Shown here: positions 1 to 64,000 of the stretch, one piece after another
How the letters are laid out: every line of letters starts with the position of its first letter
Position numbering within the stretch: the first letter of the stretch is position 1
IMG/VR virus record: IMGVR_UViG_3300038427_000078
From: a virus
Strand: one strand, 5' to 3'
DNA: 64,000 nt
Position numbers and translations under genes: made by a program
The notes under the pieces: model-generated
Database searches by the model: none
What the model saw: only the letters and a program-made list of their open reading frames with translations
Told to the model about the DNA's origin: nothing

Positions 1-10
1 CATCGATGGC

Positions 11-451
11 ATGTACTGGCGTACATGTCCTGGGGGTCGAAAGTGGGTGACCGAGGGAGTTCGTCGTACGATGGGATGTGGATTCTACTCGCATGCTATC
101 GCAGAGGGCAAGAAGATTGTTCCTCCGAGAGAAGTCGAGGAGCAGGTCCAATGCCCCGGTCCTGGCTGTGATCGACCGGCTAAGACCGGAGGTCTTTGTC
201 CCGCCCACTACCAGCAGCAGAGGCAGGGCCGACCTTTGGCCCCCATCCGTGTGCATGACGGACTCGGGTACGACCGCTCTCGAAAAAGGAAGAGCCTCAA
301 GGAAAAAGAGAGGCGGCGCGTCGAGAAAGAGGAGCGCCAAGAACGTCCGAAGAAACCCAGGAAGAACGGGCGTCTAGTGGTCGTCGGGCGGGATGAGGAT
401 GGTCAGCCGATCACAATCCGAGAAGATTCGTCAGAGCATGCTACAATTTAG
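11..451 (+). CDS. hypothetical protein with Cys/His Zn-finger motif
   Basis: ORF with CPGPGC...LCPAHY motif and basic tail; true start may lie outside the window. Confidence 0.5.
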   Translation: MYWRTCPGGRKWVTEGVRRTMGCGFYSHAIAEGKKIVPPREVEEQVQCPGPGCDRPAKTGGLCPAHYQQQRQGRPLAPIRVHDGLGYDRSRKRKSLKEKERRRVEKEERQERPKKPRKNGRLVVVGRDEDGQPITIREDSSEHATI

Positions 452-655
452 TCATGACCCGTGCTAGAATAGATGAGATGGATCACTACACCGAACCCAT
501 TCTAGTCAAAGGAAACGCCAAGCAGGGCGGTTCCATCTGACCCTAGACGCATCCGCATAGGACGAGTCTAGGGGCTTCCGAGAGGAAGCCCTTGATGTTT
601 CCGGAGTAGTGTGGTAGGATCCAGAAGTACAGCAGCAAGACATAGAACAAAGCCT

Positions 656-730
656 CTCCTCGTAGCTCAGTCAGGACAGAGCAGCCGCCTTCTAAGCGGT
701 CGGTCGAGGGTTCGAATCCTTTCGGGGGGA
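656..730 (+). tRNA. tRNA-Arg(UCU)
   Basis: cloverleaf; anticodon arm gccgc-ct-TCT-aa-gcggt; T loop ttcgaat. Confidence 0.93.
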
Positions 731-961
731 CTTGACAGACGCAGATTCGTCTGCTACTCTGTCGAAACGGTAAGGTCCACCGTACATATCCAACGGACCG
801 GCTGGTCAGCCGTAACCATACGGCGAGTAGCTTGACGGACAGCGCCCAGGTGGGTGCGAGTCCAGCGCGAATAGCGGTTGAGCGATGTTGACACTTCTGC
901 CTCTCAGAGTAAGCAGCGGGTACAGAGTTCAGGGTTCGCGCCCGGAGCCAGCCAAATCTTC

Positions 962-1042
962 GCCAAGGTATGCAAGTGGACAAAGCACGCTGTCTGTAAA
1001 ACAGTTCTCTCGGGTTCGTAGGTTCGACTCCTACCCTTGGCA
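962..1042 (+). tRNA. tRNA-Tyr(GUA)
   Basis: acceptor gccaagg/ccttggc; loop ct-GTA-aa; long variable arm. Confidence 0.93.
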
Positions 1043-1109
1043 TAAAATCGAGTCCCCTCGCGGAAAATTTTTGCGGGGAATGCTCAGGCGAGATTAGCAT
1101 AATCTTCAC

Positions 1110-1132
1110 GCGCTGGTGATGGAACGGTAGAC
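1110..1132 (+). pseudogene. 5' fragment of a disrupted tRNA-Leu
   Basis: gcgctggtgatggaacggtagac = Leu-type acceptor 5' strand plus D arm; pairs with tcagcgc at 1790-1796. Confidence 0.7.
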
Positions 1133-1180
1133 TTGCTTTGTTTTCCATTCGCATCTGTGCTATAAGTAATAGAAGCATAC

Positions 1181-1265
1181 GTCCGCATGCTGGAACTCGG
1201 TAGACGGGCACGGTTGAGAGCCGTGTGGCCGAAAGGTCGTGTGGGTTCGACTCCCACTGTGGACA
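1181..1265 (+). tRNA. tRNA-Leu(GAG)
   Basis: acceptor gtccgca/tgtggac; cacgg-tt-GAG-ag-ccgtg; long variable arm with GAAA loop. Confidence 0.93.
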
Positions 1266-1267
1266 TC

Positions 1268-1750
1268 ATGGCATTTATCCATCGCTACACATTGGAGATG
1301 TTGGAAGAGGCAGCGGAGCACAGCACTTCGGTCGCTGGTGTCTGTCGTTATCTCAACATCAACAACCCTGGCGGTAGTTCGCAGACGAACATCCGCAATC
1401 GTCTTCGTGACTTCGGCATCGATACCTCACACTTCTTGGGTAAAGCTGCTCGCAAAGGAACACAAGCGAGCAATCGAAAGACGGCGGCAGAGATACTTGT
1501 ACGCCTTCCTTCTGGTGCCTACCGACCAGAAGCAAAGAAACTTCGACGGGCCTTGATCGAACAGGGACGAGAGTATGTCTGTGAGGGTTGCGGCAACAAA
1601 GCGTGGTGGAAAGAAGGCCCATTGACACTTGAAGTAGATCACATCGACGGCGATTGGCACAACAACGAAGAGGACAACCTTCGTTTCTTGTGTCCTAATT
1701 GTCATAGCGTTTACACGTTGCCCGGTGTACCATGTGGTACGGCGGACTAG
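1268..1750 (+). CDS. HNH homing endonuclease
   Basis: CEGC...LEVDHIDGDWHNNEEDNLRFLCPNCH. Confidence 0.9.
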   Translation: MAFIHRYTLEMLEEAAEHSTSVAGVCRYLNINNPGGSSQTNIRNRLRDFGIDTSHFLGKAARKGTQASNRKTAAEILVRLPSGAYRPEAKKLRRALIEQGREYVCEGCGNKAWWKEGPLTLEVDHIDGDWHNNEEDNLRFLCPNCHSVYTLPGVPCGTAD

Positions 1751-1797
1751 GACGTGGTGCCCTTCGGGGCGTGTGGGTTCGAATCCCACTCAGCGCA
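1747..1797 (+). pseudogene. 3' fragment of a disrupted tRNA-Leu(UAG)
   Basis: c-TAG-ga-cgtgg, variable arm gcccttcggggc, T arm gtggg-ttcgaat-cccac, acceptor 3' strand tcagcgc-a. Confidence 0.75.
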
Positions 1798-2070
1798 TAG
1801 GGCCGGTGGTCAGGCGACGGGGTAAGCTCCTGTCGAATGCAGCCGAGTAGGTCGGGGATCCAGGCGCGTCTGGTGAAAGACCCGTATCCCTCTTGAGGGG
1901 TGCCCATCTCAAGCACTTGGTTGCGGAGCGGTCAAGTGGGTAGAGGGCGGAAGCCAGCCTTGAAAGGTTGAGCCGAAAGCTCTAGCTCCAATGTTTCAAC
2001 TCCCGTGTAGTGGTGGAAGTCCACGTCGCGCAAGCGATTGTTACTGATGTGTGTCATGCACGGGAGCCAT

Positions 2071-2146
2071 GCCGCTGTGAAGGGAATTTGGCATACCTCT
2101 CACGCTTAGAACGTGAGGCTTGTGGGTTCGAGTCCCACTGGCGGCA
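2071..2146 (+). tRNA. tRNA-Leu(UAG), short variable loop
   Basis: gccgctg/tggcggc; tcacg-ct-TAG-aa-cgtga. Confidence 0.9.
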
Positions 2147-2164
2147 CTCAGTAGTGAAGTACCT

Positions 2165-2236
2165 GCCTCCGTATGGTTAGTGGTAGACCCTCCGACTTTT
2201 AATCGGGAAGCTGGGGTTCGATTCCCCACGGGGGTA
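2165..2236 (+). tRNA. tRNA-Lys(UUU)
   Basis: gcctccg/cgggggt; ccga-ct-TTT-aa-tcgg. Confidence 0.9.
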
Positions 2237-2387
2237 CTTTTGTGGTGATCGGCTGGGCTTGATCGGCCCGCTGTCCGATGGAAGGTGGTCGTGTGTCCAC
2301 TCTTCGACCCGCGTCAAGTAGGGCCACAACGAAGGGCAAGATACCTCCGTACCGCAGCGCGCCGGGACGATAGGTAACACACAACAT

Positions 2388-2460
2388 GGGCCTGTAGCTC
2401 AAATGGGAGAGCGCCTGCCTTGCAAGCAGGAGGTTGAGGGTTCGATTCCCTCTAGGTCCA
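2388..2460 (+). tRNA. tRNA-Ala(UGC)
   Basis: gggcctg/taggtcc with G3:U70; ct-TGC-aa. Confidence 0.95.
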
Positions 2461-2629
2461 CTGACTGTGGTGATCAGTCAAGCGGTAGCGGCCCCGGTAA
2501 AGGGTGCAGCCCGCACGAACTCACCACCGCCTCTGCGTTCACGGGCAGAGCAAATGGAAGTGTCGTGAGCTTCCCGTACAATTCTCTCTCCCCGATTTCA
2601 GTGCGTGGGATGGAGGGCGGTCGAATCAA

Positions 2630-2703
2630 CAGGGAGTAGCGCAGTCTGGTAGCGCACTTGGTTTGGAACCAAGGGGTCGCGGGTTCGAATCCCGCCTTCC
2701 TGA
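2630..2703 (+). tRNA. tRNA-Pro(UGG)
   Basis: cagggag/cttcctg; cttgg-tt-TGG-aa-ccaag. Confidence 0.95.
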
Positions 2704-2744
2704 TAGCAGAGGGACGGCTGCTTCGTAAACCGTCCCGCACTTAC

Positions 2745-2840
2745 GCGCCTGTAGCTCAGTGGTCAACGGTTCTCTTCGGGGAGCCAAAGAGTTGCCGCCT
2801 TTCAAGCGGTAGGTCCGGGGTTCGATTCCCCGTAGGCGCA
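2745..2840 (+). tRNA. tRNA with UUC (Glu) anticodon and an extra hairpin in the D loop
   Basis: gcgcctg/taggcgc; gccgc-ct-TTC-aa-gcggt; D loop contains ggttctc-TTCG-gggagcc. Confidence 0.8.
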
Positions 2841-2897
2841 TAACTCGTACCGCACCCCGGATTAGGGAGTACGAAGGCGGTGCAACGCCGCCACCAG

Positions 2898-2971
2898 CAG
2901 GGTATAGCGCAGTCTGGTAGCGCGCTCCCCTCGGACGGGAGAGGTCGTAGGTTCGAATCCTATTACCCTGA
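2898..2971 (+). tRNA. tRNA-Pro(CGG)
   Basis: cagggta/taccctg; ctccc-ct-CGG-ac-gggag. Confidence 0.95.
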
Positions 2972-3053
2972 TAGCGGCAGGCCATGGCCTGTCTCGAAGA
3001 TCCTCGGTTGAACCGTGAAGCCATAGTTACCACGGGCCGGTACGGATCGAGTT

Positions 3054-3126
3054 GCCGGTCTAGCTCTAATGGTAGAGCGCTTCCGTGGTAAGGAAGAGGT
3101 TCCGAGTTCGAATCTCGGGATCGGCT
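3054..3126 (+). tRNA. tRNA-Thr(GGU)
   Basis: gccggtc/gatcggc; cttcc-gt-GGT-aa-ggaag. Confidence 0.93.
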
Positions 3127-3388
3127 TAGCGGGGTAGACTCCATGCGCAGGGGTCGATGTCGAGGGAGTCATGACCCAAGGCACGCGGGTACCGACAGGC
3201 AAAGCGCCTGCTCGGTCCGTGCCGCACACTCATACCGTGCGCCGGGAAACCGCTAGACTGGCGGGTGTTACCGGATAAGGAGAGGCTAGTCACCGATCCG
3301 AAAAGGGATTGCTCGCACGGTTTTCTAGATTGATCGGTCGGCCTCCGGTAGAGGAGTAGCGGACGGGTCGCCCCTCCACGGAGGGCTT

Positions 3389-3460
3389 GCCAGCAAAGCG
3401 GAAGTGGTGCCGCACCCGTTTCGTAAGCGGGGGAATCGGGTTCAATTCCCGATGCTGGCT
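3389..3460 (+). tRNA. tRNA-Thr(CGU)
   Basis: gccagca/tgctggc; cccgt-tt-CGT-aa-gcggg. Confidence 0.88.
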
Positions 3461-3611
3461 TTGAGGCCGTGACCTCCGGGTAAGAAGCGCGGGGAGCGTC
3501 AGTCTTAGGTTGTCCAGGGTCTAAATTTGCGCCTGGCTGAGCAGCGGAGACTACATAACCGGCTCGCCTCACTTTCGTACTTTTCTTTCGGGTACGACAA
3601 GGTAATGTGTA

Positions 3612-4019
3612 ATGGTATGTGCTACCTGTAAAGAAGAGAAGGACTTGGACGAGTTCCATGCTGGTGCTCGCGTGTGTAAAGGCTGCAAGAAGGATGCCGA
3701 TGCTCGCTCGTTTCAGAAGCATCGGGAGGCTCGTCTAGAAAAGCGCCGACAGGATCGCCTCGCAGCACGCGAATGGTTTGAGTCCTTGAAGGCAGGAAAG
3801 AAGTGTGCCGACTGTGATCTGGATCATCCTCCGTGGAGGATGGATTGGGATCACCTTCCAGGCACAGAAAAGCTCTTTGAGATAGCCGATGTCAGCCACA
3901 TGGCAACGGGAGAGAAGGGCAAGCGGAAGATACTGGACGAGATTGCCAAGTGCGAGCTTGTCTGTGCCAACTGTCATCGAGACAGAACGCACGACCGCCG
4001 ACGGGGAGTGGCCCTGTAA
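3612..4019 (+). CDS. HNH homing endonuclease
   Basis: CxxC pairs; MDWDH...EIAKCELVCANCH. Confidence 0.88.
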   Translation: MVCATCKEEKDLDEFHAGARVCKGCKKDADARSFQKHREARLEKRRQDRLAAREWFESLKAGKKCADCDLDHPPWRMDWDHLPGTEKLFEIADVSHMATGEKGKRKILDEIAKCELVCANCHRDRTHDRRRGVAL

Positions 4020-4044
4020 CTCGGTTCGACTCCGAGTGTTGGCT
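4013..4044 (+). pseudogene. tRNA-Thr 3' remnant
   Basis: cc-TGT-aa followed by T arm ctcgg-ttcgact-ccgag and acceptor 3' strand tgttggc-t. Confidence 0.65.
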
Positions 4045-4089
4045 TCCATGGCAGACGAGGAGGCAAGCCCTCTCTTGACTCTGCCGCCA

Positions 4090-4162
4090 GGGGGATTGGT
4101 GTAAACGGCAATCATGATCGGCTCCAACCCGATTGATCAGGGTTCGAATCCTTGATCCCCCG
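4090..4162 (+). tRNA. tRNA-Trp(CCA)
   Basis: gggggat/atccccc; atcgg-ct-CCA-ac-ccgat. Confidence 0.9.
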
Positions 4163-4260
4163 CTGTAGCAGACGTGCTACCCGGCCAGGGGATCTACCTG
4201 GTGCAGGCCAATGCTGCCAGCCCACGCCAGTCGAAACGCTGTCCTGTGGCTGGCCTACCT

Positions 4261-4297
4261 GGTGTCTTAGCTCAGATGGTTAGAGCGCTGCCCTGTC
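4261..4297 (+). pseudogene. 5' half of tRNA-Asp(GUC), truncated right after the anticodon
   Basis: ggtgtct-ta-gctc-agatggtta-gagc-g-ctgcc-ct-GTC, then unrelated sequence. Confidence 0.8.
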
Positions 4298-4347
4298 TAG
4301 TAGACCACTGGCCTTCAAGGGCGGTGGTATCGGCTAGGTAATAGCTG

Positions 4348-4764
4348 ATGGCAACTACCAAGGACAAGGGCGACCTCGCTGAGCTACGCATCGCATCAGA
4401 CTTGATGCGGCAAGGATACAAGGTAGCTATTCCCTTCGGTGACAATTGGGACTTCGACCTGATCCTGTACCGCGATGGGTTCGAGAGGGTCCAGGTCAAG
4501 TACGCTCAGTCAGACGGTGAGAAGGTCGAGGTCAAGGCGGTAAGCTACTCGACCAACAAAGGTCTGACCATCTCAGCGAAACAGTACACCGCTGCTGAGA
4601 TTGACTGGCTTGCGGTGTACGATGTGACCACCGACGAATGCTTCTACGTGCCAGCTAGCGAGCTTGGCGACGGGATGAGGATGGTGACGCTCAGGTATAA
4701 GCCTGCGCGTAACAACCAGACCAAGGGCATCCGGTGGACGAAGGACTATGGGTCCGTAGCGTAG
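4348..4764 (+). CDS. PD-(D/E)XK homing endonuclease (family usually associated with tRNA group I introns)
   Basis: KGDLAE...GYKVAIPFGDNWDFDLI...RVQVK...IDWLAVY motif set. Confidence 0.88.
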   Translation: MATTKDKGDLAELRIASDLMRQGYKVAIPFGDNWDFDLILYRDGFERVQVKYAQSDGEKVEVKAVSYSTNKGLTISAKQYTAAEIDWLAVYDVTTDECFYVPASELGDGMRMVTLRYKPARNNQTKGIRWTKDYGSVA

Positions 4765-4823
4765 TGGTCTAACGCGCCTCCCTGTCAAGGAGGAGAACGG
4801 GGGTTCGAATCCCCTCGGTCCCG
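4750..4823 (+). tRNA. tRNA-Asp(GUC)
   Basis: gggtccg/cggtccc; cctcc-ct-GTC-aa-ggagg; overlaps the stop codon of the upstream ORF. Confidence 0.93.
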
Positions 4824-4845
4824 CTCAACAACGAAGCGGAGAATC

Positions 4846-4992
4846 ATGAAGCTCAGTAAGCTCAGTAAGCTAAGTCGTACATCCGAATTGCTCCCGTATC
4901 TTGAATCCGTTGAGCATTACGCCAACGCTGCCGTATACCACGGCACCTTCGAGGGCGAACAGTTCACGTTGACCTTTACCTTCGGCCCTTGA
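4846..4992 (+). CDS. small hypothetical protein (MKLSKLSKLSR...)
   Basis: ggaga RBS, 48 codons, 9-nt tandem repeat aagctcagt. Confidence 0.45.
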   Translation: MKLSKLSKLSRTSELLPYLESVEHYANAAVYHGTFEGEQFTLTFTFGP

Positions 4993-5000
4993 CTCGTCGC

Positions 5001-5029
5001 TTGACTTCTAGTCGTGGACCGTGTAGACT
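5001..5029 (+). promoter_or_regulatory. sigma70/SigA-type promoter, leaderless transcript
   Basis: TTGACT-N17-TAGACT with ATG 7 nt downstream. Confidence 0.75.
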
Positions 5030-5036
5030 ACGGTCC

Positions 5037-5504
5037 ATGAACCTACTAAAGACACTTCCTGTCGTGCTGCTCGTAGCCCTTGCTGGATGCGGAGCAGTTA
5101 CCAAAGCACCTGCCAAAGCACCTGCCCCGCACCCTAGTCTCCCCAAGGTGGTCAAGGTCACGGCGCAACCGACCACGACGACACCGGAACCCAGGCCCAG
5201 GCCCAAGCCTAGACCTGCGGTGGTAGTTCCTGTGCCTACTCCTACGCCTACATACCCGACATGCGATGGCGGACCCGTTGAATGCGGGAAGGCATCGGCA
5301 GCACCGACACGGGAAGAAAGTCTGCAACAGCACTACCGCGAAACCGGAGGCTGCGGTGGGGAAGGAGAGGCTGAATGTCCCGCCCACGGAGAAGGCAGCG
5401 GAGAAAATAGCGTCAACAGCACGGGTGAATCGCGTGCCTGTGCAGAAGAACGTAGTGAATACACAAGTGGCGAGAGGTCTAGTCTCCGCGTTGGCTGTCG
5501 ATAA
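5037..5504 (+). CDS. lipoprotein with Pro/Thr-rich stalk
   Basis: MNLLKTLPVVLLVALAG-C lipobox. Confidence 0.75.
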   Translation: MNLLKTLPVVLLVALAGCGAVTKAPAKAPAPHPSLPKVVKVTAQPTTTTPEPRPRPKPRPAVVVPVPTPTPTYPTCDGGPVECGKASAAPTREESLQQHYRETGGCGGEGEAECPAHGEGSGENSVNSTGESRACAEERSEYTSGERSSLRVGCR

Positions 5505-5544
5505 GTCAAGGCGGAGGTCGCGGGTTCGAGTCCCGTCGTTGTCG
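5505..5544 (+). pseudogene. 3' half of a tRNA-Asp(GUC)
   Basis: GTC-aa-ggcgg-aggtc-gcggg-ttcgagt-cccgt-cgttgtc-g. Confidence 0.75.
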
Positions 5545-5557
5545 CTCGCAGTACAAC

Positions 5558-5629
5558 GCGCTGGTAGCTCATTGGCAGAGCAATCGGTTTACACCCGATG
5601 TGTATGGGGTTCGATTCCCTGGTGGCGCA
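5558..5629 (+). tRNA. tRNA-Val(UAC)
   Basis: atcgg-tt-TAC-ac-ccgat; one acceptor mismatch. Confidence 0.88.
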
Positions 5630-5676
5630 TAGATGTCAAGTAGCTCTGTAGGCGCAGGGGGGTGCGACATCTTTGA

Positions 5677-5749
5677 GGGCGATTAGCTCAGTTGGGAGAG
5701 CGCCGTCGCGACATGGCGGAAGTCACTGGTTCGAGTCCAGTATTGCCCA
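5677..5749 (+). tRNA. tRNA-Val(GAC)
   Basis: gggcgat/attgccc; ccgtc-gc-GAC-at-ggcgg. Confidence 0.88.
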
Positions 5750-5938
5750 CTCTCCTGTCACCTAATTGGTGGCAGGGAATGCAAACCCACGACCAGCGTA
5801 AGAAAGGATGGTGATCCAGAAATCTACCTTGTAGACAGATGGTCGCCGTCCACAGTTGGTCGGCACTAAGTCGTTGGGGGAGGGTGAGGGCCGCTGGCTC
5901 TTAGCCCTCCCTCCGAGGTTCTTCGGAGCCTCACCCAT

Positions 5939-6335
5939 GGGCCTTTCCCGGTAATCGATTGGGTAGGTTCGGCAGTATGTCATGCAGCGGTCGTCACACC
6001 TACCTGACAAAAGCCATAACTGGCAACGCAACAGACACGCTCGCAATCCCCGCATCTCTCTTCGAGGTTCGGGCTAGCGACGTACTCGCTGTAGCCTAAG
6101 AAGCTACAAGCCGGGACCAGCCGAGTATCCTGGGAACAGAAACCTCGGAGGGCAGTGAGCGCCATGCCCTTGACGTGCAGAGTACCGTTGTAGTTACACC
6201 GCAAGGTGTTGGTAGCACCCCGCGCGTTCCCGGACGTATAACCGGGTGGTGGAGGCGGGCCATGCCTGTCCCAAAGCTGCTAGAAGTGACGCCTGTACGA
6301 GACTCAAGACGGCAGTTCGACTCTGCCAAGGTCCA
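5939..6335 (+). ncRNA. ssrA: tmRNA
   Basis: acceptor gggcctt/aaggtcc-a with G3:U; T arm ggcag-ttcgact-ctgcc; ATAACT-GGC resume context; tag ORF 6022-6099 GNATDTLAIPASLFEVRASDVLAVA*. Confidence 0.92.
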
Positions 6336-6369
6336 CTAAAACAAGGTCCATCCGTGCTAGAATAGATGG

Positions 6370-6807
6370 ATGGGCAGAGAGCAAAGACGAGCAAAGCAAT
6401 TGGGTATGCCGCATGGCACAGCCATGCACCGCTTGCGTAAACGAGTGATGTTTTCACTAGCTCAGGAGTTGCACTTGGATCAGTGCATCGTGTGTAAGAG
6501 GATGATCGAAGATGCTGACGACCTTAGCATCGAGCACATCCAGCCGTGGGAGGGCCGAGACACGTCCCTGTTTTGGGACATCACTAACATCGCTTTCTCT
6601 CATCGCTGGTGCAACCAACCTCATACGCGACCGGGCAAGCCTCCGGTTCATGACCTCAAGCCCGACATGTGGTGGTGCTCCCACTGCGAACAAGAACTTC
6701 CGCTTGATCGATTCGGCCTCAAGACAGTGACAAGTGGAGCTAAACGACCACGAAACTACTGCAACAAATGCCGTACCGAACGTAAAGCAATGGGCCTCTC
6801 GGCCTAG
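6370..6807 (+). CDS. HNH homing endonuclease
   Basis: CIVC...SIEHIQPW...NIAFSHRWCN plus C-terminal Zn ribbon. Confidence 0.82.
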   Translation: MGREQRRAKQLGMPHGTAMHRLRKRVMFSLAQELHLDQCIVCKRMIEDADDLSIEHIQPWEGRDTSLFWDITNIAFSHRWCNQPHTRPGKPPVHDLKPDMWWCSHCEQELPLDRFGLKTVTSGAKRPRNYCNKCRTERKAMGLSA

Positions 6808-6812
6808 TCCAC

Positions 6813-6841
6813 TTGACAAGCCGGAGAAGACGTGCTAAGCT
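6813..6841 (+). promoter_or_regulatory. SigA-type promoter
   Basis: TTGACA-N17-TAAGCT, ATG at 6848. Confidence 0.7.
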
Positions 6842-6974
6842 CCCGGCATGGAACAAGACAAAAACGGAAACCTGATCTGCAACGTCTGTGGACAGGATTG
6901 GGCAAGCCAACACACCATCGGGGCAACTGCCTCCAACCTCCCAGGAAGCCAAGTCAACCAAAGGAAGGCAAGTG

Positions 6975-7277
6975 ATGGGCTACTACATCGAGACACCCCT
7001 CCCGCTCGCGAAGGCACTTCAACTCGAAGAGCTTCACGGTGCGGAGCCGTACTCGGGTACGTTCGAGGACGTACCGGAGGGCAAGGTCGTAGTCGCAGTG
7101 GTACAGAACGGTCTGTTCGACGCCGCTGGCATCTGCTACGACGAGAACGAGTTCAAGGCATTCACCGCTGACCCAAGCGACACCAGGCCGAAAGACCTGT
7201 TGACGCTGGACAAGGACACCGCCCTACGGCTGTGCCCGCACGCAGCGGAGGTACTTGGAGAGGACGTGGCTACCTGA
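6975..7277 (+). CDS. hypothetical protein
   Basis: RBS aaggaagg; GC3-biased codons. Confidence 0.7.
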   Translation: MGYYIETPLPLAKALQLEELHGAEPYSGTFEDVPEGKVVVAVVQNGLFDAAGICYDENEFKAFTADPSDTRPKDLLTLDKDTALRLCPHAAEVLGEDVAT

Positions 7278-7483
7278 TGCCCGTCCTTTTCTTCATCATC
7301 GCAGGCATCATCCTGATCGCCAACTCGGGCTGGTTCCACGGAGCAGACATCGTTGGCATCGTCCTGCTCGTCTTTGGCGGGCTTGGACTTGTCCTCTGGC
7401 TCGTCGCTGCGAAATTCGCACGGAGCATCATCAAAGAGGTCAAAGGACCAGGGACACCCCGGCATCCCCGGAGGTTCCGCTAA
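7277..7483 (+). CDS. small two-TM membrane protein
   Basis: two hydrophobic stretches and basic tail; TGATG coupling. Confidence 0.7.
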   Translation: MPVLFFIIAGIILIANSGWFHGADIVGIVLLVFGGLGLVLWLVAAKFARSIIKEVKGPGTPRHPRRFR

Positions 7484-7490
7484 GTTGTTC

Positions 7491-7563
7491 GCCCTTGTAG
7501 CTCAGAGGATAGAGCATCGGTTTCCTAAACCGTGTGTCGCGGGTTCGATTCCCTCCGGTGCCA
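7491..7563 (+). tRNA. tRNA-Arg(CCU), degenerate acceptor and T stems (possibly pseudo)
   Basis: cggt-tt-CCT-aa-accg; acceptor gcccttg/cggtgcc has 2 mismatches. Confidence 0.6.
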
Positions 7564-7579
7564 TGGTATACTGTTGGGT

Positions 7580-7921
7580 ATGAGTGATCAAGACCTAACA
7601 GAGCAGCAAGTAGTGGCTGCGGAGGCCGGTGTCGGAGACAGCATACAGGCCATCGCGGACCGCGCAGTCAAGGCCGTCGAGGTACTGGACTTGAGCGAGG
7701 GCGATGTTCTCGTAGTCAAGCTCGGCATCGATGACATGGGTGACGGACTCCCACCGTGGATTCCGGGACCAGCGGAGCTAGAGCAGGTGTCAGATGCCTT
7801 GACCGCGACAGTGCCAGAGGGCGTACGGGTGCTAGTTCACCACCTGGGAATCAACTTCCAGATCGTACGCGGCCTCGACACCAGTAACCCGGTCGTAGTC
7901 GAATCGCTGCCAACAGAGTAA
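7580..7921 (+). CDS. small protein paralogous to an internal portal-protein domain
   Basis: KLGIDDMGDGLPPWIPGPAELE...RVLVHHLG matches portal KLGIMDMGDGLPPWLPGPEELE...RVMVHHFG. Confidence 0.85.
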   Translation: MSDQDLTEQQVVAAEAGVGDSIQAIADRAVKAVEVLDLSEGDVLVVKLGIDDMGDGLPPWIPGPAELEQVSDALTATVPEGVRVLVHHLGINFQIVRGLDTSNPVVVESLPTE

Positions 7922-7924
7922 CAC

Positions 7925-7999
7925 GCGGGAATAGCTCAGCCAGGTTAGAGCACTTCTCTGATAAGGAAGGGGTCAGAGGTTCAAATCCTCTTTTCCGCA
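7925..7999 (+). tRNA. tRNA-Ile(GAU)
   Basis: gcgggaa/tttccgc; ct-GAT-aa. Confidence 0.93.
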
Positions 8000-8084
8000 T
8001 CGCAGGAAAATCGGTCCTGAAAAATTAGGGTCGGCGCTCAGAAAAATTTTGCGCCAACTTCTCAGGCGAGATTAGCCTAATTAC

Positions 8085-8159
8085 GCCCAAGTGACGGGAA
8101 TTGGCATACCTGGCAAGCTCAAACCTTGTCGTTTGTGGGTTCGACTCCCACTTTGGGCA
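8085..8159 (+). tRNA. tRNA-Leu(CAA), short variable loop
   Basis: gcccaag/tttgggc; gcaag-ct-CAA-ac-cttgt. Confidence 0.9.
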
Positions 8160-8191
8160 CTTTTTGTCGAACCTTCTGACACGTAATATAC

Positions 8192-8524
8192 GTGGCATAC
8201 AAGGATCCTCAGAAGCAGAAAGAAGCACAGCATCGGTCATATCTGCGTAACAAAGAGATAATCCTCAGGCGCAGTTCTGATCGCATCAAAGAGCTTCGAC
8301 GCAAAGTGCGAGAGTACAAGGAGGAGCGTGGTTGTAGCGCGTGCGGGTACAACAAATACGGTGGGGCTATCGATGCTCATCACCCAAACGGCAAGGATAA
8401 CCAAGAACAGTGCATTGCCCGTTTGTGCAAACGGGCCTTTCCGTGGGAGACAATCCTTGCGGAGCTTGAGAAGTGCATTCTTCTCTGTTCCAACTGTCAT
8501 CGCGAGCACCATCGCGGTGAGTAG
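8192..8524 (+). CDS. HNH homing endonuclease
   Basis: CSACGY...IDAHH...ELEKCILLCSNCH. Confidence 0.88.
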   Translation: MAYKDPQKQKEAQHRSYLRNKEIILRRSSDRIKELRRKVREYKEERGCSACGYNKYGGAIDAHHPNGKDNQEQCIARLCKRAFPWETILAELEKCILLCSNCHREHHRGE

Positions 8525-8546
8525 CATAACGCGCTATACTGGAAAT

Positions 8547-8723
8547 ATGGGACCAGACAAATGTGGCGCAGAAGTCGGACTTTTGGCAAGATGCCAAAGA
8601 CCGGCGAATCACGACGGAGAGCACTCAGGGCCGATTTTCGTCCCTCAGTGGATTACCTATTTGGGCGAGGGTGACGAGATTCCTCGCAGTCAGTACCAAT
8701 CGTGCGGAGTGGAGCAACGGTAG
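8547..8723 (+). CDS. small hypothetical protein; stop codon lies inside tRNA-fMet
   Basis: TATACT 6 nt before ATG (leaderless); C..C..H..H motif. Confidence 0.55.
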   Translation: MGPDKCGAEVGLLARCQRPANHDGEHSGPIFVPQWITYLGEGDEIPRSQYQSCGVEQR

Positions 8724-8774
8724 CTCGCAAGGCCCATAACCTTGAGGTAGGAAGTTCGACTCTTCCCTCCGCTA
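8703..8774 (+). tRNA. tRNA-Met(CAU), initiator-like
   Basis: unpaired 1:72 (T:T); tggagc D stem; caagg-cc-CAT-aa-ccttg. Confidence 0.85.
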
Positions 8775-8786
8775 TAGCAGTACAAT

Positions 8787-8858
8787 TCCGGGTTCGTCTA
8801 ATCGGCAGGATGTCTGGTTCTGAGCCAGATGGTCAGGGTTCGAATCCTTGACCCGGAG
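8787..8858 (+). tRNA. tRNA-Gln(CUG)
   Basis: tccgggt/acccgga; tctgg-tt-CTG-ag-ccaga. Confidence 0.92.
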
Positions 8859-8920
8859 CTTTGGCAGTAGAAGGCGAACAGCGCTTAGAGCGGGTTCGTG
8901 GGATCCCGCGCTGTCAACAT

Positions 8921-8991
8921 TGGGGGTTCGTTCAACGGCAGGACAGCGGGCCTTGAACCCGCGAATCGGGGTTCGAATCCCTGACCCCCAG
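8921..8991 (+). tRNA. tRNA-Gln(UUG)
   Basis: tgggggt/accccca; gcggg-cc-TTG-aa-cccgc. Confidence 0.92.
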
Positions 8992-9073
8992 CTAGCAAGG
9001 CAAGGAGCCGGTAGGCGTGTGCTACCGGACCAGAACGAGGCGTCACTGCACGCCTACCTTGCCGCAATCTTTC

Positions 9074-9157
9074 GCCTCTCTGGTTGGAATGGTAGACACA
9101 GCGGGCCTAAACCCCGCCGATCTTCGGATCGTCCGAGTTCGACTCTCGGGAGAGGCA
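9074..9157 (+). tRNA. tRNA-Leu(UAA)
   Basis: gcctctc/gagaggc; gcggg-cc-TAA-ac-cccgc; long variable arm. Confidence 0.9.
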
Positions 9158-9159
9158 TC

Positions 9160-9234
9160 GCGTCGGAAGCTCAAGTGCGAGCGCCGCCCATTTGGGGGCG
9201 GAGGTCGAGGGCGATTAGCTCCCCTCTCGGCGCA
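9160..9234 (+). ncRNA. tRNA-like cloverleaf with non-canonical loops
   Basis: gcgtcgg/tcggcgc, gctc/gagc, ccgcc/ggcgg, gaggg/ccctc stems; no TTCGA loop; 8-nt anticodon loop. Confidence 0.6.
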
Positions 9235-9238
9235 ACAT

Positions 9239-9312
9239 GGTGGTCGTCATCTAATGGACTAGGATTCGAGGTTGTGAACCTCGCCATGCGGGTTCGATTC
9301 CCGTCGATCACC
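9239..9312 (+). tRNA. tRNA-His(GUG) with encoded G-1
   Basis: g-gtggtcg/cgatcac-c; cgagg-tt-GTG-aa-cctcg. Confidence 0.92.
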
Positions 9313-9324
9313 CTGGCAGCACAA

Positions 9325-9399
9325 GCGCCACTAGCTCAGTCTGGTTAGAGCAACTGTCTTATCAACAGCGTGTCCGGGGTTCAAATCCTCGGTGGCGCA
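9325..9399 (+). tRNA. tRNA with UAU anticodon (Ile AUA reader)
   Basis: gcgccac/gtggcgc; ctgt-ct-TAT-ca-acag. Confidence 0.8.
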
Positions 9400-9405
9400 C
9401 TTCAT

Positions 9406-9479
9406 GGCCCGTGGGTCTTATGGCAAGGATTCCGCGTTCTCAGCGCGTGAGATGATGGGTTCGAATCCCATACGGGCTA
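9406..9479 (+). tRNA. tRNA-Glu(CUC)
   Basis: ggcccgt/acgggct; cgcg-tt-CTC-ag-cgcg. Confidence 0.88.
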
Positions 9480-9554
9480 CTCTGTAGGTACCATTCGAAT
9501 GGCTCTGCCTGCGGAACGCTTGACTTCATCGCACCCGTGCGATATGATGTCGCT

Positions 9555-10208
9555 ATGTCGAGAGCAAGAGACTGGACCCACCCAATCACCGGCGAGCTAC
9601 ACTGGTTCGACGTACACGGCATGGCTGGGGTCCGGGAACTCGAAGTTCTCGCAGACGCCGAAGACATCGACTTGGACGACCTGTTCGACGCGAACCTCTC
9701 TTCTAAGGAGGTTCTGTTCCGGCTCAACAAGCTCAGTGAGCTAATCCCGGAGGCGGGCCTCAACAAGCTCAAGAAACGTCAGACACAGGGCGAGCCTGAG
9801 ACTTGCCGCATCTGCCCGCTACTCGGTCGGGAGTGCGAAGGTCGAATGACCAAACATCACTTCGTGCCGCGTTGGATCATGTTGGAACTGGCAGACTACG
9901 AGGTCTATGCACCGCGTAGGCTCTGCACAGTCCCGGCGTGCGCCGGGAGCCACCGTTGGCTCCACATGCGGACCGAGGAGGGATCGAAATCCATCGCTCC
10001 TTACCTCGACAAGAATGAGAAGGCACTAGCGCACCATCTCATCGGGACACTCCGTCAGGAGCGCCCCAGGATCTACGCCCTCCTCGCGGGCGGGGACAAG
10101 AACAGCTACGAGTGGCAACTTGTTCAGGATTGGCGGCGAGGACTGTTTGATGTCAGGGGGGAAGGGAAAGATCCCTTCCCTCGCTGGCAGCTACGAAACT
10201 CTCTGTAG
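9555..10208 (+). CDS. HNH-like protein
   Basis: CRIC...TKHHFVPR...VPACAGSH; upstream TTGACT-N17-TATGAT promoter; stop codon inside tRNA-Arg. Confidence 0.65.
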   Translation: MSRARDWTHPITGELHWFDVHGMAGVRELEVLADAEDIDLDDLFDANLSSKEVLFRLNKLSELIPEAGLNKLKKRQTQGEPETCRICPLLGRECEGRMTKHHFVPRWIMLELADYEVYAPRRLCTVPACAGSHRWLHMRTEEGSKSIAPYLDKNEKALAHHLIGTLRQERPRIYALLAGGDKNSYEWQLVQDWRRGLFDVRGEGKDPFPRWQLRNSL

Positions 10209-10271
10209 CTCAGTGGATAGAGCGTCCGGTTGCGATCCGGGAGGTCGGCGGTTCGAGTCCGTCCAGGGAGG
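10199..10271 (+). tRNA. tRNA-Arg(GCG)
   Basis: ctctctg/cagggag; tccgg-tt-GCG-at-ccggg. Confidence 0.9.
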
Positions 10272-10299
10272 TACGTTAGAACCCTGCTAAGGTGTAGAT

Positions 10300-10479
10300 A
10301 TGCCTTACGCAGATAGAGAGAAACAGGCGGCGTATCAACGCGATTGGTACCGACGCCACAAAGAGCAACATATCAACCGTATTCGTAACGAACGTCGTAA
10401 GAGGCGTGAAGTGGTCAACGAATACAAGCTCTCAAGAGGGTGTAACCGATCGCGGGTTCGATTCCCGCATAGTGCTTAG
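10300..10479 (+). pseudogene. truncated HNH gene fused to an orphan tRNA T arm
   Basis: MPYADREKQAAYQRDWY...EYKLSRGC resembles the N-terminus of 8192-8524, then gcggg-ttcgatt-cccgc. Confidence 0.7.
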
Positions 10480-10486
10480 ATCAAAC

Positions 10487-11073
10487 TTCGTATCAGGCGG
10501 TTGCTGCGCTTGAAAGACAGCGTAGAGGAAGTTCGGGGCATGCTGGCAGGGGAAACCTTGTCATCGGCTCAACTACACCGAGTGACACCGGCCCAAAGGA
10601 GGTACGCCCTCGTTGGTGTTCCGGCGCATGCAACTCCAAGTAGAGAACCCTACGGCGAAAGCTATGGGCATATCGGGTTGGAGGCTTAGATGGATGATCG
10701 CCACCAGTTACGACTCAGAGGAGAGACATGAACTACTGTGAAGCGATGGCCTACGTCGCGGGGCTGTTGGAGGGCGAGGGATGCTTCGATTTCGTAGCTC
10801 CCGGCCATCCAAGGATCCGCATGGAGACAACAGATGAAGATGTGGCATACTGGCTTCAACACTTGGTTGAAGGTGGGACAATCACTAATCGTCAGGGCAA
10901 ACGCAGTAATCACAGCGATTCGTTTGTGTGGCAAACGAGCAGGGCTGATGTGGTCAAGAAGGTCTTGACGGCAATCTATCCTTGGACAAGTGCTCGCAGG
11001 CGAGTAAAGATTGATGAACTCATGTCTGCTCTCTGAGCCGTAGTTGGTACAGAACCCCGGCTATCGATACGAA
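10487..11073 (+). ncRNA. rnpB: RNase P RNA (reduced S-domain, no P18) with an ORF inserted in P19
   Basis: P1 ttcgtatc/gatacgaa; P2 ggcggtt/gatcgcc; P3; GAGGAAGTTCGGGGC at 10525; TAGATGGATG; ACAGAACCCCGGCTA at 11049; P4 forms 8 bp with a bulged U. Confidence 0.88.
10728..11036 (+). CDS. single-motif LAGLIDADG homing endonuclease inside the RNase P RNA
   Basis: YVAGLLEGEGCF motif; RBS gaggag. Confidence 0.9.
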   Translation: MNYCEAMAYVAGLLEGEGCFDFVAPGHPRIRMETTDEDVAYWLQHLVEGGTITNRQGKRSNHSDSFVWQTSRADVVKKVLTAIYPWTSARRRVKIDELMSAL

Positions 11074-11114
11074 TATGCCCCTCGGCTCTGTTCAGAACGG
11101 CTTGGGGGCACCAA

Positions 11115-11188
11115 GCCTGTGATGCAGAAATGGTGCTGCGCTCGCCTTGTAAGCGAGAATAGACTCGGTTCGATTCCGAGCATAGGCT
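11115..11188 (+). tRNA. tRNA-Thr(UGU)
   Basis: gcctgtg/cataggc; ctcgc-ct-TGT-aa-gcgag. Confidence 0.88.
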
Positions 11189-11352
11189 CTGACTGCGCTC
11201 TTGCAAGCACCGGGAACCGGCGTGCGGCAGAGCGGCGCGCTGGTCACCCGTGGCTAGTCCTCATTTGCTCAACGCACCCCGGATTAGGGATTGGGCAGGC
11301 TAGTCTAGTGTGAGTACCCACTGATCGCGATGAGCGTGAGGGGAAATCCAAT

Positions 11353-11423
11353 GCGGATGTGGCGTAATGGTAACGTATTTGCCTTCCAAGCAAAGGTTGC
11401 GGGTTCGACTCCCGTCTTCCGCT
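11353..11423 (+). tRNA. tRNA-Gly(UCC)
   Basis: gcggatg/cttccgc; tttgc-ct-TCC-aa-gcaaa. Confidence 0.93.
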
Positions 11424-11489
11424 TCAACCCACGACACAAAGGAGGTACCCCATGCGGTTAGGCACTGTCTAATCGAAAGGAGGTACTAA

Positions 11490-11660
11490 GTGAACGGCAA
11501 CCTCGCAGCCAAGGCTGCGAAGCTCATGCAGAAGAACGGGAACCGCGACAAAGGAGGCGGATCCCACAAGTACGGACGCAACCGCAACAAGTGCGCCCGC
11601 TACCGCGCCCGCGTGGGGAAGCCCCGTGGTCCTGGTGTCGATGGAAACAAGAAACACTAG
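11490..11660 (+). CDS. small very basic protein (56 aa)
   Basis: strong RBS gaaaggaggt plus GTG; MNGNLAAKAAKLMQKNGNRDKGGGSHKYGRNRNKCARYRARVGKPRGPGVDGNKKH. Confidence 0.7.
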   Translation: MNGNLAAKAAKLMQKNGNRDKGGGSHKYGRNRNKCARYRARVGKPRGPGVDGNKKH

Positions 11661-11697
11661 AGGGTGGCCGACCGGCCCACTGGAACGGTCGGATTAG

Positions 11698-11768
11698 TGC
11701 TGTGTAGCTCAACGGTAGAGCAACTGGCTCATAACCAGAAGACGGCGGTTCGACCCCGCTCGCAGCGA
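11698..11768 (+). tRNA. tRNA-Met(CAU)
   Basis: tgctgtg/cgcagcg; ctgg-ct-CAT-aa-ccag. Confidence 0.88.
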
Positions 11769-11818
11769 CTCATAACTCACAGGCTCCTTTCGAGCCATTT
11801 CCGGGCGCATAATGCTTG

Positions 11819-12163
11819 ATGGCATACAAGAACAAGGTCGATCAAGCAGCCTCTTCTCGTCGTCATTACCTTCGTAACCAGAAGGCGATGAAGGAGAGGG
11901 CTGAACTCAAGAACCGCGAACGTCATGCAGAATACGCGGAGAAGATCAAGGTTGCGAAGGCTAGACCTTGCGCCGATTGCAACATCGAATACCCTCACTA
12001 CGTCATGGACTTCGATCATGTGCGTGGCAAGAAGGTCGGGAACGTATCGACCATGGCTCATGCCTTGCGACCTTGGAAGCTGATCGAACAAGAGATTGCG
12101 AAGTGCGATGTCGTCTGTTCTAATTGTCATCGAGAGCGTACGTATGTTCGACTCTCCGCATAG
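11819..12163 (+). CDS. HNH homing endonuclease
   Basis: CADC...MDFDHVRG...EIAKCDVVCSNCH. Confidence 0.88.
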   Translation: MAYKNKVDQAASSRRHYLRNQKAMKERAELKNRERHAEYAEKIKVAKARPCADCNIEYPHYVMDFDHVRGKKVGNVSTMAHALRPWKLIEQEIAKCDVVCSNCHRERTYVRLSA

Positions 12164-12390
12164 CGATTTCATCATCCGGGCGCGAAACCTGCTATCATCG
12201 GTAGAGTAATGGTTGGAGACAGACACATGGACAACGGTGGCTATCAATGCTCGACTTCATCTTCCGATACCTGTGTCGGCGCTTCGGCCATCGCTGGATT
12301 GCCGAGGAAACCTACGCTGGCGAGTGGTGGGACATCTGCGCCCGCTGCCACGCTGTGCGCAAACACCAACCGGGGAGAAATTGAAGGTCC

Positions 12391-13155
12391 ATGAGCGAGA
12401 CAGACGCACAGAAGATCGCGCAGTTGAAGCATCTCATCGATGAGACACACAAACACGGTGAGAGGATCCAGGTCGAAATCCAGAAACTACAGGCGGCACA
12501 CGCCTCTCATGTTCAGATCGACATCAAGAAGGGTCTGTTGAAGGGGCTAGAGCTTCTGAACGCACACCGTCGTAGGGAACTAGAGGAGCTTGAACATCCG
12601 GCTCCGAAACCTGCACCTGAGCCTCCGAAACCTGCTCCGAAACCGAAACCAGCGCCGAAACCCAAGCCGAAACCGAAGCCGAAGCCACCGGCTCCGCAGC
12701 GGTTCCACATGCTCGACTCCACGAACGCCGACAGTCTCCCGGAGGAGGGAGAGGCAGCGGTCGCCGGTTACGTCAACGGGATCTTCAACGACTTCGACAA
12801 CATCGTCAAGCGCTTCCCGCACCTGAAACACCTGTCGATCAGCGTGTTCTCTGGCGAGGACGCCGACGCTCTCGACGTAGAGAACGGGGACGCGACACCG
12901 GGCGAGGCACCAGGCTGGGTACGCAAACAGCACGCACGCGGAAAGGCCCGCCCTGTGGTCTACGCCAATGCGAGCACGATGCCCCAGGTTGTGCAAGCCT
13001 TGACAGACGACGGCATCAAGAGGGACGAATATCTCCTATGGGTGGCCGACTATGACGGGAAGGCCGACATCCCGGAGGGCTTCGATGCCAAGCAGTACGA
13101 AGACCACAATGAAGAGTACGACATCTCGATCTGTGAGCCTTGGTTCTTGGACTGA
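12391..13155 (+). CDS. endolysin-like glycoside hydrolase (GH25-like C-terminal domain, Pro/Lys linker)
   Basis: LDVE..DA, PVVY, LWVADY, AKQY motifs; adjacent holin-like gene. Confidence 0.65.
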   Translation: MSETDAQKIAQLKHLIDETHKHGERIQVEIQKLQAAHASHVQIDIKKGLLKGLELLNAHRRRELEELEHPAPKPAPEPPKPAPKPKPAPKPKPKPKPKPPAPQRFHMLDSTNADSLPEEGEAAVAGYVNGIFNDFDNIVKRFPHLKHLSISVFSGEDADALDVENGDATPGEAPGWVRKQHARGKARPVVYANASTMPQVVQALTDDGIKRDEYLLWVADYDGKADIPEGFDAKQYEDHNEEYDISICEPWFLD

Positions 13156-13207
13156 GCCGTCGCGTAAAGGGTGCTAGCAGCAACAACCTCTAGAGAAAGA
13201 AGGGATC

Positions 13208-13453
13208 ATGTCAGCAACAGCTAACGCAGTCACGAAGGCAACCTCAACGGTCACGACCGTTGTGGACAACCTCTTGGCTGACCTAGTGTCGTTGGACAAC
13301 CCGGTTACGGCATCAGCCGTCGTCGCGTTCGTCCTCTCGGTCACTGGCGGCGGAGCAGACATAGGCTTGAGCGGGACTACGCTCTTGGCGATTGTCGGTG
13401 GTATCGGCACCGTGTCGCTCGTCGTCAAGCGCTTGTTCAGCAAGTCCAGCTAA
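13208..13453 (+). CDS. putative holin
   Basis: 81 aa with two hydrophobic helices, directly after the endolysin. Confidence 0.6.
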   Translation: MSATANAVTKATSTVTTVVDNLLADLVSLDNPVTASAVVAFVLSVTGGGADIGLSGTTLLAIVGGIGTVSLVVKRLFSKSS

Positions 13454-13474
13454 GCGCCAAACAACAACCAGACT

Positions 13475-13503
13475 AAGGCCCGTCTTGAAAAGCGGGCCTT
13501 TCT
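13475..13503 (+). terminator. intrinsic terminator
   Basis: aaggcccg...cgggcctt stem followed by a T-rich tail. Confidence 0.7.
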
Positions 13504-13518
13504 CGTATGTAATGGCTG

Positions 13519-13836
13519 ATGGGTAAGTGGGTTCACCGGCTTTCGGAGATAGATGAGGTAAATCGCACAGCGGTATGCGCTAACTGCGGTCCAGTGGCGA
13601 TCCGGAAACGGTCAAGTAATCGTGGATGGAGATGCTCTCCTGGTAACCCGAATACGAAACAACTTCATTATCGTGCTCCTCCGGGCAGCGTATGCGAACG
13701 CTGTGACTTCGTGCCCGAGCACATCTGTCAGATCGACGTTCATCACAGGGACGGCAACAAAGAGAACAACGATCCTTCCAATCATTCGATTCTGTGCGCT
13801 AACTGTCATCGGCTCACGGTGCTCGGCCTGGTCTAG
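13519..13836 (+). CDS. HNH homing endonuclease
   Basis: CERC...IDVHHRDGNKENNDPSNHSILCANCH. Confidence 0.9.
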   Translation: MGKWVHRLSEIDEVNRTAVCANCGPVAIRKRSSNRGWRCSPGNPNTKQLHYRAPPGSVCERCDFVPEHICQIDVHHRDGNKENNDPSNHSILCANCHRLTVLGLV

Positions 13837-13874
13837 CCTTTTTCGTACCCGAAAGCGGCTCCGTAAAGACTGAG

Positions 13875-14354
13875 ATGAAAACCACGAACAAGATGAGCCT
13901 CCGCGTCTGGACGAATCTGGATGACGACTTCGCCCACGAACAGCTAGCGGACAATTGGGCCAAGCTCGATGCTCACGATCACACCAACGGGCGTGGTGTT
14001 CAGATCCCGACCGAAGGTATCTCCGATGAAGCGATCACCTTCGAACTTCTGGCCGAGGAATTGCGGGAACGCCTGTTCGCGGCGACCGAGGAATGGTCCC
14101 TCGCCTTCACCGAACTCAAACCGGGCAAACCAGTCACCGCTACGGCTAGGACAAACGTTCTGGCGACGATAGACCTGACTGCCGAAGTCGAACTCGTAAT
14201 CTTCGTGGGAGGCAACGAACTCACCCGGTTGGCCCAGCCTTCGGGCGTCTTCCCGATCAGTTTCTTCGTGCCGAAAGGTGTGGCATGGGAATGGGGCATT
14301 GTCTCTGGCGAAGAAGAACACGTCAAATTCACCTACAAGCAGGTTGAACTATGA
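13875..14354 (+). CDS. putative tail fibre-associated protein
   Basis: N-terminus (W..DDF.H..LADN..K.D.H.H) paralogous to 14351-15505. Confidence 0.55.
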   Translation: MKTTNKMSLRVWTNLDDDFAHEQLADNWAKLDAHDHTNGRGVQIPTEGISDEAITFELLAEELRERLFAATEEWSLAFTELKPGKPVTATARTNVLATIDLTAEVELVIFVGGNELTRLAQPSGVFPISFFVPKGVAWEWGIVSGEEEHVKFTYKQVEL

Positions 14355-15505
14355 TCACGACCGAACACATGGGCCTAGTGCTGTGGGACTTGGAGAAGGA
14401 CGACTTCGAACATTCCAAGCTCGCGGACAACTTCGTCAAAATCGACCAGCACAACCACGCGGGCCTAGTCCTCGAAGGCAAATACAAGAACGAAGACACG
14501 GAAGAAGCCGAAAAAGAAACTCCGGGTCCATCTTCTGACATCCTCAACTACGCCGAAGACAACGCCGATGTCGCCAAGTGGGAAGCGGTAGGCGACGGCG
14601 AGGCCATCCGCACGCCAGAGGTCGCATCCCCGACCGACACGGCCATCAAGCCGGAAAGCATCTGGCGCTACCTCCTAGCCCTGCGCTCAGTCGGTCATCG
14701 TCAGCTTGATGTCAACGGCGTGTGGCCGGAAAACATCAAGGACGAAGCGGTCGAACGTCGTCACATCAAGAAAAAAGCCATCTGCACGCCGCAGATCGAA
14801 GAAGGCTGCATCACTGGTCCGCTGCTTGAGCAAGGACTCCTGCCGTTGGGCATGGTAGTGGCCTGGTACAAATCACCTGCCGAACCGACACCGGGATCCA
14901 AATGGGCTGTCTGCGAAGGACAGGAATGGAAAACGGTTGCCAACGAACTCGGTGCATCTTACGCCAAGCTCGAAGCGGGCAACATCCCGAACTTGGTTGA
15001 CAAGTTCATCCGTGGATCCAAAACGTCGGGCATCGGTGAAACGGGCGGTCAGAGCACTCTCGACCTAGAACACTCGCACACCGTGGATGGGCATGTTCAC
15101 ACGATCAACGGCCACTCTCACACAGTCGAAGCTCACACGCACACGATTTCGAGCTACACGCACAAACACAACTTCCACGGAGCCAGCATCACATCCCGCG
15201 AAAACGCCTTCACCGATGGGCGTAGGTTCTCTGACTTCAAGGACAACGGTATTCCGATTGGAGAAGGTGCTCCGACTGAAAACACCCTACAGTCTCTCTA
15301 CGTAGGCGGACAGACCAACGAAGAACTTCCGATGTCTGAAAACACCCACAACCACGGAGGCGCTACGGGATCCGCATCACCGGGCACCAGCACTGTCGGG
15401 CTGACCTCGAACGTCACGGCTCCGGGCACGAACAACGCGCTCGAAACGTACAACATCGAACCGCCGTGGTACGGCCTTTGCTACATCATCAAGGTCAAGC
15501 GGTAA
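14351..15505 (+). CDS. tail fibre / tail-collar protein
   Basis: LPLGMVVAW..WAVCEG..IPNLVDKFIRG collar motif; HxH repeats; NIEPPWYGLCYIIKV end. Confidence 0.8.
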   Translation: MITTEHMGLVLWDLEKDDFEHSKLADNFVKIDQHNHAGLVLEGKYKNEDTEEAEKETPGPSSDILNYAEDNADVAKWEAVGDGEAIRTPEVASPTDTAIKPESIWRYLLALRSVGHRQLDVNGVWPENIKDEAVERRHIKKKAICTPQIEEGCITGPLLEQGLLPLGMVVAWYKSPAEPTPGSKWAVCEGQEWKTVANELGASYAKLEAGNIPNLVDKFIRGSKTSGIGETGGQSTLDLEHSHTVDGHVHTINGHSHTVEAHTHTISSYTHKHNFHGASITSRENAFTDGRRFSDFKDNGIPIGEGAPTENTLQSLYVGGQTNEELPMSENTHNHGGATGSASPGTSTVGLTSNVTAPGTNNALETYNIEPPWYGLCYIIKVKR

Positions 15506-15624
15506 AATGGCCTTCTCCCGTACGTGAATAAGTGGACCGAACGTAGTTAGTAGGGCGTCGGTAGACAGCCCGAAACCCAAGCTAGTAGGCCCATCAACCA
15601 TCGAATCACAAAGGAACTACCAAC

Positions 15625-16296
15625 ATGCCAGGACCATACGTAGGCGTTCGAGCGATTTCTCGCTCACAGAACGTCAGAATCGCAGGACAGAAGGTCACCG
15701 AGAACGTCACCACGTACGTTGACCTCAACCCGGAAACCACCGGAACCTACCCTCGCGCTTACCCGCCAGTCAAAGAGCTTCGCTCCCACTTGGCAATCGG
15801 CGCGATCATCGTCGTTGAGCCGCTAACCTGGACAACCTCAGATTGGGCGGTTCAGAGTGGGCTTGTCGTCACATCTAGCGCACTTGCTGCCAAAAAAACC
15901 AAAGTCGTCGTTTCGCCAGGTGACGTTGAGCAGCGCAGCACGGGGCTAGTCGCCGCAAGCACGGGCAAAGCGTCAACGGAATACACAACCGTAGTCGAAG
16001 GCAAAGAACGCATCGACATCTTCACGGTTGCTTACACCAACGACGAATCTGGTGCTTCGAAAGAGAAAGAAGGCACCGCTGCCGTAACGGGTAAAGCTGT
16101 TCAGCCGGAAACGGAAGAAGAGGAAAAACTCGTCACATACGCGAAAGAACTCGAAAAAGCGGAAATCACTCAGAAAGAATACAACGAAAAAGTTGCTGTT
16201 CTTCCGAAGGAACTGGTCATCGCCACCATCACGTACAGCTACCCGACTGGTGGATCCGAAGAACGACCTGTGGTAACTCCGCAGAACCGCGCCTGA
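15625..16296 (+). CDS. putative virion structural protein
   Basis: strong RBS aaagga; lies in the structural block. Confidence 0.5.
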   Translation: MPGPYVGVRAISRSQNVRIAGQKVTENVTTYVDLNPETTGTYPRAYPPVKELRSHLAIGAIIVVEPLTWTTSDWAVQSGLVVTSSALAAKKTKVVVSPGDVEQRSTGLVAASTGKASTEYTTVVEGKERIDIFTVAYTNDESGASKEKEGTAAVTGKAVQPETEEEEKLVTYAKELEKAEITQKEYNEKVAVLPKELVIATITYSYPTGGSEERPVVTPQNRA

Positions 16297-16313
16297 TTCA
16301 CCGCCGCATTCAA

Positions 16314-16341
16314 GGGGAGCGTCCATATTGGGCGCTCCTCT
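16314..16341 (+). terminator. hairpin, probable terminator
   Basis: ggggagcgtcc/gggcgctcct stem. Confidence 0.5.
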
Positions 16342-16357
16342 GCTATAATCAGTAGAT

Positions 16358-16843
16358 ATGACTACACCTACCTCACCCGATCTTCCGACCGACGATCTGG
16401 TCAAGTCGAAGCAGGAGTACGCCGATCTGCTTACCCAGGACATGACGGACGACGAAATCAGCAAATCGTTCGACATCATGCTCCCGATCATCAAGAAGTG
16501 GCAAGAGCGATTCATCCGTCGCGCTGAGAGTTACGCGAACGTCGAAGCTGCGATGGAAGACGTGAACAGGTTCGAGGACGAGTTGAAGTATGAACTTGCC
16601 ACGAAGCTCAAGATTTACGCCACCGTCGATGTGCTACCTTTGCTCGAAGGCAAGCCTCCGGTGATCGTGATCCAGGGTCCACTAGAGGACCACATCATCC
16701 ACAAGTACGGCTTTGACCATGAGAAGAAGGGTTACGAGGTAACCCACGCAACACGCAACGACGAAGCCTATCTTGGGGAGAAGCCGAAACACAAACGGAA
16801 GAAGAATGAAGCTCCTCGACCAAGTAGAAAACCTGCTACTTGA
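16358..16843 (+). CDS. hypothetical protein upstream of the terminase
   Basis: long ORF; tgcTATAAT leaderless start. Confidence 0.7.
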   Translation: MTTPTSPDLPTDDLVKSKQEYADLLTQDMTDDEISKSFDIMLPIIKKWQERFIRRAESYANVEAAMEDVNRFEDELKYELATKLKIYATVDVLPLLEGKPPVIVIQGPLEDHIIHKYGFDHEKKGYEVTHATRNDEAYLGEKPKHKRKKNEAPRPSRKPAT

Positions 16844-16886
16844 TCAGCAGCTAGAAAAGTAGCTTCTCCTCCGTCGTAATGGACGG

Positions 16887-17399
16887 ATGCCCCGTGATCG
16901 TATCAGACAAGAGTATTGCGCCAAGGGACATCTGCTTTCCGAGACAGCCCATGTCCGCGAGAACGGCAAGCGTAGCTGTAGCGTATGTCAGAAAGAACGA
17001 CGAGAGGAACTAAAGGAACGTCCCAAGATTTTCCTAGCAGAAAAGCGATGCGGTCGTTGCGAGGTTCCGAAGCCCCTGAACGAGTTCTATCGTGATGCTT
17101 CCAAGCCTGACGGCGTTGGTTATTACTGCAAGGTGTGTGAACGATGGATCAAACTGCTCTACAACTACGGTGTGACCGAGGAGGAATACAACGCCCTTTA
17201 CGCGAAACAAGGTGGGTGTTGCGCCATCTGTGGGCACTGTCCTGTCCCGCCAGAACCGTTCTTGGTAGTGGATCACGTTCACGATACCGAGGTCGTGCGC
17301 GGACTGCTATGCGGAACCTGCAACACAGGACTTGGGATGTTGAAAGAGAACCCCGAGATTGTCGAGAAGGCATTGGAGTATCTGTATGAAGCTGCTTGA
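16887..17399 (+). CDS. endonuclease VII-like homing endonuclease
   Basis: QGGCCAIC...VVDHVH...VRGLLCGTCNTGLG. Confidence 0.9.
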   Translation: MPRDRIRQEYCAKGHLLSETAHVRENGKRSCSVCQKERREELKERPKIFLAEKRCGRCEVPKPLNEFYRDASKPDGVGYYCKVCERWIKLLYNYGVTEEEYNALYAKQGGCCAICGHCPVPPEPFLVVDHVHDTEVVRGLLCGTCNTGLGMLKENPEIVEKALEYLYEAA

Positions 17400-19527
17400 C
17401 CAGGTGGAAAATTCCCTAGCGCCTAAGCACATCAGCATCATTGAGTTCGCTGAATCGTCAGACTACTGCGGCAAGACCCTCTATCCTCGGCAGGCCGTTC
17501 TTCTCAAGCTGCTCAACCTTGAGGAGCTAACAGGCGAGGAGGAGGACGTACTCGACTACTGGCTCAAGGGCGGGCGTAACGGTACCGAGATTGAGATTTC
17601 GCCCAATGTGCGCGAGCGTGTCGAATGGCTCCGCGAGAACGACTACCCGCACTTCCGCGAGGCTATCCTCGTCGGGGGTCGCCGTAGCTCCAAGGGATTC
17701 TGCACCGGCATCCAGATGGCGTACGTCATGTGGAACTGCTTGCAGTTGCAGGATCCTGGCGCGTACTACGGCATCGACCCGGAGAAGGAAATCTACTTCT
17801 CCTGTGTCGCCGGTTCCGAGGAACAGGCGAAGGAGTTCCAGTACGCCGACTTTTCGTCAACCGTGACGACGTGCAAGTCCTTCGACCCGTACATCATCAA
17901 GTCCCTAGAGACTGAGCTTCGCATCGCCACCGAGACTGACCTCCGTCGCATTCACACGGAGAAGGCCAAGGGGAACCGCATCCAGAAGGACATCGCTCGA
18001 CTTCGAGGCAAGGCTCTTGCCGCGAACGCCGGTACGCTGCGTGGATCAGCTACCATGGCTATCTGCATAGACGAGATGGCGCACATGATCCCCGGTGAGT
18101 CGAAGGCTGCCGCTGATCAGGTCTACAACGCCGCCGACCCGTCCCTCGACCAGTTCGGCGTAGACGGCATGATGTTCTGCAACTCAAGCCCGTACTCCAA
18201 GGTGGGTATGTTCTTCGACCGCTTCGAAGCGGCAAAGGTGAAGTTCGATCCTGACCGTCCGCTAGATGACGTTGTAGTCGTGGGTGAGGAGGGTGACATC
18301 GATATTCATGAACTCAATGGCGACCCGCGTATCTTCACCTTGCAGTTCGCGTCATGGTCGCTCTTCGAGGGTTACCAGAAGTCGAAGCACGCCAAGCGCC
18401 TCAAATGGACCCTCATGGCTTGCCCGGAGTGGGACGAGGACGAGAAGAACGAGGACGGCACTCCGTACTGGAACGACAAAGACATCACCGCGATCAAGGC
18501 CGCACGTTCCAAGGAGAAACAGAACCCGGAGACATACAAAGTCGAGCGTCGTGGCAAATTCGCAGAGGTCACCGAAGCGTACATCCCAGGTGGCGTCGTG
18601 GACAAAATGTTCGCGGGCCTCCCTATCGAATGGGTATCGAAGATGAACCCACGCACGCATGAGCAGGGACCGCTCGAACCTGTGTACGCGGAGTTGGCAA
18701 CGAATGACATGGGCCGCGTGGGTGAGTACGGCAGGCACAAGTTCCACATCGATCCGTCATCCACCACCGCTGGATTCGGCTTCGCCATCGCGCATCCGGA
18801 GAACATCGTCAACGGGGCCACAATGGTCGAGGAGGAACACGTTGTCTTCGATGTCATCCAGCGCTGGCAGCCGCAGCACTTCGCGGGCAAAGTCATCGAC
18901 TGGCACATCGTGCTCCCTGAACTCGTAGGCTTCGCGGAACTCTTCCGCCCGTTCGAGATTACCTTCGGCCAGCATGAGTCGCTACAGGCGATGCAGGAAC
19001 TCGATGAAAAACTCCGCCAGAAAAACTACGGCACGCGCATCTTCCAGTCCAAAGAGACAGCGGAGCTAAACTGGAAGCGTTGGGAGGTCACCAAGACCTC
19101 GATGTACTCTGGCTACGTCCACGCGCCGAAAGACACCGAGGATGCCAAGTTCGCTGCTCTTGAGTTGAAGTTCTTGCAGAAGCAGGCAGGCGCAGGGCGC
19201 TGGCCTCGCATCGACAAGCAGGAAATGGGTCCGGTCCAGACGAAGGATATGGCGGACTGTATAGCCGAGTGTGTGTCCACATTGATAGGCAATCAGATAG
19301 CGAACCGCACCCGTGACCGATTGACCCACTCGGCCCTATTGGGCGGCTCTCCGGGCGGCTACCAGATCGGCCTCGGCAGCAACCCAGCAGTGGGCGGAGC
19401 CGGTCCTCCGAACATCTCCGAGTATTACTCCCGCCGTGATGAGAAGATCGGCGGCGGAGGCAATCCGGCCCGAGGAGTGCTGGGAGGCGGCAGGAACCGC
19501 CGCAACCGGAACAAGGCAAGATGGTAA
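17386..19527 (+). CDS. terL: terminase large subunit
   Basis: Walker A VGGRRSSKG, Walker B ICIDEMAH, NSSP coupling motif, nuclease HIDPS...KDMADC. Confidence 0.88.
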   Translation: MKLLDQVENSLAPKHISIIEFAESSDYCGKTLYPRQAVLLKLLNLEELTGEEEDVLDYWLKGGRNGTEIEISPNVRERVEWLRENDYPHFREAILVGGRRSSKGFCTGIQMAYVMWNCLQLQDPGAYYGIDPEKEIYFSCVAGSEEQAKEFQYADFSSTVTTCKSFDPYIIKSLETELRIATETDLRRIHTEKAKGNRIQKDIARLRGKALAANAGTLRGSATMAICIDEMAHMIPGESKAAADQVYNAADPSLDQFGVDGMMFCNSSPYSKVGMFFDRFEAAKVKFDPDRPLDDVVVVGEEGDIDIHELNGDPRIFTLQFASWSLFEGYQKSKHAKRLKWTLMACPEWDEDEKNEDGTPYWNDKDITAIKAARSKEKQNPETYKVERRGKFAEVTEAYIPGGVVDKMFAGLPIEWVSKMNPRTHEQGPLEPVYAELATNDMGRVGEYGRHKFHIDPSSTTAGFGFAIAHPENIVNGATMVEEEHVVFDVIQRWQPQHFAGKVIDWHIVLPELVGFAELFRPFEITFGQHESLQAMQELDEKLRQKNYGTRIFQSKETAELNWKRWEVTKTSMYSGYVHAPKDTEDAKFAALELKFLQKQAGAGRWPRIDKQEMGPVQTKDMADCIAECVSTLIGNQIANRTRDRLTHSALLGGSPGGYQIGLGSNPAVGGAGPPNISEYYSRRDEKIGGGGNPARGVLGGGRNRRNRNKARW

Positions 19528-19566
19528 GACACGTACTTTAGAGTTGGATCGGGCCGATAACAACTG

Positions 19567-20583
19567 ATGAGACTTTCCGCCACCTACGTATATGAGGGTG
19601 ACACGATCTTTGCCTTTCACGGCAACACCCTGATCACGCACGGAACAGAACACAGCGCAGTCGAGCAGACGGCTGTTGACTACCTCAACAACCTTGTCAA
19701 GAAGGACAAGGAGGACGACAACGCAACCGAGGTCAAGAGTGCCCGCTTCATCGAAACCCCGAATGGGCTGAAAGGCGAAATCCTTGGCAACGTCAAGGGC
19801 CTTTGGGATGACGAGATTACGGTGCGTTGGGAGAACGGTCGTATCGCCAAGTACGATACACGTCTTGAGGGCAAGTACACCAAGACCGCAGGCACCGGCG
19901 AGCCGGAAAGCGCTCTCGACTACCTCACCAAGACTCTCGACGCCGACTACGGTCGCGACAAGACCTCGCTATCTGCTAGGCTCCATGATCTAGACGGCGT
20001 TGTCGCCAAGGTCGCCGCTATCGTGGGCACCGATGAGCTACCGGCAGCCGACGCAAGGCGGCTTGACGGCATCGCTCTCGCAGCAGAGCATGAGCAGAAC
20101 GAAATCCGCGAGGCGCTTGCCCACTTGGAGCAGGCGGACTACGAATCCTTCATCCCGGTCGAGCCGTTCAAGGCTTCGGCTGTCGAGCAGGCTTCTCTCG
20201 GCCAGGGCGCTTACAACGAGCGCGTGGGTCGTGGTGGTAGCTGGCTGGACGAGACAATCGATGACATGATCCGCGAAGCAGACTCCACAGACTTCGACCG
20301 TCTACTCCTAGAGGGTCCGGGACAGTTCGTGGTGGACGTTGACACGGCGGCACTTGCCGACCAGGGCGTCACTGCACAGCTAGCACAGACCTTCATCGAG
20401 AGCAAGACCGCTGGTCTTGTTGGTGAGGCTGTCGAAGACTATCGCAAGCAGTTCCTCGCCAAAGCGGAGATTGCTCGTCGCCAAGAGCTACTAGAGCGCC
20501 AGCGCACAGCCCGTGTCGCAGCAGAGAAGCAAGTAGAGCAGGAGAAGAGCGACAACCTCCCCGACGAGTCGCTGTTCATGTGA
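19567..20583 (+). CDS. putative head-associated protein
   Basis: between terminase and portal; KTA/RTA motifs. Confidence 0.55.
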   Translation: MRLSATYVYEGDTIFAFHGNTLITHGTEHSAVEQTAVDYLNNLVKKDKEDDNATEVKSARFIETPNGLKGEILGNVKGLWDDEITVRWENGRIAKYDTRLEGKYTKTAGTGEPESALDYLTKTLDADYGRDKTSLSARLHDLDGVVAKVAAIVGTDELPAADARRLDGIALAAEHEQNEIREALAHLEQADYESFIPVEPFKASAVEQASLGQGAYNERVGRGGSWLDETIDDMIREADSTDFDRLLLEGPGQFVVDVDTAALADQGVTAQLAQTFIESKTAGLVGEAVEDYRKQFLAKAEIARRQELLERQRTARVAAEKQVEQEKSDNLPDESLFM

Positions 20584-22337
20584 TGAGTGACTTTGACTAC
20601 AACGGATACGGACTCTTCGAGTCACTAGCCTCAGATCAGCAGGAGGAGCGTCGAGCACAGCGCAAGGCGCTTGTCACTGCGTCTGCCCGAGTTGAGAACA
20701 CCCTCGGATCCTGGCTCAAGGCAGCCTCTAGCGGTCCCGAATTCGATGAGCGTTACTCGCTCGTCCAGCAGGAGTTCATCTCAACGATCCGCGAGGCCGC
20801 TGAGGAGTTCGGCGTTCCACATGCCCCCGTCGCCAACACCATCTTCTCTCACTACCGCACCGCAGCTTACAAGCTAGCTGACAAGGACGAGGACGAGGAG
20901 GACGAGAAGTCACTCAAGGAGGCTCCTGAGCCTGTCGAGAGCGAGAAAGACGAGGAGGACGACGATGACGACATGTCAGATTGGCACTCCGAGTCATCTG
21001 TCAAGACCGCTGGTCACTGCAAGGAGTGCGCTGGTAAGGGCTGTTGCCCAGCCGATTGCGACTGCACCGATTGCTCTTGCTGCGGGGGTAAGCAGAGTTC
21101 TTTTTTAGCTGAGGCTGATACCCGGACCGCCGATGGTGGCGAGAAGGGACAGTGCTCAGAGTGCGAGAACGAGGGCTTCCTCAAGGGAGGCGTCTGCGGA
21201 CCGTGCCGTGGCAAGAAACTAGAGGAGCGTGAGTCCAAGGACAAGGAGCACTGGATCCAGGATGCAGTGAAGAAGCCTGGTGACCTCCATCGCAAGCTCC
21301 ACGTACCCGAGGGCGAGAAGATCCCTGAGTCGGAGATTGAGCACGCCGAGGAGACTGGCGACAAGGATCTGAAAGAGAAAGCGCAGTTCGCAGAGAACGT
21401 GCGCAAAGGCCACATCCGTTGGGCAGCCAAGGAGAGCTTCTACCCAGGCGGCTACGGCAACTCTGACCAGGAACTCGCGTACCTTGACTCCGAGCAGCCG
21501 ATCAACTACGACGACGGCTCAATGGAGGGCGACCACCTATCGGGTCGTCACTACGAGAGCGGTCCCGTTCCGGGTTGCCCATGGTGCGAGAACCCTGGAC
21601 CGGCATGGCACAGCCAGGAGGCAGAACGCTATGACCCGCACGGTGACTACGACCCGCACGAAGGTCGCGTTGCTGCCGAGGGCGCTGACGCCGACGATTC
21701 GTACGAGAAACCAGATCAGTCACTAGGCGAGGGATCAGAAGCCGAGGGCAATTCCGGTCTATCTGACAAAGCATCGCCGGTTATCGACAAGGGCGAGGCC
21801 CGCAAAGACGGTGACACAGGTTGGAGCCTAGAGTCCGTTGACCCGCCGAGCAAGAAGCACCCGACCGTCCACATGGACCCGACCGTGGTCCTCCCGCGCG
21901 AGAACATCAAAACGACAGTGAAGGATCAGGTCAAGGGCATCGGTGAGTCAGTCACCGAGAGTCAGGAGCTACCGACCTCAACGAACTTCGATGACGCAGG
22001 CTTCGCAGGCCCGAACCAGGAGCAGGCTCCGCACACAGACCAGTGGGGCAACGACGGCCAGGTCGAGCCGGTCACCAACACAGCGCTAGCTAAGCAGCGC
22101 TGGGCAGCCGCCTTTCCTTTGGACCCCAACGCCCCGAGCGGGCGTGACCCTCGCGCACCGCGAGTGGATCCTGCGGCTCCGCCCCGCCCCGAGGATTGCC
22201 CGAACTGCCGAGGCGCAGGATGCGAGTGGTGCCACGGCATCGGAGCCGCTACTCTAGAGCGCGACCTGCCTCCGGGCATTCGTGCCCAGGACGCTACTCC
22301 GGGCGGCGTGACTTTCCCCGCTGAGTGGGTGCAGTAA
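20583..22337 (+). CDS. acidic multidomain putative internal head protein with Zn ribbons
   Basis: WIQDAVKKPGDLH module, CxxC repeats, repeated [KR]xA motifs. Confidence 0.55.
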   Translation: MSDFDYNGYGLFESLASDQQEERRAQRKALVTASARVENTLGSWLKAASSGPEFDERYSLVQQEFISTIREAAEEFGVPHAPVANTIFSHYRTAAYKLADKDEDEEDEKSLKEAPEPVESEKDEEDDDDDMSDWHSESSVKTAGHCKECAGKGCCPADCDCTDCSCCGGKQSSFLAEADTRTADGGEKGQCSECENEGFLKGGVCGPCRGKKLEERESKDKEHWIQDAVKKPGDLHRKLHVPEGEKIPESEIEHAEETGDKDLKEKAQFAENVRKGHIRWAAKESFYPGGYGNSDQELAYLDSEQPINYDDGSMEGDHLSGRHYESGPVPGCPWCENPGPAWHSQEAERYDPHGDYDPHEGRVAAEGADADDSYEKPDQSLGEGSEAEGNSGLSDKASPVIDKGEARKDGDTGWSLESVDPPSKKHPTVHMDPTVVLPRENIKTTVKDQVKGIGESVTESQELPTSTNFDDAGFAGPNQEQAPHTDQWGNDGQVEPVTNTALAKQRWAAAFPLDPNAPSGRDPRAPRVDPAAPPRPEDCPNCRGAGCEWCHGIGAATLERDLPPGIRAQDATPGGVTFPAEWVQ

Positions 22338-23407
22338 TGCCTCGCCGCTTCGTGAAGGAGGCGGCTCCGGTCTTCCCTACCGGGTACGCACCACATGAAC
22401 TAGAGGAACAGCGCCAGGGTGTTCCACCTGGCGGTGCTCTACCTGCTAAGGAGGATAACCCATGGGGCCAGGTCTACCCGTGCCCCGACTGTGGACAGCC
22501 GGTGCGTCATGACTTCCAGCAGTGCCCGAACTGCGGTAAGGAATCTGTACCTCCCGCTCAGCCAGGAGGACTACCTTCGATTTGGGGTGGTAAGCGCAAG
22601 GACGAGACTGAGGAGGAGGCAGAGGTCGAGAAGGACCAGGATCCGCAGGACAGCGTTCTCGACGCGCTCGAAAAGGGTAACGATCCTTCGTACGAGAAGA
22701 AGAGCTACGGAGAGCTTCCAGAACGCGGACCCGAACGTCGCGTGGAACCCGAGCGTCGTGTTCCTTGGACAGACGAGGACGAGGCCAACCATCAGCGCGA
22801 GCTAGAAGAACGCAAGAACATGGGCTACAGCACCACGGAGATTCAGCGCGTCCTTCGCGCCGAGCAGGACCGTCGCCAGCAGCAGGACCGCCGACTCAAC
22901 GACATGTCTCCGATTCAGTGCCCCGAGTGTCGAGCGGGCACGCTACAGGGACCGGCCTGCAACAACTGCGGCATCACCACTGAGGAAATTCTGAGCAAAC
23001 CAACCTCCCGCGAAGCCGATGTGTCAACCCCGCCTGGTACCACTGTACCGCCCGCCGAAGGTGGTCCGTCAACGCCTCCGAACGCGGTAGAGGGTGAGGG
23101 ATTGGTACCACAGCATCCAGTTGCGGAACCCTTCGTGGGCTATCAGGGAGCCGAGACAGGCAACCCGGCCATTGACGAACAGTTGCAGTACGCGGTGCAG
23201 CAGGGTGCAACACCAGAAGAGGTTCGGCAGAAAGCTGCGGAGCAGGGTCAGCAGGCTCTACAGCAGCAGCATCAGCAGGGCTGGACTCCACAGAACATGT
23301 ATCAGCTAGCCAGCGCCGAGAATCCGCTAGCTGACATCCTCACACAGTACACCCACGGCTTCGTTTCACAGGCCCGTGTGGACCAAGTACGTAAGCTGCT
23401 ATCCTAA
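22337..23407 (+). CDS. Zn-ribbon, Pro/Gln-rich putative head protein
   Basis: CPDC/CPNC/CPEC motifs; TAATG coupling. Confidence 0.55.
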   Translation: MPRRFVKEAAPVFPTGYAPHELEEQRQGVPPGGALPAKEDNPWGQVYPCPDCGQPVRHDFQQCPNCGKESVPPAQPGGLPSIWGGKRKDETEEEAEVEKDQDPQDSVLDALEKGNDPSYEKKSYGELPERGPERRVEPERRVPWTDEDEANHQRELEERKNMGYSTTEIQRVLRAEQDRRQQQDRRLNDMSPIQCPECRAGTLQGPACNNCGITTEEILSKPTSREADVSTPPGTTVPPAEGGPSTPPNAVEGEGLVPQHPVAEPFVGYQGAETGNPAIDEQLQYAVQQGATPEEVRQKAAEQGQQALQQQHQQGWTPQNMYQLASAENPLADILTQYTHGFVSQARVDQVRKLLS

Positions 23408-23451
23408 TAGGGAAGGCTCCAAGTGGGGTCAAATCAACGACGTAAGTATTG

Positions 23452-26172
23452 ATGGCTGACGAGAACCAACTACTACGGGCAGAGCTAGACAAACTCCGTA
23501 GACACGGGATGACTCTTCCGCGTCACAGCGGACGCGCTGCTCAGTCTTACGGCGAGGCAGTTCACACGAATCACGCGCTTCTACAGGCGGCAGGGCATGA
23601 CCTAGACCGCCTCGGAGTCAGGCTTGGGCGCAGCATCACGCAGGACAACTACGATTCGTCAGTCAAGAACATGCTGGGCGAGAACCAGGCCAAGATGCAG
23701 GCCATGCAGAGCAAACGCAGCATGAGCTATCGCAGCCAGGGAGCTAGCCCGCACCTGGGCGCAAGCCGTCGTGAGCACTACCGCATGTCAGCGGTTGACC
23801 ACCAATCCAACTTCGGTGGAAACCCCGGCGTCGGAACCTCGACAGGAGGCGATGCCTACAACGCCATCCCGCGTTTCTACGATCCGCTTGAGTATTGGGA
23901 CATCAGCGGCCTGCCGTGGAATGTTGCGGACGAAGGCCATCGTCACAAGCTCCACAAGTGGCTGCGCTTGTACTACGCCACCCACTACCTCGTCCCGATC
24001 CTGATCGACATCTTCACCCGCTTCCCGCTCGTCGGCATGGAGCTTGAGTGCAAGGATCCGAAGCTCAAAGAAGTGTACGAGTCGATCTTCCTCGACAACC
24101 TCAAATACGAAGACTTCCTCGTTGGCCTCGGTCGCGAGTATTGGGTCGTCGGAGAGGCGTTCCCTCTCGCGTCCTTTGATGAGGACTTGGGCGTGTGGGA
24201 GCATGAGGAGTTGATCAACCCCGAGGACATCGTGATCAACAACTTCCCGTTCCTCAACTCCAAGCAGTTGAAGATCGCTCCGCCCGACTACCTCAAGCGC
24301 ATCGCACAGACCAAGCTCCCGGCTCGCGAGTATTACCTCCTGCGCGAGAACTTCGAGGACTTGATCCCGTACTTGCTCAAGGGTGAACACATCCCGATCA
24401 GCCCGGTGATGATGCGCCACGTCGCCAACAAGATGAACAATTGGGACGACCACGGCACCCCGATTCTTCTACGCGGCATGCGAACCTTGCTCCATGAGGA
24501 AAAGCTCATGGCCTCGCAGGAAGCCATCGCTGAGCGTCTGTACTCGCCGTTGATCCTCGCCAAGCTAGGGATCATGGACATGGGCGACGGCCTCCCGCCG
24601 TGGCTCCCCGGCCCGGAAGAGCTTGAGTCCGTCCGTGACGACCTCGACATCGCGCTGTCATCTGACTTCCGCGTCATGGTCCACCACTTCGGCCTTGAGA
24701 TTTCCAACGTGTTCGGGCGCGAGCAGATGCCTCGCCTGGGCGACGACTTCGACCGCATCGAGCGCAGGCTCATGCAGGTGTTCGGCGTGAACCCGTCACT
24801 GCTCTCAGCGGGCAGCAACACACAGCCGTACGCCTCTAGCGCGCTACAAGCCGAGTTCATGAACCAGATCCTCCGCACGTTCCAGGGCATGCTCAAGGAG
24901 CACTACCGCGAGCGTGCTCTCGTCGTGGCTGAGGCGCAGGGCCACTACGACTACGAGACAAAGGGTGACACACGCATCCCGATTTGGGAAAAAGTCGCCA
25001 TCACCGACGAGGAGACAGGTGAGCGTCACATCGAGGAGGTACAGAAGCTCCTGGTCCCGGACCTCAAGTTCGCGACCTTCGACATGCGCGACCAGGCTAC
25101 CGAGCGTCAGTTCCTCATGGCCCTCCGTCAGATGGGCGTCCCGATCCCGAACGAGGATCTGCTCATCGGCATCGACTGGAACTACCGCGAAAAGGTCTTG
25201 CAGTACAACCGCGAGTTGAAGGAGCAGACCATCGCTCAGCAGCGCGCGAAGCTCGACACCTACATCGCTCTCGCCACGCAGGGACTCCCGATCCCGCTCG
25301 ACCTCAAGGCCGAGGTTGAGTCCGTGCTAGTCCACGGAGCAGGCGCAGGTGGGGGTATGCCCGAAGGCGGCGGTGGAGGCATGGCAGGAGCACAGCAGCA
25401 GAAACCAGGCGGCATGCCCGGATCAGTTGGTCCTGCCGGTGGCCCGCCTGAACTTGGACCTCCTGGCGGCGGTGGTGGAGGCATCAACATGCCGCCTCCG
25501 CCTCCTGGCCTTGGCTCAGGACCGGGCACCGCGCCTCCTGGCGGCGGAGCACCGGCAGCTAGCCCGATGGCTCCTGGTCCCGCAGGCACCGTCCCGCAGG
25601 TGAGCAACGAGCGTCGTCCTGGCCTGAAATACAACACGTCGAACCAGGGCCACCCGATCATCGGTGCTCGCGAGGGCAGCGACTTCGATCAGTTCATGGC
25701 CGACTACCCCGACCTGGGCCTCCCGTTCGTGGACTACGTGGCCGACAACACAGAGGACGAGCTAGACAAGATCGACCGTGGTACCCTGCTATCGTTGAGC
25801 AAGGCATGGCCGAAGAATGCAGCAGCATACCAGCACAAGGTTGCAGAGGAGGTCGCGGTATATCTCGCGAACACCCCGGATTCAGAGCCGGAGCCTGCTA
25901 AAGTAGAGCCACCAGTTGAGTTCACACTCAAGGCGAATCAGGAGCTACGGAAAGTAAAGGGTGAGCCAGATCGCATCATCGAGACACCTTCCAAGAAACG
26001 GATCAAGCACAAGGTCGCGACTGACAAGAAGTACACTGTCGTTGACCCGGTGGAAAAGCCGCTTCGTGTAACACCCGAGGAAGAAGCCAAGCTCCGCAAG
26101 GCGTATTTCAAGGCCAACAAGATACCACTACCAAAGGATGAGAATGAGTCAACCGAGCCAAAGTCCTCTTGA
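23452..26172 (+). CDS. portal protein with long Gly/Pro-rich C-terminal extension
   Basis: position near the terminase; HGTPILLR motif and VFGVNPSLL helix typical of portal folds. Confidence 0.75.
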   Translation: MADENQLLRAELDKLRRHGMTLPRHSGRAAQSYGEAVHTNHALLQAAGHDLDRLGVRLGRSITQDNYDSSVKNMLGENQAKMQAMQSKRSMSYRSQGASPHLGASRREHYRMSAVDHQSNFGGNPGVGTSTGGDAYNAIPRFYDPLEYWDISGLPWNVADEGHRHKLHKWLRLYYATHYLVPILIDIFTRFPLVGMELECKDPKLKEVYESIFLDNLKYEDFLVGLGREYWVVGEAFPLASFDEDLGVWEHEELINPEDIVINNFPFLNSKQLKIAPPDYLKRIAQTKLPAREYYLLRENFEDLIPYLLKGEHIPISPVMMRHVANKMNNWDDHGTPILLRGMRTLLHEEKLMASQEAIAERLYSPLILAKLGIMDMGDGLPPWLPGPEELESVRDDLDIALSSDFRVMVHHFGLEISNVFGREQMPRLGDDFDRIERRLMQVFGVNPSLLSAGSNTQPYASSALQAEFMNQILRTFQGMLKEHYRERALVVAEAQGHYDYETKGDTRIPIWEKVAITDEETGERHIEEVQKLLVPDLKFATFDMRDQATERQFLMALRQMGVPIPNEDLLIGIDWNYREKVLQYNRELKEQTIAQQRAKLDTYIALATQGLPIPLDLKAEVESVLVHGAGAGGGMPEGGGGGMAGAQQQKPGGMPGSVGPAGGPPELGPPGGGGGGINMPPPPPGLGSGPGTAPPGGGAPAASPMAPGPAGTVPQVSNERRPGLKYNTSNQGHPIIGAREGSDFDQFMADYPDLGLPFVDYVADNTEDELDKIDRGTLLSLSKAWPKNAAAYQHKVAEEVAVYLANTPDSEPEPAKVEPPVEFTLKANQELRKVKGEPDRIIETPSKKRIKHKVATDKKYTVVDPVEKPLRVTPEEEAKLRKAYFKANKIPLPKDENESTEPKSS

Positions 26173-27457
26173 CGACCCGAAAGTTCATAGGCTAGTCCGA
26201 GAGTACATCGCCGCAGGTAAGACCAACAGCAGCATCGTTTCATCACTCAGCACCCAAGGTGTTCTCACCACCAAGGACTCCATCCGGAGGTTCCGCAAGC
26301 GTAACGGCCTAGCCCCGCCGTCTAACTCCCCACTCCGACCGGGCGTGAAGGTAGAGAAGGGCACAGCAGAGGTCACGACTCCCCGCCAGGTCGGGGTCAA
26401 GCTCGATGACCCGGACACCATGCTTGAAGAACGTGGCCTTGATCCCGCCGAGTGGGACATCGAGGGCGCAGTCATCAACGAGTGGGATGGCCCGAGCCAA
26501 GAGGGTCCGGTCACGTACCACCAGGCGAAGCTCCGCCTCAAGCGCAACGTGGACTCGTTCATCTTCCCGGCCCGTAGCGATGGGTGGAAAGCGCCGCAGC
26601 GCAGTCTCCCGACAGAGGGATCACACCTTGTCGCCATCATAGGCGACCAGCAGGAGCCGTTCGCGGACGAGAACCTGCACTACCTACTCTGCGGCTGGCT
26701 CGAACAGAACCAGCCCGACGAGATTGTCAGCCTCGGTGACACTGTGGACTTTCCGGACATCAGCCGTCACAGGCTAGACCCGGAGAACGGAGCCACGGTC
26801 AACGAGTGTATCCAGACCGGCTACGACAACCTACGCGGCGTACGTCAGGCTGCCCCGAATGCGCGCATCCGCAAACTTGCAGGCAACCACGATGAGCGCA
26901 TGCGCAACATCCTGCTCGACAAGCCAGCAGTGCGGTCGCTCTACGGCGTCAAGCAGGCGGACACCCCGGACGAGGATGGCCCGCCCGTGCTCTCGATCCC
27001 TCACTTGCTTCGCTTGGACGAGTTGGGCATCGAGTACGTAGATCCTTCGGGTCCGTATGACATGGCGCAGATCAACCTCAGCGACCACTTGGCTGTGCGC
27101 CACGGCTGGATCGCCCGACAGGGATCAGGCGTGTCGGCTCTCGCTACGCTCGACTACCTCGGTTACTCCTGCATCGTGGGTCACACCCACCGTCAGTCAC
27201 TCATCTACAAAACTCGCCACGACATCGACGGCGGCACGACGACACTGACGGCTGCCGAGGCAGGCTGCCTCTGCAAAATCGATCAGAAGCCGTACAAGGG
27301 CAGGCAGTGGCCGAACTACACGGTCGCTCCCGACTGGCAACAGGGCTTCTCCACGGCGGTCGTTCACGCCGATGGCACGTTCAGGATCGAGAACGCAACC
27401 TACGTCAAGACGAAGGGCAAGGGCGTTCTTCTGTGGAGGGACGAACAGTACCGCTGA
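26144..27457 (+). CDS. calcineurin-like metallophosphoesterase with N-terminal HTH-like domain
   Basis: GD, LGDTVD, GNHD, RHG, GHTHR motifs. Confidence 0.85.
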   Translation: MSQPSQSPLDDPKVHRLVREYIAAGKTNSSIVSSLSTQGVLTTKDSIRRFRKRNGLAPPSNSPLRPGVKVEKGTAEVTTPRQVGVKLDDPDTMLEERGLDPAEWDIEGAVINEWDGPSQEGPVTYHQAKLRLKRNVDSFIFPARSDGWKAPQRSLPTEGSHLVAIIGDQQEPFADENLHYLLCGWLEQNQPDEIVSLGDTVDFPDISRHRLDPENGATVNECIQTGYDNLRGVRQAAPNARIRKLAGNHDERMRNILLDKPAVRSLYGVKQADTPDEDGPPVLSIPHLLRLDELGIEYVDPSGPYDMAQINLSDHLAVRHGWIARQGSGVSALATLDYLGYSCIVGHTHRQSLIYKTRHDIDGGTTTLTAAEAGCLCKIDQKPYKGRQWPNYTVAPDWQQGFSTAVVHADGTFRIENATYVKTKGKGVLLWRDEQYR

Positions 27458-27535
27458 GCACTTGACAAGGGTGCTATAGTGTAGTTCATCGGGTGGCTGG
27501 AAGGCCACAAAGCGTAGTAGAGTCGAAAGGGCGTC

Positions 27536-27727
27536 ATGGGCGCTAGAGCAAAGAAGAGGAAGGCTGACGAGCAGACGTACCAGCAGAAGAAGAACGCCGT
27601 CTGCATCGTCCTGTATGACACGACTGGTGAGACTCTGAGTCCCGTCGCGCGTGAGGAGTTTGAGGAAGCGGCTCTCCGAGTCGCGCAGCATCATCCGAAC
27701 GTCCTGCTAAGCATCTCGGATACCTGA
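27536..27727 (+). CDS. hypothetical protein
   Basis: downstream of a TTGACA promoter; GC3-biased ORF. Confidence 0.6.
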   Translation: MGARAKKRKADEQTYQQKKNAVCIVLYDTTGETLSPVAREEFEEAALRVAQHHPNVLLSISDT

Positions 27728-27728
27728 G

Positions 27729-27929
27729 ATGGGCATCAAGCCAGCAGGTGACTTCGAGGTCACGCCTGTCACCATGGAGGGCAAGAAACCCCGTGGCGTT
27801 GCCTGGTGCAAACGCTGCGGGCGCAAGCATGCCAGGAAGTCAGAGTGCGATCTGGTAGAATACGAGCCAGGTCGTTTCATGGGCCGTCAATCCTACGAGA
27901 AGAGAAAGGCAGAAGAGAATGGCGAGTGA
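27729..27929 (+). CDS. small Zn-finger protein
   Basis: CKRCGRKH...C. Confidence 0.55.
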   Translation: MGIKPAGDFEVTPVTMEGKKPRGVAWCKRCGRKHARKSECDLVEYEPGRFMGRQSYEKRKAEENGE

Positions 27930-28347
27930 TCAAGTACGCGGGGTAGACCCCGACACAGGAGGGGAAAAGGGACTCAAGCTCGCATCGATAGGCGATGCTT
28001 GTCCGAAAGCCCTCATGGAGATTGCCAAGGTCTATGGACATGGACGCAAGAAGTACAGTCGGGGCAACTACCTCAGCGGCTATACGTGGAGTTCGTCATA
28101 CGACGCTCTACAGCGGCACCTACTGCTCTTTTGGGCCGGGGAGGAACGCGACGGCGAAGGCGTAGTCAACGAGTTGGTCGAGCAGGGCGCGGACCCCAAC
28201 GATGCGTGGCAGCAAGTGATCGACTCGACGGACGACGAGGGACACTCGCTCTACTCAGGGCTGCATCACATGGCCCACGCCGGATGGCACTGCATCTGCC
28301 TCCTGGCGTTCACCATTCGGAAAATCGGAACGGATGATCGACTATGA
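27919..28347 (+). CDS. dATP/dGTP diphosphohydrolase-domain protein (DUF5664-like)
   Basis: GxxKYSRGNY...YDALQRHL...SGLHHMAHAGW. Confidence 0.8.
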   Translation: MASDQVRGVDPDTGGEKGLKLASIGDACPKALMEIAKVYGHGRKKYSRGNYLSGYTWSSSYDALQRHLLLFWAGEERDGEGVVNELVEQGADPNDAWQQVIDSTDDEGHSLYSGLHHMAHAGWHCICLLAFTIRKIGTDDRL

Positions 28348-28700
28348 ACCTCAACGAGTATCAGCGCAAGGCTGAGGAGACTGCCACATGGGGCACCTTC
28401 TCACAGGGCGACGGCAAGGGCGTAGGCGAGCCGGGAGGCATTCCTGGCGTGGTCTACTGCGCTCTCGGACTCACAGGCGAGGCCGGGGAGGTTGCGGACG
28501 ACTTGAAGAAGGCGTACCGCAACGATGGGATCATCACGTTCGAGCGGCGGGAGAAGATCCTTGAGGAGCTTGGCGACGTGCAGTGGTACCTCGCTCTGCT
28601 CACGACGGAACTTGGTGCTACACTAGACGACGTAGCGCAAAGGAACCTCACGAAGCTCGCGAAGCGGAAGAGGAAAAACGAACTCAAGGAGCACGCATGA
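28344..28700 (+). CDS. MazG-like nucleotide pyrophosphohydrolase
   Basis: LGLTGEAGEVAD...EELGDVQWY. Confidence 0.88.
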   Translation: MNLNEYQRKAEETATWGTFSQGDGKGVGEPGGIPGVVYCALGLTGEAGEVADDLKKAYRNDGIITFERREKILEELGDVQWYLALLTTELGATLDDVAQRNLTKLAKRKRKNELKEHA

Positions 28701-29257
28701 GCACCCAGGCGGAGCACGACCTATTCATGAGGTTCCCCGGAATGACGCGGGAGCAGATTGAGCGCCAGTTGAGCGAGAGGCTTGAGGACGACCTACGGGA
28801 CTTCCAGTTCCAAGTGCTACCCTCAGACGTGCCGCACCTACAGGCCGTAGCAGCCGATCCTAGACCAACCGTCTATCTCGCAGGACACATTTCAGCGGAC
28901 AACTACCGCAAGGTGGCAACAACCTACCTGGACGACTACGGATGGGAGGTTCTGGACCCGTTCGTGCGGGCCGACTTCCGTGACCGAGACAACCTCGACA
29001 TGGCTGCTCTCTCAGAGGAGATTGTCGAAGGCGACCTCAACGACATCAAACGGTCGCAGGCTGTCTTGGCCGACTGCACCATCGGCAGCCCCGGTACATC
29101 GATGGAGATTTGGTACGCGAACTCGATTGGGCGTCCAGTGTACGCCTTCGTGGAGCGTGGCAATCGCATCAGCCCATGGGTTCACTACGTGGCCCATGAG
29201 AAAGTGGAGGAGACTCTATCTGATGCGCTCGTAAGACTTGTAGGTGACTACCAGTGA
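28697..29257 (+). CDS. nucleoside 2-deoxyribosyltransferase-like protein
   Basis: VYLAG...LDP...DLNDI...SPGTSMEIWYA. Confidence 0.8.
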   Translation: MSTQAEHDLFMRFPGMTREQIERQLSERLEDDLRDFQFQVLPSDVPHLQAVAADPRPTVYLAGHISADNYRKVATTYLDDYGWEVLDPFVRADFRDRDNLDMAALSEEIVEGDLNDIKRSQAVLADCTIGSPGTSMEIWYANSIGRPVYAFVERGNRISPWVHYVAHEKVEETLSDALVRLVGDYQ

Positions 29258-29388
29258 GGATCGCACTCACGTACATCGCGGTGGTAGCGTTCGCCGGGAT
29301 CGGAGTGGTGGCCTTCACGGAAGCCAACTACAAGGTAGGCGTTGCAACAATCATGCTGGCGTGCGCTAACGCACTCCTGCTACTATAG
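29254..29388 (+). CDS. small membrane protein
   Basis: 44 aa, hydrophobic, GTGA coupling. Confidence 0.5.
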   Translation: MRIALTYIAVVAFAGIGVVAFTEANYKVGVATIMLACANALLLL

Positions 29389-29397
29389 GAGGTAGTC

Positions 29398-29817
29398 ATG
29401 AAAGCAAACATACTGTACGTCGCAGGGCCAATGAGTCACATTCCGCAGTACAACGTTCCAGCGTTCCTAGACGCTGAGAAGGACTTGCTCGCAAGGGGCA
29501 AGAAGGTTGTGCTGCCGGTAGACCTCAACCGGCCCGAGGAGGTCGCGAAACTGATGGCGTGCCCGTTGGGTACTGAGTCAGCGACCGGACGGACCTGGGA
29601 GGAACTTCTCTCAGAAGACTTGCTCCTGATCCACAAGGAGGGCGTCGAAGCAATCTGCGTCCTACCCGGATGGCAGCGTTCACGCGGTGCGAGGTTGGAG
29701 ACATTCTACGGTCGCTTGCGCAACCTAGAGATTGTCCACTACCCGAGCCTGCGCGCAGTCGCAGCCAAAGACATTCAGGTGGCGCACGGCGTCCCTTTAG
29801 GAGTGACTAACTACTGA
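29398..29817 (+). CDS. DUF4406-like (deoxyribosyltransferase fold) protein
   Basis: YVAGPMS...LPGWQRSRGARLE. Confidence 0.8.
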   Translation: MKANILYVAGPMSHIPQYNVPAFLDAEKDLLARGKKVVLPVDLNRPEEVAKLMACPLGTESATGRTWEELLSEDLLLIHKEGVEAICVLPGWQRSRGARLETFYGRLRNLEIVHYPSLRAVAAKDIQVAHGVPLGVTNY

Positions 29818-30122
29818 TGCCAGAGACAGCTTCCCAAAGACGATGGATGAAGGCTAACCCTGAGAAGGTAGCCGAGTATATGCGAAACACTAGGAAGCGT
29901 TTCCCTGAGAGGGAGCGCGCTAGGGTGATACTGAATCGCGCTATTCGCAGAGGGGAGATAGTTCGTCCAACAGTCTGTGAAGATTGTGGTCGTTACGAGG
30001 GCTGGAATAATGAACCCCTTCCTGGCAAGGGCGTCATCGAGGGTCATCATACGGACTATACGCAACCCCTGATCGTTGAATGGCTTTGTCGGTTATGTCA
30101 TAACGAGATGAGGTTGGTCTGA
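29817..30122 (+). CDS. HNH-type endonuclease
   Basis: CEDCG...IEGHHTDY..PLIVEWLCRLCH. Confidence 0.8.
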   Translation: MPETASQRRWMKANPEKVAEYMRNTRKRFPERERARVILNRAIRRGEIVRPTVCEDCGRYEGWNNEPLPGKGVIEGHHTDYTQPLIVEWLCRLCHNEMRLV

Positions 30123-30427
30123 TGCCCTACGTAGCCCCGGAGATAAAGGAGGAGTTGGTAGACGGTCGCATCCCTGAGAATGTGGGAGAGCTTACCTTCT
30201 GCGTCACTAGCCAGCTAGCGATGTACCTGGACGAAAAGCTCTCCCGCACGGGAGGGATTCACTACCAGGATCTTGCCGAGTGCAAAGCTGCACTGGTGGG
30301 TGCCCTGCGCGACTTCAATGAGCGCGTTGAGGCTCCCTACGAGAAGAAGAAGGCCGAAGAGAACGGCGACGTGTGGGGAAGAGGGGTGATCGAGTATGTC
30401 GGAGGCGACTTCTACGGATACCTTTGA
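30122..30427 (+). CDS. conserved-type phage hypothetical protein
   Basis: MPY...GEL...APYEKKKAEENGDV. Confidence 0.7.
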   Translation: MPYVAPEIKEELVDGRIPENVGELTFCVTSQLAMYLDEKLSRTGGIHYQDLAECKAALVGALRDFNERVEAPYEKKKAEENGDVWGRGVIEYVGGDFYGYL

Positions 30428-30492
30428 TGACAGCGATCTACCGGATCCGACCGAACCTTTAGGTTTCACTTCGGTTCTACGGCGTAATATAT

Positions 30493-30903
30493 GTGGAGTG
30501 TTCATTTCCAGGATGCGATCACCCCGTTCGTTGCAAGGGACTGTGTAGTGGTCACTACTATCAGAAGATCAAGGGCCGTAAGCGGCGTCCTCTCCATCGC
30601 GGGCGAGAACCGATTACAGACGGTTCGGGAGGATGGAGCACTAAAGACGGATACCGAGAAGTCAAGGCTCATGGTCATCCCAATGCGGATTCTAAGGGTC
30701 AGATTCTTGAGCATCGGCTGGTCATGGCAGAACATCTTGGTCGCGCACTTCTTCCGGACGAGACAGTACATCACAAGAAGGGTAATCGGTCTGACAACCG
30801 CATCGAGAATCTTGAGTTGTGGACGACCAATCATCCCAAGGGTCAACGGGTCGAGGATCTGCTACAGTGGGCTGATGAACTCATTGAGCGGTATCGAGGG
30901 TGA
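30493..30903 (+). CDS. HNH homing endonuclease
   Basis: EHRLVMAEHLGR...VHHKKGNRSDNRIENLELW. Confidence 0.9.
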   Translation: MECSFPGCDHPVRCKGLCSGHYYQKIKGRKRRPLHRGREPITDGSGGWSTKDGYREVKAHGHPNADSKGQILEHRLVMAEHLGRALLPDETVHHKKGNRSDNRIENLELWTTNHPKGQRVEDLLQWADELIERYRG

Positions 30904-30906
30904 GTC

Positions 30907-31110
30907 ATGAGAACTTGTTGGTGCGGAGAACCGTTGTCGCATCTCAACCGGATATGTCCTGAGAAACCTATCCTTGTACGTGACGAGGGTGGCGAGTACA
31001 TAGCGACAGGCAGAGAGGCAAGAATTGAGCGTCACCGCTTGGCTGAGCAACGGGATAACGAACATGCACAACATCAGGCTGAACGCTGGCCGGAGAATGT
31101 GATGCCATGA
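30907..31110 (+). CDS. hypothetical protein
   Basis: ORF in coupled operon. Confidence 0.5.
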   Translation: MRTCWCGEPLSHLNRICPEKPILVRDEGGEYIATGREARIERHRLAEQRDNEHAQHQAERWPENVMP

Positions 31111-31373
31111 GCGAAACAGAGGACAATCTTCCCGACCCTACGGAACCAATAGCGGTCATCCGTCACCACTTGCATGAGGCGCTGCTGGTGATCGCGGACT
31201 CGCACGTCAAGTCGCAGGCAGAGGACTTGATCGAAGCGTTCCGTCACAGCACGCCTACGTCGAGGGAGTCGGCGTTGTCTCGTCGGCTCAATCGCTCGAA
31301 GATCATGCTCGCGGGCTACCTGGGTCTGCTTGACGACGAGGACGAGGATGGAATCGAGCTAGAGAATGAGTGA
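31107..31373 (+). CDS. hypothetical protein
   Basis: ATGA coupling. Confidence 0.6.
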   Translation: MSETEDNLPDPTEPIAVIRHHLHEALLVIADSHVKSQAEDLIEAFRHSTPTSRESALSRRLNRSKIMLAGYLGLLDDEDEDGIELENE

Positions 31374-31644
31374 CCACATCCCGCACAGGCACGCGGGAAG
31401 TCCCTTCTACAACCCGCCAGTGCCGATAGGCGACCCGGTTCCACCGCGCGTCAGCCTACCCGAGCCAGCGACGGCGTTCCCTCAGAAGCAGGCCGTGTAC
31501 GACGGACCCTCCGAACGTGAGCTTGAGGCGTGGTACAATGTCCTCAACGACATCGTGCAGTCACCACCCTTCGAGCATCGAAGCTCACTGTGGGACGAAC
31601 TCTCAGACCTTCGAGACTCCATCTACAGATACCTACGAGGATAG
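31366..31644 (+). CDS. hypothetical protein
   Basis: overlapping start; GC3 bias. Confidence 0.6.
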   Translation: MSDHIPHRHAGSPFYNPPVPIGDPVPPRVSLPEPATAFPQKQAVYDGPSERELEAWYNVLNDIVQSPPFEHRSSLWDELSDLRDSIYRYLRG

Positions 31645-31654
31645 AAAGGCAGAC

Positions 31655-32014
31655 ATGAACGAGAACGAACCATCAGTCGGAGACATCATCAAGGGCTTTC
31701 CGGCCTTCTTCACGCAGTACCTACTTGGCTTCGTGTGGGGCGGGCTGTGTGACGTGACCCTCGCGAGCCTTTGGCTTGGAAGCATCGCCCTTGGCTTGGC
31801 TACCTCATGGGAGCTAGGCGCAGCGGCGTTCTTCTTCGGCCACTTCTCCATCCGCACCACGAACGCGCTTGGACAGGCCGCAGTGCGTGCAGGGCGTGAA
31901 GTCAGGATGCCGTTGGGACGCATTGGCAACCTACTCACACCACCACCTCCGGTTGAGGCTGAGGCAGAGGAGACAGCACCAGAGCCAGATAAGGATCAAA
32001 CTTCCGAGACATAA
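31655..32014 (+). CDS. membrane protein
   Basis: RBS gaaagg; hydrophobic segments. Confidence 0.6.
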   Translation: MNENEPSVGDIIKGFPAFFTQYLLGFVWGGLCDVTLASLWLGSIALGLATSWELGAAAFFFGHFSIRTTNALGQAAVRAGREVRMPLGRIGNLLTPPPPVEAEAEETAPEPDKDQTSET

Positions 32015-32020
32015 TGGTTG

Positions 32021-32674
32021 ATGGACACAACGTACAGAATCCCGATCAACTCGCGCGTCAGGCTCAGGGACGGGATCGATCCCGCTCTCTACAAGGGCTT
32101 CTCATGCACGGGCAACGAGGGATGGGTCCGCAACCATCGTGCCGACGAGCACGGGTACCCGCAAGTTCTGATAGAGTGGGATCATGACCACTGGTCCTAC
32201 AACGGAGCACAGAACTGCTGGACCTGGGAGGAGCACTTCGATCTAGTGGAGGGAGCAGACATGCCAGAGAAAGATCCAGACAAGGTGAATAGACTGAAAG
32301 GCTTGGCGGATGCGTTCATCCAAGAGGTCTTGGGTCAAGAAACGGCGCAGCCCGAGGCGGCTAAGGTCGTCCCTGTGCCTACCCCGACAGGAGTCGAGGT
32401 TCCCGCAGAGCCAGAGGAGGACACGCCGGTCAACATCACCGCCGAGGCTATCGAGGCTCTTGGTAAGGCGAAAGCCTTCGTCGTCATCACGGTGCAGGAG
32501 GATGAGAAAGATGGGCAGAGACTCATTTACCCGGCCATTTATCAGCAGTCCGAGGACGAAAAGTGGGCGCTGATCTGTCAGGGCCACATCGGTCACCTAC
32601 TCACACTTCTCCACGACTCGCTTCTCCAAGAGAAGCTAATCAAGAACCAGATGGACAACCAGAATGCCGAGTGA
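32021..32674 (+). CDS. hypothetical protein (SH3-like N-terminus possible)
   Basis: long ORF with GC3 bias. Confidence 0.65.
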   Translation: MDTTYRIPINSRVRLRDGIDPALYKGFSCTGNEGWVRNHRADEHGYPQVLIEWDHDHWSYNGAQNCWTWEEHFDLVEGADMPEKDPDKVNRLKGLADAFIQEVLGQETAQPEAAKVVPVPTPTGVEVPAEPEEDTPVNITAEAIEALGKAKAFVVITVQEDEKDGQRLIYPAIYQQSEDEKWALICQGHIGHLLTLLHDSLLQEKLIKNQMDNQNAE

Positions 32675-32849
32675 CGTAGGCGCAGTCTGCGAGTGCTGTG
32701 AGGCCAGTCAGAAGAAGAAAGAGCAGCCAGTCCGCCATCTGGTAGCTCTTCCTGCTGTGCGCCAAGGTCCAGCCTTGGCTGTATGTGAGTGGTGCGACGA
32801 GCCTGTGATTCGTACGGCAGAAGCGACAGTCGCCCGCCATGCTACTTGA
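32664..32849 (+). CDS. small Zn-ribbon protein
   Basis: CECC...CEWC. Confidence 0.5.
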   Translation: MPSDVGAVCECCEASQKKKEQPVRHLVALPAVRQGPALAVCEWCDEPVIRTAEATVARHAT

Positions 32850-33660
32850 ACCGGGATCCGGCGTCAAAGCTCAGACGCCCGAAGAAGCCGAAGCGCTTGT
32901 CAACGGCGGGTACAAGAAGTGCTACAACCCGCAGTGCAACTTTCACCTGTCACCCGAGACACAGCAGACCGTAGTCGCGAACGGTGGCGGCTACTACACC
33001 TGCCCGAATGCGAAGTGCAAACAGTCACACGACCTGATGGAAGACCTTCCGTGGCATGGTGCCAGTGATGAGCAGGCTCAGTACAACGAGGACAAATTTC
33101 AGCAGGAACGCTACGAACCGACCGAAGAGACTTACAAGCCGGGATTCAGTCCAGGCGGCACCACGCGCATCGGCTTGAGCTTGCAGGAGCAGGCTCAGAT
33201 TGGGGAGGATGTCATCGAGCACCTGGGAAGCCTGCCAGGGTACGGACCTATCGTGTGGTGGCACCAGGGCGGCGCTACCGAAGCCTCACCGCTTGACGGC
33301 GCGACGAAGGAATGGGGTCTAGAGGTCAAGACCATCGGCTATGACGCTACCCACCACCGCTTCATTCCAGGCCGCACGTACGAGAAGGAAGCCAAGAACA
33401 AGCAGGCCGAGGAAATGGGCCTCAAGGGTATCCTGGGCATCCTGGTGCTGCTCAACTATCGCACCAGCGAGGCCGACGTGTACGTCAAAGAGATGCCCCT
33501 CACGCCGTGGCAGAACTCCAAGGGTCGCGAACTTCGCGGGGTGGCCTCATTCCGCTCGCAGGGCAGCACCCACTTGCTTGAGAGGGTCAAGTTCAACAAC
33601 CCGTTCATGAACCCGACAAGCAACACGCCTGCTGTGGCTGAGGACGACCTACCGTTCTGA
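32839..33660 (+). CDS. Zn-ribbon plus PD-(D/E)XK-like nuclease-fold protein
   Basis: CYNPQC/CPNAKC; GE...SPLD...LEVK. Confidence 0.55.
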   Translation: MLLEPGSGVKAQTPEEAEALVNGGYKKCYNPQCNFHLSPETQQTVVANGGGYYTCPNAKCKQSHDLMEDLPWHGASDEQAQYNEDKFQQERYEPTEETYKPGFSPGGTTRIGLSLQEQAQIGEDVIEHLGSLPGYGPIVWWHQGGATEASPLDGATKEWGLEVKTIGYDATHHRFIPGRTYEKEAKNKQAEEMGLKGILGILVLLNYRTSEADVYVKEMPLTPWQNSKGRELRGVASFRSQGSTHLLERVKFNNPFMNPTSNTPAVAEDDLPF

Positions 33661-33674
33661 GGGGTAATAGATGG

Positions 33675-35072
33675 ATGAGCGTATTCGACCCACACAGCGT
33701 CAGCCAAGAGAAACTACAGCACTTCCGCAACGCCGCAGAGCAGGCGTGGGCGGACGACACGCGGCACCCTGACTTTCAGGGCCACCCGTGCTCTGCTGCG
33801 GGTCAGTGCTACGTCACATCCAAGTGGCTACAGGGCAAGCTAGGCGGACACGTCGGGCAGAAGGGAGGCCACTACTTTTGGGCCTCACCGGACAAGCAGT
33901 ACATCATCGACCTCACCGGGGACCAGTACGCTTACGAGCCTACTGACAAGCGGGCGCAGATCCCGCAGGACGGCGAGGACGAACCGTGGGAGCCACCACA
34001 GGATCACCAAGAACACCGGCCTGGGCCGGTCGTTTACACACGCGCAGATCACCCGCTCTACAAGGGCTTCCGGGTGAAAGAAGATCCGGAAAATCCGCGT
34101 GCGACACTCTTCGGTAAGAGGGCGGATCTGGCCCTTGAGCAGAAGCTCCCACCACGAACGGCTGACGCGGCAGGTGGTGGCGCAGGACTAGGAGGGGACG
34201 CCTACCCCGGAGACACGCCGCAGAAGGAGGAGGACTACAGCCAGAAGTATTTCCATGACGCACTCAATGATCTACTACTAACCCAGGAGGCTCCCGACGA
34301 ACATGAGTACAGATGGTTCTTTGGAAACGGACAGCTACATGTATCACCTTTTCATAATCACGACGAACTCCGAGAGCATTCCGGTGTCGCTGCGGACGAC
34401 GGTGGGCCTAGCGCCGCTGGTGTCGTCAACGTTGCGGGAGGGACAGCGATTTGGCGTGCTGAGAGTAACATCGCAATACGCGGACTCGCCAAGCGACTCG
34501 AAGAATACGGCAAGAGTGTGGGTTGGGGATGGGGAGGACTGGTGCGAGGAAACGGAGAATCCTTCGGTGATGACTTTGGCCCTAAGAAGTCTTACTGGTT
34601 TGGATGGAAAGCCGGGGTCCAGATTGGTGAGCATCCGTTCTTTCACGCGCTTGGCCGATTTACTACTAGAGGACGTGAGGTCTTCCTTCCGCGCACTAGC
34701 TCCCGAGTCCGAGAAGGACTTGAGGAATGGGCAAGGGACTTTGGCTACCGTATAGCCGAGTTCCCTGGCGGCGGGAACATGATGGACAAGCTCAAGAACA
34801 AAGAGACTCTGGACATCTACGACAAGGGCAACCCTGACAAGGGTGAAGTTCCATCACAGTACGAAGGCACTCCGCAGGGTGAGTTGACATGCCCGCACTG
34901 CGGAGAGCACCTACCCGACTACATGCAGTGGGTCATGCACATGGACTCACACGACGACGAGCACGATCATGGTGAACTGGACGATGGTCACTTCCCGACA
35001 ATCGAAGGGCTGGACGAGCCGCTACAGCTACGCCCGATGAACAGTGAACCTTCAAGTTCTCCGTTGGAGTAA
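33675..35072 (+). CDS. multidomain protein with N-terminal YunG-like (Cys-His-Asp) domain
   Basis: GQCYVTS...HYFW...IIDLTGDQY; C-terminal C2H2 motif. Confidence 0.6.
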   Translation: MSVFDPHSVSQEKLQHFRNAAEQAWADDTRHPDFQGHPCSAAGQCYVTSKWLQGKLGGHVGQKGGHYFWASPDKQYIIDLTGDQYAYEPTDKRAQIPQDGEDEPWEPPQDHQEHRPGPVVYTRADHPLYKGFRVKEDPENPRATLFGKRADLALEQKLPPRTADAAGGGAGLGGDAYPGDTPQKEEDYSQKYFHDALNDLLLTQEAPDEHEYRWFFGNGQLHVSPFHNHDELREHSGVAADDGGPSAAGVVNVAGGTAIWRAESNIAIRGLAKRLEEYGKSVGWGWGGLVRGNGESFGDDFGPKKSYWFGWKAGVQIGEHPFFHALGRFTTRGREVFLPRTSSRVREGLEEWARDFGYRIAEFPGGGNMMDKLKNKETLDIYDKGNPDKGEVPSQYEGTPQGELTCPHCGEHLPDYMQWVMHMDSHDDEHDHGELDDGHFPTIEGLDEPLQLRPMNSEPSSSPLE

Positions 35073-35114
35073 GCAACCGGCTATATTATGACACGAAACT
35101 CATCGGTAATTACT

Positions 35115-35633
35115 ATGGATAGCTTATGTGAGTGTGGTTGTGGGAAAATGGCTCCTATCGCAACCAAGACAAACGTTTCAAGGGGTCATGTCAAAGGACA
35201 ACCTGTGCGATTCATTCGCGGACATTACAAAGGCGGTAGTCCAGGCCGTCGTGTGCCAATTTGGGATATTAGCGAAGATGGGCGTATGGCGACGGGGGAA
35301 TGTAAGCGGCATGGCATTGGAAAGTTCGTTCTTCGAGGCGATGGGACAATGCGTTATCGTTGCCAATCTTGCGCTAGCATGCACGCTCGCAATTGGAATA
35401 AACGACGTAAGGAAACGCTTGTCAAGGAGCATGGGGGCAAGTGTGTTATTTGCGGATACGATAGATACCTGGGCGCTTTTCATTTCCACCATCGGGATCG
35501 TACGACAAAGGAGTTTCATGTGAATCAACATGGACCTGGAATTGAGGCAGCGCGGGTAGAGGCAAAGAAGTGTATTCTGCTCTGTGGCAACTGTCATTCC
35601 GAGGTTGAGGGTGGGTTCAGTGAGCTTCCGTAA
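35115..35633 (+). CDS. HNH homing endonuclease
   Basis: CECGCG N-terminus; FHFHH...KKCILLCGNCH; lower GC than flanks. Confidence 0.88.
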   Translation: MDSLCECGCGKMAPIATKTNVSRGHVKGQPVRFIRGHYKGGSPGRRVPIWDISEDGRMATGECKRHGIGKFVLRGDGTMRYRCQSCASMHARNWNKRRKETLVKEHGGKCVICGYDRYLGAFHFHHRDRTTKEFHVNQHGPGIEAARVEAKKCILLCGNCHSEVEGGFSELP

Positions 35634-35640
35634 GGACTCT

Positions 35641-37746
35641 ATGACCGTGCAGCCGCTCGCCAGTGTCAAGGAGGCTGCTCGCGCACCAGACTACGCCGAA
35701 TACGGTGGCTGGTGGGGCTTCAACGACAAGCAGTTCCGGGTCTACGGCGGCTATCTCAACGGACAGCTTGTCGGCTTCGGCGTGGTCAAGCTCGACAGCG
35801 ACGTGCCGAGAGTCATCGTGGTTCACTCAGCGGTTCGTGAGGACGCCATGAACGAGGCCATGCTCCGTCGCATCGCGCTCCACTTCCCGAGCCTCAAAGC
35901 CGGTGCTGACAGCCCGGAGGAGGAACGCCTCCTATCCCGAGTGGGACTGCTTGAGGCACAGCCGGGACTATGGCTCAAGATCGCTGGTCAGGAAGGCAAG
36001 GACATCTTGCAAGCGCCGATCCCGTTCGTCTACGATGTCGAAAAAGACGAAATCGAAGTCGGGCACCCCGGCCAGAAAACAGCGGACGTGCAAGGCGAGT
36101 TCACGCCGGGTGGTATAGTGGAGGGCTACTATGAACCTGGCGGCAAGATGGTCATCACGACCAAAACATCGATCCCCTACACGAACTACCACATGGTACA
36201 ATTGTGGTATTGGAGTCATCCAACGTTGGAGGTAACAGGAGTGGACTATGAAAACACAGGACAGAAGAAGGTCAAGCTCGCATCGGAGGATGTCGGGCAG
36301 TACATCCGCACACTCGCGTCTGCTGACCCTGCGGCGTGGAAGGCGTATCAAGCTCTTGGTGCTGCTGGCGGTCACGTATATGTGGTGGGCGGTGCGGTCC
36401 GCGATGCCCTCCTACAACGTCAACCCAAGGACATTGACTTGCTGGTTGGTGGTCTACCTAGCGAGGAGGTTCACCGAATCCTTACGTCACTCCCTGGACA
36501 GGTTGACATGCGCGGTTCGAGGTTCGGCATCTACGTCTACCACACGCACGGCAAAGAGGTAGAGATTGCGCTTCCACGCAAAGACGACTACGAGGGTGGC
36601 AAACGCGCTGATGTGAAAATCAGCGCCGACCCGAACCTACCTATCGAGAAGGATCTGGAACGCCGTGACTTCACCGCGAACAGCATGGCCGTGGACCTCA
36701 ACAGCGGTCAACTCATTGACCCATTCGACGGCTCAGGCGACATCAGCCGTGGCGTGCTTCGCACCACTCACCCGAAGTCATTCAAGGAGGATCCGACGAG
36801 GCTTATGCGTGCGCTCACCGCTACCTCGCGCTTCGGCCTAGAGCCGGATGAGAAGACGAGGGCCGAGATGGGTGAATCCGCGCACATGCTCGACCATGAG
36901 TCACCGGACGCCCTACGGGTCCAGCTAGAGAAACTGATGGTGAGCGCAAACCCGGCACGGGCGGTACGACTCGCGCAGGAAACTGGCGTGCTTCACCACC
37001 TATTCCCGGAGCTTGCGGAGAACTACGACTTCGACCAGCACAATCCACACCACAACTACTCCCTTGGCGACCACTCACTACAGGTGCTCGACAACATGGC
37101 GCGAATCACACCTAACCCTGACATGCGCCTCGCTGCGTTGCTTCACGACATCGGCAAGCCGGGGTCGCAGTGGTTCGACGGTCACGGTGTGGCTCACTAC
37201 TACCCACGTCCGCAGCACCTAGACGCAGAACTCGCTCCTGGGGGTAAGTGGCAGCGTGCCGAGAATTGGGGCGCGGACCACGCAGCCTTGGGCGCGAACA
37301 TGGCCGAGGCCCGCCTGCGTCAGACCTTCAACTACCCGGTGGAGAACATGCGCCGCATTCACTCACTCATCAACGCCCACATGTTCGGCAACTTCGAGAA
37401 ACCGAAGGGGGCACGCAAGTTCCTACAGCAGAACGGCCAGCACGCCGACGACCTACTCACACTGCGTGAATGCGATGGGGAGGGCAAGGGCACCGAGAGC
37501 ACAGACAATGTGGAACAGATGCGCCAACTCATCGAAAACGAGCGACAGCAGGGTGCTCCCACCACTCAGTCCGCGCTAGCTGTCAACGGTAACGACATTA
37601 TGGGCCTTGGCATAAAGGCAGGCCCGCAGATCGGCACCATTCTGCGCCAGCTAACAGATGACGTGGTAGACGATCCGAAACTCAATGACCGCGAAGCTCT
37701 CCTACAGCGCGCTCAGGAATACGCCGATGCTCAGCCAGGTAGCTAA
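35641..37746 (+). CDS. cca: CCA-adding tRNA nucleotidyltransferase with HD domain and N-terminal extension
   Basis: VGGAVRD, DIDL, RRDFTANSMA, EDPTRLMRA, LLHDIGKP. Confidence 0.88.
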   Translation: MTVQPLASVKEAARAPDYAEYGGWWGFNDKQFRVYGGYLNGQLVGFGVVKLDSDVPRVIVVHSAVREDAMNEAMLRRIALHFPSLKAGADSPEEERLLSRVGLLEAQPGLWLKIAGQEGKDILQAPIPFVYDVEKDEIEVGHPGQKTADVQGEFTPGGIVEGYYEPGGKMVITTKTSIPYTNYHMVQLWYWSHPTLEVTGVDYENTGQKKVKLASEDVGQYIRTLASADPAAWKAYQALGAAGGHVYVVGGAVRDALLQRQPKDIDLLVGGLPSEEVHRILTSLPGQVDMRGSRFGIYVYHTHGKEVEIALPRKDDYEGGKRADVKISADPNLPIEKDLERRDFTANSMAVDLNSGQLIDPFDGSGDISRGVLRTTHPKSFKEDPTRLMRALTATSRFGLEPDEKTRAEMGESAHMLDHESPDALRVQLEKLMVSANPARAVRLAQETGVLHHLFPELAENYDFDQHNPHHNYSLGDHSLQVLDNMARITPNPDMRLAALLHDIGKPGSQWFDGHGVAHYYPRPQHLDAELAPGGKWQRAENWGADHAALGANMAEARLRQTFNYPVENMRRIHSLINAHMFGNFEKPKGARKFLQQNGQHADDLLTLRECDGEGKGTESTDNVEQMRQLIENERQQGAPTTQSALAVNGNDIMGLGIKAGPQIGTILRQLTDDVVDDPKLNDREALLQRAQEYADAQPGS

Positions 37747-39811
37747 CGTCCTAGACCCGATCCACGACACGCTTGATCCCCGCGTGTGGGAGAAAGCTGG
37801 TTCAGGGCACCCGGTGCTCAAGCCGAAGCACGCCCACTGGATCAAGAAGTCGATCTACTCGACGCTGGATCAGGCAGGTTACACCAACCCGGAGCAGTGG
37901 CTCACACTCTGTTTCACTGGCTCGCTCACCACTTACCAGTACAGCGACGACAGTGACGCGGATGTCAGCCTGTTCGTAGACAGTGAGAAGTTCCCCGAGT
38001 GGAGCAGGGCTGAGATGATCGGCCTCATGGTGTCACAGCTTGACGAGCACTACATGCCGGGTACCCCGTACCCTCTACAGGCGTTCGTGATCCCCGAGGG
38101 TGTCAAGCCGCATGACATCTACCGACCAGGGCTGCGCAGCGCATACGACATTGACAACAACAAATGGATCGTGGCTCCCGAGAAGCAGCGTATCCACGAC
38201 ATCGAGTCAGAAGAGAATGGCTTCTACTCCTGGGCGTTGCAGATGGCTGACAAGATGGAGCGACTGCTGCGCTATGAGCCGAAAAAGGCGGTGGACTTCT
38301 GGCACGCCATTCACCGTCGTCGCAGGCGTGACATGCAGGCGGGGAAGGGTGACACCGCCGAGAGCAACATCGTCTACAAGTTCCTCGCACAGCGTGGCCT
38401 CCTGCCACAGATCGCACAGGAGAGCGGTGAGTACATCGCCTCTACCAAGACCTCTGCTCATCGCCTGGAATACGACCGGGCTATTCACCCGGAAGGCAAG
38501 GGTCTGCTATTCACAGACGGCTCAATGTGGACGTGGCCGACCAAGGACTTGAAGCCTCCGCACATGCGCTACAACATGGAGGCAAAATCGCAGGGACTAC
38601 AGACAGTACCAGGCAGCGCCTTCGCGATCAAAGAGGGCAAAGTGTGGCAGTTCGGCGCAGGGCGCAGCCTCAACCCACAGCAGCAAGCTCAGATTCAGAG
38701 CATCGACCCTCGCCTCGAAATGGCACCTTCGCGTCGGCAGGAAGAACTCAACACCGCAGAGCCAGGGTTCGGCCACGGGCAGAACGTGCTCGACATTCTC
38801 GAACGCCAGGATAAGCAGGCGGGCTACGGCGGGCATGCACGCGATCTAAGGCCAAGGGATGAACTTGAAATCCTGCTCCGCGAATACCGCGAAATGGCAC
38901 AGATGAGTAACAAGCACGCCCTGCCTCTGAAAATGGCGATCAAATCCCTGGAAGAAGAGCTAGGCGAGCACGACCGCGTGCTCAGCACATGGCAGGTTGT
39001 GGCGATGCCGTACGACGAGCAGTTCATCAACGAACTCAAACCCGAACACACCATGGAGAAGGGTGACGATAGTGGTGAGTTCTTGGTGCCGACACTTCAC
39101 GCCATACACCCCACTCAGGGCGAGGTAGGCCACCTACAGTACACTACGGGTGATGAAGAAAACCCGTTCCCTCCGGGTGTGCTGATGCTACGCACGCATG
39201 AGCCATACAAGCGCAAAGGGATCGCTACCTGGATGATGGACAAGCTACAGGAGCACTACCCTGACCAGCCTATCGACATGGGTGGGTATTCAGACTCCGG
39301 GCGAGAATGGGCGCGGGCCTACCAGGGTGACGAAGGTTACAATCCTGCCACGTTTGTAAAGGATCTCAAGCCACTTACTGAATACGAGTTCTATCACATG
39401 GGGTCTACCTCACTGCACGAACTGGTGGAGCGCATCTTTACCGGCGTCATGGAAGGTGGTATTACCCTCAACCTCGCAGGCGAAGAGCCGACAGCCCGTT
39501 ACGGGTTTGCGCCCGACAAGAGTAGCGAGGAACGCATCTCGTTGCAGACGGTGACACCGCACGACATCGAAGCGTACATCCAGCACCACCTGCGCGAGCT
39601 ATCTCAGCCTGGGAAATACGTGGGCGCTTGGATAGCAGAGGGCGATGTGTGGCTGGATGTGACGGAAAGCCATGAAGATTTGAATGAGGCATACAAGCGT
39701 GCTTGGAATGGAAATCAGCGCGCTCTCTACGATAGTGTAGCCGAAGAAGATATTCCAGTGAGGGATTCGGGCATTCCTCCGATAGAACCGGAATCCAATG
39801 AACCACGGTGA
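37727..39811 (+). CDS. multidomain protein: Pol-beta-type nucleotidyltransferase plus GNAT-like domain
   Basis: TGSLTTYQYSDDSDADV; PYKRKGIATWMM acetyl-CoA-binding-like motif. Confidence 0.7.
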   Translation: MLSQVANVLDPIHDTLDPRVWEKAGSGHPVLKPKHAHWIKKSIYSTLDQAGYTNPEQWLTLCFTGSLTTYQYSDDSDADVSLFVDSEKFPEWSRAEMIGLMVSQLDEHYMPGTPYPLQAFVIPEGVKPHDIYRPGLRSAYDIDNNKWIVAPEKQRIHDIESEENGFYSWALQMADKMERLLRYEPKKAVDFWHAIHRRRRRDMQAGKGDTAESNIVYKFLAQRGLLPQIAQESGEYIASTKTSAHRLEYDRAIHPEGKGLLFTDGSMWTWPTKDLKPPHMRYNMEAKSQGLQTVPGSAFAIKEGKVWQFGAGRSLNPQQQAQIQSIDPRLEMAPSRRQEELNTAEPGFGHGQNVLDILERQDKQAGYGGHARDLRPRDELEILLREYREMAQMSNKHALPLKMAIKSLEEELGEHDRVLSTWQVVAMPYDEQFINELKPEHTMEKGDDSGEFLVPTLHAIHPTQGEVGHLQYTTGDEENPFPPGVLMLRTHEPYKRKGIATWMMDKLQEHYPDQPIDMGGYSDSGREWARAYQGDEGYNPATFVKDLKPLTEYEFYHMGSTSLHELVERIFTGVMEGGITLNLAGEEPTARYGFAPDKSSEERISLQTVTPHDIEAYIQHHLRELSQPGKYVGAWIAEGDVWLDVTESHEDLNEAYKRAWNGNQRALYDSVAEEDIPVRDSGIPPIEPESNEPR

Positions 39812-40343
39812 ATACAGAACCTACGTAAGTGGATGTCGTTGCGACGAGTGTCGAGAGGCAAATCGTGTGTATAAGTGTGATTGGCAACGTAAAAATCGTA
39901 CCAAGGCGAGGGCGTCCTCTAAGCGTTGGGAAACCAACCATCGCAAAAGAAGGAACGAAGTCAAAAAACGCTATTGTGACAAAAACCGTGAACGCATCCG
40001 TGAGCAGAATCTAAAGGCTAAACGAAAATGGGCAACTAACAACCCGGAGAAGGCTCGCGCTGACAATCATAGAAGCAGCAATACTCGTCGTGCTCGCGAA
40101 CACAATGCGTTTATTGAGCAGGTAGAACGGGATACGGTCTACGAGATGCACGGCGGCATGTGCGGAATCTGCGAGCAGTTCATCGACAAGAACGCACCCG
40201 AAGCGCTAGAACGCATAGCGAAAGGCGAAGCGTGGTTTCACGTAGACCATGTGATACCCTTGAGCAAGGAAGGTTTGCACTGCTACGCCAATGTGCAGCC
40301 TGCTCATCCTTCATGTAATAGACGGAAGAGCAACAAATGCTAG
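39798..40343 (+). CDS. HNH homing endonuclease
   Basis: CGIC...HVDHVIPLSKEGLH..NVQPAHPSCN. Confidence 0.9.
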   Translation: MNHGEYRTYVSGCRCDECREANRVYKCDWQRKNRTKARASSKRWETNHRKRRNEVKKRYCDKNRERIREQNLKAKRKWATNNPEKARADNHRSSNTRRAREHNAFIEQVERDTVYEMHGGMCGICEQFIDKNAPEALERIAKGEAWFHVDHVIPLSKEGLHCYANVQPAHPSCNRRKSNKC

Positions 40344-41551
40344 ATTGGAAGATCACTATGACCCAGGATGATGAGGTCTGGTTCGAGGACTACGTTCGCT
40401 CGTACATCGGGTCGGACTTGCCTCACCTGCCTCCGCACACCACCAAGGTAGGTGCGACCACGGCTACCTGGGTCGAACCTCAGCCGGGGTTCTACACGCT
40501 TCAACTGGTGGGTGGCTCCCACGACGATCAGTGGTTTGCTGAACAGTACGTGAGCGGCATGCTTGAGGAGCACGGCCTAGAGCGCCAGATGTTCACTTTC
40601 ACCCATGAACACAAGACCGCCGACTACTCAGACGTTGAGTCCAAGGCGGTTCGGTTGATCCAGTCGGGCAAAGTTCACGTTCAGGCCAATCACGCCGACG
40701 AGATTCAGGGCATCGTGGAAGGCGACCACGGCACTTACGAGGTCAACATCAAGAAGGACGCCAACCCGGAATCGGAATCCATCTCGCGGTGGAACTGCGA
40801 ATGCGATTGGGGTCAGTTCGCGTGGGGACGCACCCGTCAGTGGAAGCGCTTCGAGGGTCGCCCGTGCGCGCACGTACTCGCGCTCTATTGGGCGGCTCGA
40901 TCAGTGCCGCAGGAGATGGAACAGATACCGGAAGGGTGGACCGAACAGCCAGCTACCGCCGAAGGCACGCCAGAAGGCCCAGCGGCCCAGCGCATCCAGC
41001 AGGGTGAATACCCCGGCGCAGGAGGGATGGTCCCGCCAGGGGCGTCACCGATGCTCATGCAGCCTCCACAGGTACCGCAGGCCGTGGGCCAGGGTATGCC
41101 TCCGGGCCAAGCTCCCGAACCGAGTCCCGCACTGCCACCGTACCCGGCCAATCCTGAGAACATGCCCGCCATGAACCCGGTATCAGTGCCCGGTCAGAAG
41201 CCGCAGTCGCCCCTCAACCCGATCCAGAACGCCGGGGGTACCTTCTCGCACGTAGCGGCGGAGAAGTCCCCGTTCAATGAAGGCGACATGGTGCAACTCA
41301 AGCAGGACGACATCGGCCAATGGGTCGGCCTCAACGGAGGCGATCCCAAGGCGGTACCAGCCAACAGCATCGGCCAGGTCGAAGGCACCCACCCGAGCAC
41401 GGGGTTGGTCGAAGTCTACTACCCCGGTCCTGCCGCCAACAATGGGCCGAACGAACCGCACGGGGTCAAGGCGTGGCACTGGCCCGCCGACCTCATCGCT
41501 CGCCCGGACATCCCACCTTACGGATCAGCCACCACGACACGAAGGACTTGA
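40337..41551 (+). CDS. SWIM Zn-finger, Pro-rich protein
   Basis: CECDW...RPCAHVLA. Confidence 0.65.
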   Translation: MLDWKITMTQDDEVWFEDYVRSYIGSDLPHLPPHTTKVGATTATWVEPQPGFYTLQLVGGSHDDQWFAEQYVSGMLEEHGLERQMFTFTHEHKTADYSDVESKAVRLIQSGKVHVQANHADEIQGIVEGDHGTYEVNIKKDANPESESISRWNCECDWGQFAWGRTRQWKRFEGRPCAHVLALYWAARSVPQEMEQIPEGWTEQPATAEGTPEGPAAQRIQQGEYPGAGGMVPPGASPMLMQPPQVPQAVGQGMPPGQAPEPSPALPPYPANPENMPAMNPVSVPGQKPQSPLNPIQNAGGTFSHVAAEKSPFNEGDMVQLKQDDIGQWVGLNGGDPKAVPANSIGQVEGTHPSTGLVEVYYPGPAANNGPNEPHGVKAWHWPADLIARPDIPPYGSATTTRRT

Positions 41552-41582
41552 CAACCTGCACAGAGCTTGATACTCTGTGCGG

Positions 41583-41972
41583 ATGCTTGTGAAGCTCATC
41601 GCCACAGTCGCGTTCGCGCCGTTCTTCCACCACGCGCCCAAACCGCGTCGTCATCACCACCGGAGTCAGCCCTCTTTCGAGGTAGCCGGGGCGACATCGA
41701 CGTTCGGCTACCCCGCCGAAGGCCCAGGACAGACCGCAGATGGAGGGACCACCGAGCGGCCCTGCATCGCCATCCGCGACGACCGTACTCTAGGCCACTG
41801 GTTCAAGGTCACGGTCGATGGGCGCACTGCCCGCCTGCTTCACTGCGATTGGGGACCGGCTAGCTGGACAGGACGGGCCATTGACATCACGGGCGAAGGC
41901 GTACGCGCGTTGGGGTTCAGCCAAGCGGGATACCCGACCGGCGCAGTAGGAGTTGCGAGGGAGTTGGGATAA
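41583..41972 (+). CDS. secreted RlpA/DPBB-like lytic transglycosylase-fold protein
   Basis: signal-like N-terminus; DWGP...RAIDIT; own TTGACA promoter. Confidence 0.6.
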   Translation: MLVKLIATVAFAPFFHHAPKPRRHHHRSQPSFEVAGATSTFGYPAEGPGQTADGGTTERPCIAIRDDRTLGHWFKVTVDGRTARLLHCDWGPASWTGRAIDITGEGVRALGFSQAGYPTGAVGVARELG

Positions 41973-42547
41973 TGCGTTCTGGCTTTCGAGGCGTTACGTG
42001 GAGTAAGACTCACGGCAAGTGGCTCGCGAGCGTCAAAGTCGATGGCAAGCACGTCTACTTGGGTGTGTACGAGGACGCAGCCGACGCCGGGATAGCCGCC
42101 AGTGACTTCCGTCTACAGATGGCGATCCCGCGCAAGGTCATTCAGCGTCGGGCGAACGCGGATCGTTCACGCGGAGTCAAACGGCACAAGGAAAAGCTCG
42201 ACCCCGTGGTAGCGCGAGCTATCGCTCTCAAGGGCCACGCCGTGCGCAAACAGTCGGGATGCCTTCACCCCGACAACAAGAGCGGCATCACGGGTATCAG
42301 TTGGAACAGCAAGCGTAACCGATGGTTCGTCCAGGTGCGCGACAAGGATGGTGTCAAGAAACGGCTTGGCTCGTACAAGGACTTGGACGAGGCGAAGCGC
42401 ATGGCAGAAGCGTTCTACGAGACAGGCGAAGATCCTCGCTTGACATCTGCGGGCATGAGACAGGGTTGGCTCCCAAGGACTCCTGCGAACACGTCTGCGG
42501 CGATTGCGAGGGCACGCGCAACGAGCTTGACGGCCACCCATGCCTGA
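41972..42547 (+). CDS. double AP2-domain DNA-binding protein (HEG-derived)
   Basis: SGFRGVTW...YLGVY and SGITGISW...RLGSY. Confidence 0.75.
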   Translation: MRSGFRGVTWSKTHGKWLASVKVDGKHVYLGVYEDAADAGIAASDFRLQMAIPRKVIQRRANADRSRGVKRHKEKLDPVVARAIALKGHAVRKQSGCLHPDNKSGITGISWNSKRNRWFVQVRDKDGVKKRLGSYKDLDEAKRMAEAFYETGEDPRLTSAGMRQGWLPRTPANTSAAIARARATSLTATHA

Positions 42548-42608
42548 CGTGTGGAGGCACCGGCCTCCGCTCGCGGTTCTTCAACGAGTTGGTGGCGGAG
42601 TCTAGCTG

Positions 42609-42845
42609 ATGGAGGATCGACGCTATGAGTTCTCGCCCACAGGTGGTCGGGCCGATGCTATCGCCAAGGTCATCGCGACCATCGAGGCGGCGAGCCATCT
42701 GAACCTCCCATTCACGGTCACGACCGAGAAGGGCGAACACTTCCGCAACGGCGGCAACGTCAACAAGGCCACGATCCTCAGCTATCACGTCGTGGTCGGC
42801 AACAAGATGTCGCCTGAGCTTGACAAGCACGGGAACCCCTGCTAA
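42609..42845 (+). CDS. hypothetical protein
   Basis: TGATG coupling. Confidence 0.55.
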   Translation: MEDRRYEFSPTGGRADAIAKVIATIEAASHLNLPFTVTTEKGEHFRNGGNVNKATILSYHVVVGNKMSPELDKHGNPC

Positions 42846-42854
42846 GGTACAGCT

Positions 42855-43337
42855 ATGACCGCTATCCAAGACATCAAAACCACCCTTGAGAACCGTCTAG
42901 AGCTTCTAGACTATGCCTGCGAACAGGAGAGGCCCGGTACCGCTGCGTTCGATGAACTGTGCGGTCGCCACGAAGAGAGCAAGACCATGTTGGAGCTAGT
43001 CAACTACTTCGCCACGACTCGCGAGGACGTTGAAGATGAGGCTCCCGCCTACTGCGACTGCGACGAGTGCGCCTGCGAGTACGACGAGGACGACTTGGAC
43101 ATCAGTCTCACCATCGACGGCTCCGAGGTAGTCTCCCTGGACGAGTTCCAAGAGATTCGTGCCTACAACTACGAGCTTGCCATTCGCACTCTTGTCCAGC
43201 AGGAGGCGAAGCTGTCAACCTATTGGGCGCTCAAAGAGCTAGGTCTACCGATCCCGTACGACCTACGCAACGAGTGCTGGCCGCTCGACCCGGACAATCC
43301 TGACAACCAGCCTCGCGGCACGTCCTGGCAGCCCTAG
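42855..43337 (+). CDS. acidic protein carrying a copy of a portal C-terminal segment
   Basis: YNYELAIRTLVQQEAKLSTYWALKELGLPIPYDL vs portal YNRELKEQTIAQQRAKLDTYIALATQGLPIPLDL. Confidence 0.8.
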   Translation: MTAIQDIKTTLENRLELLDYACEQERPGTAAFDELCGRHEESKTMLELVNYFATTREDVEDEAPAYCDCDECACEYDEDDLDISLTIDGSEVVSLDEFQEIRAYNYELAIRTLVQQEAKLSTYWALKELGLPIPYDLRNECWPLDPDNPDNQPRGTSWQP

Positions 43338-43338
43338 A

Positions 43339-43596
43339 GTGTATCTAGTAGAAGTCGCCCCTCAACGGTGGACCGTCCGCGAGCAGAAGCCCAAAGCGGG
43401 CAAACACTCTGCGCACACCAAGATCCTTGGGACCATCGAGTTCCATGAGTTCTGGACGTACAAGAACGGTGTGAGGGTGCAATCTGGCTTCTGGATCGCA
43501 CGGCCACCTGACCACGGCTGGAAGGAAACCGGCTGGAAGAAGGTCGAGAGCAAGGACGCTGCTCTCAAGTTCCTCAAGGACCGAGCGAAGAAGTGA
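43339..43596 (+). CDS. hypothetical protein
   Basis: GC3-biased ORF. Confidence 0.55.
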   Translation: MYLVEVAPQRWTVREQKPKAGKHSAHTKILGTIEFHEFWTYKNGVRVQSGFWIARPPDHGWKETGWKKVESKDAALKFLKDRAKK

Positions 43597-43740
43597 AGCG
43601 GGTTGCCATTACTGGCACCCGTGTCCACAAGGACGCCAAGACGCTTGAAGATGACATCCGAGACTGTAGGTACGCTTGTCATAGTGACCTAGCTTTATAC
43701 GCCACTTGAGCTTTGTACGTCGAGCGCACAATAATAGACG

Positions 43741-44091
43741 ATGAGTGAGTCAAACGTAGCGGATGTTGCAACACAACTTGAGCTTGAGCGGGTCGAACGA
43801 GCACGGGTATTAGCTGCCGGAGAGCGCGATAGAGAAATCGTGGCGGCTGAAAAGCGGGCGAGATATGAAGCCCTTGTTGAGGCACGTCTCGATGGATATG
43901 ACGAGCATTTCAAGATCATCAATGGCTCCATCGGTCGTACGGCTGATGCGCTAGAAGCGCTCAAGATCAGCCTCAATGCCGCGACAGCAGAGAAAAAAGC
44001 CATTGTTGGACTACAGACACGACAGATCGCAGCGCTTGCGACCATAGCCACACTCTTGTATGTGGTCCTCAGCTTGATAGGACACGCATGA
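43741..44091 (+). CDS. coiled-coil protein with C-terminal TM (holin/spanin-like)
   Basis: coiled coil plus hydrophobic C-terminus. Confidence 0.5.
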   Translation: MSESNVADVATQLELERVERARVLAAGERDREIVAAEKRARYEALVEARLDGYDEHFKIINGSIGRTADALEALKISLNAATAEKKAIVGLQTRQIAALATIATLLYVVLSLIGHA

Positions 44092-44237
44092 GTTACTCAG
44101 AGAATTCCTCTCACTGACTGTAACGCCACTCGGACTCGCTGTATTCAACGGCGTGACCATGCTGGTAGCAGCCGACCTATGGCATCGCAAACATCACTGA
44201 GGGATCAAATCACCGGGGTTCTCGGACGTAATAGACG

Positions 44238-44840
44238 ATGAGTGCATCTCGCGTCCAAATCCCTATAGTCGTCCAGTCGCTCGTTGAAGTCGAAACGGTC
44301 GAAAAAGTCGCGGTCAAGGTCGTTGTCCCTGTCCATGAAGCCAAAGTCGAAATCAAACGACGCGATGGCAACCCGATCAAAGTCTACGAAACGGAGTCCG
44401 GGGCGGAAATCTCGAACAAACTGCTCACGGACACTAACGGACAGGTCAAAGCATGGGTCGAAGAAGGCCCATATCTCATCACCGCAGAAGGCGGCGAACC
44501 AAACATCGCCCTCACCAACTACACCTTCGACGCCATCACGGGTCGGGGTGTTGAACACGTTGCGGATGAAGTCGTTGCCCTCACCGACCTCGTATTGGCC
44601 CAGCAGAGCTTCTTTGTCCCCATCGGCACTGTGTTGCTCTACGGTGGAGAAGCCGCAGCGCCTCCTACGGGGTTCCTGACGTGCTCCGGGCAGGAAGTGG
44701 CGCAGGCGACCTACCCCGTCCTGTATGGTAAACTGAAAGCTAAATATGGATCAGCTTCCGCAGGTAACTTCCGCCTCCCTACTGGCCTCATCGAAAACGT
44801 CGCGAAACAGACGTTCGTTTCCATCATACGTCACGACTGA
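44238..44840 (+). CDS. tail-collar domain protein
   Basis: VPIGTVLLY..PPTGFLTCSGQ..TYPVLY..FRLP. Confidence 0.8.
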   Translation: MSASRVQIPIVVQSLVEVETVEKVAVKVVVPVHEAKVEIKRRDGNPIKVYETESGAEISNKLLTDTNGQVKAWVEEGPYLITAEGGEPNIALTNYTFDAITGRGVEHVADEVVALTDLVLAQQSFFVPIGTVLLYGGEAAAPPTGFLTCSGQEVAQATYPVLYGKLKAKYGSASAGNFRLPTGLIENVAKQTFVSIIRHD

Positions 44841-44846
44841 AACCCT

Positions 44847-47800
44847 ATGCTGACTCTCGAAGCTAAGGCGGCGGCTTGGGATAAGAGCGACATCGAGATG
44901 ACTCCATCCGAGAGGGCGTACACACTCAATCCAACGGAACAAAGGGTGAAGGCCATTCAGAATGAGCGCATCGACCAGTGGAGACTCAAGAAGCTTAGCC
45001 CCGAGCCCACGCAGACTAAGATGGCGACAGAAACTCGAACTCAGCAGCTACGTCGAGCGGAAGGGTTAGAGCAAGAACACGGTCAGCCAGATATGTCGGT
45101 GCCCGTACATGACTTTGGCAACGGGTGGACTATCCGCGAACCTCAGACTCTAGGCGACCTCCGTCGCGAGGGTGAGTTGATGGGAAACTGCTTTAGGCCC
45201 GAGTGTCACGAAGGAATTGCTGAAACCATAAATCCTGAGTATCAACCTTATGCAAAGTTTGTGACCATGGGTGGTCAACCGATGAAATTTGGTGAAAGAA
45301 CTGAACGTGCGTCGGGTCAACCTGTTCTAGTTGGTAACCTACATGAGATTCCATGGAATGCACCGATACGAGAGAAGGGTCGGTACTTTTCATTGCGCGA
45401 TCCCGACAACCTACCTCACGTTAGCATTGATCATACAGATGATTACAACGGTGTATTGGGCAAGCATAACGTTGAGCCAAAGCCCGAGCATCGGGAAATG
45501 GTAGATGATTGGGAAACGAAAGAGTTTGGGGAACCCCTTGGAGGATTCCGTGAGAGTAGTTTCAAGAAAGATGAGATGCACATTGGTGCAGGTGTTCCTA
45601 GCCAAGCCGGGGTTGAGATAAACCAATGGGTACACGATCAGAAGTGGCCCGAAGGCACGGAGCTTGAGGATGTGGATGAGTATCACATCACCATGTTGTT
45701 CTTGCAGGGAGAAGGTGCTGGTGAGCATCGAGATGATGACTGGACTCATGAGCGTCATGCGGTCACCGTCAAGGGCATCAAGGAGTTTCCTCCGAGCAAA
45801 GAAAAGAGCAAAGAAGGGTTGCACCCTATCGTGCTGCTCGTAGAGGGTGAGTCTCTACAGGACCACCATGAAGCGCTAGTGGACAAGGCCGAGGATAGGG
45901 GTCTAGAGGTCGGGGAGTACACTCGCGACAAATACTCACCGCACATCACCATCGCCTACGGCCCGAGCCTGCCAGATGGTATCTCGCCGCCCACCATCAC
46001 ATTCGAGACAGAAGAGTCCAGCGTGAGCGATGCTCGCGAGGATCGCACGCTCGATGACATCTTCGGTGACGCGGATGGCAGCTACGGTGATATGTGGGTG
46101 AACAAGACCGAGAAAAAGGTCTACTGGTCGTTCGGGGATTGGGAGCCAGAGCTAAGCGACGAGGCCAAGCCTCTCATTGAAAAGGAGTACCCCGGCTTCA
46201 AGTACGACGGCGAATCCGAGCAGGGCGATCCGGGCGAGCACACTGAGTACAACCGTGACACGAAAGAGATGGACCGTACCAAGGTACCGGGGTGGAAAAC
46301 GATCTACCAGAGGGGTGAGAAGGTCAGCAAGGTTGCTCGCAGTGAATGGGTCTGCCCCGAGTGTAACCATTCGGAGTTCGATGGTGGAGAAAACTCAGAC
46401 GCGATGCTCTGCCCGAACTGCGAGAGCGAGATGTACCCTTACCCACGCGAGGACTTCTACGACACGCTCAGGTCTGAGGACTTGCCCGAGGGTGGGTTGT
46501 GGCACATGGCACCCACAGAGGAACGAGCACGCATCCAGCAGCACGGCCTACAGCCTGCGCATCCGAAGGACAACCCTCAGTGGCAGAACGTGTTCGGTAT
46601 CGAGTTCCAGCCCGAGGGAGTGTACGGCACTCCCTACGAGGAGGGTACCTCCTATTGGGGATTCCCCACCGAGAAGGACAAGTGGTTCGTCCCGGCTGAC
46701 CAGATCAAAGAGATGAACCGTGACCCGCTCACGCGGGCTATGTCTGTCCCTCACGCAGTGCAGCCACAACTTCACACACCAGCCGAGGAGCATTGGGATT
46801 GGAAGAACAAGACGATCCCACAGCCGCATGACTACTATGAGTCAATGGTGAAGGTGGCATCCGAGTACCCGATAGTGGACTGGCCCAGGCTCGCAGCCGA
46901 CATCTTGGACAAAGGGCTAGCTCCGAAGGGTATGCCTCGCCCGCTAGGGGAGCACCCGACGCTAGGGTTGCGCCCGGTGCCGTGGACACAGAAGAACCTC
47001 AACGAGCCAGAGCAGGGTTCAGGGTGGGGTATGGTACACGCCGACCGTTCCAAAAAAGCGAGGGAGAACAGCTTGTGCCTACTGTGCGGTGAGCCGGTGG
47101 ACCAGGGCAAAGTGTTCGTAGATGTGAAAGCCCGCAAGGAGTTCGCAGACGAGTACGGTCACGATGACCTACTCCCGTGGGCGCGTGCGGATCAGTCGTC
47201 ACCTATCGTGGACAGGGGTGCTATGCACGACCGATGCGCCGAGCTAACAGCGGCTCACTGCCCGCATATCAAGGACGCGATCAACAACGGAGGGGTACTC
47301 CAAGCACCTTATCGCAAGGACGCTCCGGGTAGCCCGCTTTCACAGTCACTCAAGCAGCGATGGGAACAGCAGATGGCACCAGCCACCGGGTTCCCCGATC
47401 CCAACTACATCACGCCGGAAGAGTGGATGCGGATGAAGAGTGAATCCTCAGACTCATGGAGGCCCAAGACACTCTGGCCTCCGGGTGAGTCAGAAGGGGA
47501 GGGTACCACTCCCGATCATGGTGACGTGAGCGCACCTTACACACCACGCAACCCTCTAGAGCGCACAGACGACGAATGTCACTGTGGGGAGGGTACCCAT
47601 TGTGAGGTTCACAACCCGTTCGTCCCCAAGGGTAACGAGGGTGACGGTTCACGCTCATGGCGAACCGCTAGTGAACAACCGATGTCAGAATGCCCTGATT
47701 GTGAACAAGACTGGCGCGAGATAGAACTAGATCGTGACCGCCTATGCCCTATGTGTGGAGGACAGGTAGTACCGCTGGAACCAACAGCGCCGAAGATTCA

Positions 47801-48119
47801 TACACCGCAATCTGACTGGCACACCGACGCCGGGTGGAGTGGTATTCCGCAGGCATTCGGTAGGGTAGGTGCGGATGAGTATGACAGCCGTGAGTACCAG
47901 GACTCACACATGCTCGCGCCCAACCTTCCCAACGAGAAGTCATTCGCCATGGACGCGGATGGTAACTACCGGGGTTGCACTTGTGAGTGGGATAAGCTGA
48001 AATGCCCGATTCACGGTATGAACCCGGAGAAGGAAGATCCCGGCATGGAGTGGAGCATCGCGCAGGGTTCACCCGTGGGATGGCATGAGGAAAACTACAC
48101 CAAACACAATGACACCTAA
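44847..48119 (+). CDS. 1090-aa multidomain protein (PcfJ-like, 2H phosphoesterase, ART-like, Zn ribbons)
   Basis: LRREGELMGNC/FSLRDPDNLPH; YHITM...PHITIAY (two HxT motifs); LWHMAP...IQQHGLQP...GVY. Confidence 0.7.
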   Translation: MLTLEAKAAAWDKSDIEMTPSERAYTLNPTEQRVKAIQNERIDQWRLKKLSPEPTQTKMATETRTQQLRRAEGLEQEHGQPDMSVPVHDFGNGWTIREPQTLGDLRREGELMGNCFRPECHEGIAETINPEYQPYAKFVTMGGQPMKFGERTERASGQPVLVGNLHEIPWNAPIREKGRYFSLRDPDNLPHVSIDHTDDYNGVLGKHNVEPKPEHREMVDDWETKEFGEPLGGFRESSFKKDEMHIGAGVPSQAGVEINQWVHDQKWPEGTELEDVDEYHITMLFLQGEGAGEHRDDDWTHERHAVTVKGIKEFPPSKEKSKEGLHPIVLLVEGESLQDHHEALVDKAEDRGLEVGEYTRDKYSPHITIAYGPSLPDGISPPTITFETEESSVSDAREDRTLDDIFGDADGSYGDMWVNKTEKKVYWSFGDWEPELSDEAKPLIEKEYPGFKYDGESEQGDPGEHTEYNRDTKEMDRTKVPGWKTIYQRGEKVSKVARSEWVCPECNHSEFDGGENSDAMLCPNCESEMYPYPREDFYDTLRSEDLPEGGLWHMAPTEERARIQQHGLQPAHPKDNPQWQNVFGIEFQPEGVYGTPYEEGTSYWGFPTEKDKWFVPADQIKEMNRDPLTRAMSVPHAVQPQLHTPAEEHWDWKNKTIPQPHDYYESMVKVASEYPIVDWPRLAADILDKGLAPKGMPRPLGEHPTLGLRPVPWTQKNLNEPEQGSGWGMVHADRSKKARENSLCLLCGEPVDQGKVFVDVKARKEFADEYGHDDLLPWARADQSSPIVDRGAMHDRCAELTAAHCPHIKDAINNGGVLQAPYRKDAPGSPLSQSLKQRWEQQMAPATGFPDPNYITPEEWMRMKSESSDSWRPKTLWPPGESEGEGTTPDHGDVSAPYTPRNPLERTDDECHCGEGTHCEVHNPFVPKGNEGDGSRSWRTASEQPMSECPDCEQDWREIELDRDRLCPMCGGQVVPLEPTAPKIHTPQSDWHTDAGWSGIPQAFGRVGADEYDSREYQDSHMLAPNLPNEKSFAMDADGNYRGCTCEWDKLKCPIHGMNPEKEDPGMEWSIAQGSPVGWHEENYTKHNDT

Positions 48120-48630
48120 GATCAAACATGGCACGCAAGGTGCCTACTGCAATCACAAATGTCGATGTGAGCTTTGCCGACAGGCTCATCGTGAATATCA
48201 ATACGAGTGGAATCGACGGAATCCAACACGGATAAAACGAGAAAAACGAGAATCGTATCAACGCCATAAAGCGAAAAGACTTGAGGCAATGGCTGAGTAT
48301 CATAGAACTCAAATAGGTATGGATACTATGAAACGTGCCGATGTCAAACGTCGTGCTCTCAAGAGGAGCGCGTACGTTGAAAAGGTTGATCGTTTAGAGC
48401 TATACATTCGTGACGTAGGTGTCTGTCAAAAATGTCTTGAGCCAATTTCTGAGCAAAAGTTGGTACTTGATTGGCTCAACGGCAAATCAGAGTCGGTAGT
48501 GCAGCGACCCTCCGAGGATCATATCGTCCCTCTTAGCAAAGGTGGCGAGCATAGCTATGCCAATGTGCAGCTTATGCACTTTGGTTGCAATAGCAGTAAG
48601 AACAGTCACTTAGGCGGTCACGAAGCCTAA
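48109..48630 (+). CDS. HNH homing endonuclease
   Basis: CQKC...EDHIVPLSKGGEHSYANVQLMHFGCN. Confidence 0.9.
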   Translation: MTPKIKHGTQGAYCNHKCRCELCRQAHREYQYEWNRRNPTRIKREKRESYQRHKAKRLEAMAEYHRTQIGMDTMKRADVKRRALKRSAYVEKVDRLELYIRDVGVCQKCLEPISEQKLVLDWLNGKSESVVQRPSEDHIVPLSKGGEHSYANVQLMHFGCNSSKNSHLGGHEA

Positions 48631-48659
48631 GCCCTTGACAAGCATGCTATAGTGTAGGC

Positions 48660-48971
48660 ATGAGGGCCAGAAGGCAGAAGCAGTTCTACGTTGAGGCCGA
48701 CGTGGTGATGCTACACTCTGACGAGGACGGTCATCTCAAGAGGGTCGAACGCGAGCGTGGTCAGTTGGTCTACGCGAGGGGTCCGATAGAGGCCCAAGAG
48801 CGAGCGGTGGAGTCTTGGCCGAGTGAAGCCATCACAGTCAAGACCGTCCTCCCGGTACGGAACATACGCCTCGCGCGTAGGATGGTCGAGGGAGACAGCT
48901 ACAACCCCGAGTGGGACTACAACCAAGGTATGATCGAGGAAGCTGTAGAAGCTATGGAGCCAGAAGAGTGA
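48660..48971 (+). CDS. hypothetical protein
   Basis: follows a TTGACA/TATAGT promoter. Confidence 0.6.
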   Translation: MRARRQKQFYVEADVVMLHSDEDGHLKRVERERGQLVYARGPIEAQERAVESWPSEAITVKTVLPVRNIRLARRMVEGDSYNPEWDYNQGMIEEAVEAMEPEE

Positions 48972-49294
48972 GACAGATCAAGGGCAAGCGCAGCCACCGG
49001 CGCACAAAGGTCTACGTCATCGAGGCTACGATCAAAGACTTCGATCTTGAGTTCGAGTTCGATGAAGATGGCGAAATGGACGTGGACGTAGTAGCTGTCG
49101 AAAGGCATGTCCTCGCGCCGGTCCTCGCGCACGGTCCCGAACAAGCCGTGAGGCGCGTGATCGGCATCCGGCAAGAGAACGTCGAGGGCATCCGAAGGAT
49201 TCGCTCGAAGGGGCTGCTACGTGCTATACTCACGCCTGACAATGAAATCTTCGATCTACATAGAGGCGAACTGGAAGAACAGGCGGGGCTGTGA
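48968..49294 (+). CDS. hypothetical protein (distant paralog of 48660-48971)
   Basis: shared pattern YV.EA...VER...V.A.GP..A..R. Confidence 0.6.
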   Translation: MRQIKGKRSHRRTKVYVIEATIKDFDLEFEFDEDGEMDVDVVAVERHVLAPVLAHGPEQAVRRVIGIRQENVEGIRRIRSKGLLRAILTPDNEIFDLHRGELEEQAGL

Positions 49295-49584
49295 GTAGGA
49301 TCAAGCGATACCACCTGCGGTCATTCGATGACCGCATCCAGCCACCACCGCCAACGGACGACTTGGACTTGGCTCTCGCGGCCACGGCGACCTACCCGGT
49401 GGACGTGTGGGACACGCAGTACGAGCGATTCATCCAGCCCATCGAAGATGACCTCCAATACCGCGAACTGCTCTATCGCCTCTACGCGAAACGGGCCAAG
49501 CTCAAACCCCGGTGGGGCAACATCGCCCTCGCCTGCTTCATCGTCATCACTCTAGGGTACTGCACCTATGTCATCACGCGCTAA
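49291..49584 (+). CDS. hypothetical protein with C-terminal TM
   Basis: GTGA coupling. Confidence 0.6.
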   Translation: MSRIKRYHLRSFDDRIQPPPPTDDLDLALAATATYPVDVWDTQYERFIQPIEDDLQYRELLYRLYAKRAKLKPRWGNIALACFIVITLGYCTYVITR

Positions 49585-49849
49585 CCTCACCCCCGGCAAG
49601 GACGCCCTCAAGCTGGCCGAGATAATCGGCAGGGAACAGGGCATCCGCGTGCTCCACGGGAGGACCAACGGGAGGGACTGCCTCCACCTATACAAGACTG
49701 AGCGGATGGACAAACCCGTGCGGCTGTCGTACACGATCTACGAGCAGGCCGAATGGGATCACCACCCGTGGAACTACACGGTACGCAAAAAGGACAAGCG
49801 AGAGAACGCCGACATCATCGCGGCGGTCAAGAACAGGGAGGCAGTGTAA
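49568..49849 (+). CDS. hypothetical protein
   Basis: coupled ORF. Confidence 0.6.
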   Translation: MSSRANLTPGKDALKLAEIIGREQGIRVLHGRTNGRDCLHLYKTERMDKPVRLSYTIYEQAEWDHHPWNYTVRKKDKRENADIIAAVKNREAV

Positions 49850-50091
49850 TGGATCAGTCGGGACAGGTCTACTTTCTCAGCACCGAGGCACCCGAGCAGA
49901 CGGTCGAGGACGTGGCCCGCTACAAGCAGGCGTTGGCGGCTGAGCTACTTGGACAGTCTGTCCCGGTGGACACAAATCCGCCCGCAGACGAGCCGAGAAT
50001 CCTCGCCCAAACGTGTGACGATTGCGGCGATAACGTCGTTGAGCAGGGGCAGGGTACCACTTGCGGATCATGCCTCGCGGAAAGGCCGTGA
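49849..50091 (+). CDS. Zn-ribbon protein
   Basis: CDDC...CGSC; TAATG coupling. Confidence 0.55.
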   Translation: MDQSGQVYFLSTEAPEQTVEDVARYKQALAAELLGQSVPVDTNPPADEPRILAQTCDDCGDNVVEQGQGTTCGSCLAERP

Positions 50092-50330
50092 TGGAGGTCG
50101 ATTGGGAGGCTCAGCGTGTCCGTAAACGCGAAATCGAAGCACAGAACATCAAGGACACCAAGTTTCAGACACGGCCTGCGGGGAAGGCTCCGGTCATCCC
50201 CATAGACCAGGACAAGGTGAAGCCGTTCACGCGCGAGGAGATTGAGGCGAAAGCCAAAGACCCTGCGCACCAAGTCAACGTCTACACCCGGCCCTCGCAC
50301 AAGCGCTATGACTTCGATGGCCGAGGCTAG
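50091..50330 (+). CDS. hypothetical protein
   Basis: TGATG coupling. Confidence 0.55.
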   Translation: MEVDWEAQRVRKREIEAQNIKDTKFQTRPAGKAPVIPIDQDKVKPFTREEIEAKAKDPAHQVNVYTRPSHKRYDFDGRG

Positions 50331-50484
50331 AGCGTGGAACAAGCTAGAGTGCCTAGTGCGCTTCGCCATGCCTGAACGCATCGTGACCATCGAAGAAGCC
50401 GCAAGGCTCGCCCGGTGCGAGGTTGAGTGGACGGACATCGAGGACCGCCCCGGCTACGCCGTAGTTGAGTGCGTGCGTAGCGTA

Positions 50485-50534
50485 TAGAACAAACGTCCAT
50501 CGCCCTTGACATCGCTTACGCTATGCTGTAGGCT
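50485..50534 (+). promoter_or_regulatory. operator box plus SigA promoter (copy 1 of 7)
   Basis: TAGAACAAACGTCCA-N6-TTGACA-N17-TAGGCT. Confidence 0.85.
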
Positions 50535-50541
50535 ACCGATC

Positions 50542-50721
50542 ATGGAAACACGACTCCACCCCGAGCAGCAGGCCAAGGTCGTCGCAGACTTCCAGTCTGA
50601 GGACACCGACCTACAGCGGGATGCCATCGCGGTGTTCTGCGAGCACGACATGACCATCCACGACGTTGCGGCGATGGTGCAGTCGGTGGAGCGTGACGAG
50701 GACGCGCTAGGGTACAACTGA
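50542..50721 (+). CDS. hypothetical protein
   Basis: leaderless start after the promoter. Confidence 0.55.
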   Translation: METRLHPEQQAKVVADFQSEDTDLQRDAIAVFCEHDMTIHDVAAMVQSVERDEDALGYN

Positions 50722-50845
50722 TGCAGAGCTTGCGCAAGGCACTCGCCACGCAGTACGGCATCACCGTCAACGGCAAGTATCGATGGTGGACCGTCAGCGA
50801 GCTTCTGAGCATCGCACGCAAGGCTGTCGAAGCGGGCGTGATCGA

Positions 50846-51115
50846 GTGATCGTCGCCCTCTACATCGTCATCGGCCTCTGGCTGCTCACGTCGTGGGTGC
50901 TCTACCTTCGTCTACGCGGCGCGTACAAGAGCGGACGCGGCAAGGTGTGGGCGACCATCATCGGCTTTGGCCGGGTGGAGCTTCACGCGCCTCTGGCGCA
51001 GTATGCAGTCTGCGCATGGGTGGTCGGGTTCATGTGGGCGTCCTTCGTCCCGCATCTGATCTTCCGTCTGTTCGGTCGCCGTGGCTTCTACAACAAGGCT
51101 CTTGACATACGCTAA
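50846..51115 (+). CDS. membrane protein
   Basis: two hydrophobic helices. Confidence 0.55.
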   Translation: MIVALYIVIGLWLLTSWVLYLRLRGAYKSGRGKVWATIIGFGRVELHAPLAQYAVCAWVVGFMWASFVPHLIFRLFGRRGFYNKALDIR

Positions 51116-51136
51116 TCACCTGATATACTGCCTAGC

Positions 51137-53209
51137 ATGATCCCGACCAAAGACGAATCCAAGACGCTCAGCAACATCGACGGACAGAAGATCGCCATGG
51201 GCATCGACCAGAAGTCACTGCCCCACCTGATGAACCTTCTGAGCAAACCGTACAACGACCCCGAAGCTGCGGTGGTCCGCGAGTACAGCACCAACGCGCT
51301 CGACTCCCACGTCGAGGCAGGACAGACGCGACCCATCGAGGTCACGACCCCCACCGCGCTCGACCCCAAGTTCATCGTGCGTGACTTCGGCGTCGGCCTC
51401 AACCGCGTGGACATCGAAGAGACTTTCTCGCAGTACGGCGCGAGCACGAAGCGCGAAACGAACGAGCAGGTTGGCTCGCTTGGCATCGGCTCCAAGAGCG
51501 CATTCGCCTACACGTCACAGTTTACGGTCGTTGGGATCAAGGACGGAATCAAGACGATCATCGACGTGGCGAAGGACGACGAGGGCGGAGGCGTGATGAC
51601 CGTGGTGGACGAGATACCGACCGACGAGGGCAACGGCGTCACGATCATGGTCCCTGTGCAGCGTCACAACGACTTCGAGGACAAGGCCAAGGCTCTGTTC
51701 CGCTACTGGCAGCCCGGAACCGTGCTGCTCAACGGCAAGGAACCCGAGCACATCGAGGGCTTGCCTCTCACCGACAGCATCATGCTGGTGGACAAGGGCC
51801 ACTACCGCGACCAGTCAGTCGTGGTCATGGGCAACGTGCCCTATGAGATTCCGCCCGAGATTGAGCCGCTGAAAGGCGCACTCAATAACCGCCGCGTGGT
51901 CGCGACCGTGCCTATCGGTGACGTGAGCTTCACACCGGGGCGCGAGAGCCTTGAACTCAGCAACCGCACGAAGGCCCGCCTTGAGACACTGAACGAGGAA
52001 GCGTCTACTGCCCTCGCCGTGTCGATCCAGAGTGACATCGACGCCGCCCCGGACAAGGCTGACGCGCTGCGCAAAGCGACTGACTGGCGGCGTACGTTCG
52101 ACCGTCAGTACCTTCACCCAACCGCAGTGAAAGCGCTGGACGACCTGTCTTACCAGGGCAAGCCTGTTCCCAAGTCACTGCAACTCCCCAAGAACAAGAA
52201 CGAAAAGGGTGAAGAAACGCGGCCCAAGCTGAAAATAAGTGACAGGTTCGCGTCGAAGCTCAGTGACACGACGACACAGCAGTACATCGAAGCTGTCACA
52301 GCTTTGCAGTCGATCCTTGTCACCGGCTACACCGCCGACAGCTTCACCCCTTCACACAAGAAGAAACTGGTCGCTCACTGCGACGAGCACGACATCGATG
52401 GCAACATGTACGTCATGCTCAATGGCACGATGCCCGAGGACGTAGAGTGGTTCGACGTGCCGATTATCAAGTGGGAGGACGTGAAGCTAATCAAGCTCGA
52501 CCGTACCCAGGTCAACGTTGAAGGCTCGCGTAAGACCCTTCTCGGCTCCTATGACGTGCATGACGGTGGATGCTTCACCATCGAGAAGAAAGCCGACGAG
52601 CTTGAAGGCGACCTCTACTACTACACGCCTCAGACCTACGAGTGCTACGGCTACGACAGCAAACGCAAGCAGGAGCAGGCCGAGCGTGCGCAGGCGGAAC
52701 TCTTCGCCAAGTACCGCCCCGGTGCGATGCTGATCCGGCTTGGCCTCAACCGCATCGCCAAGTTCAAGCGCGATTTCCCCAACGGGGCAGAAGCCAAACC
52801 CGAGCTTGTCAAGATGCACGCCGAGCTTGTCAAGACTCTCGGCACCGATGGCTTGCAGGCTCTCGCACTCCGCGAAGCTGGTGGCACATCGAAGCTCGAA
52901 GAGCTTGACGCTGATCTTGTCGAAGATCCTGCGCTCAAGCGGGCCATCGAACTCGCGAACACCGATGTCAGCGCCATCGCGGAAGCTCTCCGGGCCTTCC
53001 AGAATCAGCACTTGAACCTCACGGTCAAGAACCCGCTGGCGAACGTCAAGGCGTACGACCTTGACGAGCACTACCCTCTTGCCGCGCATGTCAAAGCCTA
53101 CCACTACAACCGTCGTGGGAAGGACTCCGAAAAGCTGCGCTGGCACATGATTATTTATCTAAATGCTGCGTACGAAACAGAACAGGAGCTTGAAAATGCG
53201 AATCAGTGA
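51137..53209 (+). CDS. rIIA-like protein (GHKL/Hsp90-like ATPase)
   Basis: VREYSTNALDSH, VRDFGVG, YGASTK, GSLGIGSKS. Confidence 0.85.
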   Translation: MIPTKDESKTLSNIDGQKIAMGIDQKSLPHLMNLLSKPYNDPEAAVVREYSTNALDSHVEAGQTRPIEVTTPTALDPKFIVRDFGVGLNRVDIEETFSQYGASTKRETNEQVGSLGIGSKSAFAYTSQFTVVGIKDGIKTIIDVAKDDEGGGVMTVVDEIPTDEGNGVTIMVPVQRHNDFEDKAKALFRYWQPGTVLLNGKEPEHIEGLPLTDSIMLVDKGHYRDQSVVVMGNVPYEIPPEIEPLKGALNNRRVVATVPIGDVSFTPGRESLELSNRTKARLETLNEEASTALAVSIQSDIDAAPDKADALRKATDWRRTFDRQYLHPTAVKALDDLSYQGKPVPKSLQLPKNKNEKGEETRPKLKISDRFASKLSDTTTQQYIEAVTALQSILVTGYTADSFTPSHKKKLVAHCDEHDIDGNMYVMLNGTMPEDVEWFDVPIIKWEDVKLIKLDRTQVNVEGSRKTLLGSYDVHDGGCFTIEKKADELEGDLYYYTPQTYECYGYDSKRKQEQAERAQAELFAKYRPGAMLIRLGLNRIAKFKRDFPNGAEAKPELVKMHAELVKTLGTDGLQALALREAGGTSKLEELDADLVEDPALKRAIELANTDVSAIAEALRAFQNQHLNLTVKNPLANVKAYDLDEHYPLAAHVKAYHYNRRGKDSEKLRWHMIIYLNAAYETEQELENANQ

Positions 53210-53726
53210 CGAGCAGGGATATTGGTTGGCGGGGTACCTTGACGGTGAGGCCACCTTCAACTGTTCTATTTACATACCAAAATCCAAAGAGCGCAAACGT
53301 GCGGCTCGTAATGTCAATATCGAAATGAGGGTGGCTGCTCGCGCGGATGAGTATCTTCTACTTAGTGAATGTCGTGAACTGACAGGATTGGGTAATCTGT
53401 ACTATCGTCCTAAGCAGACCGGCGAGGGATATCCGGTCAATGGCAAGCCGTGTTGGGTATGGACCGTTGCGTCAAAGGCAGATTGCCAAGCGCTAGTCGA
53501 GCTTCTTGAGCGCTACCCTCTGCGTAGTAAGAAGCGCAGAGATTTTGAGATTTGGGCGCAGATCGTTGACGAGTCGGCTAAGCGTAAGCCTGCCGTCCGA
53601 GGGGCTAGTATCAACGATCCAACACGCATCGAAGAACTTGCTAGGGAGCTAAAGGCAGTACGGCAATATGACGCTCTCTACGAGGTAGTAGACACCATCA
53701 ATACAACAAACGTCCAGTCGGCTTGA
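53196..53726 (+). CDS. LAGLIDADG homing endonuclease
   Basis: WLAGYLDGEATF; YPLRSKKRRDFEIW. Confidence 0.9.
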   Translation: MRISDEQGYWLAGYLDGEATFNCSIYIPKSKERKRAARNVNIEMRVAARADEYLLLSECRELTGLGNLYYRPKQTGEGYPVNGKPCWVWTVASKADCQALVELLERYPLRSKKRRDFEIWAQIVDESAKRKPAVRGASINDPTRIEELARELKAVRQYDALYEVVDTINTTNVQSA

Positions 53727-53751
53727 CAGGACGACGAAAGTGAGGTAGACT
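53706..53751 (+). promoter_or_regulatory. operator box plus SigA promoter (copy 2)
   Basis: ACAAACGTCCA-N6-TTGACA-N17-TAGACT. Confidence 0.85.
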
Positions 53752-53757
53752 CAAGCC

Positions 53758-54846
53758 ATGTCAATCCAGTACAACATACACAGCAGGGAGGACGGTACGT
53801 CTACGGTGGCTGTCTACTTCGGTGGCGAGCTTTTCGTGGCGGACAATACTCACACGAACTTCGAGGCGATTCGCGCCGGAGCGTTGGAGGGCGACGAGTC
53901 CATCGTTGACCTGTTCGACGTGACGACTCAGATCGCGGAGCGGTTCGCCAACATCACCGAGCGAGTCAGCGTGGCGAACGGTCGCGTGTACTTCGACGGT
54001 GACGAGATTCACAACGCACTCACTGAGCAGCTTCTTCGCTTCTTGGACGAGGGCGATGAGGTCGAGTGGATCGCACTTGCCAACTTCTACGAGAAGCTGG
54101 CGCAGAACCCGTGCGAGCACAGCCGCGAGCAGCTTTACGAGTGGCTGAGCAAGTTCGACTTCACCATCACTCTCGACGGCGACATTCTCGCCTACAAGGG
54201 TGTGAACGATGACCTGACCTCCTGCACGCGAGGCCAGGGCATTGTCAACGGCGAGGTTGTCGATCACGTCGCGAACGACGTGGGCAACGTTGTCGAAATG
54301 GCCCGCTCAACGGTGCAGCACGATCCGAGCGTGGGCTGTTCCAAAGGTCTGCACGTTGCAGCCTACCCGTACGCCTCAACGTTCGGCAGCGCAACCCTCG
54401 CGGTGTATGTCAATCCGCGTGACGTTGTATCTGTCCCGACAGAGTGCTCATGGGAAAAGGTGCGCGTGTGCCGCTATACCGTCGCAGACGTTATCGAGAA
54501 GGCGTACGACAGTCCTCTCGTTATCAGCCGCGACGATGAGGATGACGAGGACGAGGATAATCCCTGCGGGGAAGATCACTGCCCTTGTTTTGACAACGGT
54601 GAAGAGTGCTGCGACTGCGGCGAGTCACCCGACGAGGACGAGACAGAGGATGAGGACACCTTGACGATCACGGTCACGGTGCCTCAGAGTCCTCTCGACA
54701 CCGACGAGAACCTGCCGCTGGTGAAGGAACTGCTCAGCGACGAAGACTTGTCAGTGAAGCAGGTGGTGGTGGACATTCTCGCCTCCAACGGCATCCTCAC
54801 GACGAAGGATTCCCTCCGTCGATTCCGACAGAGGCACAGCCTCTAA
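53758..54846 (+). CDS. rIIB-like protein with appended HTH-like domain
   Basis: follows rIIA; NP...EQLY, DGDILAYKGV, CSKGLH, VNPRDVVSVP. Confidence 0.82.
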   Translation: MSIQYNIHSREDGTSTVAVYFGGELFVADNTHTNFEAIRAGALEGDESIVDLFDVTTQIAERFANITERVSVANGRVYFDGDEIHNALTEQLLRFLDEGDEVEWIALANFYEKLAQNPCEHSREQLYEWLSKFDFTITLDGDILAYKGVNDDLTSCTRGQGIVNGEVVDHVANDVGNVVEMARSTVQHDPSVGCSKGLHVAAYPYASTFGSATLAVYVNPRDVVSVPTECSWEKVRVCRYTVADVIEKAYDSPLVISRDDEDDEDEDNPCGEDHCPCFDNGEECCDCGESPDEDETEDEDTLTITVTVPQSPLDTDENLPLVKELLSDEDLSVKQVVVDILASNGILTTKDSLRRFRQRHSL

Positions 54847-54855
54847 ACTGAGAGA

Positions 54856-54887
54856 AGCCCCTACCCGTGTAGCTCACGGATAGGGGC
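54856..54887 (+). terminator. hairpin, probable terminator
   Basis: gcccctacccgtg/cacggataggggc. Confidence 0.55.
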
Positions 54888-54906
54888 AACTCCGGTTAGG
54901 TAATAT

Positions 54907-55155
54907 GTGAATCCAATGGGACAGATCATCAACAAGTTTCCAGCTAAGAAACCAGGCCGTCCGGTCACTTATCCGTGGGATGAATGGTGTGACGGCCAGG
55001 TGCGCAGGCTGTTTCGGGGCGAGGACTTTCACGCTCATCCCAAGAGCTTCCGCGTCACTATTCACCGCACAGCTAAGGGACGTGGCCTCAAGGCCCACAC
55101 TCATATCGAGAGCGACGACGCGATTGTCGTCTACTTTTACGGTCCTGACGAGTAG
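54907..55155 (+). CDS. small putative DNA-binding protein
   Basis: GRPVTYPWDEWCDG...L..GEDF motif. Confidence 0.6.
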   Translation: MNPMGQIINKFPAKKPGRPVTYPWDEWCDGQVRRLFRGEDFHAHPKSFRVTIHRTAKGRGLKAHTHIESDDAIVVYFYGPDE

Positions 55156-55202
55156 AACAAACGTCCAGATGCCTTGACATAGGCTATCGACTCCGCTATA
55201 CT
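55153..55202 (+). promoter_or_regulatory. operator box plus SigA promoter (copy 3)
   Basis: TAGAACAAACGTCCA-N6-TTGACA-N17-TATACT. Confidence 0.85.
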
Positions 55203-55208
55203 CACTGC

Positions 55209-55703
55209 ATGAGCAACTACGACACATGGCTTAGCACCAACCCTGCTGATCGCGCCTTCCCTACCGGCGTGGAGGACACTCTCGGCACCATCATTATGTG
55301 GCCCGAGGGCATAGACGAGGACACGCTGATTCCCGAGTTTGGCGAAGTCACGGACTACGAAGCAATCGAGCCAGAGGCCGAAGGCGATGGCGAAGGTGGA
55401 GTGAGCTACAGCGGTGGCGGCGTCAACTACTTGGTCGTGAACCTGAACAGCAGCCCGAGGCGTCAAATGTGGATTCGCGATGACGAGGTTGCCGAGCATG
55501 CGGTTCCCGCCGAGCTTGATCCGATCATCGAGAAGATGGACGAAGCGCGCCGTGCAAAGCGAGAGGCAGAGTACGCCTTCAATCGCTACGACAACGCACG
55601 ACGGCAGGTAGGCTTCAACGCCGAGGCACGCCGTACCGAGGCCGCACGCAAGCCTCTAAGCGAGCAGGAGCAGCTTGAGCGCTACGGGAGGCTGATCGAC
55701 TGA
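55209..55703 (+). CDS. hypothetical protein
   Basis: leaderless ORF. Confidence 0.65.
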   Translation: MSNYDTWLSTNPADRAFPTGVEDTLGTIIMWPEGIDEDTLIPEFGEVTDYEAIEPEAEGDGEGGVSYSGGGVNYLVVNLNSSPRRQMWIRDDEVAEHAVPAELDPIIEKMDEARRAKREAEYAFNRYDNARRQVGFNAEARRTEAARKPLSEQEQLERYGRLID

Positions 55704-55888
55704 TGGACGACCTGAGCATACTTGATAGTATTGGTGGCACCATAGTCATCGAAAGGCGAGAGCCGTATCCTCAGAGTACATTGGCGTGGTCTGTGACCAT
55801 CGAGGCCGAGCCGACAGGATTCGGTACGGGTCGCACATTGGCCGAGGCAATCGAGGATGCGATCTATGACCTGGGTGATGCACGATGA
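55703..55888 (+). CDS. small HicB-like-fold protein
   Basis: G.G.TL.EAIEDA. Confidence 0.45.
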   Translation: MDDLSILDSIGGTIVIERREPYPQSTLAWSVTIEAEPTGFGTGRTLAEAIEDAIYDLGDAR

Positions 55889-56379
55889 AGCATATCGAAG
55901 CAATCGACCTTGCATGGGCCGCTGGCTTCATAGACGGCGAGGGTCATGTCGGTGTTCGCGCTACTCGCGATTGTCGTGGACCCGAGGGAGTCCGTCGTCA
56001 GCGTCTTGCTCCACGATTGATTGTAGGTCAATGTGATCGTCAACCCTTGGACTTTCTTCGCGGTTTGTTTGGCGGTTATGTACGTTTACGTTCGCAACGT
56101 ACATCTACTGCCCGCGAGAACTGGACATGGGAACTTGGTAGCGCGGAGACTGTAGCCGCAGCGCTATGTAGATTGATGCCTTATCTGCGTGTCAAGCATG
56201 ACGAGGCTGAGATACTGTTAGGGATTTGTCAGTACATGAAGGCGTGGCCTCGCGGCACACGCATGACGGAGCAAGAGATTGAGGCGCGTAATGTATTGGC
56301 CCAACGCTTGCACGACGTGAAGCAAGGTACTCGCGCCCCTGCCCGCCAGATTGATCCGTTGCTATGGGGCGAGCTATGA
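55885..56379 (+). CDS. LAGLIDADG homing endonuclease
   Basis: WAAGFIDGEGHV; LMPYLRVK. Confidence 0.9.
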   Translation: MKHIEAIDLAWAAGFIDGEGHVGVRATRDCRGPEGVRRQRLAPRLIVGQCDRQPLDFLRGLFGGYVRLRSQRTSTARENWTWELGSAETVAAALCRLMPYLRVKHDEAEILLGICQYMKAWPRGTRMTEQEIEARNVLAQRLHDVKQGTRAPARQIDPLLWGEL

Positions 56380-57545
56380 TCGCGCCACAGTTGGCAAAGG
56401 CCAGTGCAACTATTCCCACAGGACCGGGATGGGTATGTGAGGCTAAGTATGATGGTTGGAGAGTCATCGCGGAAGTGCTCGCTGACGAGGTAATCCTTCG
56501 CACGCGCACGGGCAACCGGATTACGCAGGTGCCCTATATCAACAATGCACTGAAAGCTCTCCCTCCCGGCACGATCATCGACGGCGAGATTGTGGACCTA
56601 ACCAACGGCACCGAGAGCACTTTTAACCGCGTGGTGTCAGTGCTCAAGCGCAACGACCCGCAGCGCGTATGCTTGGAGAACCTGCCTCTCACCTACGTCG
56701 CGTTCGACATCATCGAAGCAGATGGTCAGACTATCGCCAACGAGCCGCTGAGCACCAGGCGCGAGGTATTGGAGACTGCCTTCAATCACCCGTCCCTCGC
56801 GGACCAACGGCTGTGTGAGGTCAAACTGCTCGCCATCGCTGACCAGTTTCCGAGCAGTGAGGCCGCATTCGACGCCTGCATCGCAGCGGGTTTCGAGGGT
56901 GTCGTGGTCAAGCAGCTTTCACACTCTTACTCATTCGGCGCACGCAACTGGATCAAGATCAAGCCCGACGCGGAAGTCGAGGCTATCTGCACAGGCGTCT
57001 ATGACGCCGAGGCAGGGTCCAAGTATGATGGCCGTTGCGTGGGTGGCATTACTTTCACACTAACGCATGAGGATGGCACGACCTTCGAGGGACAGTGCGC
57101 AGGCAAGATGAATGACACACTGCGAAGTGAACTGTACGCCAACCCGGACAGGTTCAAGGGTCTAGTGGTCGAGATAGGCCATTGGGGTGTGACAGATAAC
57201 GGTTCACTCCGTCACCCGAGCTTCCGGCGCTTCCGCGAGGACAAGAGCGCAGCAGAAGTGAATCCCGTGTCTGCGCCTGCTCATATCGACTTGACTCAAG
57301 TACACAACACAGGCGAGCGTGAGCGTATCCCTTCAAGCGCTGTCGTGGGAGAGTCCAAGCCCAAGAAAAAGGGCAAGCGAAACTACAGACAGATGAAGGA
57401 TGACAAGCTCCTGCGCACCGCAGAAGAACTAGAGCGGGCGCTGTCACTCACACCCGGTGAGAGCAACGAGGCTATCTCCAAGAGCACAGACCCCGAGGCA
57501 GACCTTATCACCGTGCGCGAGTTGATTGCGGAGCGTGGACTATGA
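56376..57545 (+). CDS. ATP-dependent DNA ligase
   Basis: EAKYDGWR, IIDGEIV, AFDII, EGVVVK, WIKIK, LRHPSF. Confidence 0.92.
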   Translation: MIAPQLAKASATIPTGPGWVCEAKYDGWRVIAEVLADEVILRTRTGNRITQVPYINNALKALPPGTIIDGEIVDLTNGTESTFNRVVSVLKRNDPQRVCLENLPLTYVAFDIIEADGQTIANEPLSTRREVLETAFNHPSLADQRLCEVKLLAIADQFPSSEAAFDACIAAGFEGVVVKQLSHSYSFGARNWIKIKPDAEVEAICTGVYDAEAGSKYDGRCVGGITFTLTHEDGTTFEGQCAGKMNDTLRSELYANPDRFKGLVVEIGHWGVTDNGSLRHPSFRRFREDKSAAEVNPVSAPAHIDLTQVHNTGERERIPSSAVVGESKPKKKGKRNYRQMKDDKLLRTAEELERALSLTPGESNEAISKSTDPEADLITVRELIAERGL

Positions 57546-57853
57546 GACACGATCCTCGCTGCGCATACTTCAACGAGCCGCCGACGCTGCGCGATGAGAA
57601 TGACTGCAACTGCCGAACGTGGGGAGGCAAGTCATCGACTCAGGAGAGCCTGTACGAGCGTATCCGCGTGCTTGAGAATGCACTCCGCGAGGTTGGAGGC
57701 ACGGCTACAGACGCGCTCTACAAGACTCCCCGCTCGATTCGCGATGACACTGTGATCTTCGAGCGCATCCGCGAGGACTCACTGCAAGCCCTCGCGCCAG
57801 GACTCACACAGCGCTCATTCCAGCGCTCTAGTACAAACGTCCAACGCTCTTGA
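57542..57853 (+). CDS. hypothetical protein
   Basis: ATGA coupling. Confidence 0.55.
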   Translation: MRHDPRCAYFNEPPTLRDENDCNCRTWGGKSSTQESLYERIRVLENALREVGGTATDALYKTPRSIRDDTVIFERIREDSLQALAPGLTQRSFQRSSTNVQRS

Positions 57854-57878
57854 CAAACGCTATTCGATACTGTAGACT
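57833..57878 (+). promoter_or_regulatory. operator box plus SigA promoter (copy 4)
   Basis: ACAAACGTCCA-N6-TTGACA-N17-TAGACT. Confidence 0.85.
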
Positions 57879-58062
57879 ACCCGACTATGAAGATCATACT
57901 TGACATCCACCCCAATGCCGCAGGCCAGTTGGAAGGCTTGGAGTCCGCCGACATGGTGGACCTCAACGTCCCCGCTGGTGTTGTAACTGCGACTGTCGAT
58001 GGCTTCAAGCGCGACGGACGCACTAGCAGCAGGCTTGTGGACACAGCGGCGGAGGCCGTCTG

Positions 58063-58380
58063 ATGTTCGAGCCGAAGGACGCCAACGCAGCCATCATCGG
58101 CGTGAGCAACATCGCACGCGACGAAGAACCCGAGGCGGCTCCCGCTGTGACAGCCAAGCCTGCCGAGGGACATCACCGCTACGACGTGGCGCTGCTCATA
58201 TCCATCGACGCCCCGACCTACGACGACGCTCTGCGCTACGCCGACATGGTAGCCGAAGGCATCGGCCAGGAGGGGGAGAACGTGAGCGCCGTGCAGGACT
58301 ACGACTACGACAACGACGGACAGCGCGTGCTCTACCTGCACCCGATTGCAAGCGACGGTTCACCCGTTGACCCGGAATGA
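58063..58380 (+). CDS. hypothetical protein
   Basis: RBS ggagg. Confidence 0.6.
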   Translation: MFEPKDANAAIIGVSNIARDEEPEAAPAVTAKPAEGHHRYDVALLISIDAPTYDDALRYADMVAEGIGQEGENVSAVQDYDYDNDGQRVLYLHPIASDGSPVDPE

Positions 58381-58401
58381 GAAGTGTGCTAGGCTCACCC
58401 T

Positions 58402-58902
58402 ATGCCAAACAAGCTGACCATTCTCGCCGGTATCCCCGGCAGCGGCAAGTCAACATGGGCGCGTAGGTTCTTCCCTCGCGACTCCATTGTGAGCACGGAT
58501 GCGATCCGGGCTGAACTGTACGACGGGCCGTATGACCCGAGTTACAACGCGCTGGTGTTCCGTCTGTTCCACAAACGGATCGCGACGAAGCTGGCAAGCG
58601 GCGAGGATGCCGTAGCCGACTCCACGGCTCTGCTCCGCGTAGCGCGTGCTCGACTGTGTGAGTGCGCCGAGCTTCGAGGCAGCTTCACCAAGTGGGAGAT
58701 TCCGGTTCATGTCGTGATGTTCACGTCCACGGTCCAGGGCTACGAGAACAACCCCGCTCGCGACGAGCGGTGGGTGGTCCCCGAGGACGCCATGACGAAG
58801 ATGATCGCGGACCACAAGGACGCCATGCACGACATCAAAGACGAGCTAGAGCGTGGTCACTACCAGTCGATCACGTACATCGAGGGAGTCGAGCAGCTAT
58901 GA
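58402..58902 (+). CDS. polynucleotide kinase-like P-loop protein (AAA_33)
   Basis: GIPGSGKST, STDAIR, ADST, R..VPE. Confidence 0.85.
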   Translation: MPNKLTILAGIPGSGKSTWARRFFPRDSIVSTDAIRAELYDGPYDPSYNALVFRLFHKRIATKLASGEDAVADSTALLRVARARLCECAELRGSFTKWEIPVHVVMFTSTVQGYENNPARDERWVVPEDAMTKMIADHKDAMHDIKDELERGHYQSITYIEGVEQL

Positions 58903-59073
58903 CTCCCGAGCAGGAGGCAAAGCTCGACAGGCTGATCGACCTTCTAGAGCAACTGGTCAGGCTGGCAAAGAGCGTGACCGATGGCAACGGCAACGTGAAT
59001 ATCCGTTGAGACTGGTCGTCTACTTCTGCGCTCTGTGCGGATGGACGCCGGGACAGCCCTGTGCCTGCCTGAA

Positions 59074-59123
59074 TAGAACAAACGTCCAACCCACTTGACA
59101 ACGACATCGAGACAGGATAAGCT
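59074..59123 (+). promoter_or_regulatory. operator box plus SigA promoter (copy 5)
   Basis: TAGAACAAACGTCCA-N6-TTGACA-N17-TAAGCT. Confidence 0.85.
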
Positions 59124-59130
59124 ACCCGCC

Positions 59131-59514
59131 ATGAACACTCAACTTGACCCACGCATCGACATGAAGCTCGCAGCCTGCGCCGTCAATGGCGGCAACCTTG
59201 AGGCGACGGCAGTCACCGAGGACACCGCGATCTTCACCTTTGCATCCGCTCCCGAGCGCACCTTCCGCGTAGCGCTGGACGAGTACGGCGAGGCCGTGCT
59301 CTCCGAGCTTGTCGCGAAGGACACGCAGCCCGGATACGAGCAGGCGCTCAAGATCGTGGACGACTTCACCGAAGGGCTGTCGGGCACCGTGGGCTTCACC
59401 CGTTCGGGCAGCCCGTGCGATGACCTCGCGAACGCGGATTACATCGCATGCCCGGAGTACACGCGCGGACAGCTTGAGCTTCTGTGCGACATGTTCCCCG
59501 GTGAGAACCGCTAG
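59131..59514 (+). CDS. hypothetical protein
   Basis: leaderless ORF. Confidence 0.6.
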   Translation: MNTQLDPRIDMKLAACAVNGGNLEATAVTEDTAIFTFASAPERTFRVALDEYGEAVLSELVAKDTQPGYEQALKIVDDFTEGLSGTVGFTRSGSPCDDLANADYIACPEYTRGQLELLCDMFPGENR

Positions 59515-59675
59515 TGCCATCGAGTCCTCCATCGTTGTAAACTGGCAGTCACCGAGAGGACCACTCCCGCCAGAGTGAATCACACAGCAGCCCGACATGG
59601 CGGTGTCGGGTTGCCTCCTTGCAAGATTCGTTGCAGCTATTGCAATACGCTATCCCCTGTGCTATCCTTACGGAT

Positions 59676-60551
59676 ATGAGGCACAACGCAGAATGGTTCG
59701 TGAAGCGGGACGCGGCTTGTGGCCTCGCCCGGTGGAACGGCAAGGTCAACCCCACCGCACTCGCGAAGCTCTGCGCTGAAATGGGAGTGAAGCTCCCGGT
59801 GAAGGTGAAAGGCAGCGCAGGCATCACCCGCATGGGTACGCACCGCTTGCGAGTCAACGAGCAGGCCACCCTCCGGGCCTTCCGCGAAGGCGCTGACAAG
59901 TCGGTGCAGGAGCATCGCATCACGGTCAGCAGCTACGCTTGCGTCTACCAGGCGAACAGCACTCTGAGGCATGAGCTTATGCACGCCGTGCAAGTCGAGC
60001 GTGCGATGGACGAAGGCAGGACGCCGAAGGACGAGAGCAAAGAGTACACGCGCCTCAACCGGGCTTACGGCTACAAACGCAACCCGCGTGAGGTCGAGGC
60101 CCGCGAAGCGTCCACGAAGTACACCACAGACGCCATCACACAGACGCCGGTGCTCACTGAGCGCCAGCACGATTCAGCGCGTGCTCACTTTCCCGCCGCG
60201 TGGTTCGGCAACCTGCGCTCGCACATGCGCCGCGAAGCTGAGCAGAGTGTCATTCCGCCGATCCGTGAGCACTACCAGGCGCTACTCGCAGCCGAGCACG
60301 TTGACCTCGGCGGATTGTTTGACGACGAGGGCGTCGAGATTGGTCAGATCACTGACATAACTATTGACATGACGAACATCGTGGAGTCTCGCAGCGAGCC
60401 GGTGAACACACCCACCGAGCGCGAGGCCGTTGAAGCGAAGCTCCGAGCATGGCGCGACGAGCGAGGCATGTCACAGCCCACAAGCGGGGAGTGGAACGCG
60501 ATGGTGGAGCGCCAGCTTGCAAAGACTCGTACAAATGTCCAGTCTGCTTGA
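59676..60551 (+). CDS. HExxH metallopeptidase-like protein
   Basis: TLRHELMHAVQ...NPREVEAR. Confidence 0.65.
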   Translation: MRHNAEWFVKRDAACGLARWNGKVNPTALAKLCAEMGVKLPVKVKGSAGITRMGTHRLRVNEQATLRAFREGADKSVQEHRITVSSYACVYQANSTLRHELMHAVQVERAMDEGRTPKDESKEYTRLNRAYGYKRNPREVEAREASTKYTTDAITQTPVLTERQHDSARAHFPAAWFGNLRSHMRREAEQSVIPPIREHYQALLAAEHVDLGGLFDDEGVEIGQITDITIDMTNIVESRSEPVNTPTEREAVEAKLRAWRDERGMSQPTSGEWNAMVERQLAKTRTNVQSA

Positions 60552-60576
60552 CTTACGCTATCCTATTTGATACCCT
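60531..60576 (+). promoter_or_regulatory. operator box plus SigA promoter (copy 6)
   Basis: ACAAATGTCCA-N6-TTGACT-N17-TACCCT. Confidence 0.8.
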
Positions 60577-60582
60577 CCCCTT

Positions 60583-60948
60583 ATGGCAAAGACAGTCACC
60601 CACATCTTCGTAGTCAGCGGCACGGGCGAGTTTCCCATCGACATGCTGCGCTACGACCGGGCAACTCCCTCAAGCTCTGCGGACAGCGCTGTGATCCAGC
60701 GCTCTTTCCGTGGACGCGACTACCGCGCTGTCAGACTGACGAGCGAGAAAGCGCCGACCGTGGGCCGGTGGGAGAGCTACGGCTGGAAGGTGTTCAGGCA
60801 CGATGACCATCTGCGCATTGTCGCCGTCCCCGGCACGCACGACTGGAACCTGATCGGCACCCTGTTCGGTCGCGAAGCAGTGATCGACACGGGCACGCTG
60901 TACAGCATGATCGACGCCCGGTGCAAGCTGGAAAGGGCGGAGGCATGA
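60583..60948 (+). CDS. hypothetical protein
   Basis: G.G.FPIDMLRYD...PT..RW.S.GW motif. Confidence 0.65.
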   Translation: MAKTVTHIFVVSGTGEFPIDMLRYDRATPSSSADSAVIQRSFRGRDYRAVRLTSEKAPTVGRWESYGWKVFRHDDHLRIVAVPGTHDWNLIGTLFGREAVIDTGTLYSMIDARCKLERAEA

Positions 60949-61175
60949 GGACCGCTGTCTCCGCCGCCTACTTCAAGCCGGTGGGCAGCCGTGCCATCGG
61001 CAGCCGCACGGTCCACCTGATGCGCAGCGTGACGTTCACGGACAAGCGCAACACCACGCACGGACCGGCCTACTGTGGCGTGGACGTGCAGGGCATGGCG
61101 TTCGGCTTCCTGAGCAACGCCGACCTGGACGCTCGACTGTGCAAGCGCTGCAAGCGGGGCGAGCGTGGACACTGA
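60945..61175 (+). CDS. small Zn-binding protein
   Basis: H...YCG...LCKRC; RBS ggagg. Confidence 0.55.
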   Translation: MRTAVSAAYFKPVGSRAIGSRTVHLMRSVTFTDKRNTTHGPAYCGVDVQGMAFGFLSNADLDARLCKRCKRGERGH

Positions 61176-61485
61176 CATCATCCCCATCCCGCAGATGAAC
61201 CCGGCGACCGGGAAGATGGAAAAGGGCTTCAAGGTCAAAGGCGGCAAGGACGGCATGGATGGATCGCTTCTGTGTTTCATCGTCGCTGTCTGTGTCATCT
61301 TCGCCGTGGGCTTCGCGATCTACTGGACCGTGCGCAAGGTGCGAGCACTCTACAGGCGCAGGCAGGCCAAGCGCCTCGCAGCCCGTGAAGCGTACGAGCG
61401 CACGCTCCCCTACCACGTCAAGCAGATCAAGAGCGCTGTCGAGCGGTGGGAGAAGAACGGTAGAACAAACGTCCAGATCGTTTGA
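61165..61485 (+). CDS. single-pass membrane protein
   Basis: hydrophobic helix followed by a basic tail. Confidence 0.55.
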   Translation: MDTDIIPIPQMNPATGKMEKGFKVKGGKDGMDGSLLCFIVAVCVIFAVGFAIYWTVRKVRALYRRRQAKRLAAREAYERTLPYHVKQIKSAVERWEKNGRTNVQIV

Positions 61486-61510
61486 CACCGACCACGGCAA
61501 CTGATACGCT
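61461..61510 (+). promoter_or_regulatory. operator box plus SigA promoter (copy 7)
   Basis: TAGAACAAACGTCCA-N6-TTGACA-N17-TACGCT. Confidence 0.85.
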
Positions 61511-61542
61511 TTACTCACAACGCAACAGAGAAAGGCAAGCAC

Positions 61543-61716
61543 ATGACACTCACGCGCCAACACTTCAACCTCATTGCCTCCACCATCCGCGACTGCGACA
61601 TCTACCCCGAGCACCGCAGGCTGATGGCCGAAGACATGGCTCGCGCACTGAACGCCACAAACTCCAACTTCGACCGCGACCGCTTCCTGGCCGCGTGCGA
61701 TCCGAGCCAGAGTTAG
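61543..61716 (+). CDS. small phage protein (TRQHF...NSNFDRDRFLAAC type)
   Basis: RBS gaaagg; 57 aa; not in the supplied ORF track. Confidence 0.7.
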   Translation: MTLTRQHFNLIASTIRDCDIYPEHRRLMAEDMARALNATNSNFDRDRFLAACDPSQS

Positions 61717-61949
61717 CGTCGGAGCGGGCATCGACCCCGCAACTGGCTCAAACCTACTCAACCCACATCGAAAGGACACAAACACCAACAACATCAATCT
61801 TCCGTGGGCGCTCCGTTTCCGGGAATACCGGCTGGCTAGCGGAGCGCCCACAGAAGCGCAATTTTCCTTGCAGGCGCTTGACATTAGCGCCCGCATGTGG
61901 GATACTTTTCCTGTCAGTCAAGACCCTCGACAAGATAGGAGCAACGACC

Positions 61950-63431
61950 ATGACAAACTTCACCCCCACCCACGAGCAGCAGGAATGCCTCACCGCTTTC
62001 GCCACGGGCGAGGCGATGACCATCGAGGCAGGCGCAGGCACCGGCAAGACATCGACCCTGCGACTCCTGAGCGAAAGCACCGACCGCACTGGACTCTTCA
62101 TCGCTTTCAACAAGAGCGTGCAGCTTGACGCCGAGGCGAGCTTCCCGAGCAACGTCGAGTGCCGCACCGCTCACTCTCTGGCCTACAAAGGTATGCATCG
62201 GCTCGGCGAGAAGGCGTTGATGCGACGGCTCAGCGGCCCTCGCGTGACCAGCCGCAAGACCGCCGAAGCTCTCGGCATCCCCGAGCAGGTGCAGATAGGC
62301 GACAGCAGCGGCGACGAAGTATTCGCTCTCCGCGACTTCGAGATTGCAAGCGCCGTGATGGGCACCGTGCGCCGCTACTGCTACAGCGCCGACGAGGACA
62401 TCAATGAGAACCATGTCCCCACGCTCAAGGGCCGTGAGAACGCTCACGACCACGTTGTGCGGATCGTGCTCCCATACGCTCGCGCCGCATGGACCGACCT
62501 GAATAGCTTCACCGGCAAACTCAAGTTCAACCACGATCACTACGTGAAGATATGGGCGCTGTCTCATCCCAAGCTCACCGGGTTCGACTTCATCATGCTG
62601 GACGAGGCGCAGGACACAAACCCTGTCGTCGCCGCCGTGTTCAACGCACAGACCAACGTGCAGAAGATTGTCGTCGGGGACCGCTGCCAAGCCATCTATG
62701 AGTGGCGCGGAGCACGGGACGCGATTAGCGGCTTCAAGGCACCGCATCACTTGAAGCTCTCTCAGAGCTTCCGGTTCGGCCCGAGCATCGCGACCGAGGC
62801 GAACAAGTTCCTGGGCCTGCTTCGCTCACCGCTCACGCTCAGCGGCACCGACAGCATCGACAGCGCCGTCGAGACAGTGAGTGATCCCTCCTGCATCATC
62901 GCCCGCACGAACGCGACCGTAGTGCAGACCGCAATGGAGTACCAGGCCGAAGGCCGCAAGGTCGCTATCGTCGGCGGGACGCGCGAGATTGAGGCATTCG
63001 CCAAGGCCGCACGCGAACTACAGGAAGGCCGCAAGGACACTTATCACGCGGACCTCGCGGCGTTCGGTTGTTGGGGACAGCTTCAAGCCTACGTCGCCAC
63101 AGACGAGGGCGCAGACCTGCGAGTGATGGTCAAGCTGATCGACAACTACGGCGTGGACACCGTGCTCGAAGTCTGTCACAACAGCGTGGACGAGAGCACC
63201 GCCGACCTGATCGTCACGACCGCACACAAGGCGAAGGGCCGCGAGTGGAGCAGCGTGCGGATCGCGAACGACTTCCGCCCCGCAGAAGAGCAGACCGACC
63301 TCCCGAGCGTGAGCGAGCTTCGACTGTTCTACGTCGCGGTCACGCGAGCGATCAACCGCCTGGACGCCGACGCCTTCTCATGGATCGCGGACATCGCCGC
63401 CGAAAGTGCCACGCAGGAGGTCGCCGCCTGA
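61950..63431 (+). CDS. UvrD/Rep-like SF1 helicase
   Basis: AGAGTGKT, LDEAQD, VGDRCQAIY, SFRF, TAHKAKGREW, YVAVTRA. Confidence 0.92.
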   Translation: MTNFTPTHEQQECLTAFATGEAMTIEAGAGTGKTSTLRLLSESTDRTGLFIAFNKSVQLDAEASFPSNVECRTAHSLAYKGMHRLGEKALMRRLSGPRVTSRKTAEALGIPEQVQIGDSSGDEVFALRDFEIASAVMGTVRRYCYSADEDINENHVPTLKGRENAHDHVVRIVLPYARAAWTDLNSFTGKLKFNHDHYVKIWALSHPKLTGFDFIMLDEAQDTNPVVAAVFNAQTNVQKIVVGDRCQAIYEWRGARDAISGFKAPHHLKLSQSFRFGPSIATEANKFLGLLRSPLTLSGTDSIDSAVETVSDPSCIIARTNATVVQTAMEYQAEGRKVAIVGGTREIEAFAKAARELQEGRKDTYHADLAAFGCWGQLQAYVATDEGADLRVMVKLIDNYGVDTVLEVCHNSVDESTADLIVTTAHKAKGREWSSVRIANDFRPAEEQTDLPSVSELRLFYVAVTRAINRLDADAFSWIADIAAESATQEVAA

Positions 63432-63509
63432 AAGTGACGCCGAGCCGCCTCGCACCTAGTTACACGCGAGGCGGCAAGGTGACGAAGGTGACAGACCGGA
63501 AACGACACC

Positions 63510-63797
63510 ATGATCTATTACATTCAACCTAAAGCAGGCGGTCTAGTGAAGATTGGTCACTCAATCAATGTCGATCATCGCCTTGCAACTCTACAGGCTA
63601 GCTCGCCGCTTGAGCTTGTCGTGCGGAGCACAGAGCACGGAGGATATCAGCGTGAGGCCGAGCTTCACTGGCAGTTTCGTGACCTACGCGAGCATGGCGA
63701 GTGGTTCCGTCCACACCCCTATATGCCCGGAGTGATCCTAGACCGTTACGAGCGACGTGAGCGACTGCTAGACCGTATCTGTGATCCCGAAGATTAG
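63510..63797 (+). CDS. GIY-YIG (T5orf172-like) protein
   Basis: IYYI...VKIG...RL..LQ...E..LH..F...GEWF. Confidence 0.8.
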   Translation: MIYYIQPKAGGLVKIGHSINVDHRLATLQASSPLELVVRSTEHGGYQREAELHWQFRDLREHGEWFRPHPYMPGVILDRYERRERLLDRICDPED

Positions 63798-64000
63798 CAC
63801 CCGGAAACTTGACCATGACACCATCGACCAAGATCACCACGGCCAACGGCCTAGCGGCACGGCAGGCTATCCACCTGCACAGAGCAGCGCACGCAGACGG
63901 CGAGCAGAGCAGCCTGGACGACTGCATCGCCGCCGCATTCGCGCAGCACGGCGTGCTGACGGGCGAGCGTCGAGCCGCCTGGGACAAGCTGCACCGCAGG

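Follow-up and report, generated by a model that had tools for sequence, protein, structure and literature searches.

Does the RNase P RNA gene of a phage harbour a homing endonuclease gene, and what would such a passenger mean for the RNA? This question is raised by a 587-nt segment of the viral DNA analysed here (64 kb, hereafter the window). Homing endonuclease genes are known to reside in introns, in inteins and in insertions within rRNA; others stand free in phage genomes. The initial annotation had read the segment as a phage RNase P ribozyme with a LAGLIDADG open reading frame (ORF) looped out of helix P19, and had believed this arrangement to be undescribed. In line with that belief, our literature search found no description of a homing endonuclease gene in RNase P RNA and no paper describing such nesting; a paper describing a phage-encoded RNase P RNA was not found either. 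We read the locus as a reduced phage RNase P RNA gene (rnpB) whose P19 helix was expanded by an intact, selfish LAGLIDADG gene from an rnpB-targeting clade, and assign this reading a probability of roughly 0.78. The anatomy proposed earlier is thus borne out and extended; the expectation of a conserved stem around the ORF is one point where it falls short (see below).

Phage and genomic context

The window stems from an uncultured, actinophage-like myovirus from peat soil. It encodes a terminase, a portal protein, RIIA, a tail fibre and a CCA-adding enzyme, as well as 29 tRNAs and one tmRNA, and the rnpB-like gene is located within this tRNA array. The portal is ~40% identical to the portals of cluster C mycobacteriophages and of Gordonia phage Pupper. 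Taken together, the terminase, portal, RIIA and tail fibre genes, the portal identity and the tRNA/tmRNA array identify the window as phage DNA. Neither a sigma-70-like promoter nor an intrinsic terminator was found adjoining the RNA. A search of 50,697 phage records with the RNA, its surroundings and two relatives (blastn, megablast) returned no match, nor did a search of viral contigs with an exact 20-mer of the RNA 3′ end, nor RF00010 when run on the cultured Mycobacterium phage YemiJoy2021 and Gordonia phage Pupper.

The stretch was present in 24 sequencing runs, all of DNA and from peat and wetland. In the contigs of the four runs that cover both junctions no joint skipping the insert was seen; as these contigs are low-depth and fragmented, the absence of an insert-less allele of the window phage from them says little. 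Recent mobility of the insert is accordingly undocumented in the contigs of these four runs.

Anatomy of the RNase P RNA-like gene

The features of the locus are collected in Table 1. The conserved regions CR-I, CR-IV and CR-V are present in this order and letter-perfect relative to the family described below, and the positions given for them in the initial annotation (10525, 10687–10702 and 11049) agree with the sequence. The same applies to the two pairings it had named, as P1 forms over its full length (8/8) and P4 is built from 10530–10538 and 11055–11062 with U10532 bulged. This P4 register is one pair off the E. coli type. CR-IV itself spans 10687–10697, and a weak match to the family profile covers 10684–10700.

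Table 1 Features of the rnpB-like locus and its insert (window coordinates)
Feature	Position	Strand	Remarks
Phage RNase P RNA-like gene (rnpB) with 346-nt P19 insert	10487..11073	+	587 nt; profile matches both ends; collinear blastn match to L033
P1 5′ strand, TTCGTATC	10487..10494	+	8/8 complementary to 11066–11073
P2 5′ strand, GGCGGTT	10496..10502	+	7/7 pairs with GATCGCC (10696–10702), two of them G-U
P3 hairpin, CTGCGCT / AGCGTAG	10504..10525	+	Forms in the minimum free energy (MFE) fold
CR-I, GAGGAAGTTCGGGGC, and P4 5′ strand	10525..10539	+	Read from sequence; bulged U at 10532
P5 (halves of a GCATGC palindrome) around the reduced specificity-domain region	10539..10631	+	MFE fold, three hairpins
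P15/P16-like arm with CGGGTTGG loop	10635..10683	+	CGGGT(T/A)GG block conserved in relatives
CR-IV (TAGATGGATGA) and P2 3′ strand, TAGATGGATGATCGCC	10687..10702	+	AGA..AT block invariant in family
Expanded P19 stem, 5′ arm	10703..10731	+	Inverted repeat I1; core 10703–10720
Single-domain LAGLIDADG homing endonuclease gene, 102 aa	10728..11036	+	ORF; 309 of the 346 nt of the insert
Expanded P19 stem, 3′ arm	11020..11048	+	Core 11031–11048; holds the TGA stop, 11034–11036
CR-V and P4 3′ strand, ACAGAACCCCGGCTA	11049..11063	+	Read from sequence
P1 3′ strand, GATACGAA	11066..11073	+	Pairs with 10487–10494 (inverted repeat I3)

Several of the remaining helices can be followed into L033, a relative without the nuclease gene. 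The P3 hairpin is the same there with a T-A to A-T swap, and the P15/P16-like region (10628–10678) matches L033 with an E-value of 9e-5 (blastn). The GGU of the CGGGTTGG loop is presumably the motif that pairs with the 3′-CCA of tRNA in bacterial RNase P, a putative role in the present RNA. Between the halves of P5 the MFE fold contains only three short hairpins, the first of which carries a GAAA loop; the first two are common to L033, with compensatory changes. Canonical P10–P12 and CR-II/III were not recognisable in the window RNA, and Rfam did not match its 5′ piece.

In comparison with bacterial RNase P RNA (RF00010, type A; RF00011, type B), the window RNA shares CR-I, CR-IV, CR-V, helices P1–P5, P15 with the GGU loop, and the optional hairpin that follows the 3′ strand of P2 and precedes CR-V. 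Conversely, it is phage-encoded, its specificity domain is very reduced, P18 is missing, P4 is longer by one pair and its bulged U is displaced by one position, and P19 extends over 346 nt and codes for a protein. Without the insert the RNA measures about 240–280 nt. Within its subgroup the window copy shows the strongest reduction, lacking P18-like and extra hairpins that are present in L033 and L080. Judged by its reduced specificity domain and the missing P18, the RNA could be an inefficient ribozyme or have no activity.

Family membership and covariation

The covariance-model search suggested in the initial annotation, run with the insert in place, did not return an RNase P match for the window, neither for its whole length at the gathering threshold nor for 10400–11250 at E ≤ 10. 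The 5′ piece (10484–10722, truncated mode) was likewise without an RNase P match. A family was assembled from viral loci by means of the CR-I 15-mer of the window only, so that agreement in this particular motif is circular. In 17 of the 67 loci collected in this manner, the CR-V motif ACAGAACCCCGGCT follows 170–415 nt downstream of CR-I on the same strand. RF00010 matched all eight loci tested over its full length, with E-values from 4e-18 to 0.055. Among the relatives, L068 reached 5e-14, L070 3.6e-7 and L033 1.6e-7 (the latter with RF00011), likewise as full-length matches. It should be noted that the scores of the relatives, 19–67 bits, are all far below the gathering cut-off of 97–100. 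A search of metagenome contigs with a 19-mer around CR-I gave eight loci, namely six chance occurrences, one duplicate of L022 and one new relative (L078).

The relatives in turn connect the window to the family. L033 is collinear with the window over the RNA, the downstream tRNA-Thr and a small basic ORF (blastn); insert-less phage rnpB genes, for which the initial annotation had proposed to look, were found, and this one is syntenic. When a profile of 14 insert-less relatives was run against the whole 64-kb window, its two best matches were 10511–10561 (E 7e-6) and 11043–11071 (E 1e-4). The two are collinear, and the step from profile position 272 to 274 spans 10700 to 11043 in the window, i.e. 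the insert.

The relatives were aligned over 526 and 399 columns. Of 18 members, 15 have a fully paired P2 (7/7) with many differing sequences; P1, found at the same place with another sequence in the relatives, is fully paired (7/7) in 12. P4 reads GUUCGGGG/CCCCGGC in the window, GUUCAGGG/CCCUGGC in L080, GGUCGGG/CCCGCC in L069 and AGUCCGG/CCGGCU in L068. All three helices, P1, P2 and P4, show covariation within the family, and the RNA hosting the insert is assigned to this group of RNase P-like RNAs of phages. Inserts and reduced architecture would hide such genes from standard annotation. A gene for the protein subunit RnpA (PF00825) was found in none of five viral records carrying rnpB, which implies that any protein partner would have to be supplied by the host.

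The insert at P19 and its stem

The 346-nt insert is located between the 3′ strand of P2 and CR-V. In L033, RF00011 places a short hairpin at this very site on P19 of the type B RNA, and the insert-less relatives have either a short hairpin (seven) or none (nine). The earlier placement of the insertion point at the P19 position is supported by the covariance-model alignment of the L033 hairpin together with the gap in the profile match.

The long stem that had been described as bracketing the ORF is real and longer than reported. Its inverted-repeat arms comprise 29 nt each at 79% complementarity, and the core pairs continuously apart from a single A10713/C11038 mismatch. The duplex energy of the flanks is −36.4 kcal/mol, compared to −12.6 ± 3.1 kcal/mol for shuffled sequences; none of 300 shuffles reached the observed value. 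The stem is also present in the MFE fold of the full 587-nt RNA. The location of the ribosome-binding site at the 5′ strand and of the stop codon in the 3′ strand agrees with the initial description. More specifically, the GGAG Shine–Dalgarno motif overlaps the end of the 5′ arm (ribosome-binding site at about 10718–10723), and the ATG (10728–10730) is within the arm extension. As a consequence of extending the arms to 29 nt, the start-codon-bearing GACATGA pairs with TCATGTC. The stem would bury both the ribosome-binding site and the start codon, and translation should stay low.

Conservation of the flanking stem in homologs was one element of the earlier proposal that held only in part. By duplex energy the stem is strong in the window and moderate in L069, but it drops to chance level in L080, and it is consequently not a conserved feature.

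The LAGLIDADG protein

With 19.2 bits the 102-aa protein stays under the cut-off of Pfam LAGLIDADG_3 (22.5 bits). Its homologs of 44–49% identity exceed the cut-offs of LAGLIDADG_3 or LAGLIDADG_1 (PF14528 / PF00961), among them P0003 (49%) and P0005 (47%) with 28.7, 23.9 and 32.7 bits, and phrog_5046 matches the window protein with an E-value of 6e-13. Within the nuclease clade AGLLEGEGCF (residues 11–20), D36, D38 and R90–R91 are invariant, and the conserved acidic residue that ends helix 1 of the LAGLIDADG motif is present (LLEGEG). A profile of the clade retrieved 19505 proteins, mostly two-domain LAGLIDADG proteins.

The AF2 model (pLDDT 97.5) adopts an alpha-beta-beta-alpha-beta-beta-alpha fold. 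Foldseek aligned it to I-CvuI, I-CreI and I-AniI (E about 1e-5, TM about 0.77, range 0.75–0.78), and further structural matches included I-MsoI, I-CeuI and the bI3 maturase; of these enzymes, I-CvuI, I-CreI, I-MsoI and I-CeuI are homodimeric. Fold, motif and homologs agree in identifying the ORF as a complete LAGLIDADG endonuclease gene, as the initial annotation had it. The predicted homodimer scored 0.85, compared to 0.00 for the best of three controls, with an interface via the first helix. For calibration, among proteins solved as same-chain pairs 20 of 30 scored this high, as did 1 of 23 among those solved as single chains. At least 93% of the contacts were common to the runs, and the pLDDT of the partner was at least 91. 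As similar dimers have already been solved, the homodimer result may reflect memory of I-CreI-type structures.

The genes of I-CreI, I-CvuI and I-MsoI reside in group I introns within organellar rRNA genes. The window protein shares with these enzymes the fold (TM about 0.77), the single motif and, by prediction, the dimeric state; it differs in length (102 aa vs about 150–165 aa), and the identity is 13–14%.

Association of the nuclease clade with rnpB

A search for related loci using the window nuclease alone found nothing. Members of the clade, 44–60% identical to the window nuclease, were found at the 3′ end of a phage RNase P gene in seven of eight readable contexts. Three positions are observed. 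The gene is nested in P19 in the window, L069 (49% identity) and L080 (47%), so that the nested arrangement recurs in related phages. In L068 the nuclease gene (60%) lies 12 nt downstream of rnpB on the same strand. In L070, L081 and L079 (the last judged by eye) it is convergent and overlaps the rnpB 3′ end. The clade thus lives almost only at the 3′ ends of phage rnpB genes, and P19 nesting is only one of the three positions taken there.

The gene order rnpB followed by tRNA-Thr(UGU) is common to the window, L080, L068 and L033. At these syntenic loci the nuclease gene is found in P19 (window and L080), downstream (L068) or not at all (L033). Conversely, rnpB is not adjacent in 80 viral relatives of greater divergence, nor in 9 bacterial ones. 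The rnpB-linked nucleases form one clade (support 85/87), within which the tree does not clearly resolve the branching order. From these comparisons, the pattern fits a mobile endonuclease that would target the 3′ part of rnpB.

Alternative explanations

Chance resemblance of a locus unrelated to RNase P is hardly credible: Rfam is indeed silent on the window, but three conserved blocks follow one another as expected, four helices are where they should be, the collinear relative L033 matches RF00011, the helices are backed by family-wide covariation, and the context is a tRNA array with a CCA-adding enzyme. Splicing and religation of the insert as an intron (group I, group II or bulge-helix-bulge) is very improbable as well. 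LAGLIDADG genes usually reside in group I introns or archaeal rRNA introns, which is what lends this explanation its appeal. An archaeal splicing endonuclease is not known from bacteria, and the single A10713/C11038 mismatch in otherwise continuous pairing is not the motif of two 3-nt bulges around a 4-bp helix; a bulge-helix-bulge intron was rejected on this account. Over half of the rRNA insertions in CPR bacteria are group-I-like (PMC11270868). Here, the ORF leaves only about 37 nt of the insert non-coding, which provides no room for a P3–P9 core, and no intron family was matched at E ≤ 10 (Rfam). A group I intron was therefore likewise rejected, and the non-splicing character attributed to the insert from the outset agrees with the lack of anything intron-like in this search.

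Two further explanations accept the anatomy and differ in what is still functional. The ribozyme may be a relic, killed by the nuclease insertion or by an earlier reduction, with the nuclease gene alone remaining functional; we consider this rather unlikely, albeit the most reduced copy of its subgroup, lacking an Rfam match for both the whole RNA and its 5′ piece, is what such decay would yield. A decayed RNA is difficult to reconcile with CR-I, CR-IV and CR-V being letter-perfect relative to the family, with P1, P2, P3 and P4 all pairing, and with an insert occupying the one helix that is missing from half of the family. Moreover, two lineages with nucleases 47–49% identical keep both the nesting and an intact core, which argues for long coexistence. 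Alternatively, the protein could have been recruited as an RNA-binding, maturase-like cofactor of the reduced RNA, being no longer, or not solely, a homing nuclease. The tie of the clade to rnpB in seven of eight contexts, the absence of RnpA from the phage records, and structural neighbours such as the bifunctional I-AniI and the bI3 maturase would suit a cofactor. We regard this as quite improbable, as the metal-binding acidic residue (LLEGEG) and the other clade-invariant residues are kept and the wider relatives are free-standing phage genes elsewhere. In addition, the gene varies in position (convergent and overlapping in some phages) and is absent in one syntenic relative, the pattern of a mobile gene rather than of a fixed subunit.

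Proposed mechanism and fate of the RNA

In the preferred reading, a selfish nuclease within a phage rnpB gene, the enzyme would act as a homodimer and cut nuclease-free rnpB alleles of co-infecting relatives within the conserved CR-IV/P2/CR-V stretch. Repair of the double-strand break would then copy the nuclease gene into the cut allele. For cleavage of the rnpB of the host, which the initial annotation had also considered, the analysis gave no evidence. P19 may be tolerated as a landing place because this helix is optional in the family. Lacking an intron core, the insert would not self-splice, and two fates of the transcript can be envisaged. Either the ORF is kept as a looped-out extension of P19, or a double-strand RNase of the host cuts the long stem, resulting in a two-piece ribozyme; cutting without religation is just as possible as a one-piece RNA. 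Any RnpA partner of the ribozyme would in both cases be that of the host. A stronger proposal, in which the one-piece 587-nt transcript is both an active RNase P ribozyme and the nuclease mRNA and folding of the P19 stem selects the role, is put forward tentatively and appears doubtful at present. If true, it would represent a natural bifunctional ribozyme-mRNA in a virus.

Provided that the RNA is active, large phages would bring their own ribozyme for tRNA 5′-end maturation beside tRNAs, tmRNA and CCA-adding enzyme. An unrelated coding passenger of 346 nt in P19 would then be compatible with the working of a near-minimal natural RNase P, and rnpB would be a battleground for the selfish nucleases of competing phages.

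Comparison with known systems

Intervening sequences in 23S rRNA, as in Salmonella and others, are removed by RNase III without religation and usually encode no protein. The present insert resembles them in occupying a peripheral helix of an RNA that is essential and in being closed by a long stem, that of the intervening sequences being perfect, and the hypothetical cut considered above would similarly leave a working RNA in pieces. A second parallel is intronless homing as exemplified by SegB of phage T4, a GIY-YIG nuclease whose gene sits between tRNA genes (PMC2330249). In both cases a phage nuclease gene is located within a tRNA-processing block and inherited with flanking markers, and the flexible position of SegB-type genes relative to the target matches the arrangements in L068, L070 and L081. 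The window gene differs from SegB in being of the LAGLIDADG type and nested in a ribozyme gene.

A third parallel is provided by the rRNA inserts of CPR bacteria, in which single-domain LAGLIDADG genes occupy the tips or bases of stem-loops in cellular bacteria (Tsurumaki et al. 2024, PMC11270868). I-ShaI from these inserts dimerises and cleaves the insert-less site, and the encoded proteins comprise about 180–210 aa; RNase P goes unmentioned in that work (PMC11270868). Both cases involve a LAGLIDADG gene in a stem-loop of an essential structural RNA gene, whereas the present one concerns RNase P RNA, a phage, a protein of 102 aa and an insert with no fitting intron core. At this length, the putative enzyme would rank among the smallest LAGLIDADG nucleases.

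Anatomy of the rnpB gene and its insert

The phage RNase P RNA-like gene (rnpB), with a LAGLIDADG enzyme in helix P19, is classed here, on the basis of its sequence, as a case of a putative homing endonuclease lodged within a structural RNA gene. The elements listed in the initial annotation were recovered letter for letter and its observation as a whole was confirmed, including the ORF enclosed by a stem between CR-IV/P2 and CR-V.

Elements of the phage rnpB gene and of its insert
Feature	Position	Strand	Basis
CR-I, GAGGAAGTTCGGGGC	10525-10539	+	read from sequence
CR-IV and P2 3' strand, TAGATGGATGATCGCC	10687-10702	+	read from sequence
CR-V, ACAGAACCCCGGCTA	11049-11063	+	read from sequence
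P1, TTCGTATC with GATACGAA	10487-10494 with 11066-11073	+	pairing
Insert, 346 nt	between 10702 and 11049	+	stem around ORF
Stem core	10703-10720 with 11031-11048	+	
ORF, 102 aa	10728-11036	+	inside stem

The inverted repeat reaches a length of 29 nt (10703-10731 with 11020-11048), so that the terminal part of the ORF is the pairing partner of the RBS and ATG. The flank duplex was calculated at -36.4 kcal/mol vs -12.6 ± 3.1 kcal/mol in shuffled flanks, a value reached by 0 of 300 shuffles, and the insert stem is also present when the entire RNA is folded. The long bracketing stem is strong in the window and moderate in the related locus L069; in the related locus L080 it is not significant. P18 is missing from the window RNA and the place of the specificity domain is occupied by three small hairpins only; it is the most reduced member of its subgroup. 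In the phage family made up of the window RNA and all loci retrieved with CR-I, P4 reads GUUCGGGG/CCCCGGC (window 10530-10538/11055-11062). Compared to the E. coli-type GUCCGGG/CCCGGC, the phage form contains one additional pair above the bulged U and one less below; the ordinary register is retained in L068 and L069.

RNase P identity and the insertion site

Rfam provided no RNase P match for the window (whole sequence, E ≤ 10, and 5' piece in truncated mode), which counts against the assignment to RNase P. The comparative evidence that argues for it is strong. Searching viral contigs with the window CR-I 15-mer as bait revealed 67 loci, 17 of which carry ACAGAACCCCGGCT 170-415 nt downstream on the same strand. 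Agreement in CR-I is circular, as CR-I served as bait, whereas the remaining agreement is not. Full-length matches to the type A model RF00010 were obtained in 8 of 8 loci tested (E 4e-18 to 0.055, all under the gathering score), and other relatives matched Rfam as well, namely L068 (E 5e-14), L070 (E 3.6e-7) and, with the type B model RF00011, L033 (E 1.6e-7). The majority sit in tRNA arrays. Related phage rnpB genes lacking the insert, which the initial annotation had proposed to look for, were found. They include the syntenic L033: blastn matches to it cover, collinearly, the RNA in its 5' portion (79%, E 7e-13) and in the P15 region, and then tRNA-Thr and a small basic ORF farther downstream.

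A profile built from 14 insert-less relatives and searched across the full 64 kb gave its best two matches at 10511-10561 (E 7e-6) and 11043-11071 (E 1e-4), with the insert flanked by profile positions 272 and 274. All seven pairs are formed in 15 of 18 members for P2 and in 12 of 18 for P1, in both cases with diverse sequences at a constant position relative to the conserved blocks, and both P4 strands are altered among the window, L080, L069 and L068. Helices P1, P2 and P4 covary. The RNase P anatomy suggested earlier is strengthened by the Rfam matches of the relatives, the profile and the covariation. L033 carries about 200 extra nt in the specificity-domain region (about 12100-12330, - strand), which include a short ORF (ATGTCGTATAAAACG...; about 60 codons).

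A 33-nt hairpin of L033, located between the P2 3' strand and CR-V, aligns to the P19 hairpin of the Rfam type B model. The window insert falls exactly at this point, in agreement with the initial annotation. At the same place a short hairpin is present in seven insert-less relatives and merely 4-7 nt in nine, so that P19 is optional among the phage relatives.

The LAGLIDADG nuclease

The window protein scored 19.2 bits with Pfam LAGLIDADG_3, under the cut-off of 22.5, and the cut-offs of LAGLIDADG_1 or LAGLIDADG_3 are passed by several of its nearest relatives (44-60% identity, 100-117 aa). Among these, AGLLEGEGCF, D36, D38 and R90-R91 are invariant. A profile of the clade retrieved 19505 proteins, chiefly two-domain LAGLIDADG proteins. 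The AlphaFold model (pLDDT 97.5) has the homodimeric I-CvuI, I-CreI, I-MsoI and I-CeuI as top structural matches, as well as I-AniI, and points to a LAGLIDADG fold. The predicted homodimer scored 0.85 (best of three controls, 0.00), a mark attained by 20 of 30 solved same-chain pairs and 1 of 23 solved single chains; as I-CreI-type dimers are already solved, this score indicates similarity and is no independent proof. The homodimer runs agree in at least 93% of contacts, with a partner pLDDT of at least 91.

Positions of related nucleases

The positions of the nuclease relatives are the most informative result.

Nuclease genes related to the window protein and their placement at rnpB
Locus	Nuclease	Identity to P0001 (window nuclease)	Placement
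Window	P0001		within P19, on the rnpB strand
L069	P0003	49%	nested in P19; moderate stem (-21 kcal/mol, 3/300 shuffles) with stop codon in its 3' arm
L080	P0005	47%	nested in P19; stem not significant (133/300 shuffles)
L068	P0002	60%	same strand, 12 nt past intact rnpB
L070	P0006	44%	convergent; overlaps rnpB 3' end
L081	P0145		convergent; overlaps rnpB 3' end
L079	P0004	48%	convergent; by eye, motifs of CR-IV and CR-V in antisense
L082	P0007	32%	short contig; no rnpB visible there

The rnpB-linked nucleases form one clade (support 85/87), the inner branching of which is not settled by the tree, and this clade is tied to the rnpB 3' end. The order rnpB then tRNA-Thr(UGU) is common to the window, L080, L068 and L033. 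At these syntenic loci the nuclease is found in P19 (window and L080), downstream (L068) or not at all (L033), a polymorphism of presence and position as is expected for a mobile endonuclease gene. Distant relatives (80 in viral contigs, 9 in bacterial genomes) are free-standing, some in tRNA arrays, and none of them has rnpB next to it.

The convergent nuclease ORFs end in 16-21 nt (in L079, a longer stretch) that run antisense across the 3' end of rnpB, so that the complement of CR-V or P1 supplies the codons for their C-terminal residues (ORF 380-724 vs rnpB 704-980 in L070, 1313-1648 vs 1633-1760 in L081; ORF 556-906 in L079). Distant nuclease relatives of 27-30% identity lie inside 12-gene tRNA arrays of Eremiobacterota/Vulcanimicrobiota MAGs (L169, L170), which echoes the tie of this family to tRNA gene clusters.

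Phage rnpB is also attacked by other nuclease types: in L024 and L026 an HNH gene is found in its 5' part, with duplication of the 5' segment. The HNH-type ORF is inserted after about the first 60 nt (L024 about 1100-2400, - strand; L026 about 2960-3860, + strand), and past it a second, diverged P2-P3-CR-I copy runs on into a complete RNase P RNA.

Proposed mobility and fate of the RNA

The homodimer would cut nuclease-free rnpB alleles of co-infecting relatives somewhere in the conserved CR-IV/P2/CR-V stretch, and the nuclease gene would be copied in through repair. Insertion at P19 would split or displace the target site at little cost to the ribozyme. No support was found for host rnpB as a target. 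Five viral records with rnpB, of which two are complete, yielded no RnpA gene, and the protein partner would therefore have to come from the host.

With about 37 non-coding nt in the insert and no intron match, self-splicing appears impossible. A bulge-helix-bulge intron was rejected, as the motif is missing from the insert stem. Two fates would follow: the RNA may retain the ORF within an extended P19, or a host double-strand RNase may cut the 18+7-bp stem. In the first case it might serve as ribozyme and mRNA alike, as proposed in the initial annotation. The second would resemble rRNA intervening sequences and would leave two pieces joined via the stem and helices P1, P2 and P4. In the folded RNA, the buried RBS and ATG should keep translation limited.

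Relation to known systems

CPR rRNA genes whose insertion sequences carry LAGLIDADG genes are the closest published system, where I-ShaI is biochemically active and dimeric; most of those inserts are intron-like and RNase P is not mentioned (PMC11270868). Free-standing members of the window nuclease clade behave like T4 SegB in the tRNA gene region (PMC2330249). The open-access literature yielded no paper on a phage-encoded RNase P RNA and none on an endonuclease gene inside rnpB.

Genomic surroundings

Gene content (terminase, portal, RIIA, tail fibre and CCA-adding enzyme) identifies the window as a phage. Its portal shares about 40% identity with the portals of cluster C mycobacteriophages and of Gordonia phage Pupper. 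The DNA is present in 24 DNA runs from peat and wetland. The rnpB gene is embedded in a + strand array that comprises 29 tRNA genes plus one tmRNA gene, with tRNA-Arg upstream and tRNA-Thr(UGU) 42 nt downstream. The CCA-adding enzyme corresponds to the C-terminal 430 residues of a 720-aa ORF (35584-37746; tRNA nucleotidyltransferase, phrog_2244, E 4e-62). Together, tRNAs, tmRNA, rnpB and this enzyme constitute a broad tRNA maturation kit carried by the phage.

The array also holds an intact HNH endonuclease gene (11816-12163; phrog_3106, E 4e-23), so that three genes of nuclease type lie within 2 kb. A 59-aa ORF at 10300-10479 is weakly similar to the N-terminal half of its product (27% identity, E 0.001) and ends short of the HNH motif. 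At its end, this ORF overlaps with a T-arm and acceptor 3' strand of tRNA-like form that lack a 5' half (10451-10468), and the ensemble, which immediately precedes rnpB, looks like a decayed HNH homing gene beside a tRNA fragment. A non-coding block flanked by tRNA-Thr and tRNA-Gly (11273-11356) is conserved in L033 (74% over 88 nt, E 9e-5), where its location with respect to the small basic ORF differs. The block may represent another small RNA. A 96-nt tRNA-like gene at 2745-2840 (Rfam tRNA match of 57.5 bits) was assigned no anticodon by ARAGORN ('ga' given); its anticodon loop or the vicinity may be interrupted by an insertion. Likewise, the terminase large subunit ORF (17359-19527, 722 aa) may contain an insertion, its match covering profile positions 267-585 of 807 over residues 84-635.

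Follow-up and report, generated by a model that had tools for sequence, protein, structure and literature searches.

A candidate phage-borne RNase P RNA of bacterial type-A descent with a reduced specificity domain and no P18

RNase P RNA, a textbook example of a universal ribozyme, is held to be a gene of cells or organelles. In the bacterial type A form, P18 ties the catalytic domain (C-domain) to P8 of the specificity domain (S-domain), and it is the C-domain, through the GGU of L15, and not the S-domain that recognizes the CCA of the tRNA. The smallest bacterial RNase P RNA is presumably that of Mycoplasma fermentans, at about 276 nt. In canonical RNase P, the double T-loop formed by J11/12-J12/11 is the dock for the tRNA elbow, and some mitochondrial RNase P RNAs are without J11/12-J12/11, canonical tRNA elbows having been lost there too (PMC3664808). 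P12 is absent from the M. fermentans RNA (PMC2858038). In E. coli, P18 serves only to link the two domains and can be dispensed with when the S-domain is taken away; a type-A C-domain by itself retains catalytic activity, which the C5 protein increases (PMC5839562).

The window examined here is a stretch of 64,000 nt from a virus (IMG/VR record IMGVR_UViG_3300038427_000078). Its source is a peat-soil phage. The sequence and predicted folding of 10487-11073 (+) identify this segment as a putative phage-borne RNase P RNA derived from bacterial type A. Like type A RNAs (E. coli M1 RNA/rnpB, T. maritima; RF00010), it has the P1-P5 core, CR-I and CR-V, J5/15 AA, a P15 internal loop with GGU, J15/18 GCU, and J18/2 UAGAUGNAUG. 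Unlike type A RNAs, which measure about 330-400 nt, it is 241 nt long when a large insert is set aside, and it is without P18, P12-P14, and the double T-loop module. It is also without P6, P16, and P17, having one GAAA hairpin instead, and it differs from type A in the extra G-C pair and U-G pair of its P4 and in a P19 enlarged by an endonuclease gene. A natural RNA with a degenerate S-domain and reliance on the C-domain is also known from Thermoproteaceae (Pyrobaculum), the type T RNase P RNA; this one, however, is archaeal, works with proteins of archaeal type, and retains almost nothing of the S-domain (PMC3579882), whereas the window RNA descends from type A and still has a stub of 82 nt. 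The engineered C-domain-only type A constructs (Eco CP RPR) resemble it in having no functional elbow-binding site and a dispensable P18, and they are aided by C5 (PMC5839562). These, however, are laboratory constructs of reduced efficiency, and the window RNA is a natural viral gene kept by selection. It shares the absence of P12 with the M. fermentans RNA but is shorter and also without P18. The dock is lost both here and in the mitochondrial RNAs, but all 28 of the window phage's 28 tRNAs keep their elbows.

Identification of the RNA and its catalytic domain

At gathering thresholds, Rfam gave no RNase P match on the window, and none appeared at E <= 10 in 3 kb, or in the 5′ part alone with a truncated match allowed. 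The RF00010 gathering threshold (100 bits) is not reached by the window RNA, and the type B (RF00011), archaeal (RF00373), and type T (RF02357) models have no match in the window. In addition, blastn of 10280-11120 against a cultured-phage collection found no match. The assignment comes from motifs read straight from the letters and checked by folding and model alignment: P1, P2, P3, P4 (CR-I/CR-V), P5, P15 with its GGU loop, J15/18, and J18/2 were all found, in the correct order. The window also matches the RF00010 consensus strings, as given by cmscan on a relative, namely GAGGAAAGUCCGGgC, GCAA, AAAUAGG, CGGGUa, GCU, CuAGAugAAUG, and ACAGAACCCGGCUUA.

A covariance model (R1) was built from relatives L004 and L050, two near-identical sequences, with a hand-made structure, because MAFFT with RNAalifold misaligned the variable parts of the relatives and recovered just P4, one S-domain helix, and a short hairpin. 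This model recovers 21 members among the relatives' loci. Its first match in the window, 10496-10702 (model positions 13-258; 17.2 bits, E 2.9e-5), extends exactly from the P2 5′ strand to the P2 3′ strand, and its second, 10989-11075 (17.0 bits, E 3.3e-5), contains the P19 3′ strand, CR-V, and the P1 3′ strand. The two halves are collinear and, though modest in score, are the top two matches in 3.5 kb searched on both strands with filters off, the next scoring 8.3 bits; the RNA is found as two pieces because the insert is longer than the model can span. Since Rfam is blind to such RNAs, they are missed in phage annotations.

All features lie on the + strand. The P1 5′ strand UUCGUAUC (10487-10494) was read from the sequence as forming 8 bp with the P1 3′ strand GAUACGAA (11066-11073). 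P2 pairs GGCGGU (10496-10501), where the first R1 match begins, with AUCGCC (10697-10702), where it ends, and the R1 alignment places P3 at 10505-10524 as a hairpin UGCGCU/AGCGUA of 6 bp with an 8-nt loop. CR-I, the 5′ strand of P4 (GAGGAAGUUCGGGGC, 10525-10539), is an identical 15-mer in relatives that reach the RF00010 threshold, and CR-V, the 3′ strand (ACAGAACCCCGGCUA, 11049-11063), lies in the second R1 match and is likewise an identical 15-mer in relatives. P4 itself comprises 10529-10538 with 11055-11062, a pairing also predicted on the family alignment, and its bulged U is 10532 or the adjacent 10533. P5 is formed by CAUGC (10539-10543) and GCAUG (10626-10630), the latter followed by J5/15 CAA up to 10633, in agreement with the RF00010 consensus GCAA and the R1 alignment; P6 cannot form, because no J5/7 strand remains. 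P15, CUCCA/UGGAG (10634-10638 with 10679-10683), is extendable by an A/U pair to 10639/10678. It encloses J15/16 AAGUAGAG, located between the P15 5′ strand and a single GAAA-capped hairpin (10648-10668) that replaces P16/P17, and J16/15 CAUAUCGGGU, which carries GGU (10675-10678), with CGGGU (10674-10678) immediately before the P15 3′ strand. The L15 GGU, a candidate partner of the tRNA 3′-CCA, is kept in the window RNA, and the P15 domain as a whole (10634-10683) folds with a z of -2.4.

The closest relative, L033, aligns to the window with hardly a gap, at 74% identity in the first 95 nt and 73% in the 59-nt segment that runs from the P5 3′ strand to the P15 3′ strand. A comparison of 45 pairs in P1, P2, P3, P5, P15, the P16/17 hairpin, and two S-domain hairpins (S1 and S2, described below) showed 26 identical, 5 with one-sided changes, 14 with compensatory changes, and 0 disrupted; it was made on a manual alignment because L033 has its own 230-nt insert, which spoils the R1 alignment beyond the 5′ part. 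Compensatory changes were found in 5/8 pairs of P1, a helix that covaries at 7/7 model pairs across the family, in one pair of P2 (along with two one-sided changes), in one pair of P5, and in four pairs of P15 and the GAAA hairpin (59-nt gap-free alignment, 73% identity). P3 has the same 6-bp architecture in L033 by manual reading, and the four of its pairs counted by script include one compensatory change, at the loop-closing pair. Over the family, 94.7% of the cells of the structure are paired, compared with 59% in shuffled alignments and 34-46% with slid partners, and 65 of the 70 pairs have double changes; these figures lean toward structure because the alignment was fitted to it, but the margin is still large.

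The sequence-only reading had described a minimal phage RNase P RNA centred on the catalytic domain, a description borne out by the intact core motifs, an S-domain of 82 nt, and R1 matches of E ~3e-5 for each half. Its figure of about 270 nt for the core without the insert needs adjusting: the RNA measures 241 nt without 10703-11048 and 587 nt with it, and the figure holds when some of the P19 stem is included (~270-295 nt).

An endonuclease gene within P19

P19 is a short hairpin at the equivalent position in the relatives, whereas in the window it is expanded by a 346-nt insert (10703-11048, +), closed by a stem of about 26 bp between 10703-10731 and 11020-11048. The insert folds with a z of -4.7, and 0 of 100 shuffles fold as well. 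It encodes a predicted homing endonuclease of 102 aa (10728-11036, +), which matches phrog_5046, a family of phage homing endonucleases (E 6e-13), and, below the cut-off, Pfam LAGLIDADG_3 (E 0.0015). A group I intron was considered as the nature of the insert and rejected, since no intron model matches and the ORF fills 309 of the 346 nt. Contigs from four peat metagenome runs of different studies span the 5′ junction (three runs) and the 3′ junction (two runs), and the covered parts are identical to the window in the four runs but for one base in the endonuclease ORF. No insert-free form was found in the contigs of these four DNA runs.

An insert of 346 nt might impair folding of the RNA unless it is processed. 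The stem of P19 could be cut, for instance by RNase III, which would free the endonuclease mRNA and leave a two-piece ribozyme whose parts are held together by P1, P4, and the remaining P19. The closing stem, nearly perfect over about 26 bp, has the length that RNase III needs. When the ORF is placed on the fold, both its start codon (10728) and its stop codon (11034-11036) fall inside the stem, and therefore translation and folding should compete. Active RNase P RNAs are also known in split and circularly permuted form. However, endonuclease ORFs in group I introns occupy peripheral loops and are not cut out, and the DNA contigs contain no form free of the insert; a two-piece ribozyme appears to be a doubtful interpretation, although one with some claim to attention. 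Lying at the tip of P19, the endonuclease gene need not disturb the fold, and the insert would be either tolerated or cut out. The window copy would illustrate that P19 tolerates the insertion of a 346-nt gene.

The specificity domain, P18, and the phage lineage

The strands of P5 enclose 82 nt (10544-10625), in which two short hairpins and a stub were identified. Three short hairpins in about 85 nt between P4/P5 had been noted from the letters; the three elements stand, but the length is 82 nt and the enclosing helix is P5 rather than "P4/P5". The first hairpin, S1 (10544-10563, +), has 8 bp and a GAAA loop, with a pair probability of about 0.99; it occupies the P8 position with an L9-like loop, is aligned by R1 to the P8-like hairpin of L004, and differs from L033 by one compensatory and three one-sided changes. 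S2 (10564-10581, +) consists of 4 bp, UCGG/CCGA, and a 10-nt loop, CUCAACUACA (p ~0.47), and the comparison with L033 reveals one compensatory C-G to G-C change in its stem and loops that are alike. A possible contact between CAACUAC of this loop and GUAGUUG of the P19 3′ strand (7 nt) was rejected, as L033 does not share it and its level is close to that expected by chance. The stub, S3 (10584-10624, +), is a remnant of P10/P11 with a tip GAGG-UACGC-CCUC at 10599-10611 (p 0.9). Its base is ambiguous between a 9-bp stem, 10584-10592/10612-10620 (p 0.47), and CCGG/CCGG, 10588-10591/10621-10624 (p 0.44), which abuts P5 as in the relatives. The base is without covariation support because the search for closer relatives yielded no further close ones: the CR-I+AT 19-mer found just L097 (identical to L022) and L099 in metagenome contigs, and the P16/17 pattern found L033 alone in viral contigs. 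As a whole, the S-domain does not fold better than shuffled sequences (z -1.1). On the predicted pairings, the best explanation is that the S-domain would form a small four-way junction of P5, S1, S2, and the P10/P11 stub.

Most family members have a helix, GAG, P12, CGYUUGNA, and a return strand in place of the J11/12-J12/11 double T-loop, a module that holds one T-loop at most because its J11/12 is 3 nt long. The helix of this module, GUGG/CCAC, covaries to AUCG/CGAU, GUAG/CUAC, and GCGG/CCGC. In the window, the GAG-P12-CGYUUGNA module is missing and the helix persists as GAGG/CCUC, with a U-A to A-U compensatory change relative to L033. This P11 helix is capped directly by the 5-nt loop UACGC, and thus the elbow dock (J11/12-J12/11) is gone. 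The same P11-pentaloop state is found in L079 (GUGG-UGCGU-CCAC) and L090 (GUGG-UACGG-CCAC). A GUUGG in S3 was considered as a remnant of the T-loop-like CGYUUGGA of the family and rejected, since GAGG/CCUC corresponds to the family helix GUGG/CCAC. On our own reading, 10544-10625 contains no T-loop pentamer of the form U(G/U)NRA and leaves too little space for J11/12-J12/11. The T-loop motifs of the S-domain, said earlier to be unrecognisable, are indeed so, and alignment to R1 revealed no normal S-domain, a local end replacing 76 S-domain positions.

The other part missing from the window RNA is P18. At 10684-10696 (+), J15/18 GCU is joined directly to J18/2 UAGAUGGAUG, so that GCU alone lies between the P15 3′ strand and UAGAUGGAUGA; in RF00010, the consensus GCU...CuAGAugAAUG borders P18. 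R1 assigns 3 nt in the window to the 38 P18 model positions of the relatives, and the spacing from P15 3′ to P2 3′ is 13 nt in the window compared with 26-195 nt in 21/21 aligned relatives. That P15 (ctccaa/ttggag) runs straight into TAGATG with no P18, as had been noted from the letters, agrees with both measures. The joint loss of P18 and its S-domain partner makes sense, since P18 is dispensable without the S-domain (PMC5839562).

The exact CR-I 15-mer was found in 67 viral contigs, about 25 of which have a CR-V motif 158-400 nt downstream on the same strand, and a search with the CR-V 15-mer adds further members. Four distinct members reach the RF00010 threshold (L057, 255 bits; L012, 191; L053, 141; L024 and L026, 124), and reduced ones have significant RF00010 scores below it (L044, 63.5 bits; L011, 63.1; L029, 54; L004, 28.4). 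The lengths between the P5 strands form a series: 135-156 nt in the full-size forms L012, L053, and L057, 94-95 in L029 and L004, 82 in the window, 68-70 in L099, 67 in L022, 57 in L044, and 44-57 in L011 and L084. In L044, 18 nt replace 110 model positions of P10-P14 according to cmscan. The shortest relatives collected, L022 (240 nt) and L084 (245 nt), are equalled by the window RNA at 241 nt. Stepwise shrinkage of the specificity domain within a phage lineage would best explain this series. Within it, the window copy is unusual in keeping two S-domain hairpins while P18 is wholly lost and an endonuclease gene lies in P19.

CR-I and CR-V on one strand, bracketed by P1, characterize this lineage in the IMG/VR relatives and are present in the window. 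Among 185,579 prokaryote species, with one genome each, the CR-I/CR-V combination occurred 0 times at the reduced spacing and in two small MAG contigs at the canonical spacing, one of which carries a tRNA array, the other being filed under an archaeon. The variant therefore looks phage-specific, being nearly absent from cellular genomes, and the best explanation of these sequences is a putative phage lineage marked by the P4 variant GAAGUUCGGGGC paired with AACCCCGGCU. No description of an RNase P RNA encoded by a phage came up in a full-text literature search, which does not prove absence, and this phage-specific RNase P lineage is apparently unpublished.

The losses could also mean that the gene is decaying, the RNA having become inactive after the loss of P12-P14 and P18 and the invasion by the endonuclease, so that the phage would use the host RNase P. 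Among the 22 members compared, the window alone is without P18; the GAG-P12-CGYUUGNA module conserved in the family is missing, the S-domain fold is no better than shuffles (z -1.1), and Rfam is blind to the RNA. However, all conserved motifs of the catalytic core are intact, and 0 of the 45 pairs compared with L033 are broken, with 14 compensatory changes. P18 has been lost together with its S-domain partner, a combination tolerated experimentally (PMC5839562), and L079 and L090 have reached the same P11-pentaloop state. In addition, the insert is placed at the tip of a helix with its 26-bp closing stem kept. Taken with these points, decay seems improbable.

tRNA substrates, protein partner, and significance

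The RNase P RNA is surrounded by 28 tRNA genes and one tmRNA gene (656-11769), and the relatives are likewise flanked by tRNAs. Its gene is followed after 41 nt by a tRNA-Thr and preceded, 10 nt away, by an isolated 3′ fragment of a tRNA, and no promoter-like or terminator-like site was found adjoining it. CCA is encoded in 0/28 tRNA genes, and the phage has a predicted CCA-adding enzyme gene at 35584-37746 (+), with matches to the Pfam PolyA_pol head (E 3e-26), PolyA_pol_RNAbd, HD, and tRNA_NucTran2_2. The canonical T-loop (G/U)UUCRA and the GG of the D-loop are present in 28/28 tRNAs; the substrates therefore still offer an elbow that the ribozyme, as predicted here, can no longer read. An RNase P with relaxed recognition had been proposed to suit CCA-less tRNAs and atypical tRNA-like RNAs. 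The absence of CCA was seen in 28/28 genes, but the link to the substrates was not supported: the reduced S-domain has no unusual substrates to go with it, since GGU is kept, a CCA-adding enzyme is encoded, and the elbows are normal in 28/28. A relaxed substrate range of the window ribozyme is possible.

With regard to the protein partner, RnpA (PF00825) had no match in the records of five related phages, of which three are complete, whereas control searches matched in 10/14 genomes, including 10 of the 12 bacteria. With no RnpA homologue found in these five records, the likely partner would be the RnpA of the host. The same observation, together with the conservation of the protein-binding regions P2/P3, J18/2, and J2/4, would also suit an RNA that acts as a competitor, soaking up host RnpA (or pre-tRNA) and shifting processing away from host transcripts. 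However, the active-site P4 with its bulged U, J5/15 AA, and the L15 GGU are conserved, none of which a sponge would need, and the location in a tRNA array beside a CCA-adding enzyme gene of the same phage fits a tRNA maturation kit. We consider the competitor role very improbable.

The reading preferred here is that the window encodes a working phage RNase P RNA of type-A descent with an intact C-domain and without the elbow dock and P18, to which we assign a probability of roughly 0.7 on the sequence evidence. The RNA would probably be transcribed as part of the tRNA array, bind the host RnpA protein, and cut the 5′ leaders of the approximately 29 tRNAs and the tmRNA of the phage. Substrates would be recognized through the acceptor stem, the leader, and the pairing of CCA with GGU, the CCA being supplied by the phage's own CCA-adding enzyme, and the distance to the elbow of the tRNA would play no part in recognition. 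It appears to come near to a natural bacterial-type RNase P that is "catalytic-half-only". The stronger statement, that this is a natural bacterial-type RNase P RNA operating in vivo without the elbow dock and P18 on tRNAs with normal elbows, and the smallest of its kind (241 nt), is put forward with less confidence, at slightly better than even odds. If it is true, the "molecular ruler" half of the ribozyme would be dispensable given the host protein, CCA pairing, and co-transcribed substrates.

A natural deletion series carried by viruses bears on the need for the S-domain and P18 and on the minimal size of a bacterial RNase P. The compact phage RNAs may also serve as starting points for engineered RNase P tools. 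For the phage itself, the tRNA genes, tmRNA, CCA-adding enzyme, and RNase P RNA would together make up the greater part of a private tRNA maturation line, a degree of autonomy from the host in this process.

Sequence surroundings and internal complementarity of the RNase P RNA

Immediately before the RNase P RNA (10487-11073, + strand) lies a solitary tRNA 3′ fragment (10440-10478), with the T arm GCGGGTTCGATTCCCGC and the acceptor 3′ strand ATAGTGC, which ends 10 nt upstream of the RNA and falls within the end of a 59-aa ORF (10300-10479). No 5′ half matching this fragment was found in the window. The fragment may be what is left of a tRNA gene that a homing cassette broke in two, with tRNA-Arg (10199-10271) and a truncated endonuclease as that cassette.

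Within the RNA, the loop CAACUAC (10570-10576) of S2, a 4-bp hairpin of the S-domain (10564-10581), is perfectly complementary to GUAGUUG (11040-11046) in the 3′ strand of P19, the helix bearing the insert (10703-11048) with the homing-endonuclease ORF (10728-11036). The P19 stem, in which the endonuclease start codon is hidden, could face competition from this pairing. The complementarity is near chance expectation, and it is not kept in L033, the closest relative of the window RNA.

Related phage loci and cellular records

The RNase P RNA of L033 (11969-12445, - strand) carries its own insert of ~230 nt, which sits at the P12 tip instead of in P19 and contains a small ORF of ~65 codons. Another arrangement was observed in the RNase P locus of L026 (3013-3836, + strand; the same as L024), which possesses two CR-I motifs (conserved 5′ strand of P4) ~500 nt apart, both upstream of a single CR-V (conserved 3′ strand), with the match to the bacterial class A model RF00010 (124 bits) taking the second CR-I. 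This organization suggests that the 5′ part of the gene has been duplicated or split. Other phage contigs encode additional structured RNAs, such as L051, with a GOLLD RNA (RF02032, 203 bits; 4882-5334, - strand) ~2 kb from its RNase P-like gene, and L022, with a permuted tmRNA gene of the two-piece type (6659-6983, - strand) alongside a 240-nt RNase P RNA.

Among cellular genome contigs, the phage-type CR-I/CR-V pair was detected only in two short MAG contigs (L100 and L101), one binned as Pseudomonadota (4 tRNA genes) and the other as a Nitrososphaerales archaeon; both are probably mis-binned phage DNA.

Occurrence in metagenomes

The region 10300-11200, whole or partial, was present in 24 peat/wetland metagenome runs from 24 studies (2017-2025), with at least half of its sampled words found in 14 of them. 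It was essentially invariant across the four runs compared, the sole difference, within the endonuclease ORF, being a G>A change at position 10819.

tRNA genes and tRNA maturation

In the 28 tRNA genes examined (656-11769), the 3′-CCA is never encoded; in the same region, CU or UA are frequent as the first bases of the trailers, and three tRNA pairs are spaced by just 6-12 nt. The window also encodes a CCA-adding enzyme (tRNA nucleotidyltransferase; 35584-37746, + strand) of 720 aa, with an N-terminal extension of ~260 aa and at most 30% identity to its cultured-phage counterparts. Together with the tRNAs, the tmRNA and the RNase P RNA, this enzyme forms a phage tRNA-maturation kit.

Follow-up and report, generated by a model that had tools for sequence, protein, structure and literature searches.

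ORF160, a small accessory phage gene with a homologous copy of a portal-protein segment

ORF160 and its match to the portal protein

We analyzed a 64,000-nucleotide stretch of phage DNA (the window), part of a 172.6-kb metagenome contig, for which no close cultured relative was found in DNA and protein searches of the INPHARED phage collection. ORF160 (42855..43337, + strand, stop included) encodes a protein of 160 aa and lies 16.7 kb downstream of the portal gene (23452..26172, + strand). The auxiliary genes between the portal and ORF160 include a 439-aa metallophosphoesterase (26138-27457), a nucleoside 2-deoxyribosyltransferase-like protein (28583-29257) and a 720-aa tRNA nucleotidyltransferase (35584-37746). 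Upstream of ORF160, the region from 39798 to 42547 holds genes of mobile-element type that encode an HNH protein (181 aa), a SWIM zinc-finger protein (404 aa) and an AP2-domain protein (191 aa), the last of which matches HNH endonuclease PHROGs.

The initial annotation had reported that the C-terminal part of ORF160 resembles a segment of the portal at 22 of 37 residues, and we found these figures to be exact: an ungapped alignment of ORF160 residues 104-140 (43164-43274) with portal residues 586-622 (25204-25314) has 22/37 identities, which BLASTP widens to 22/42 (E 4e-10). Significance in profile-type searches had been proposed as a check on this likeness, and the match was indeed significant in two further searches. 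A tblastn search with the portal as query, run on the whole window in six frames, recovered the ORF160 segment (E 3.6e-7), and a phmmer search of ORF160 against 1.84 billion representative proteins reached the intein-bearing portal of a relative at the same place (E 1.4e-4). Judged by these statistics, the similarity between ORF160 and the portal is one of true homology, not of chance. ORF160 is not itself a member of the portal family, as only 42 aa align and the full portal core (~500 aa by the family profile) is absent; compared to a portal, it is without clip, stem and wing, ~90% of the protein, and cannot form a channel.

All other searches with ORF160 gave little. There were no matches to Pfam or PHROGs, none at the DNA or protein level in INPHARED, and no solved relative by sequence or profile searches of the PDB, while an ESM Atlas search returned only generic helical look-alikes. 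Foldseek against the PDB yielded nothing informative for either the ORF160 model or the portal model, and tblastn detected no second copy of the module in the 64-kb window. ORF160 itself is present, identical in both protein and DNA sequence, on 15 metagenome contigs of peat type, which are clonal (0-1 mismatch over up to 6.5 kb). A full-length homologue, P0002 on contig L011, is 48% identical.

To describe the anatomy of ORF160, we used an AlphaFold2 model built with the family alignment (mean pLDDT 82), in which three parts can be distinguished. Residues 1-61 (42855..43037, + strand) are predicted to form a helical hairpin, with helices at 3-24 and 30-61 (pLDDT 92-98). Residues 62-94 (43038..43136, + strand) form a linker with a C-x-C-x2-C-x-C cluster and lower model confidence (pLDDT 58-75); its description as acidic and Cys-rich held up, with 16 D/E, 1 K/R and 4 Cys in residues 56-94. 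Residues 95-141 (43137..43277, + strand) make up the portal-crown module, homologous to portal residues 581-622, and are modeled at pLDDT 92-96 as a long helix (95-128) that leads through a GLPIP turn into a short helix (135-141). Conservation between ORF160 and P0002 follows the same division, with 32/61 identities in the hairpin and 24/47 in the module, the latter without gaps, compared to only 5/27 in the linker, which also contains indels.

The portal gene lies within a 907-aa ORF (23449-26172) that matches phrog_2833 over residues 129-628 (E 6e-149); its ATG at 23452 stands behind a TAA-N4-TG-ATG signal, and the protein is 40% identical to Mycobacterium cluster C-type portals. After its core (residues ~129-628) come a Gly/Pro-rich linker and a C-terminal extension. 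In the portal alignment, the segment that corresponds to the module (residues 581-622; 25189..25314, + strand) is the final conserved block of the core, just before the Gly/Pro-rich linker, and comprises the last long helix, followed by the GLPIP turn and the beginning of a short helix. In the portal model, a helix at 579-611, a turn and a helix at 617-628 are predicted at pLDDT ~70-80, and this long helix-turn-short helix arrangement agrees with that of the module in the ORF160 model. Moreover, a structure search independent of Foldseek placed several portals in its top rows, with alignments to the crown of 80alpha (Z 5.7) and SPP1 gp6 (Z 5.5). These alignments offer weak but consistent support for a position of the source segment in the C-terminal crown of the portal. 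The module is homologous to the last conserved helix-turn-helix of the co-resident portal (phrog_2833), with the invariant residues kept, and its closest known counterpart would be the portal crown, as in SPP1 gp6 and 80alpha. Since the portal model is poor overall (mean pLDDT 49.6), the assignment to the crown is tentative, and the conserved face may be either a protein contact or a DNA-facing lining of the channel.

We also noted several other features of these portals. The portal segment has a sole match in INPHARED, to the portal of Rhodococcus phage E3 (E 0.02). The part of the window from 25336 to 26172 (portal residues ~630-907) encodes a ~90-aa Gly/Pro-rich linker and a ~190-aa C-terminal extension; this region is kept in the uncultured clade and lies outside the matches to portals of cultured phages. 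Some related portals carry inteins, one of which (P0006) has a LAGLIDADG domain, with long frames also in L030, L032 and L034. An echo of the module near the portal C terminus (residues 869-897; 26066-26139; E 0.36) was rejected as an insertion unique to this portal, as it is absent from 15/15 aligned relatives.

The hairpin family and the start signals

The gene that follows ORF160, p85 (43339..43596, + strand), abuts it closely, with the TAG stop of ORF160 separated by one base from a GTG start, and the two genes are probably co-transcribed. Homologues of p85 lie directly downstream of P0002 on L011 as well as directly downstream of the N-domain genes in G003, G004 and G005. The products of these positional homologues are related to the ORF160 hairpin (hhalign, 89.7% probability, E 1.8e-6). 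Thus, ORF160 has both marks by which we recognize the p85-linked N-domain family, hairpin homology and a gene directly upstream of a p85 homologue. A profile search with the hairpin collected 15 proteins at E <= 0.01 (ORF160 and P0014-P0027), and two proteins, P0003 (69 aa) and P0004 (55 aa), consist of the hairpin only. This clade-wide family, with at least 15 members, always lies next to the p85 gene.

In this family, the portal-like module is confined to ORF160 and P0002, the only known fusions of hairpin and module, while the other members carry C-terminal motifs of their own. The usual ones are WG-x-QQRGDWP-x-STF and EPG-x2-RHDPGRC, in place of which ORF160 and P0002 have the Cys-rich linker and the module. 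By sequence, then, ORF160 is a fusion of two small-protein families specific to a clade of uncultured actinobacterial myophages. A search with the hairpin alignment for related loci found none in viral contigs, and a single 18-residue metagenome match to that alignment was set aside as probably spurious. We also discarded a pairing by MAFFT of the QQRGDWP motif with the module as an artefact, because QQRGDWP is conserved in its own right across the N-domain family.

A predicted sigma-A-type promoter (42820..42848, + strand) precedes ORF160, with a -35 element TTGACA (42820-42825), a 17-nt spacer and a -10 element TAAGGT (42843-42848), and overlaps the end of the preceding 78-aa gene, its TAA stop included. 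The ATG of ORF160, at 42855, stands only 6 nt past the -10 element, which implies a leaderless mRNA. A generic sigma-70 scan did not list this site, the -10 of which matches TATAAT at 3/6 positions only. We found, however, 11 instances in the window of the actinobacterial-style pattern TTGACA-N16-18-TANNNT (at 732, 6813, 41548, 42820, 50506, 51102, 53723, 55174, 57850, 59095 and 61482), compared to 0.57 expected; all 11 sites are on the + strand, and no shuffle of the sequence reached this number. At 9/11 of the sites an ATG follows 6-8 nt after the -10 element, and the starts behind them include those of rIIA (51137), rIIB (53758), a 129-aa gene (41583) and ORF160, which shows the whole pattern: TTGACA, a spacer of 16-18 nt, TANNNT and an ATG 6-8 nt on, on the coding strand. 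By these counts, the sites are a coherent class of predicted host-type leaderless promoters, and the earlier assignment to ORF160 of a separate leaderless promoter of host-polymerase type is well supported by sequence statistics. The alternative that TAAGGT serves as a Shine-Dalgarno sequence is disfavored, since the full pattern recurs at a fixed spacing from the ATG.

P0002 has a corresponding signal, TTGACA-N17-TAAGAT-N6-ATG, although its upstream gene is unrelated to that of ORF160. Thus, the promoter and gene travel as one cassette. On L011, two unrelated ORFs also take the place of the genes that separate the AP2 gene from the ORF160 homologue. In these respects ORF160 is like the phage accessory cassettes known as morons: it is short, has its own host-type promoter set in the end of the preceding gene, is patchy among relatives, and moves together with its promoter into a different upstream context on L011. 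The cargo differs, as ORF160 carries a piece of a structural protein that the phage itself encodes, not a function in metabolism or one directed at the host.

Another start signal, TAA-N4-YG-ATG, also recurs, with 13 sites compared to 1.8 expected, including those at 4339, 11005, 11810, 13510, 19558, 23443, 29808, 32012, 43732 and 44229 on the + strand. It marks the starts of the portal gene, a tail-collar gene (44238), the gene at 43741 and others, and may represent a different, perhaps late, promoter or start class. Since ORF160 belongs with rIIA and rIIB in one class and the portal in the other, the two proteins may be made at different times. These two classes (rIIA, rIIB and ORF160 in one; portal and collar in the other) give a first regulatory map for this uncultured actinophage group.

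Portal fragments as small genes and the selection on them

We defined a portal-crown minigene family as small non-portal proteins with the pattern T-x2-QQ-x-AK-x3-Y-x2-L-x4-LPxP-x-DL-x2-E. ORF160 contains this module, as do P0002, P0005 and P0007-P0013, of which the last seven (56-97 aa) came from a search of the module profile against small proteins among 5.8 billion sequences; P0005 (63 aa) is a further protein with a stand-alone module. The stand-alone module proteins are complete ORFs with unrelated ends, including a CxxC stub in P0007. Several of their genes follow the portal closely: P0012 lies directly after the portal and phosphoesterase genes and P0008 ~300 nt beyond them, and P0007, in G009, occupies the same portal-proximal slot. 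Thus, the module is tied to the portal genomically, although ORF160 itself lies outside the slot just downstream of the portal and metallophosphoesterase. The stand-alone minigenes in the portal-phosphoesterase gene string are without a sigma-A promoter of their own, and in G006 the start of the minigene overlaps the upstream stop.

The window contains a second portal fragment, as the initial annotation had claimed: a 113-aa minigene (7580..7921, + strand) carries a copy of portal residues 368-423 at 7706-7873 (54% identity; tblastn E 1e-13), which does not overlap the segment found in ORF160. This fragment-1 minigene ends 3 nt before a tRNA-Ile gene, and the surrounding region (656-11769) forms a tRNA island, which holds 28 tRNA genes as well as one for tmRNA. 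From the two fragments a deliberate portal-mimic system had been proposed in place of a chance duplication, with co-occurrence of the fragments across phages as a check and with insignificant similarity, or absence of the gene from relatives, as evidence that would speak against it. We examined these points in relatives from IMG/VR, all uncultured, with portals 54-73% identical to that of the window and with six records at least 90% complete. No ORF160-type gene was found in any of these six (G001-G004, G006 and G008) or in four partial records. Small genes with fragment 1 occur only in two relatives, G003, where the 122-aa frame is intact, and G006, with 77 aa; neither has fragment 2, and in G009, a 35%-complete record, we found a fragment-2 minigene but no copy of fragment 1. 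Among the phages examined, only that of the window has both. Furthermore, G006 and G009 have nearly identical portal segments, and a single slot that follows their portal and phosphoesterase genes, with the same flanking genes, holds fragment 1 in G006 (L120:1489-1722, - strand) and fragment 2 in G009 (L095:1465-1746, - strand). Since the fragments occur separately, they are individually recurrent accessory genes, not an obligate pair. Thus, the likeness itself stands as a true homology under selection at the protein level, but the idea of two pieces that form one deliberate system is not supported, as the fragments recur separately and ORF160 is missing from six relatives that are at least 90% complete.

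The residues kept in the module are almost exactly those that portals cannot change. In the module alignment, 15/41 columns are invariant across 19 portals. ORF160 keeps 14/15 of these residues, compared to 8/26 of the variable ones (Fisher p 1e-4). Similarly, P0002, P0005, P0008-P0011 and P0013 keep 12-14/15, while P0007 keeps 10 and P0012 only 8. In all, nine of the ten independent small copies keep 12-14/15, with retention of 87-93% at the portal-invariant sites compared to 27-50% elsewhere. The retained residues (T-x2-QQ-x2-K, Y/L at helical spacing, and LP-x-P-x-DL-x2-E) map to one helix face and the turn. This distribution indicates that the small copies are under the same selective constraint as the portals. 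With its clear invariant positions, the module of ~45 residues would also be a compact probe for partners of the crown.

The copy in ORF160 is not recent. At the DNA level the two window copies are 56% identical, and 48% at third codon positions, and 8/22 of the residues shared by ORF160 and the portal are specified by different codons. This divergence indicates that the copy is old and has been held at the protein level. We also compared the module to portals of other phages. The ORF160 module matches the window portal at 22/41 positions and other portals at 16-23, and P0008 shares 23 residues with its own portal compared to 26 with others. The module thus resembles the portal of its own phage no more than it does those of others, which gives no sign of co-evolution.

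Possible roles of portal fragments in trans

ORF160 is a real accessory gene, and we considered how its product might use the module. Unrelated small proteins that are constrained at the positions invariant in portals are explained simply only if they engage the same partner as the portal segment, and the most economical candidate for that partner is the portal crown. The reading we prefer, though only tentatively and at somewhat less than an even chance, is that ORF160 acts in trans as a mimic of a contact surface of the portal crown. The module would present that surface in trans and would bind its normal partner in the ring, for which the crown of portal subunits is the most plausible candidate, and ORF160 would thereby either be tethered to the assembly of the crown or compete in that process. 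The role of cargo or effector would then fall to the hairpin and the Cys cluster, and probably also to p85. The phage might benefit through control of its own assembly or through interference with a co-infecting relative. Several observations weaken this reading. The gene is dispensable, given its absence from the six relatives at least 90% complete; its start-signal class differs from that of the portal; and the module does not co-vary with the resident portal. A complex prediction with ORF160 residues 88-150 and two copies of portal residues 449-634 gave a score of 0.13, which counts neither for nor against binding.

Competition of this kind has counterparts. Vaccinia K3L is a mimic of eIF2-alpha, and a short internal segment of a phage head protein can suffice for recognition in trans, as is the idea for the ORF160 module: the Gol peptide of the T4 major head protein is sensed by the Lit protease. 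Gol differs in that it lies inside the full-length protein and triggers defense, whereas the module is encoded as separate genes. The phage anti-defense protein DSAD1 counteracts the tail-tube sensor DSR2 (PMC11087589). K3L and DSAD1 share with our reading of ORF160 the concept of a small viral protein that competes at a surface normally engaging a viral or cellular protein, but ORF160 shares sequence with the portal, while DSAD1 is not known to be homologous to the tube protein. The literature searched contains no account of minigenes made from portal fragments. The principle behind them, capture of a domain and mimicry within an accessory cassette, is known; a family of selected structural-protein fragments appears new.

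Phage structural proteins are the main patterns read by bacterial immunity, and they must also assemble correctly. The portal fragments kept as small genes would represent a new use by phages of their own structural surfaces, by which they could regulate portal assembly, sabotage it, or blind the sensors that detect portals. The last of these uses underlies an alternative that we consider unlikely but worth weighing: ORF160 might be an immune decoy, whose module binds a host sensor that reads the immutable crown segment but does not activate it, so that the real portal goes unnoticed. The sensor Avs4 detects portal proteins. SpbK is listed among portal-sensing defenses in one report (PMC11984713), and RAZR is another example (PMC13017515), so that ORF160, through its portal homology, does resemble a phage protein that is sensed by defenses. 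The retained residues are exactly those that the portal cannot change, the distribution is patchy and accessory, and the exchange of fragment 1 for fragment 2 in the slot of G006 and G009 is as expected of an arms-race locus. The host-type leaderless promoter of ORF160 is also of the kind found at rIIA and rIIB, which the portal lacks. Against this, the stand-alone minigenes that sit in the portal-phosphoesterase string without their own promoter imply that many of these proteins would be made together with the trigger, not before it. In addition, no known sensor reads a crown helix; for RAZR, the escape mutations of T7 gp8 fall at residues 192-227 (PMC13017515). The literature searched also shows no demonstrated homologous trigger-mimic decoy in phages. 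For both types of fragment taken together, we regard as speculative, and on balance doubtful, the broader proposal that portal-fragment minigenes (crown module and fragment 1) are homologous trigger mimics, a new counter-defense class that would display immutable portal epitopes to portal-sensing immunity, or to the assembly of a rival phage, and block it competitively, with ORF160 as an early-expressed version fused to an effector.

A helix-turn captured from the crown could instead have been exapted as a structural or self-association element, which oligomerizes or stabilizes the small proteins with no interaction with the portal; we think this improbable as well. Crown helices pack side by side in portal rings, and the conserved face of the module could equally be a homotypic interface among copies of the small proteins. 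The absence of co-variation with the resident portal is compatible with this possibility, as are the unrelated fusion partners of the module, which include the hairpin in ORF160 and P0002, the CxxC stub in P0007, or none. However, the proteins of 56-66 aa, with little beyond the module, would then have no function past self-association, and the repeated siting of such genes beside the portal gene would be a coincidence.

We also considered that the turn (Y-x2-LK-x2-GLPIP-x-DL) might be a shared docking peptide by which the portal, ORF160 and another head protein bind one partner. A family of ~300-aa proteins in five relatives has a similar motif near the N terminus, at E-values of 1e-5 to 1e-7 per genome (G001, L105:1363-2295, + strand; G002, L044:730-1707, - strand; G003, L113:7427-8305, - strand; G004, L104:823-1710, - strand; G006, L096:802-1659, - strand). 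These proteins begin with a basic N-terminal tail, after which comes the Y-x2-LK-x2-GLPIP-like motif, and in G003 the gene lies in the head module, just past the major head protein and a protease-containing gene. The match spans only the turn and the end of the helix, however, and the T/QQ/K face is missing in most members, the E-values are modest, no homologue of the family was seen in the 64-kb window, and the partner is hypothetical, so that we rate this explanation as quite improbable.

Finally, mosaicism is pronounced in actinophage genomes, mobile cassettes with HNH, AP2 and other genes abound in the window, and related portals carry inteins, so that illegitimate recombination might have pasted a functionless piece of the portal into an accessory gene as a neutral relic; this is very improbable, since the retained residues lie on one helix face and the turn in a pattern of selection, with the markedly non-uniform retention at portal-invariant sites described above, intact reading frames, and a module that has remained ungapped between ORF160 and P0002 despite the decay of the linker beside it.
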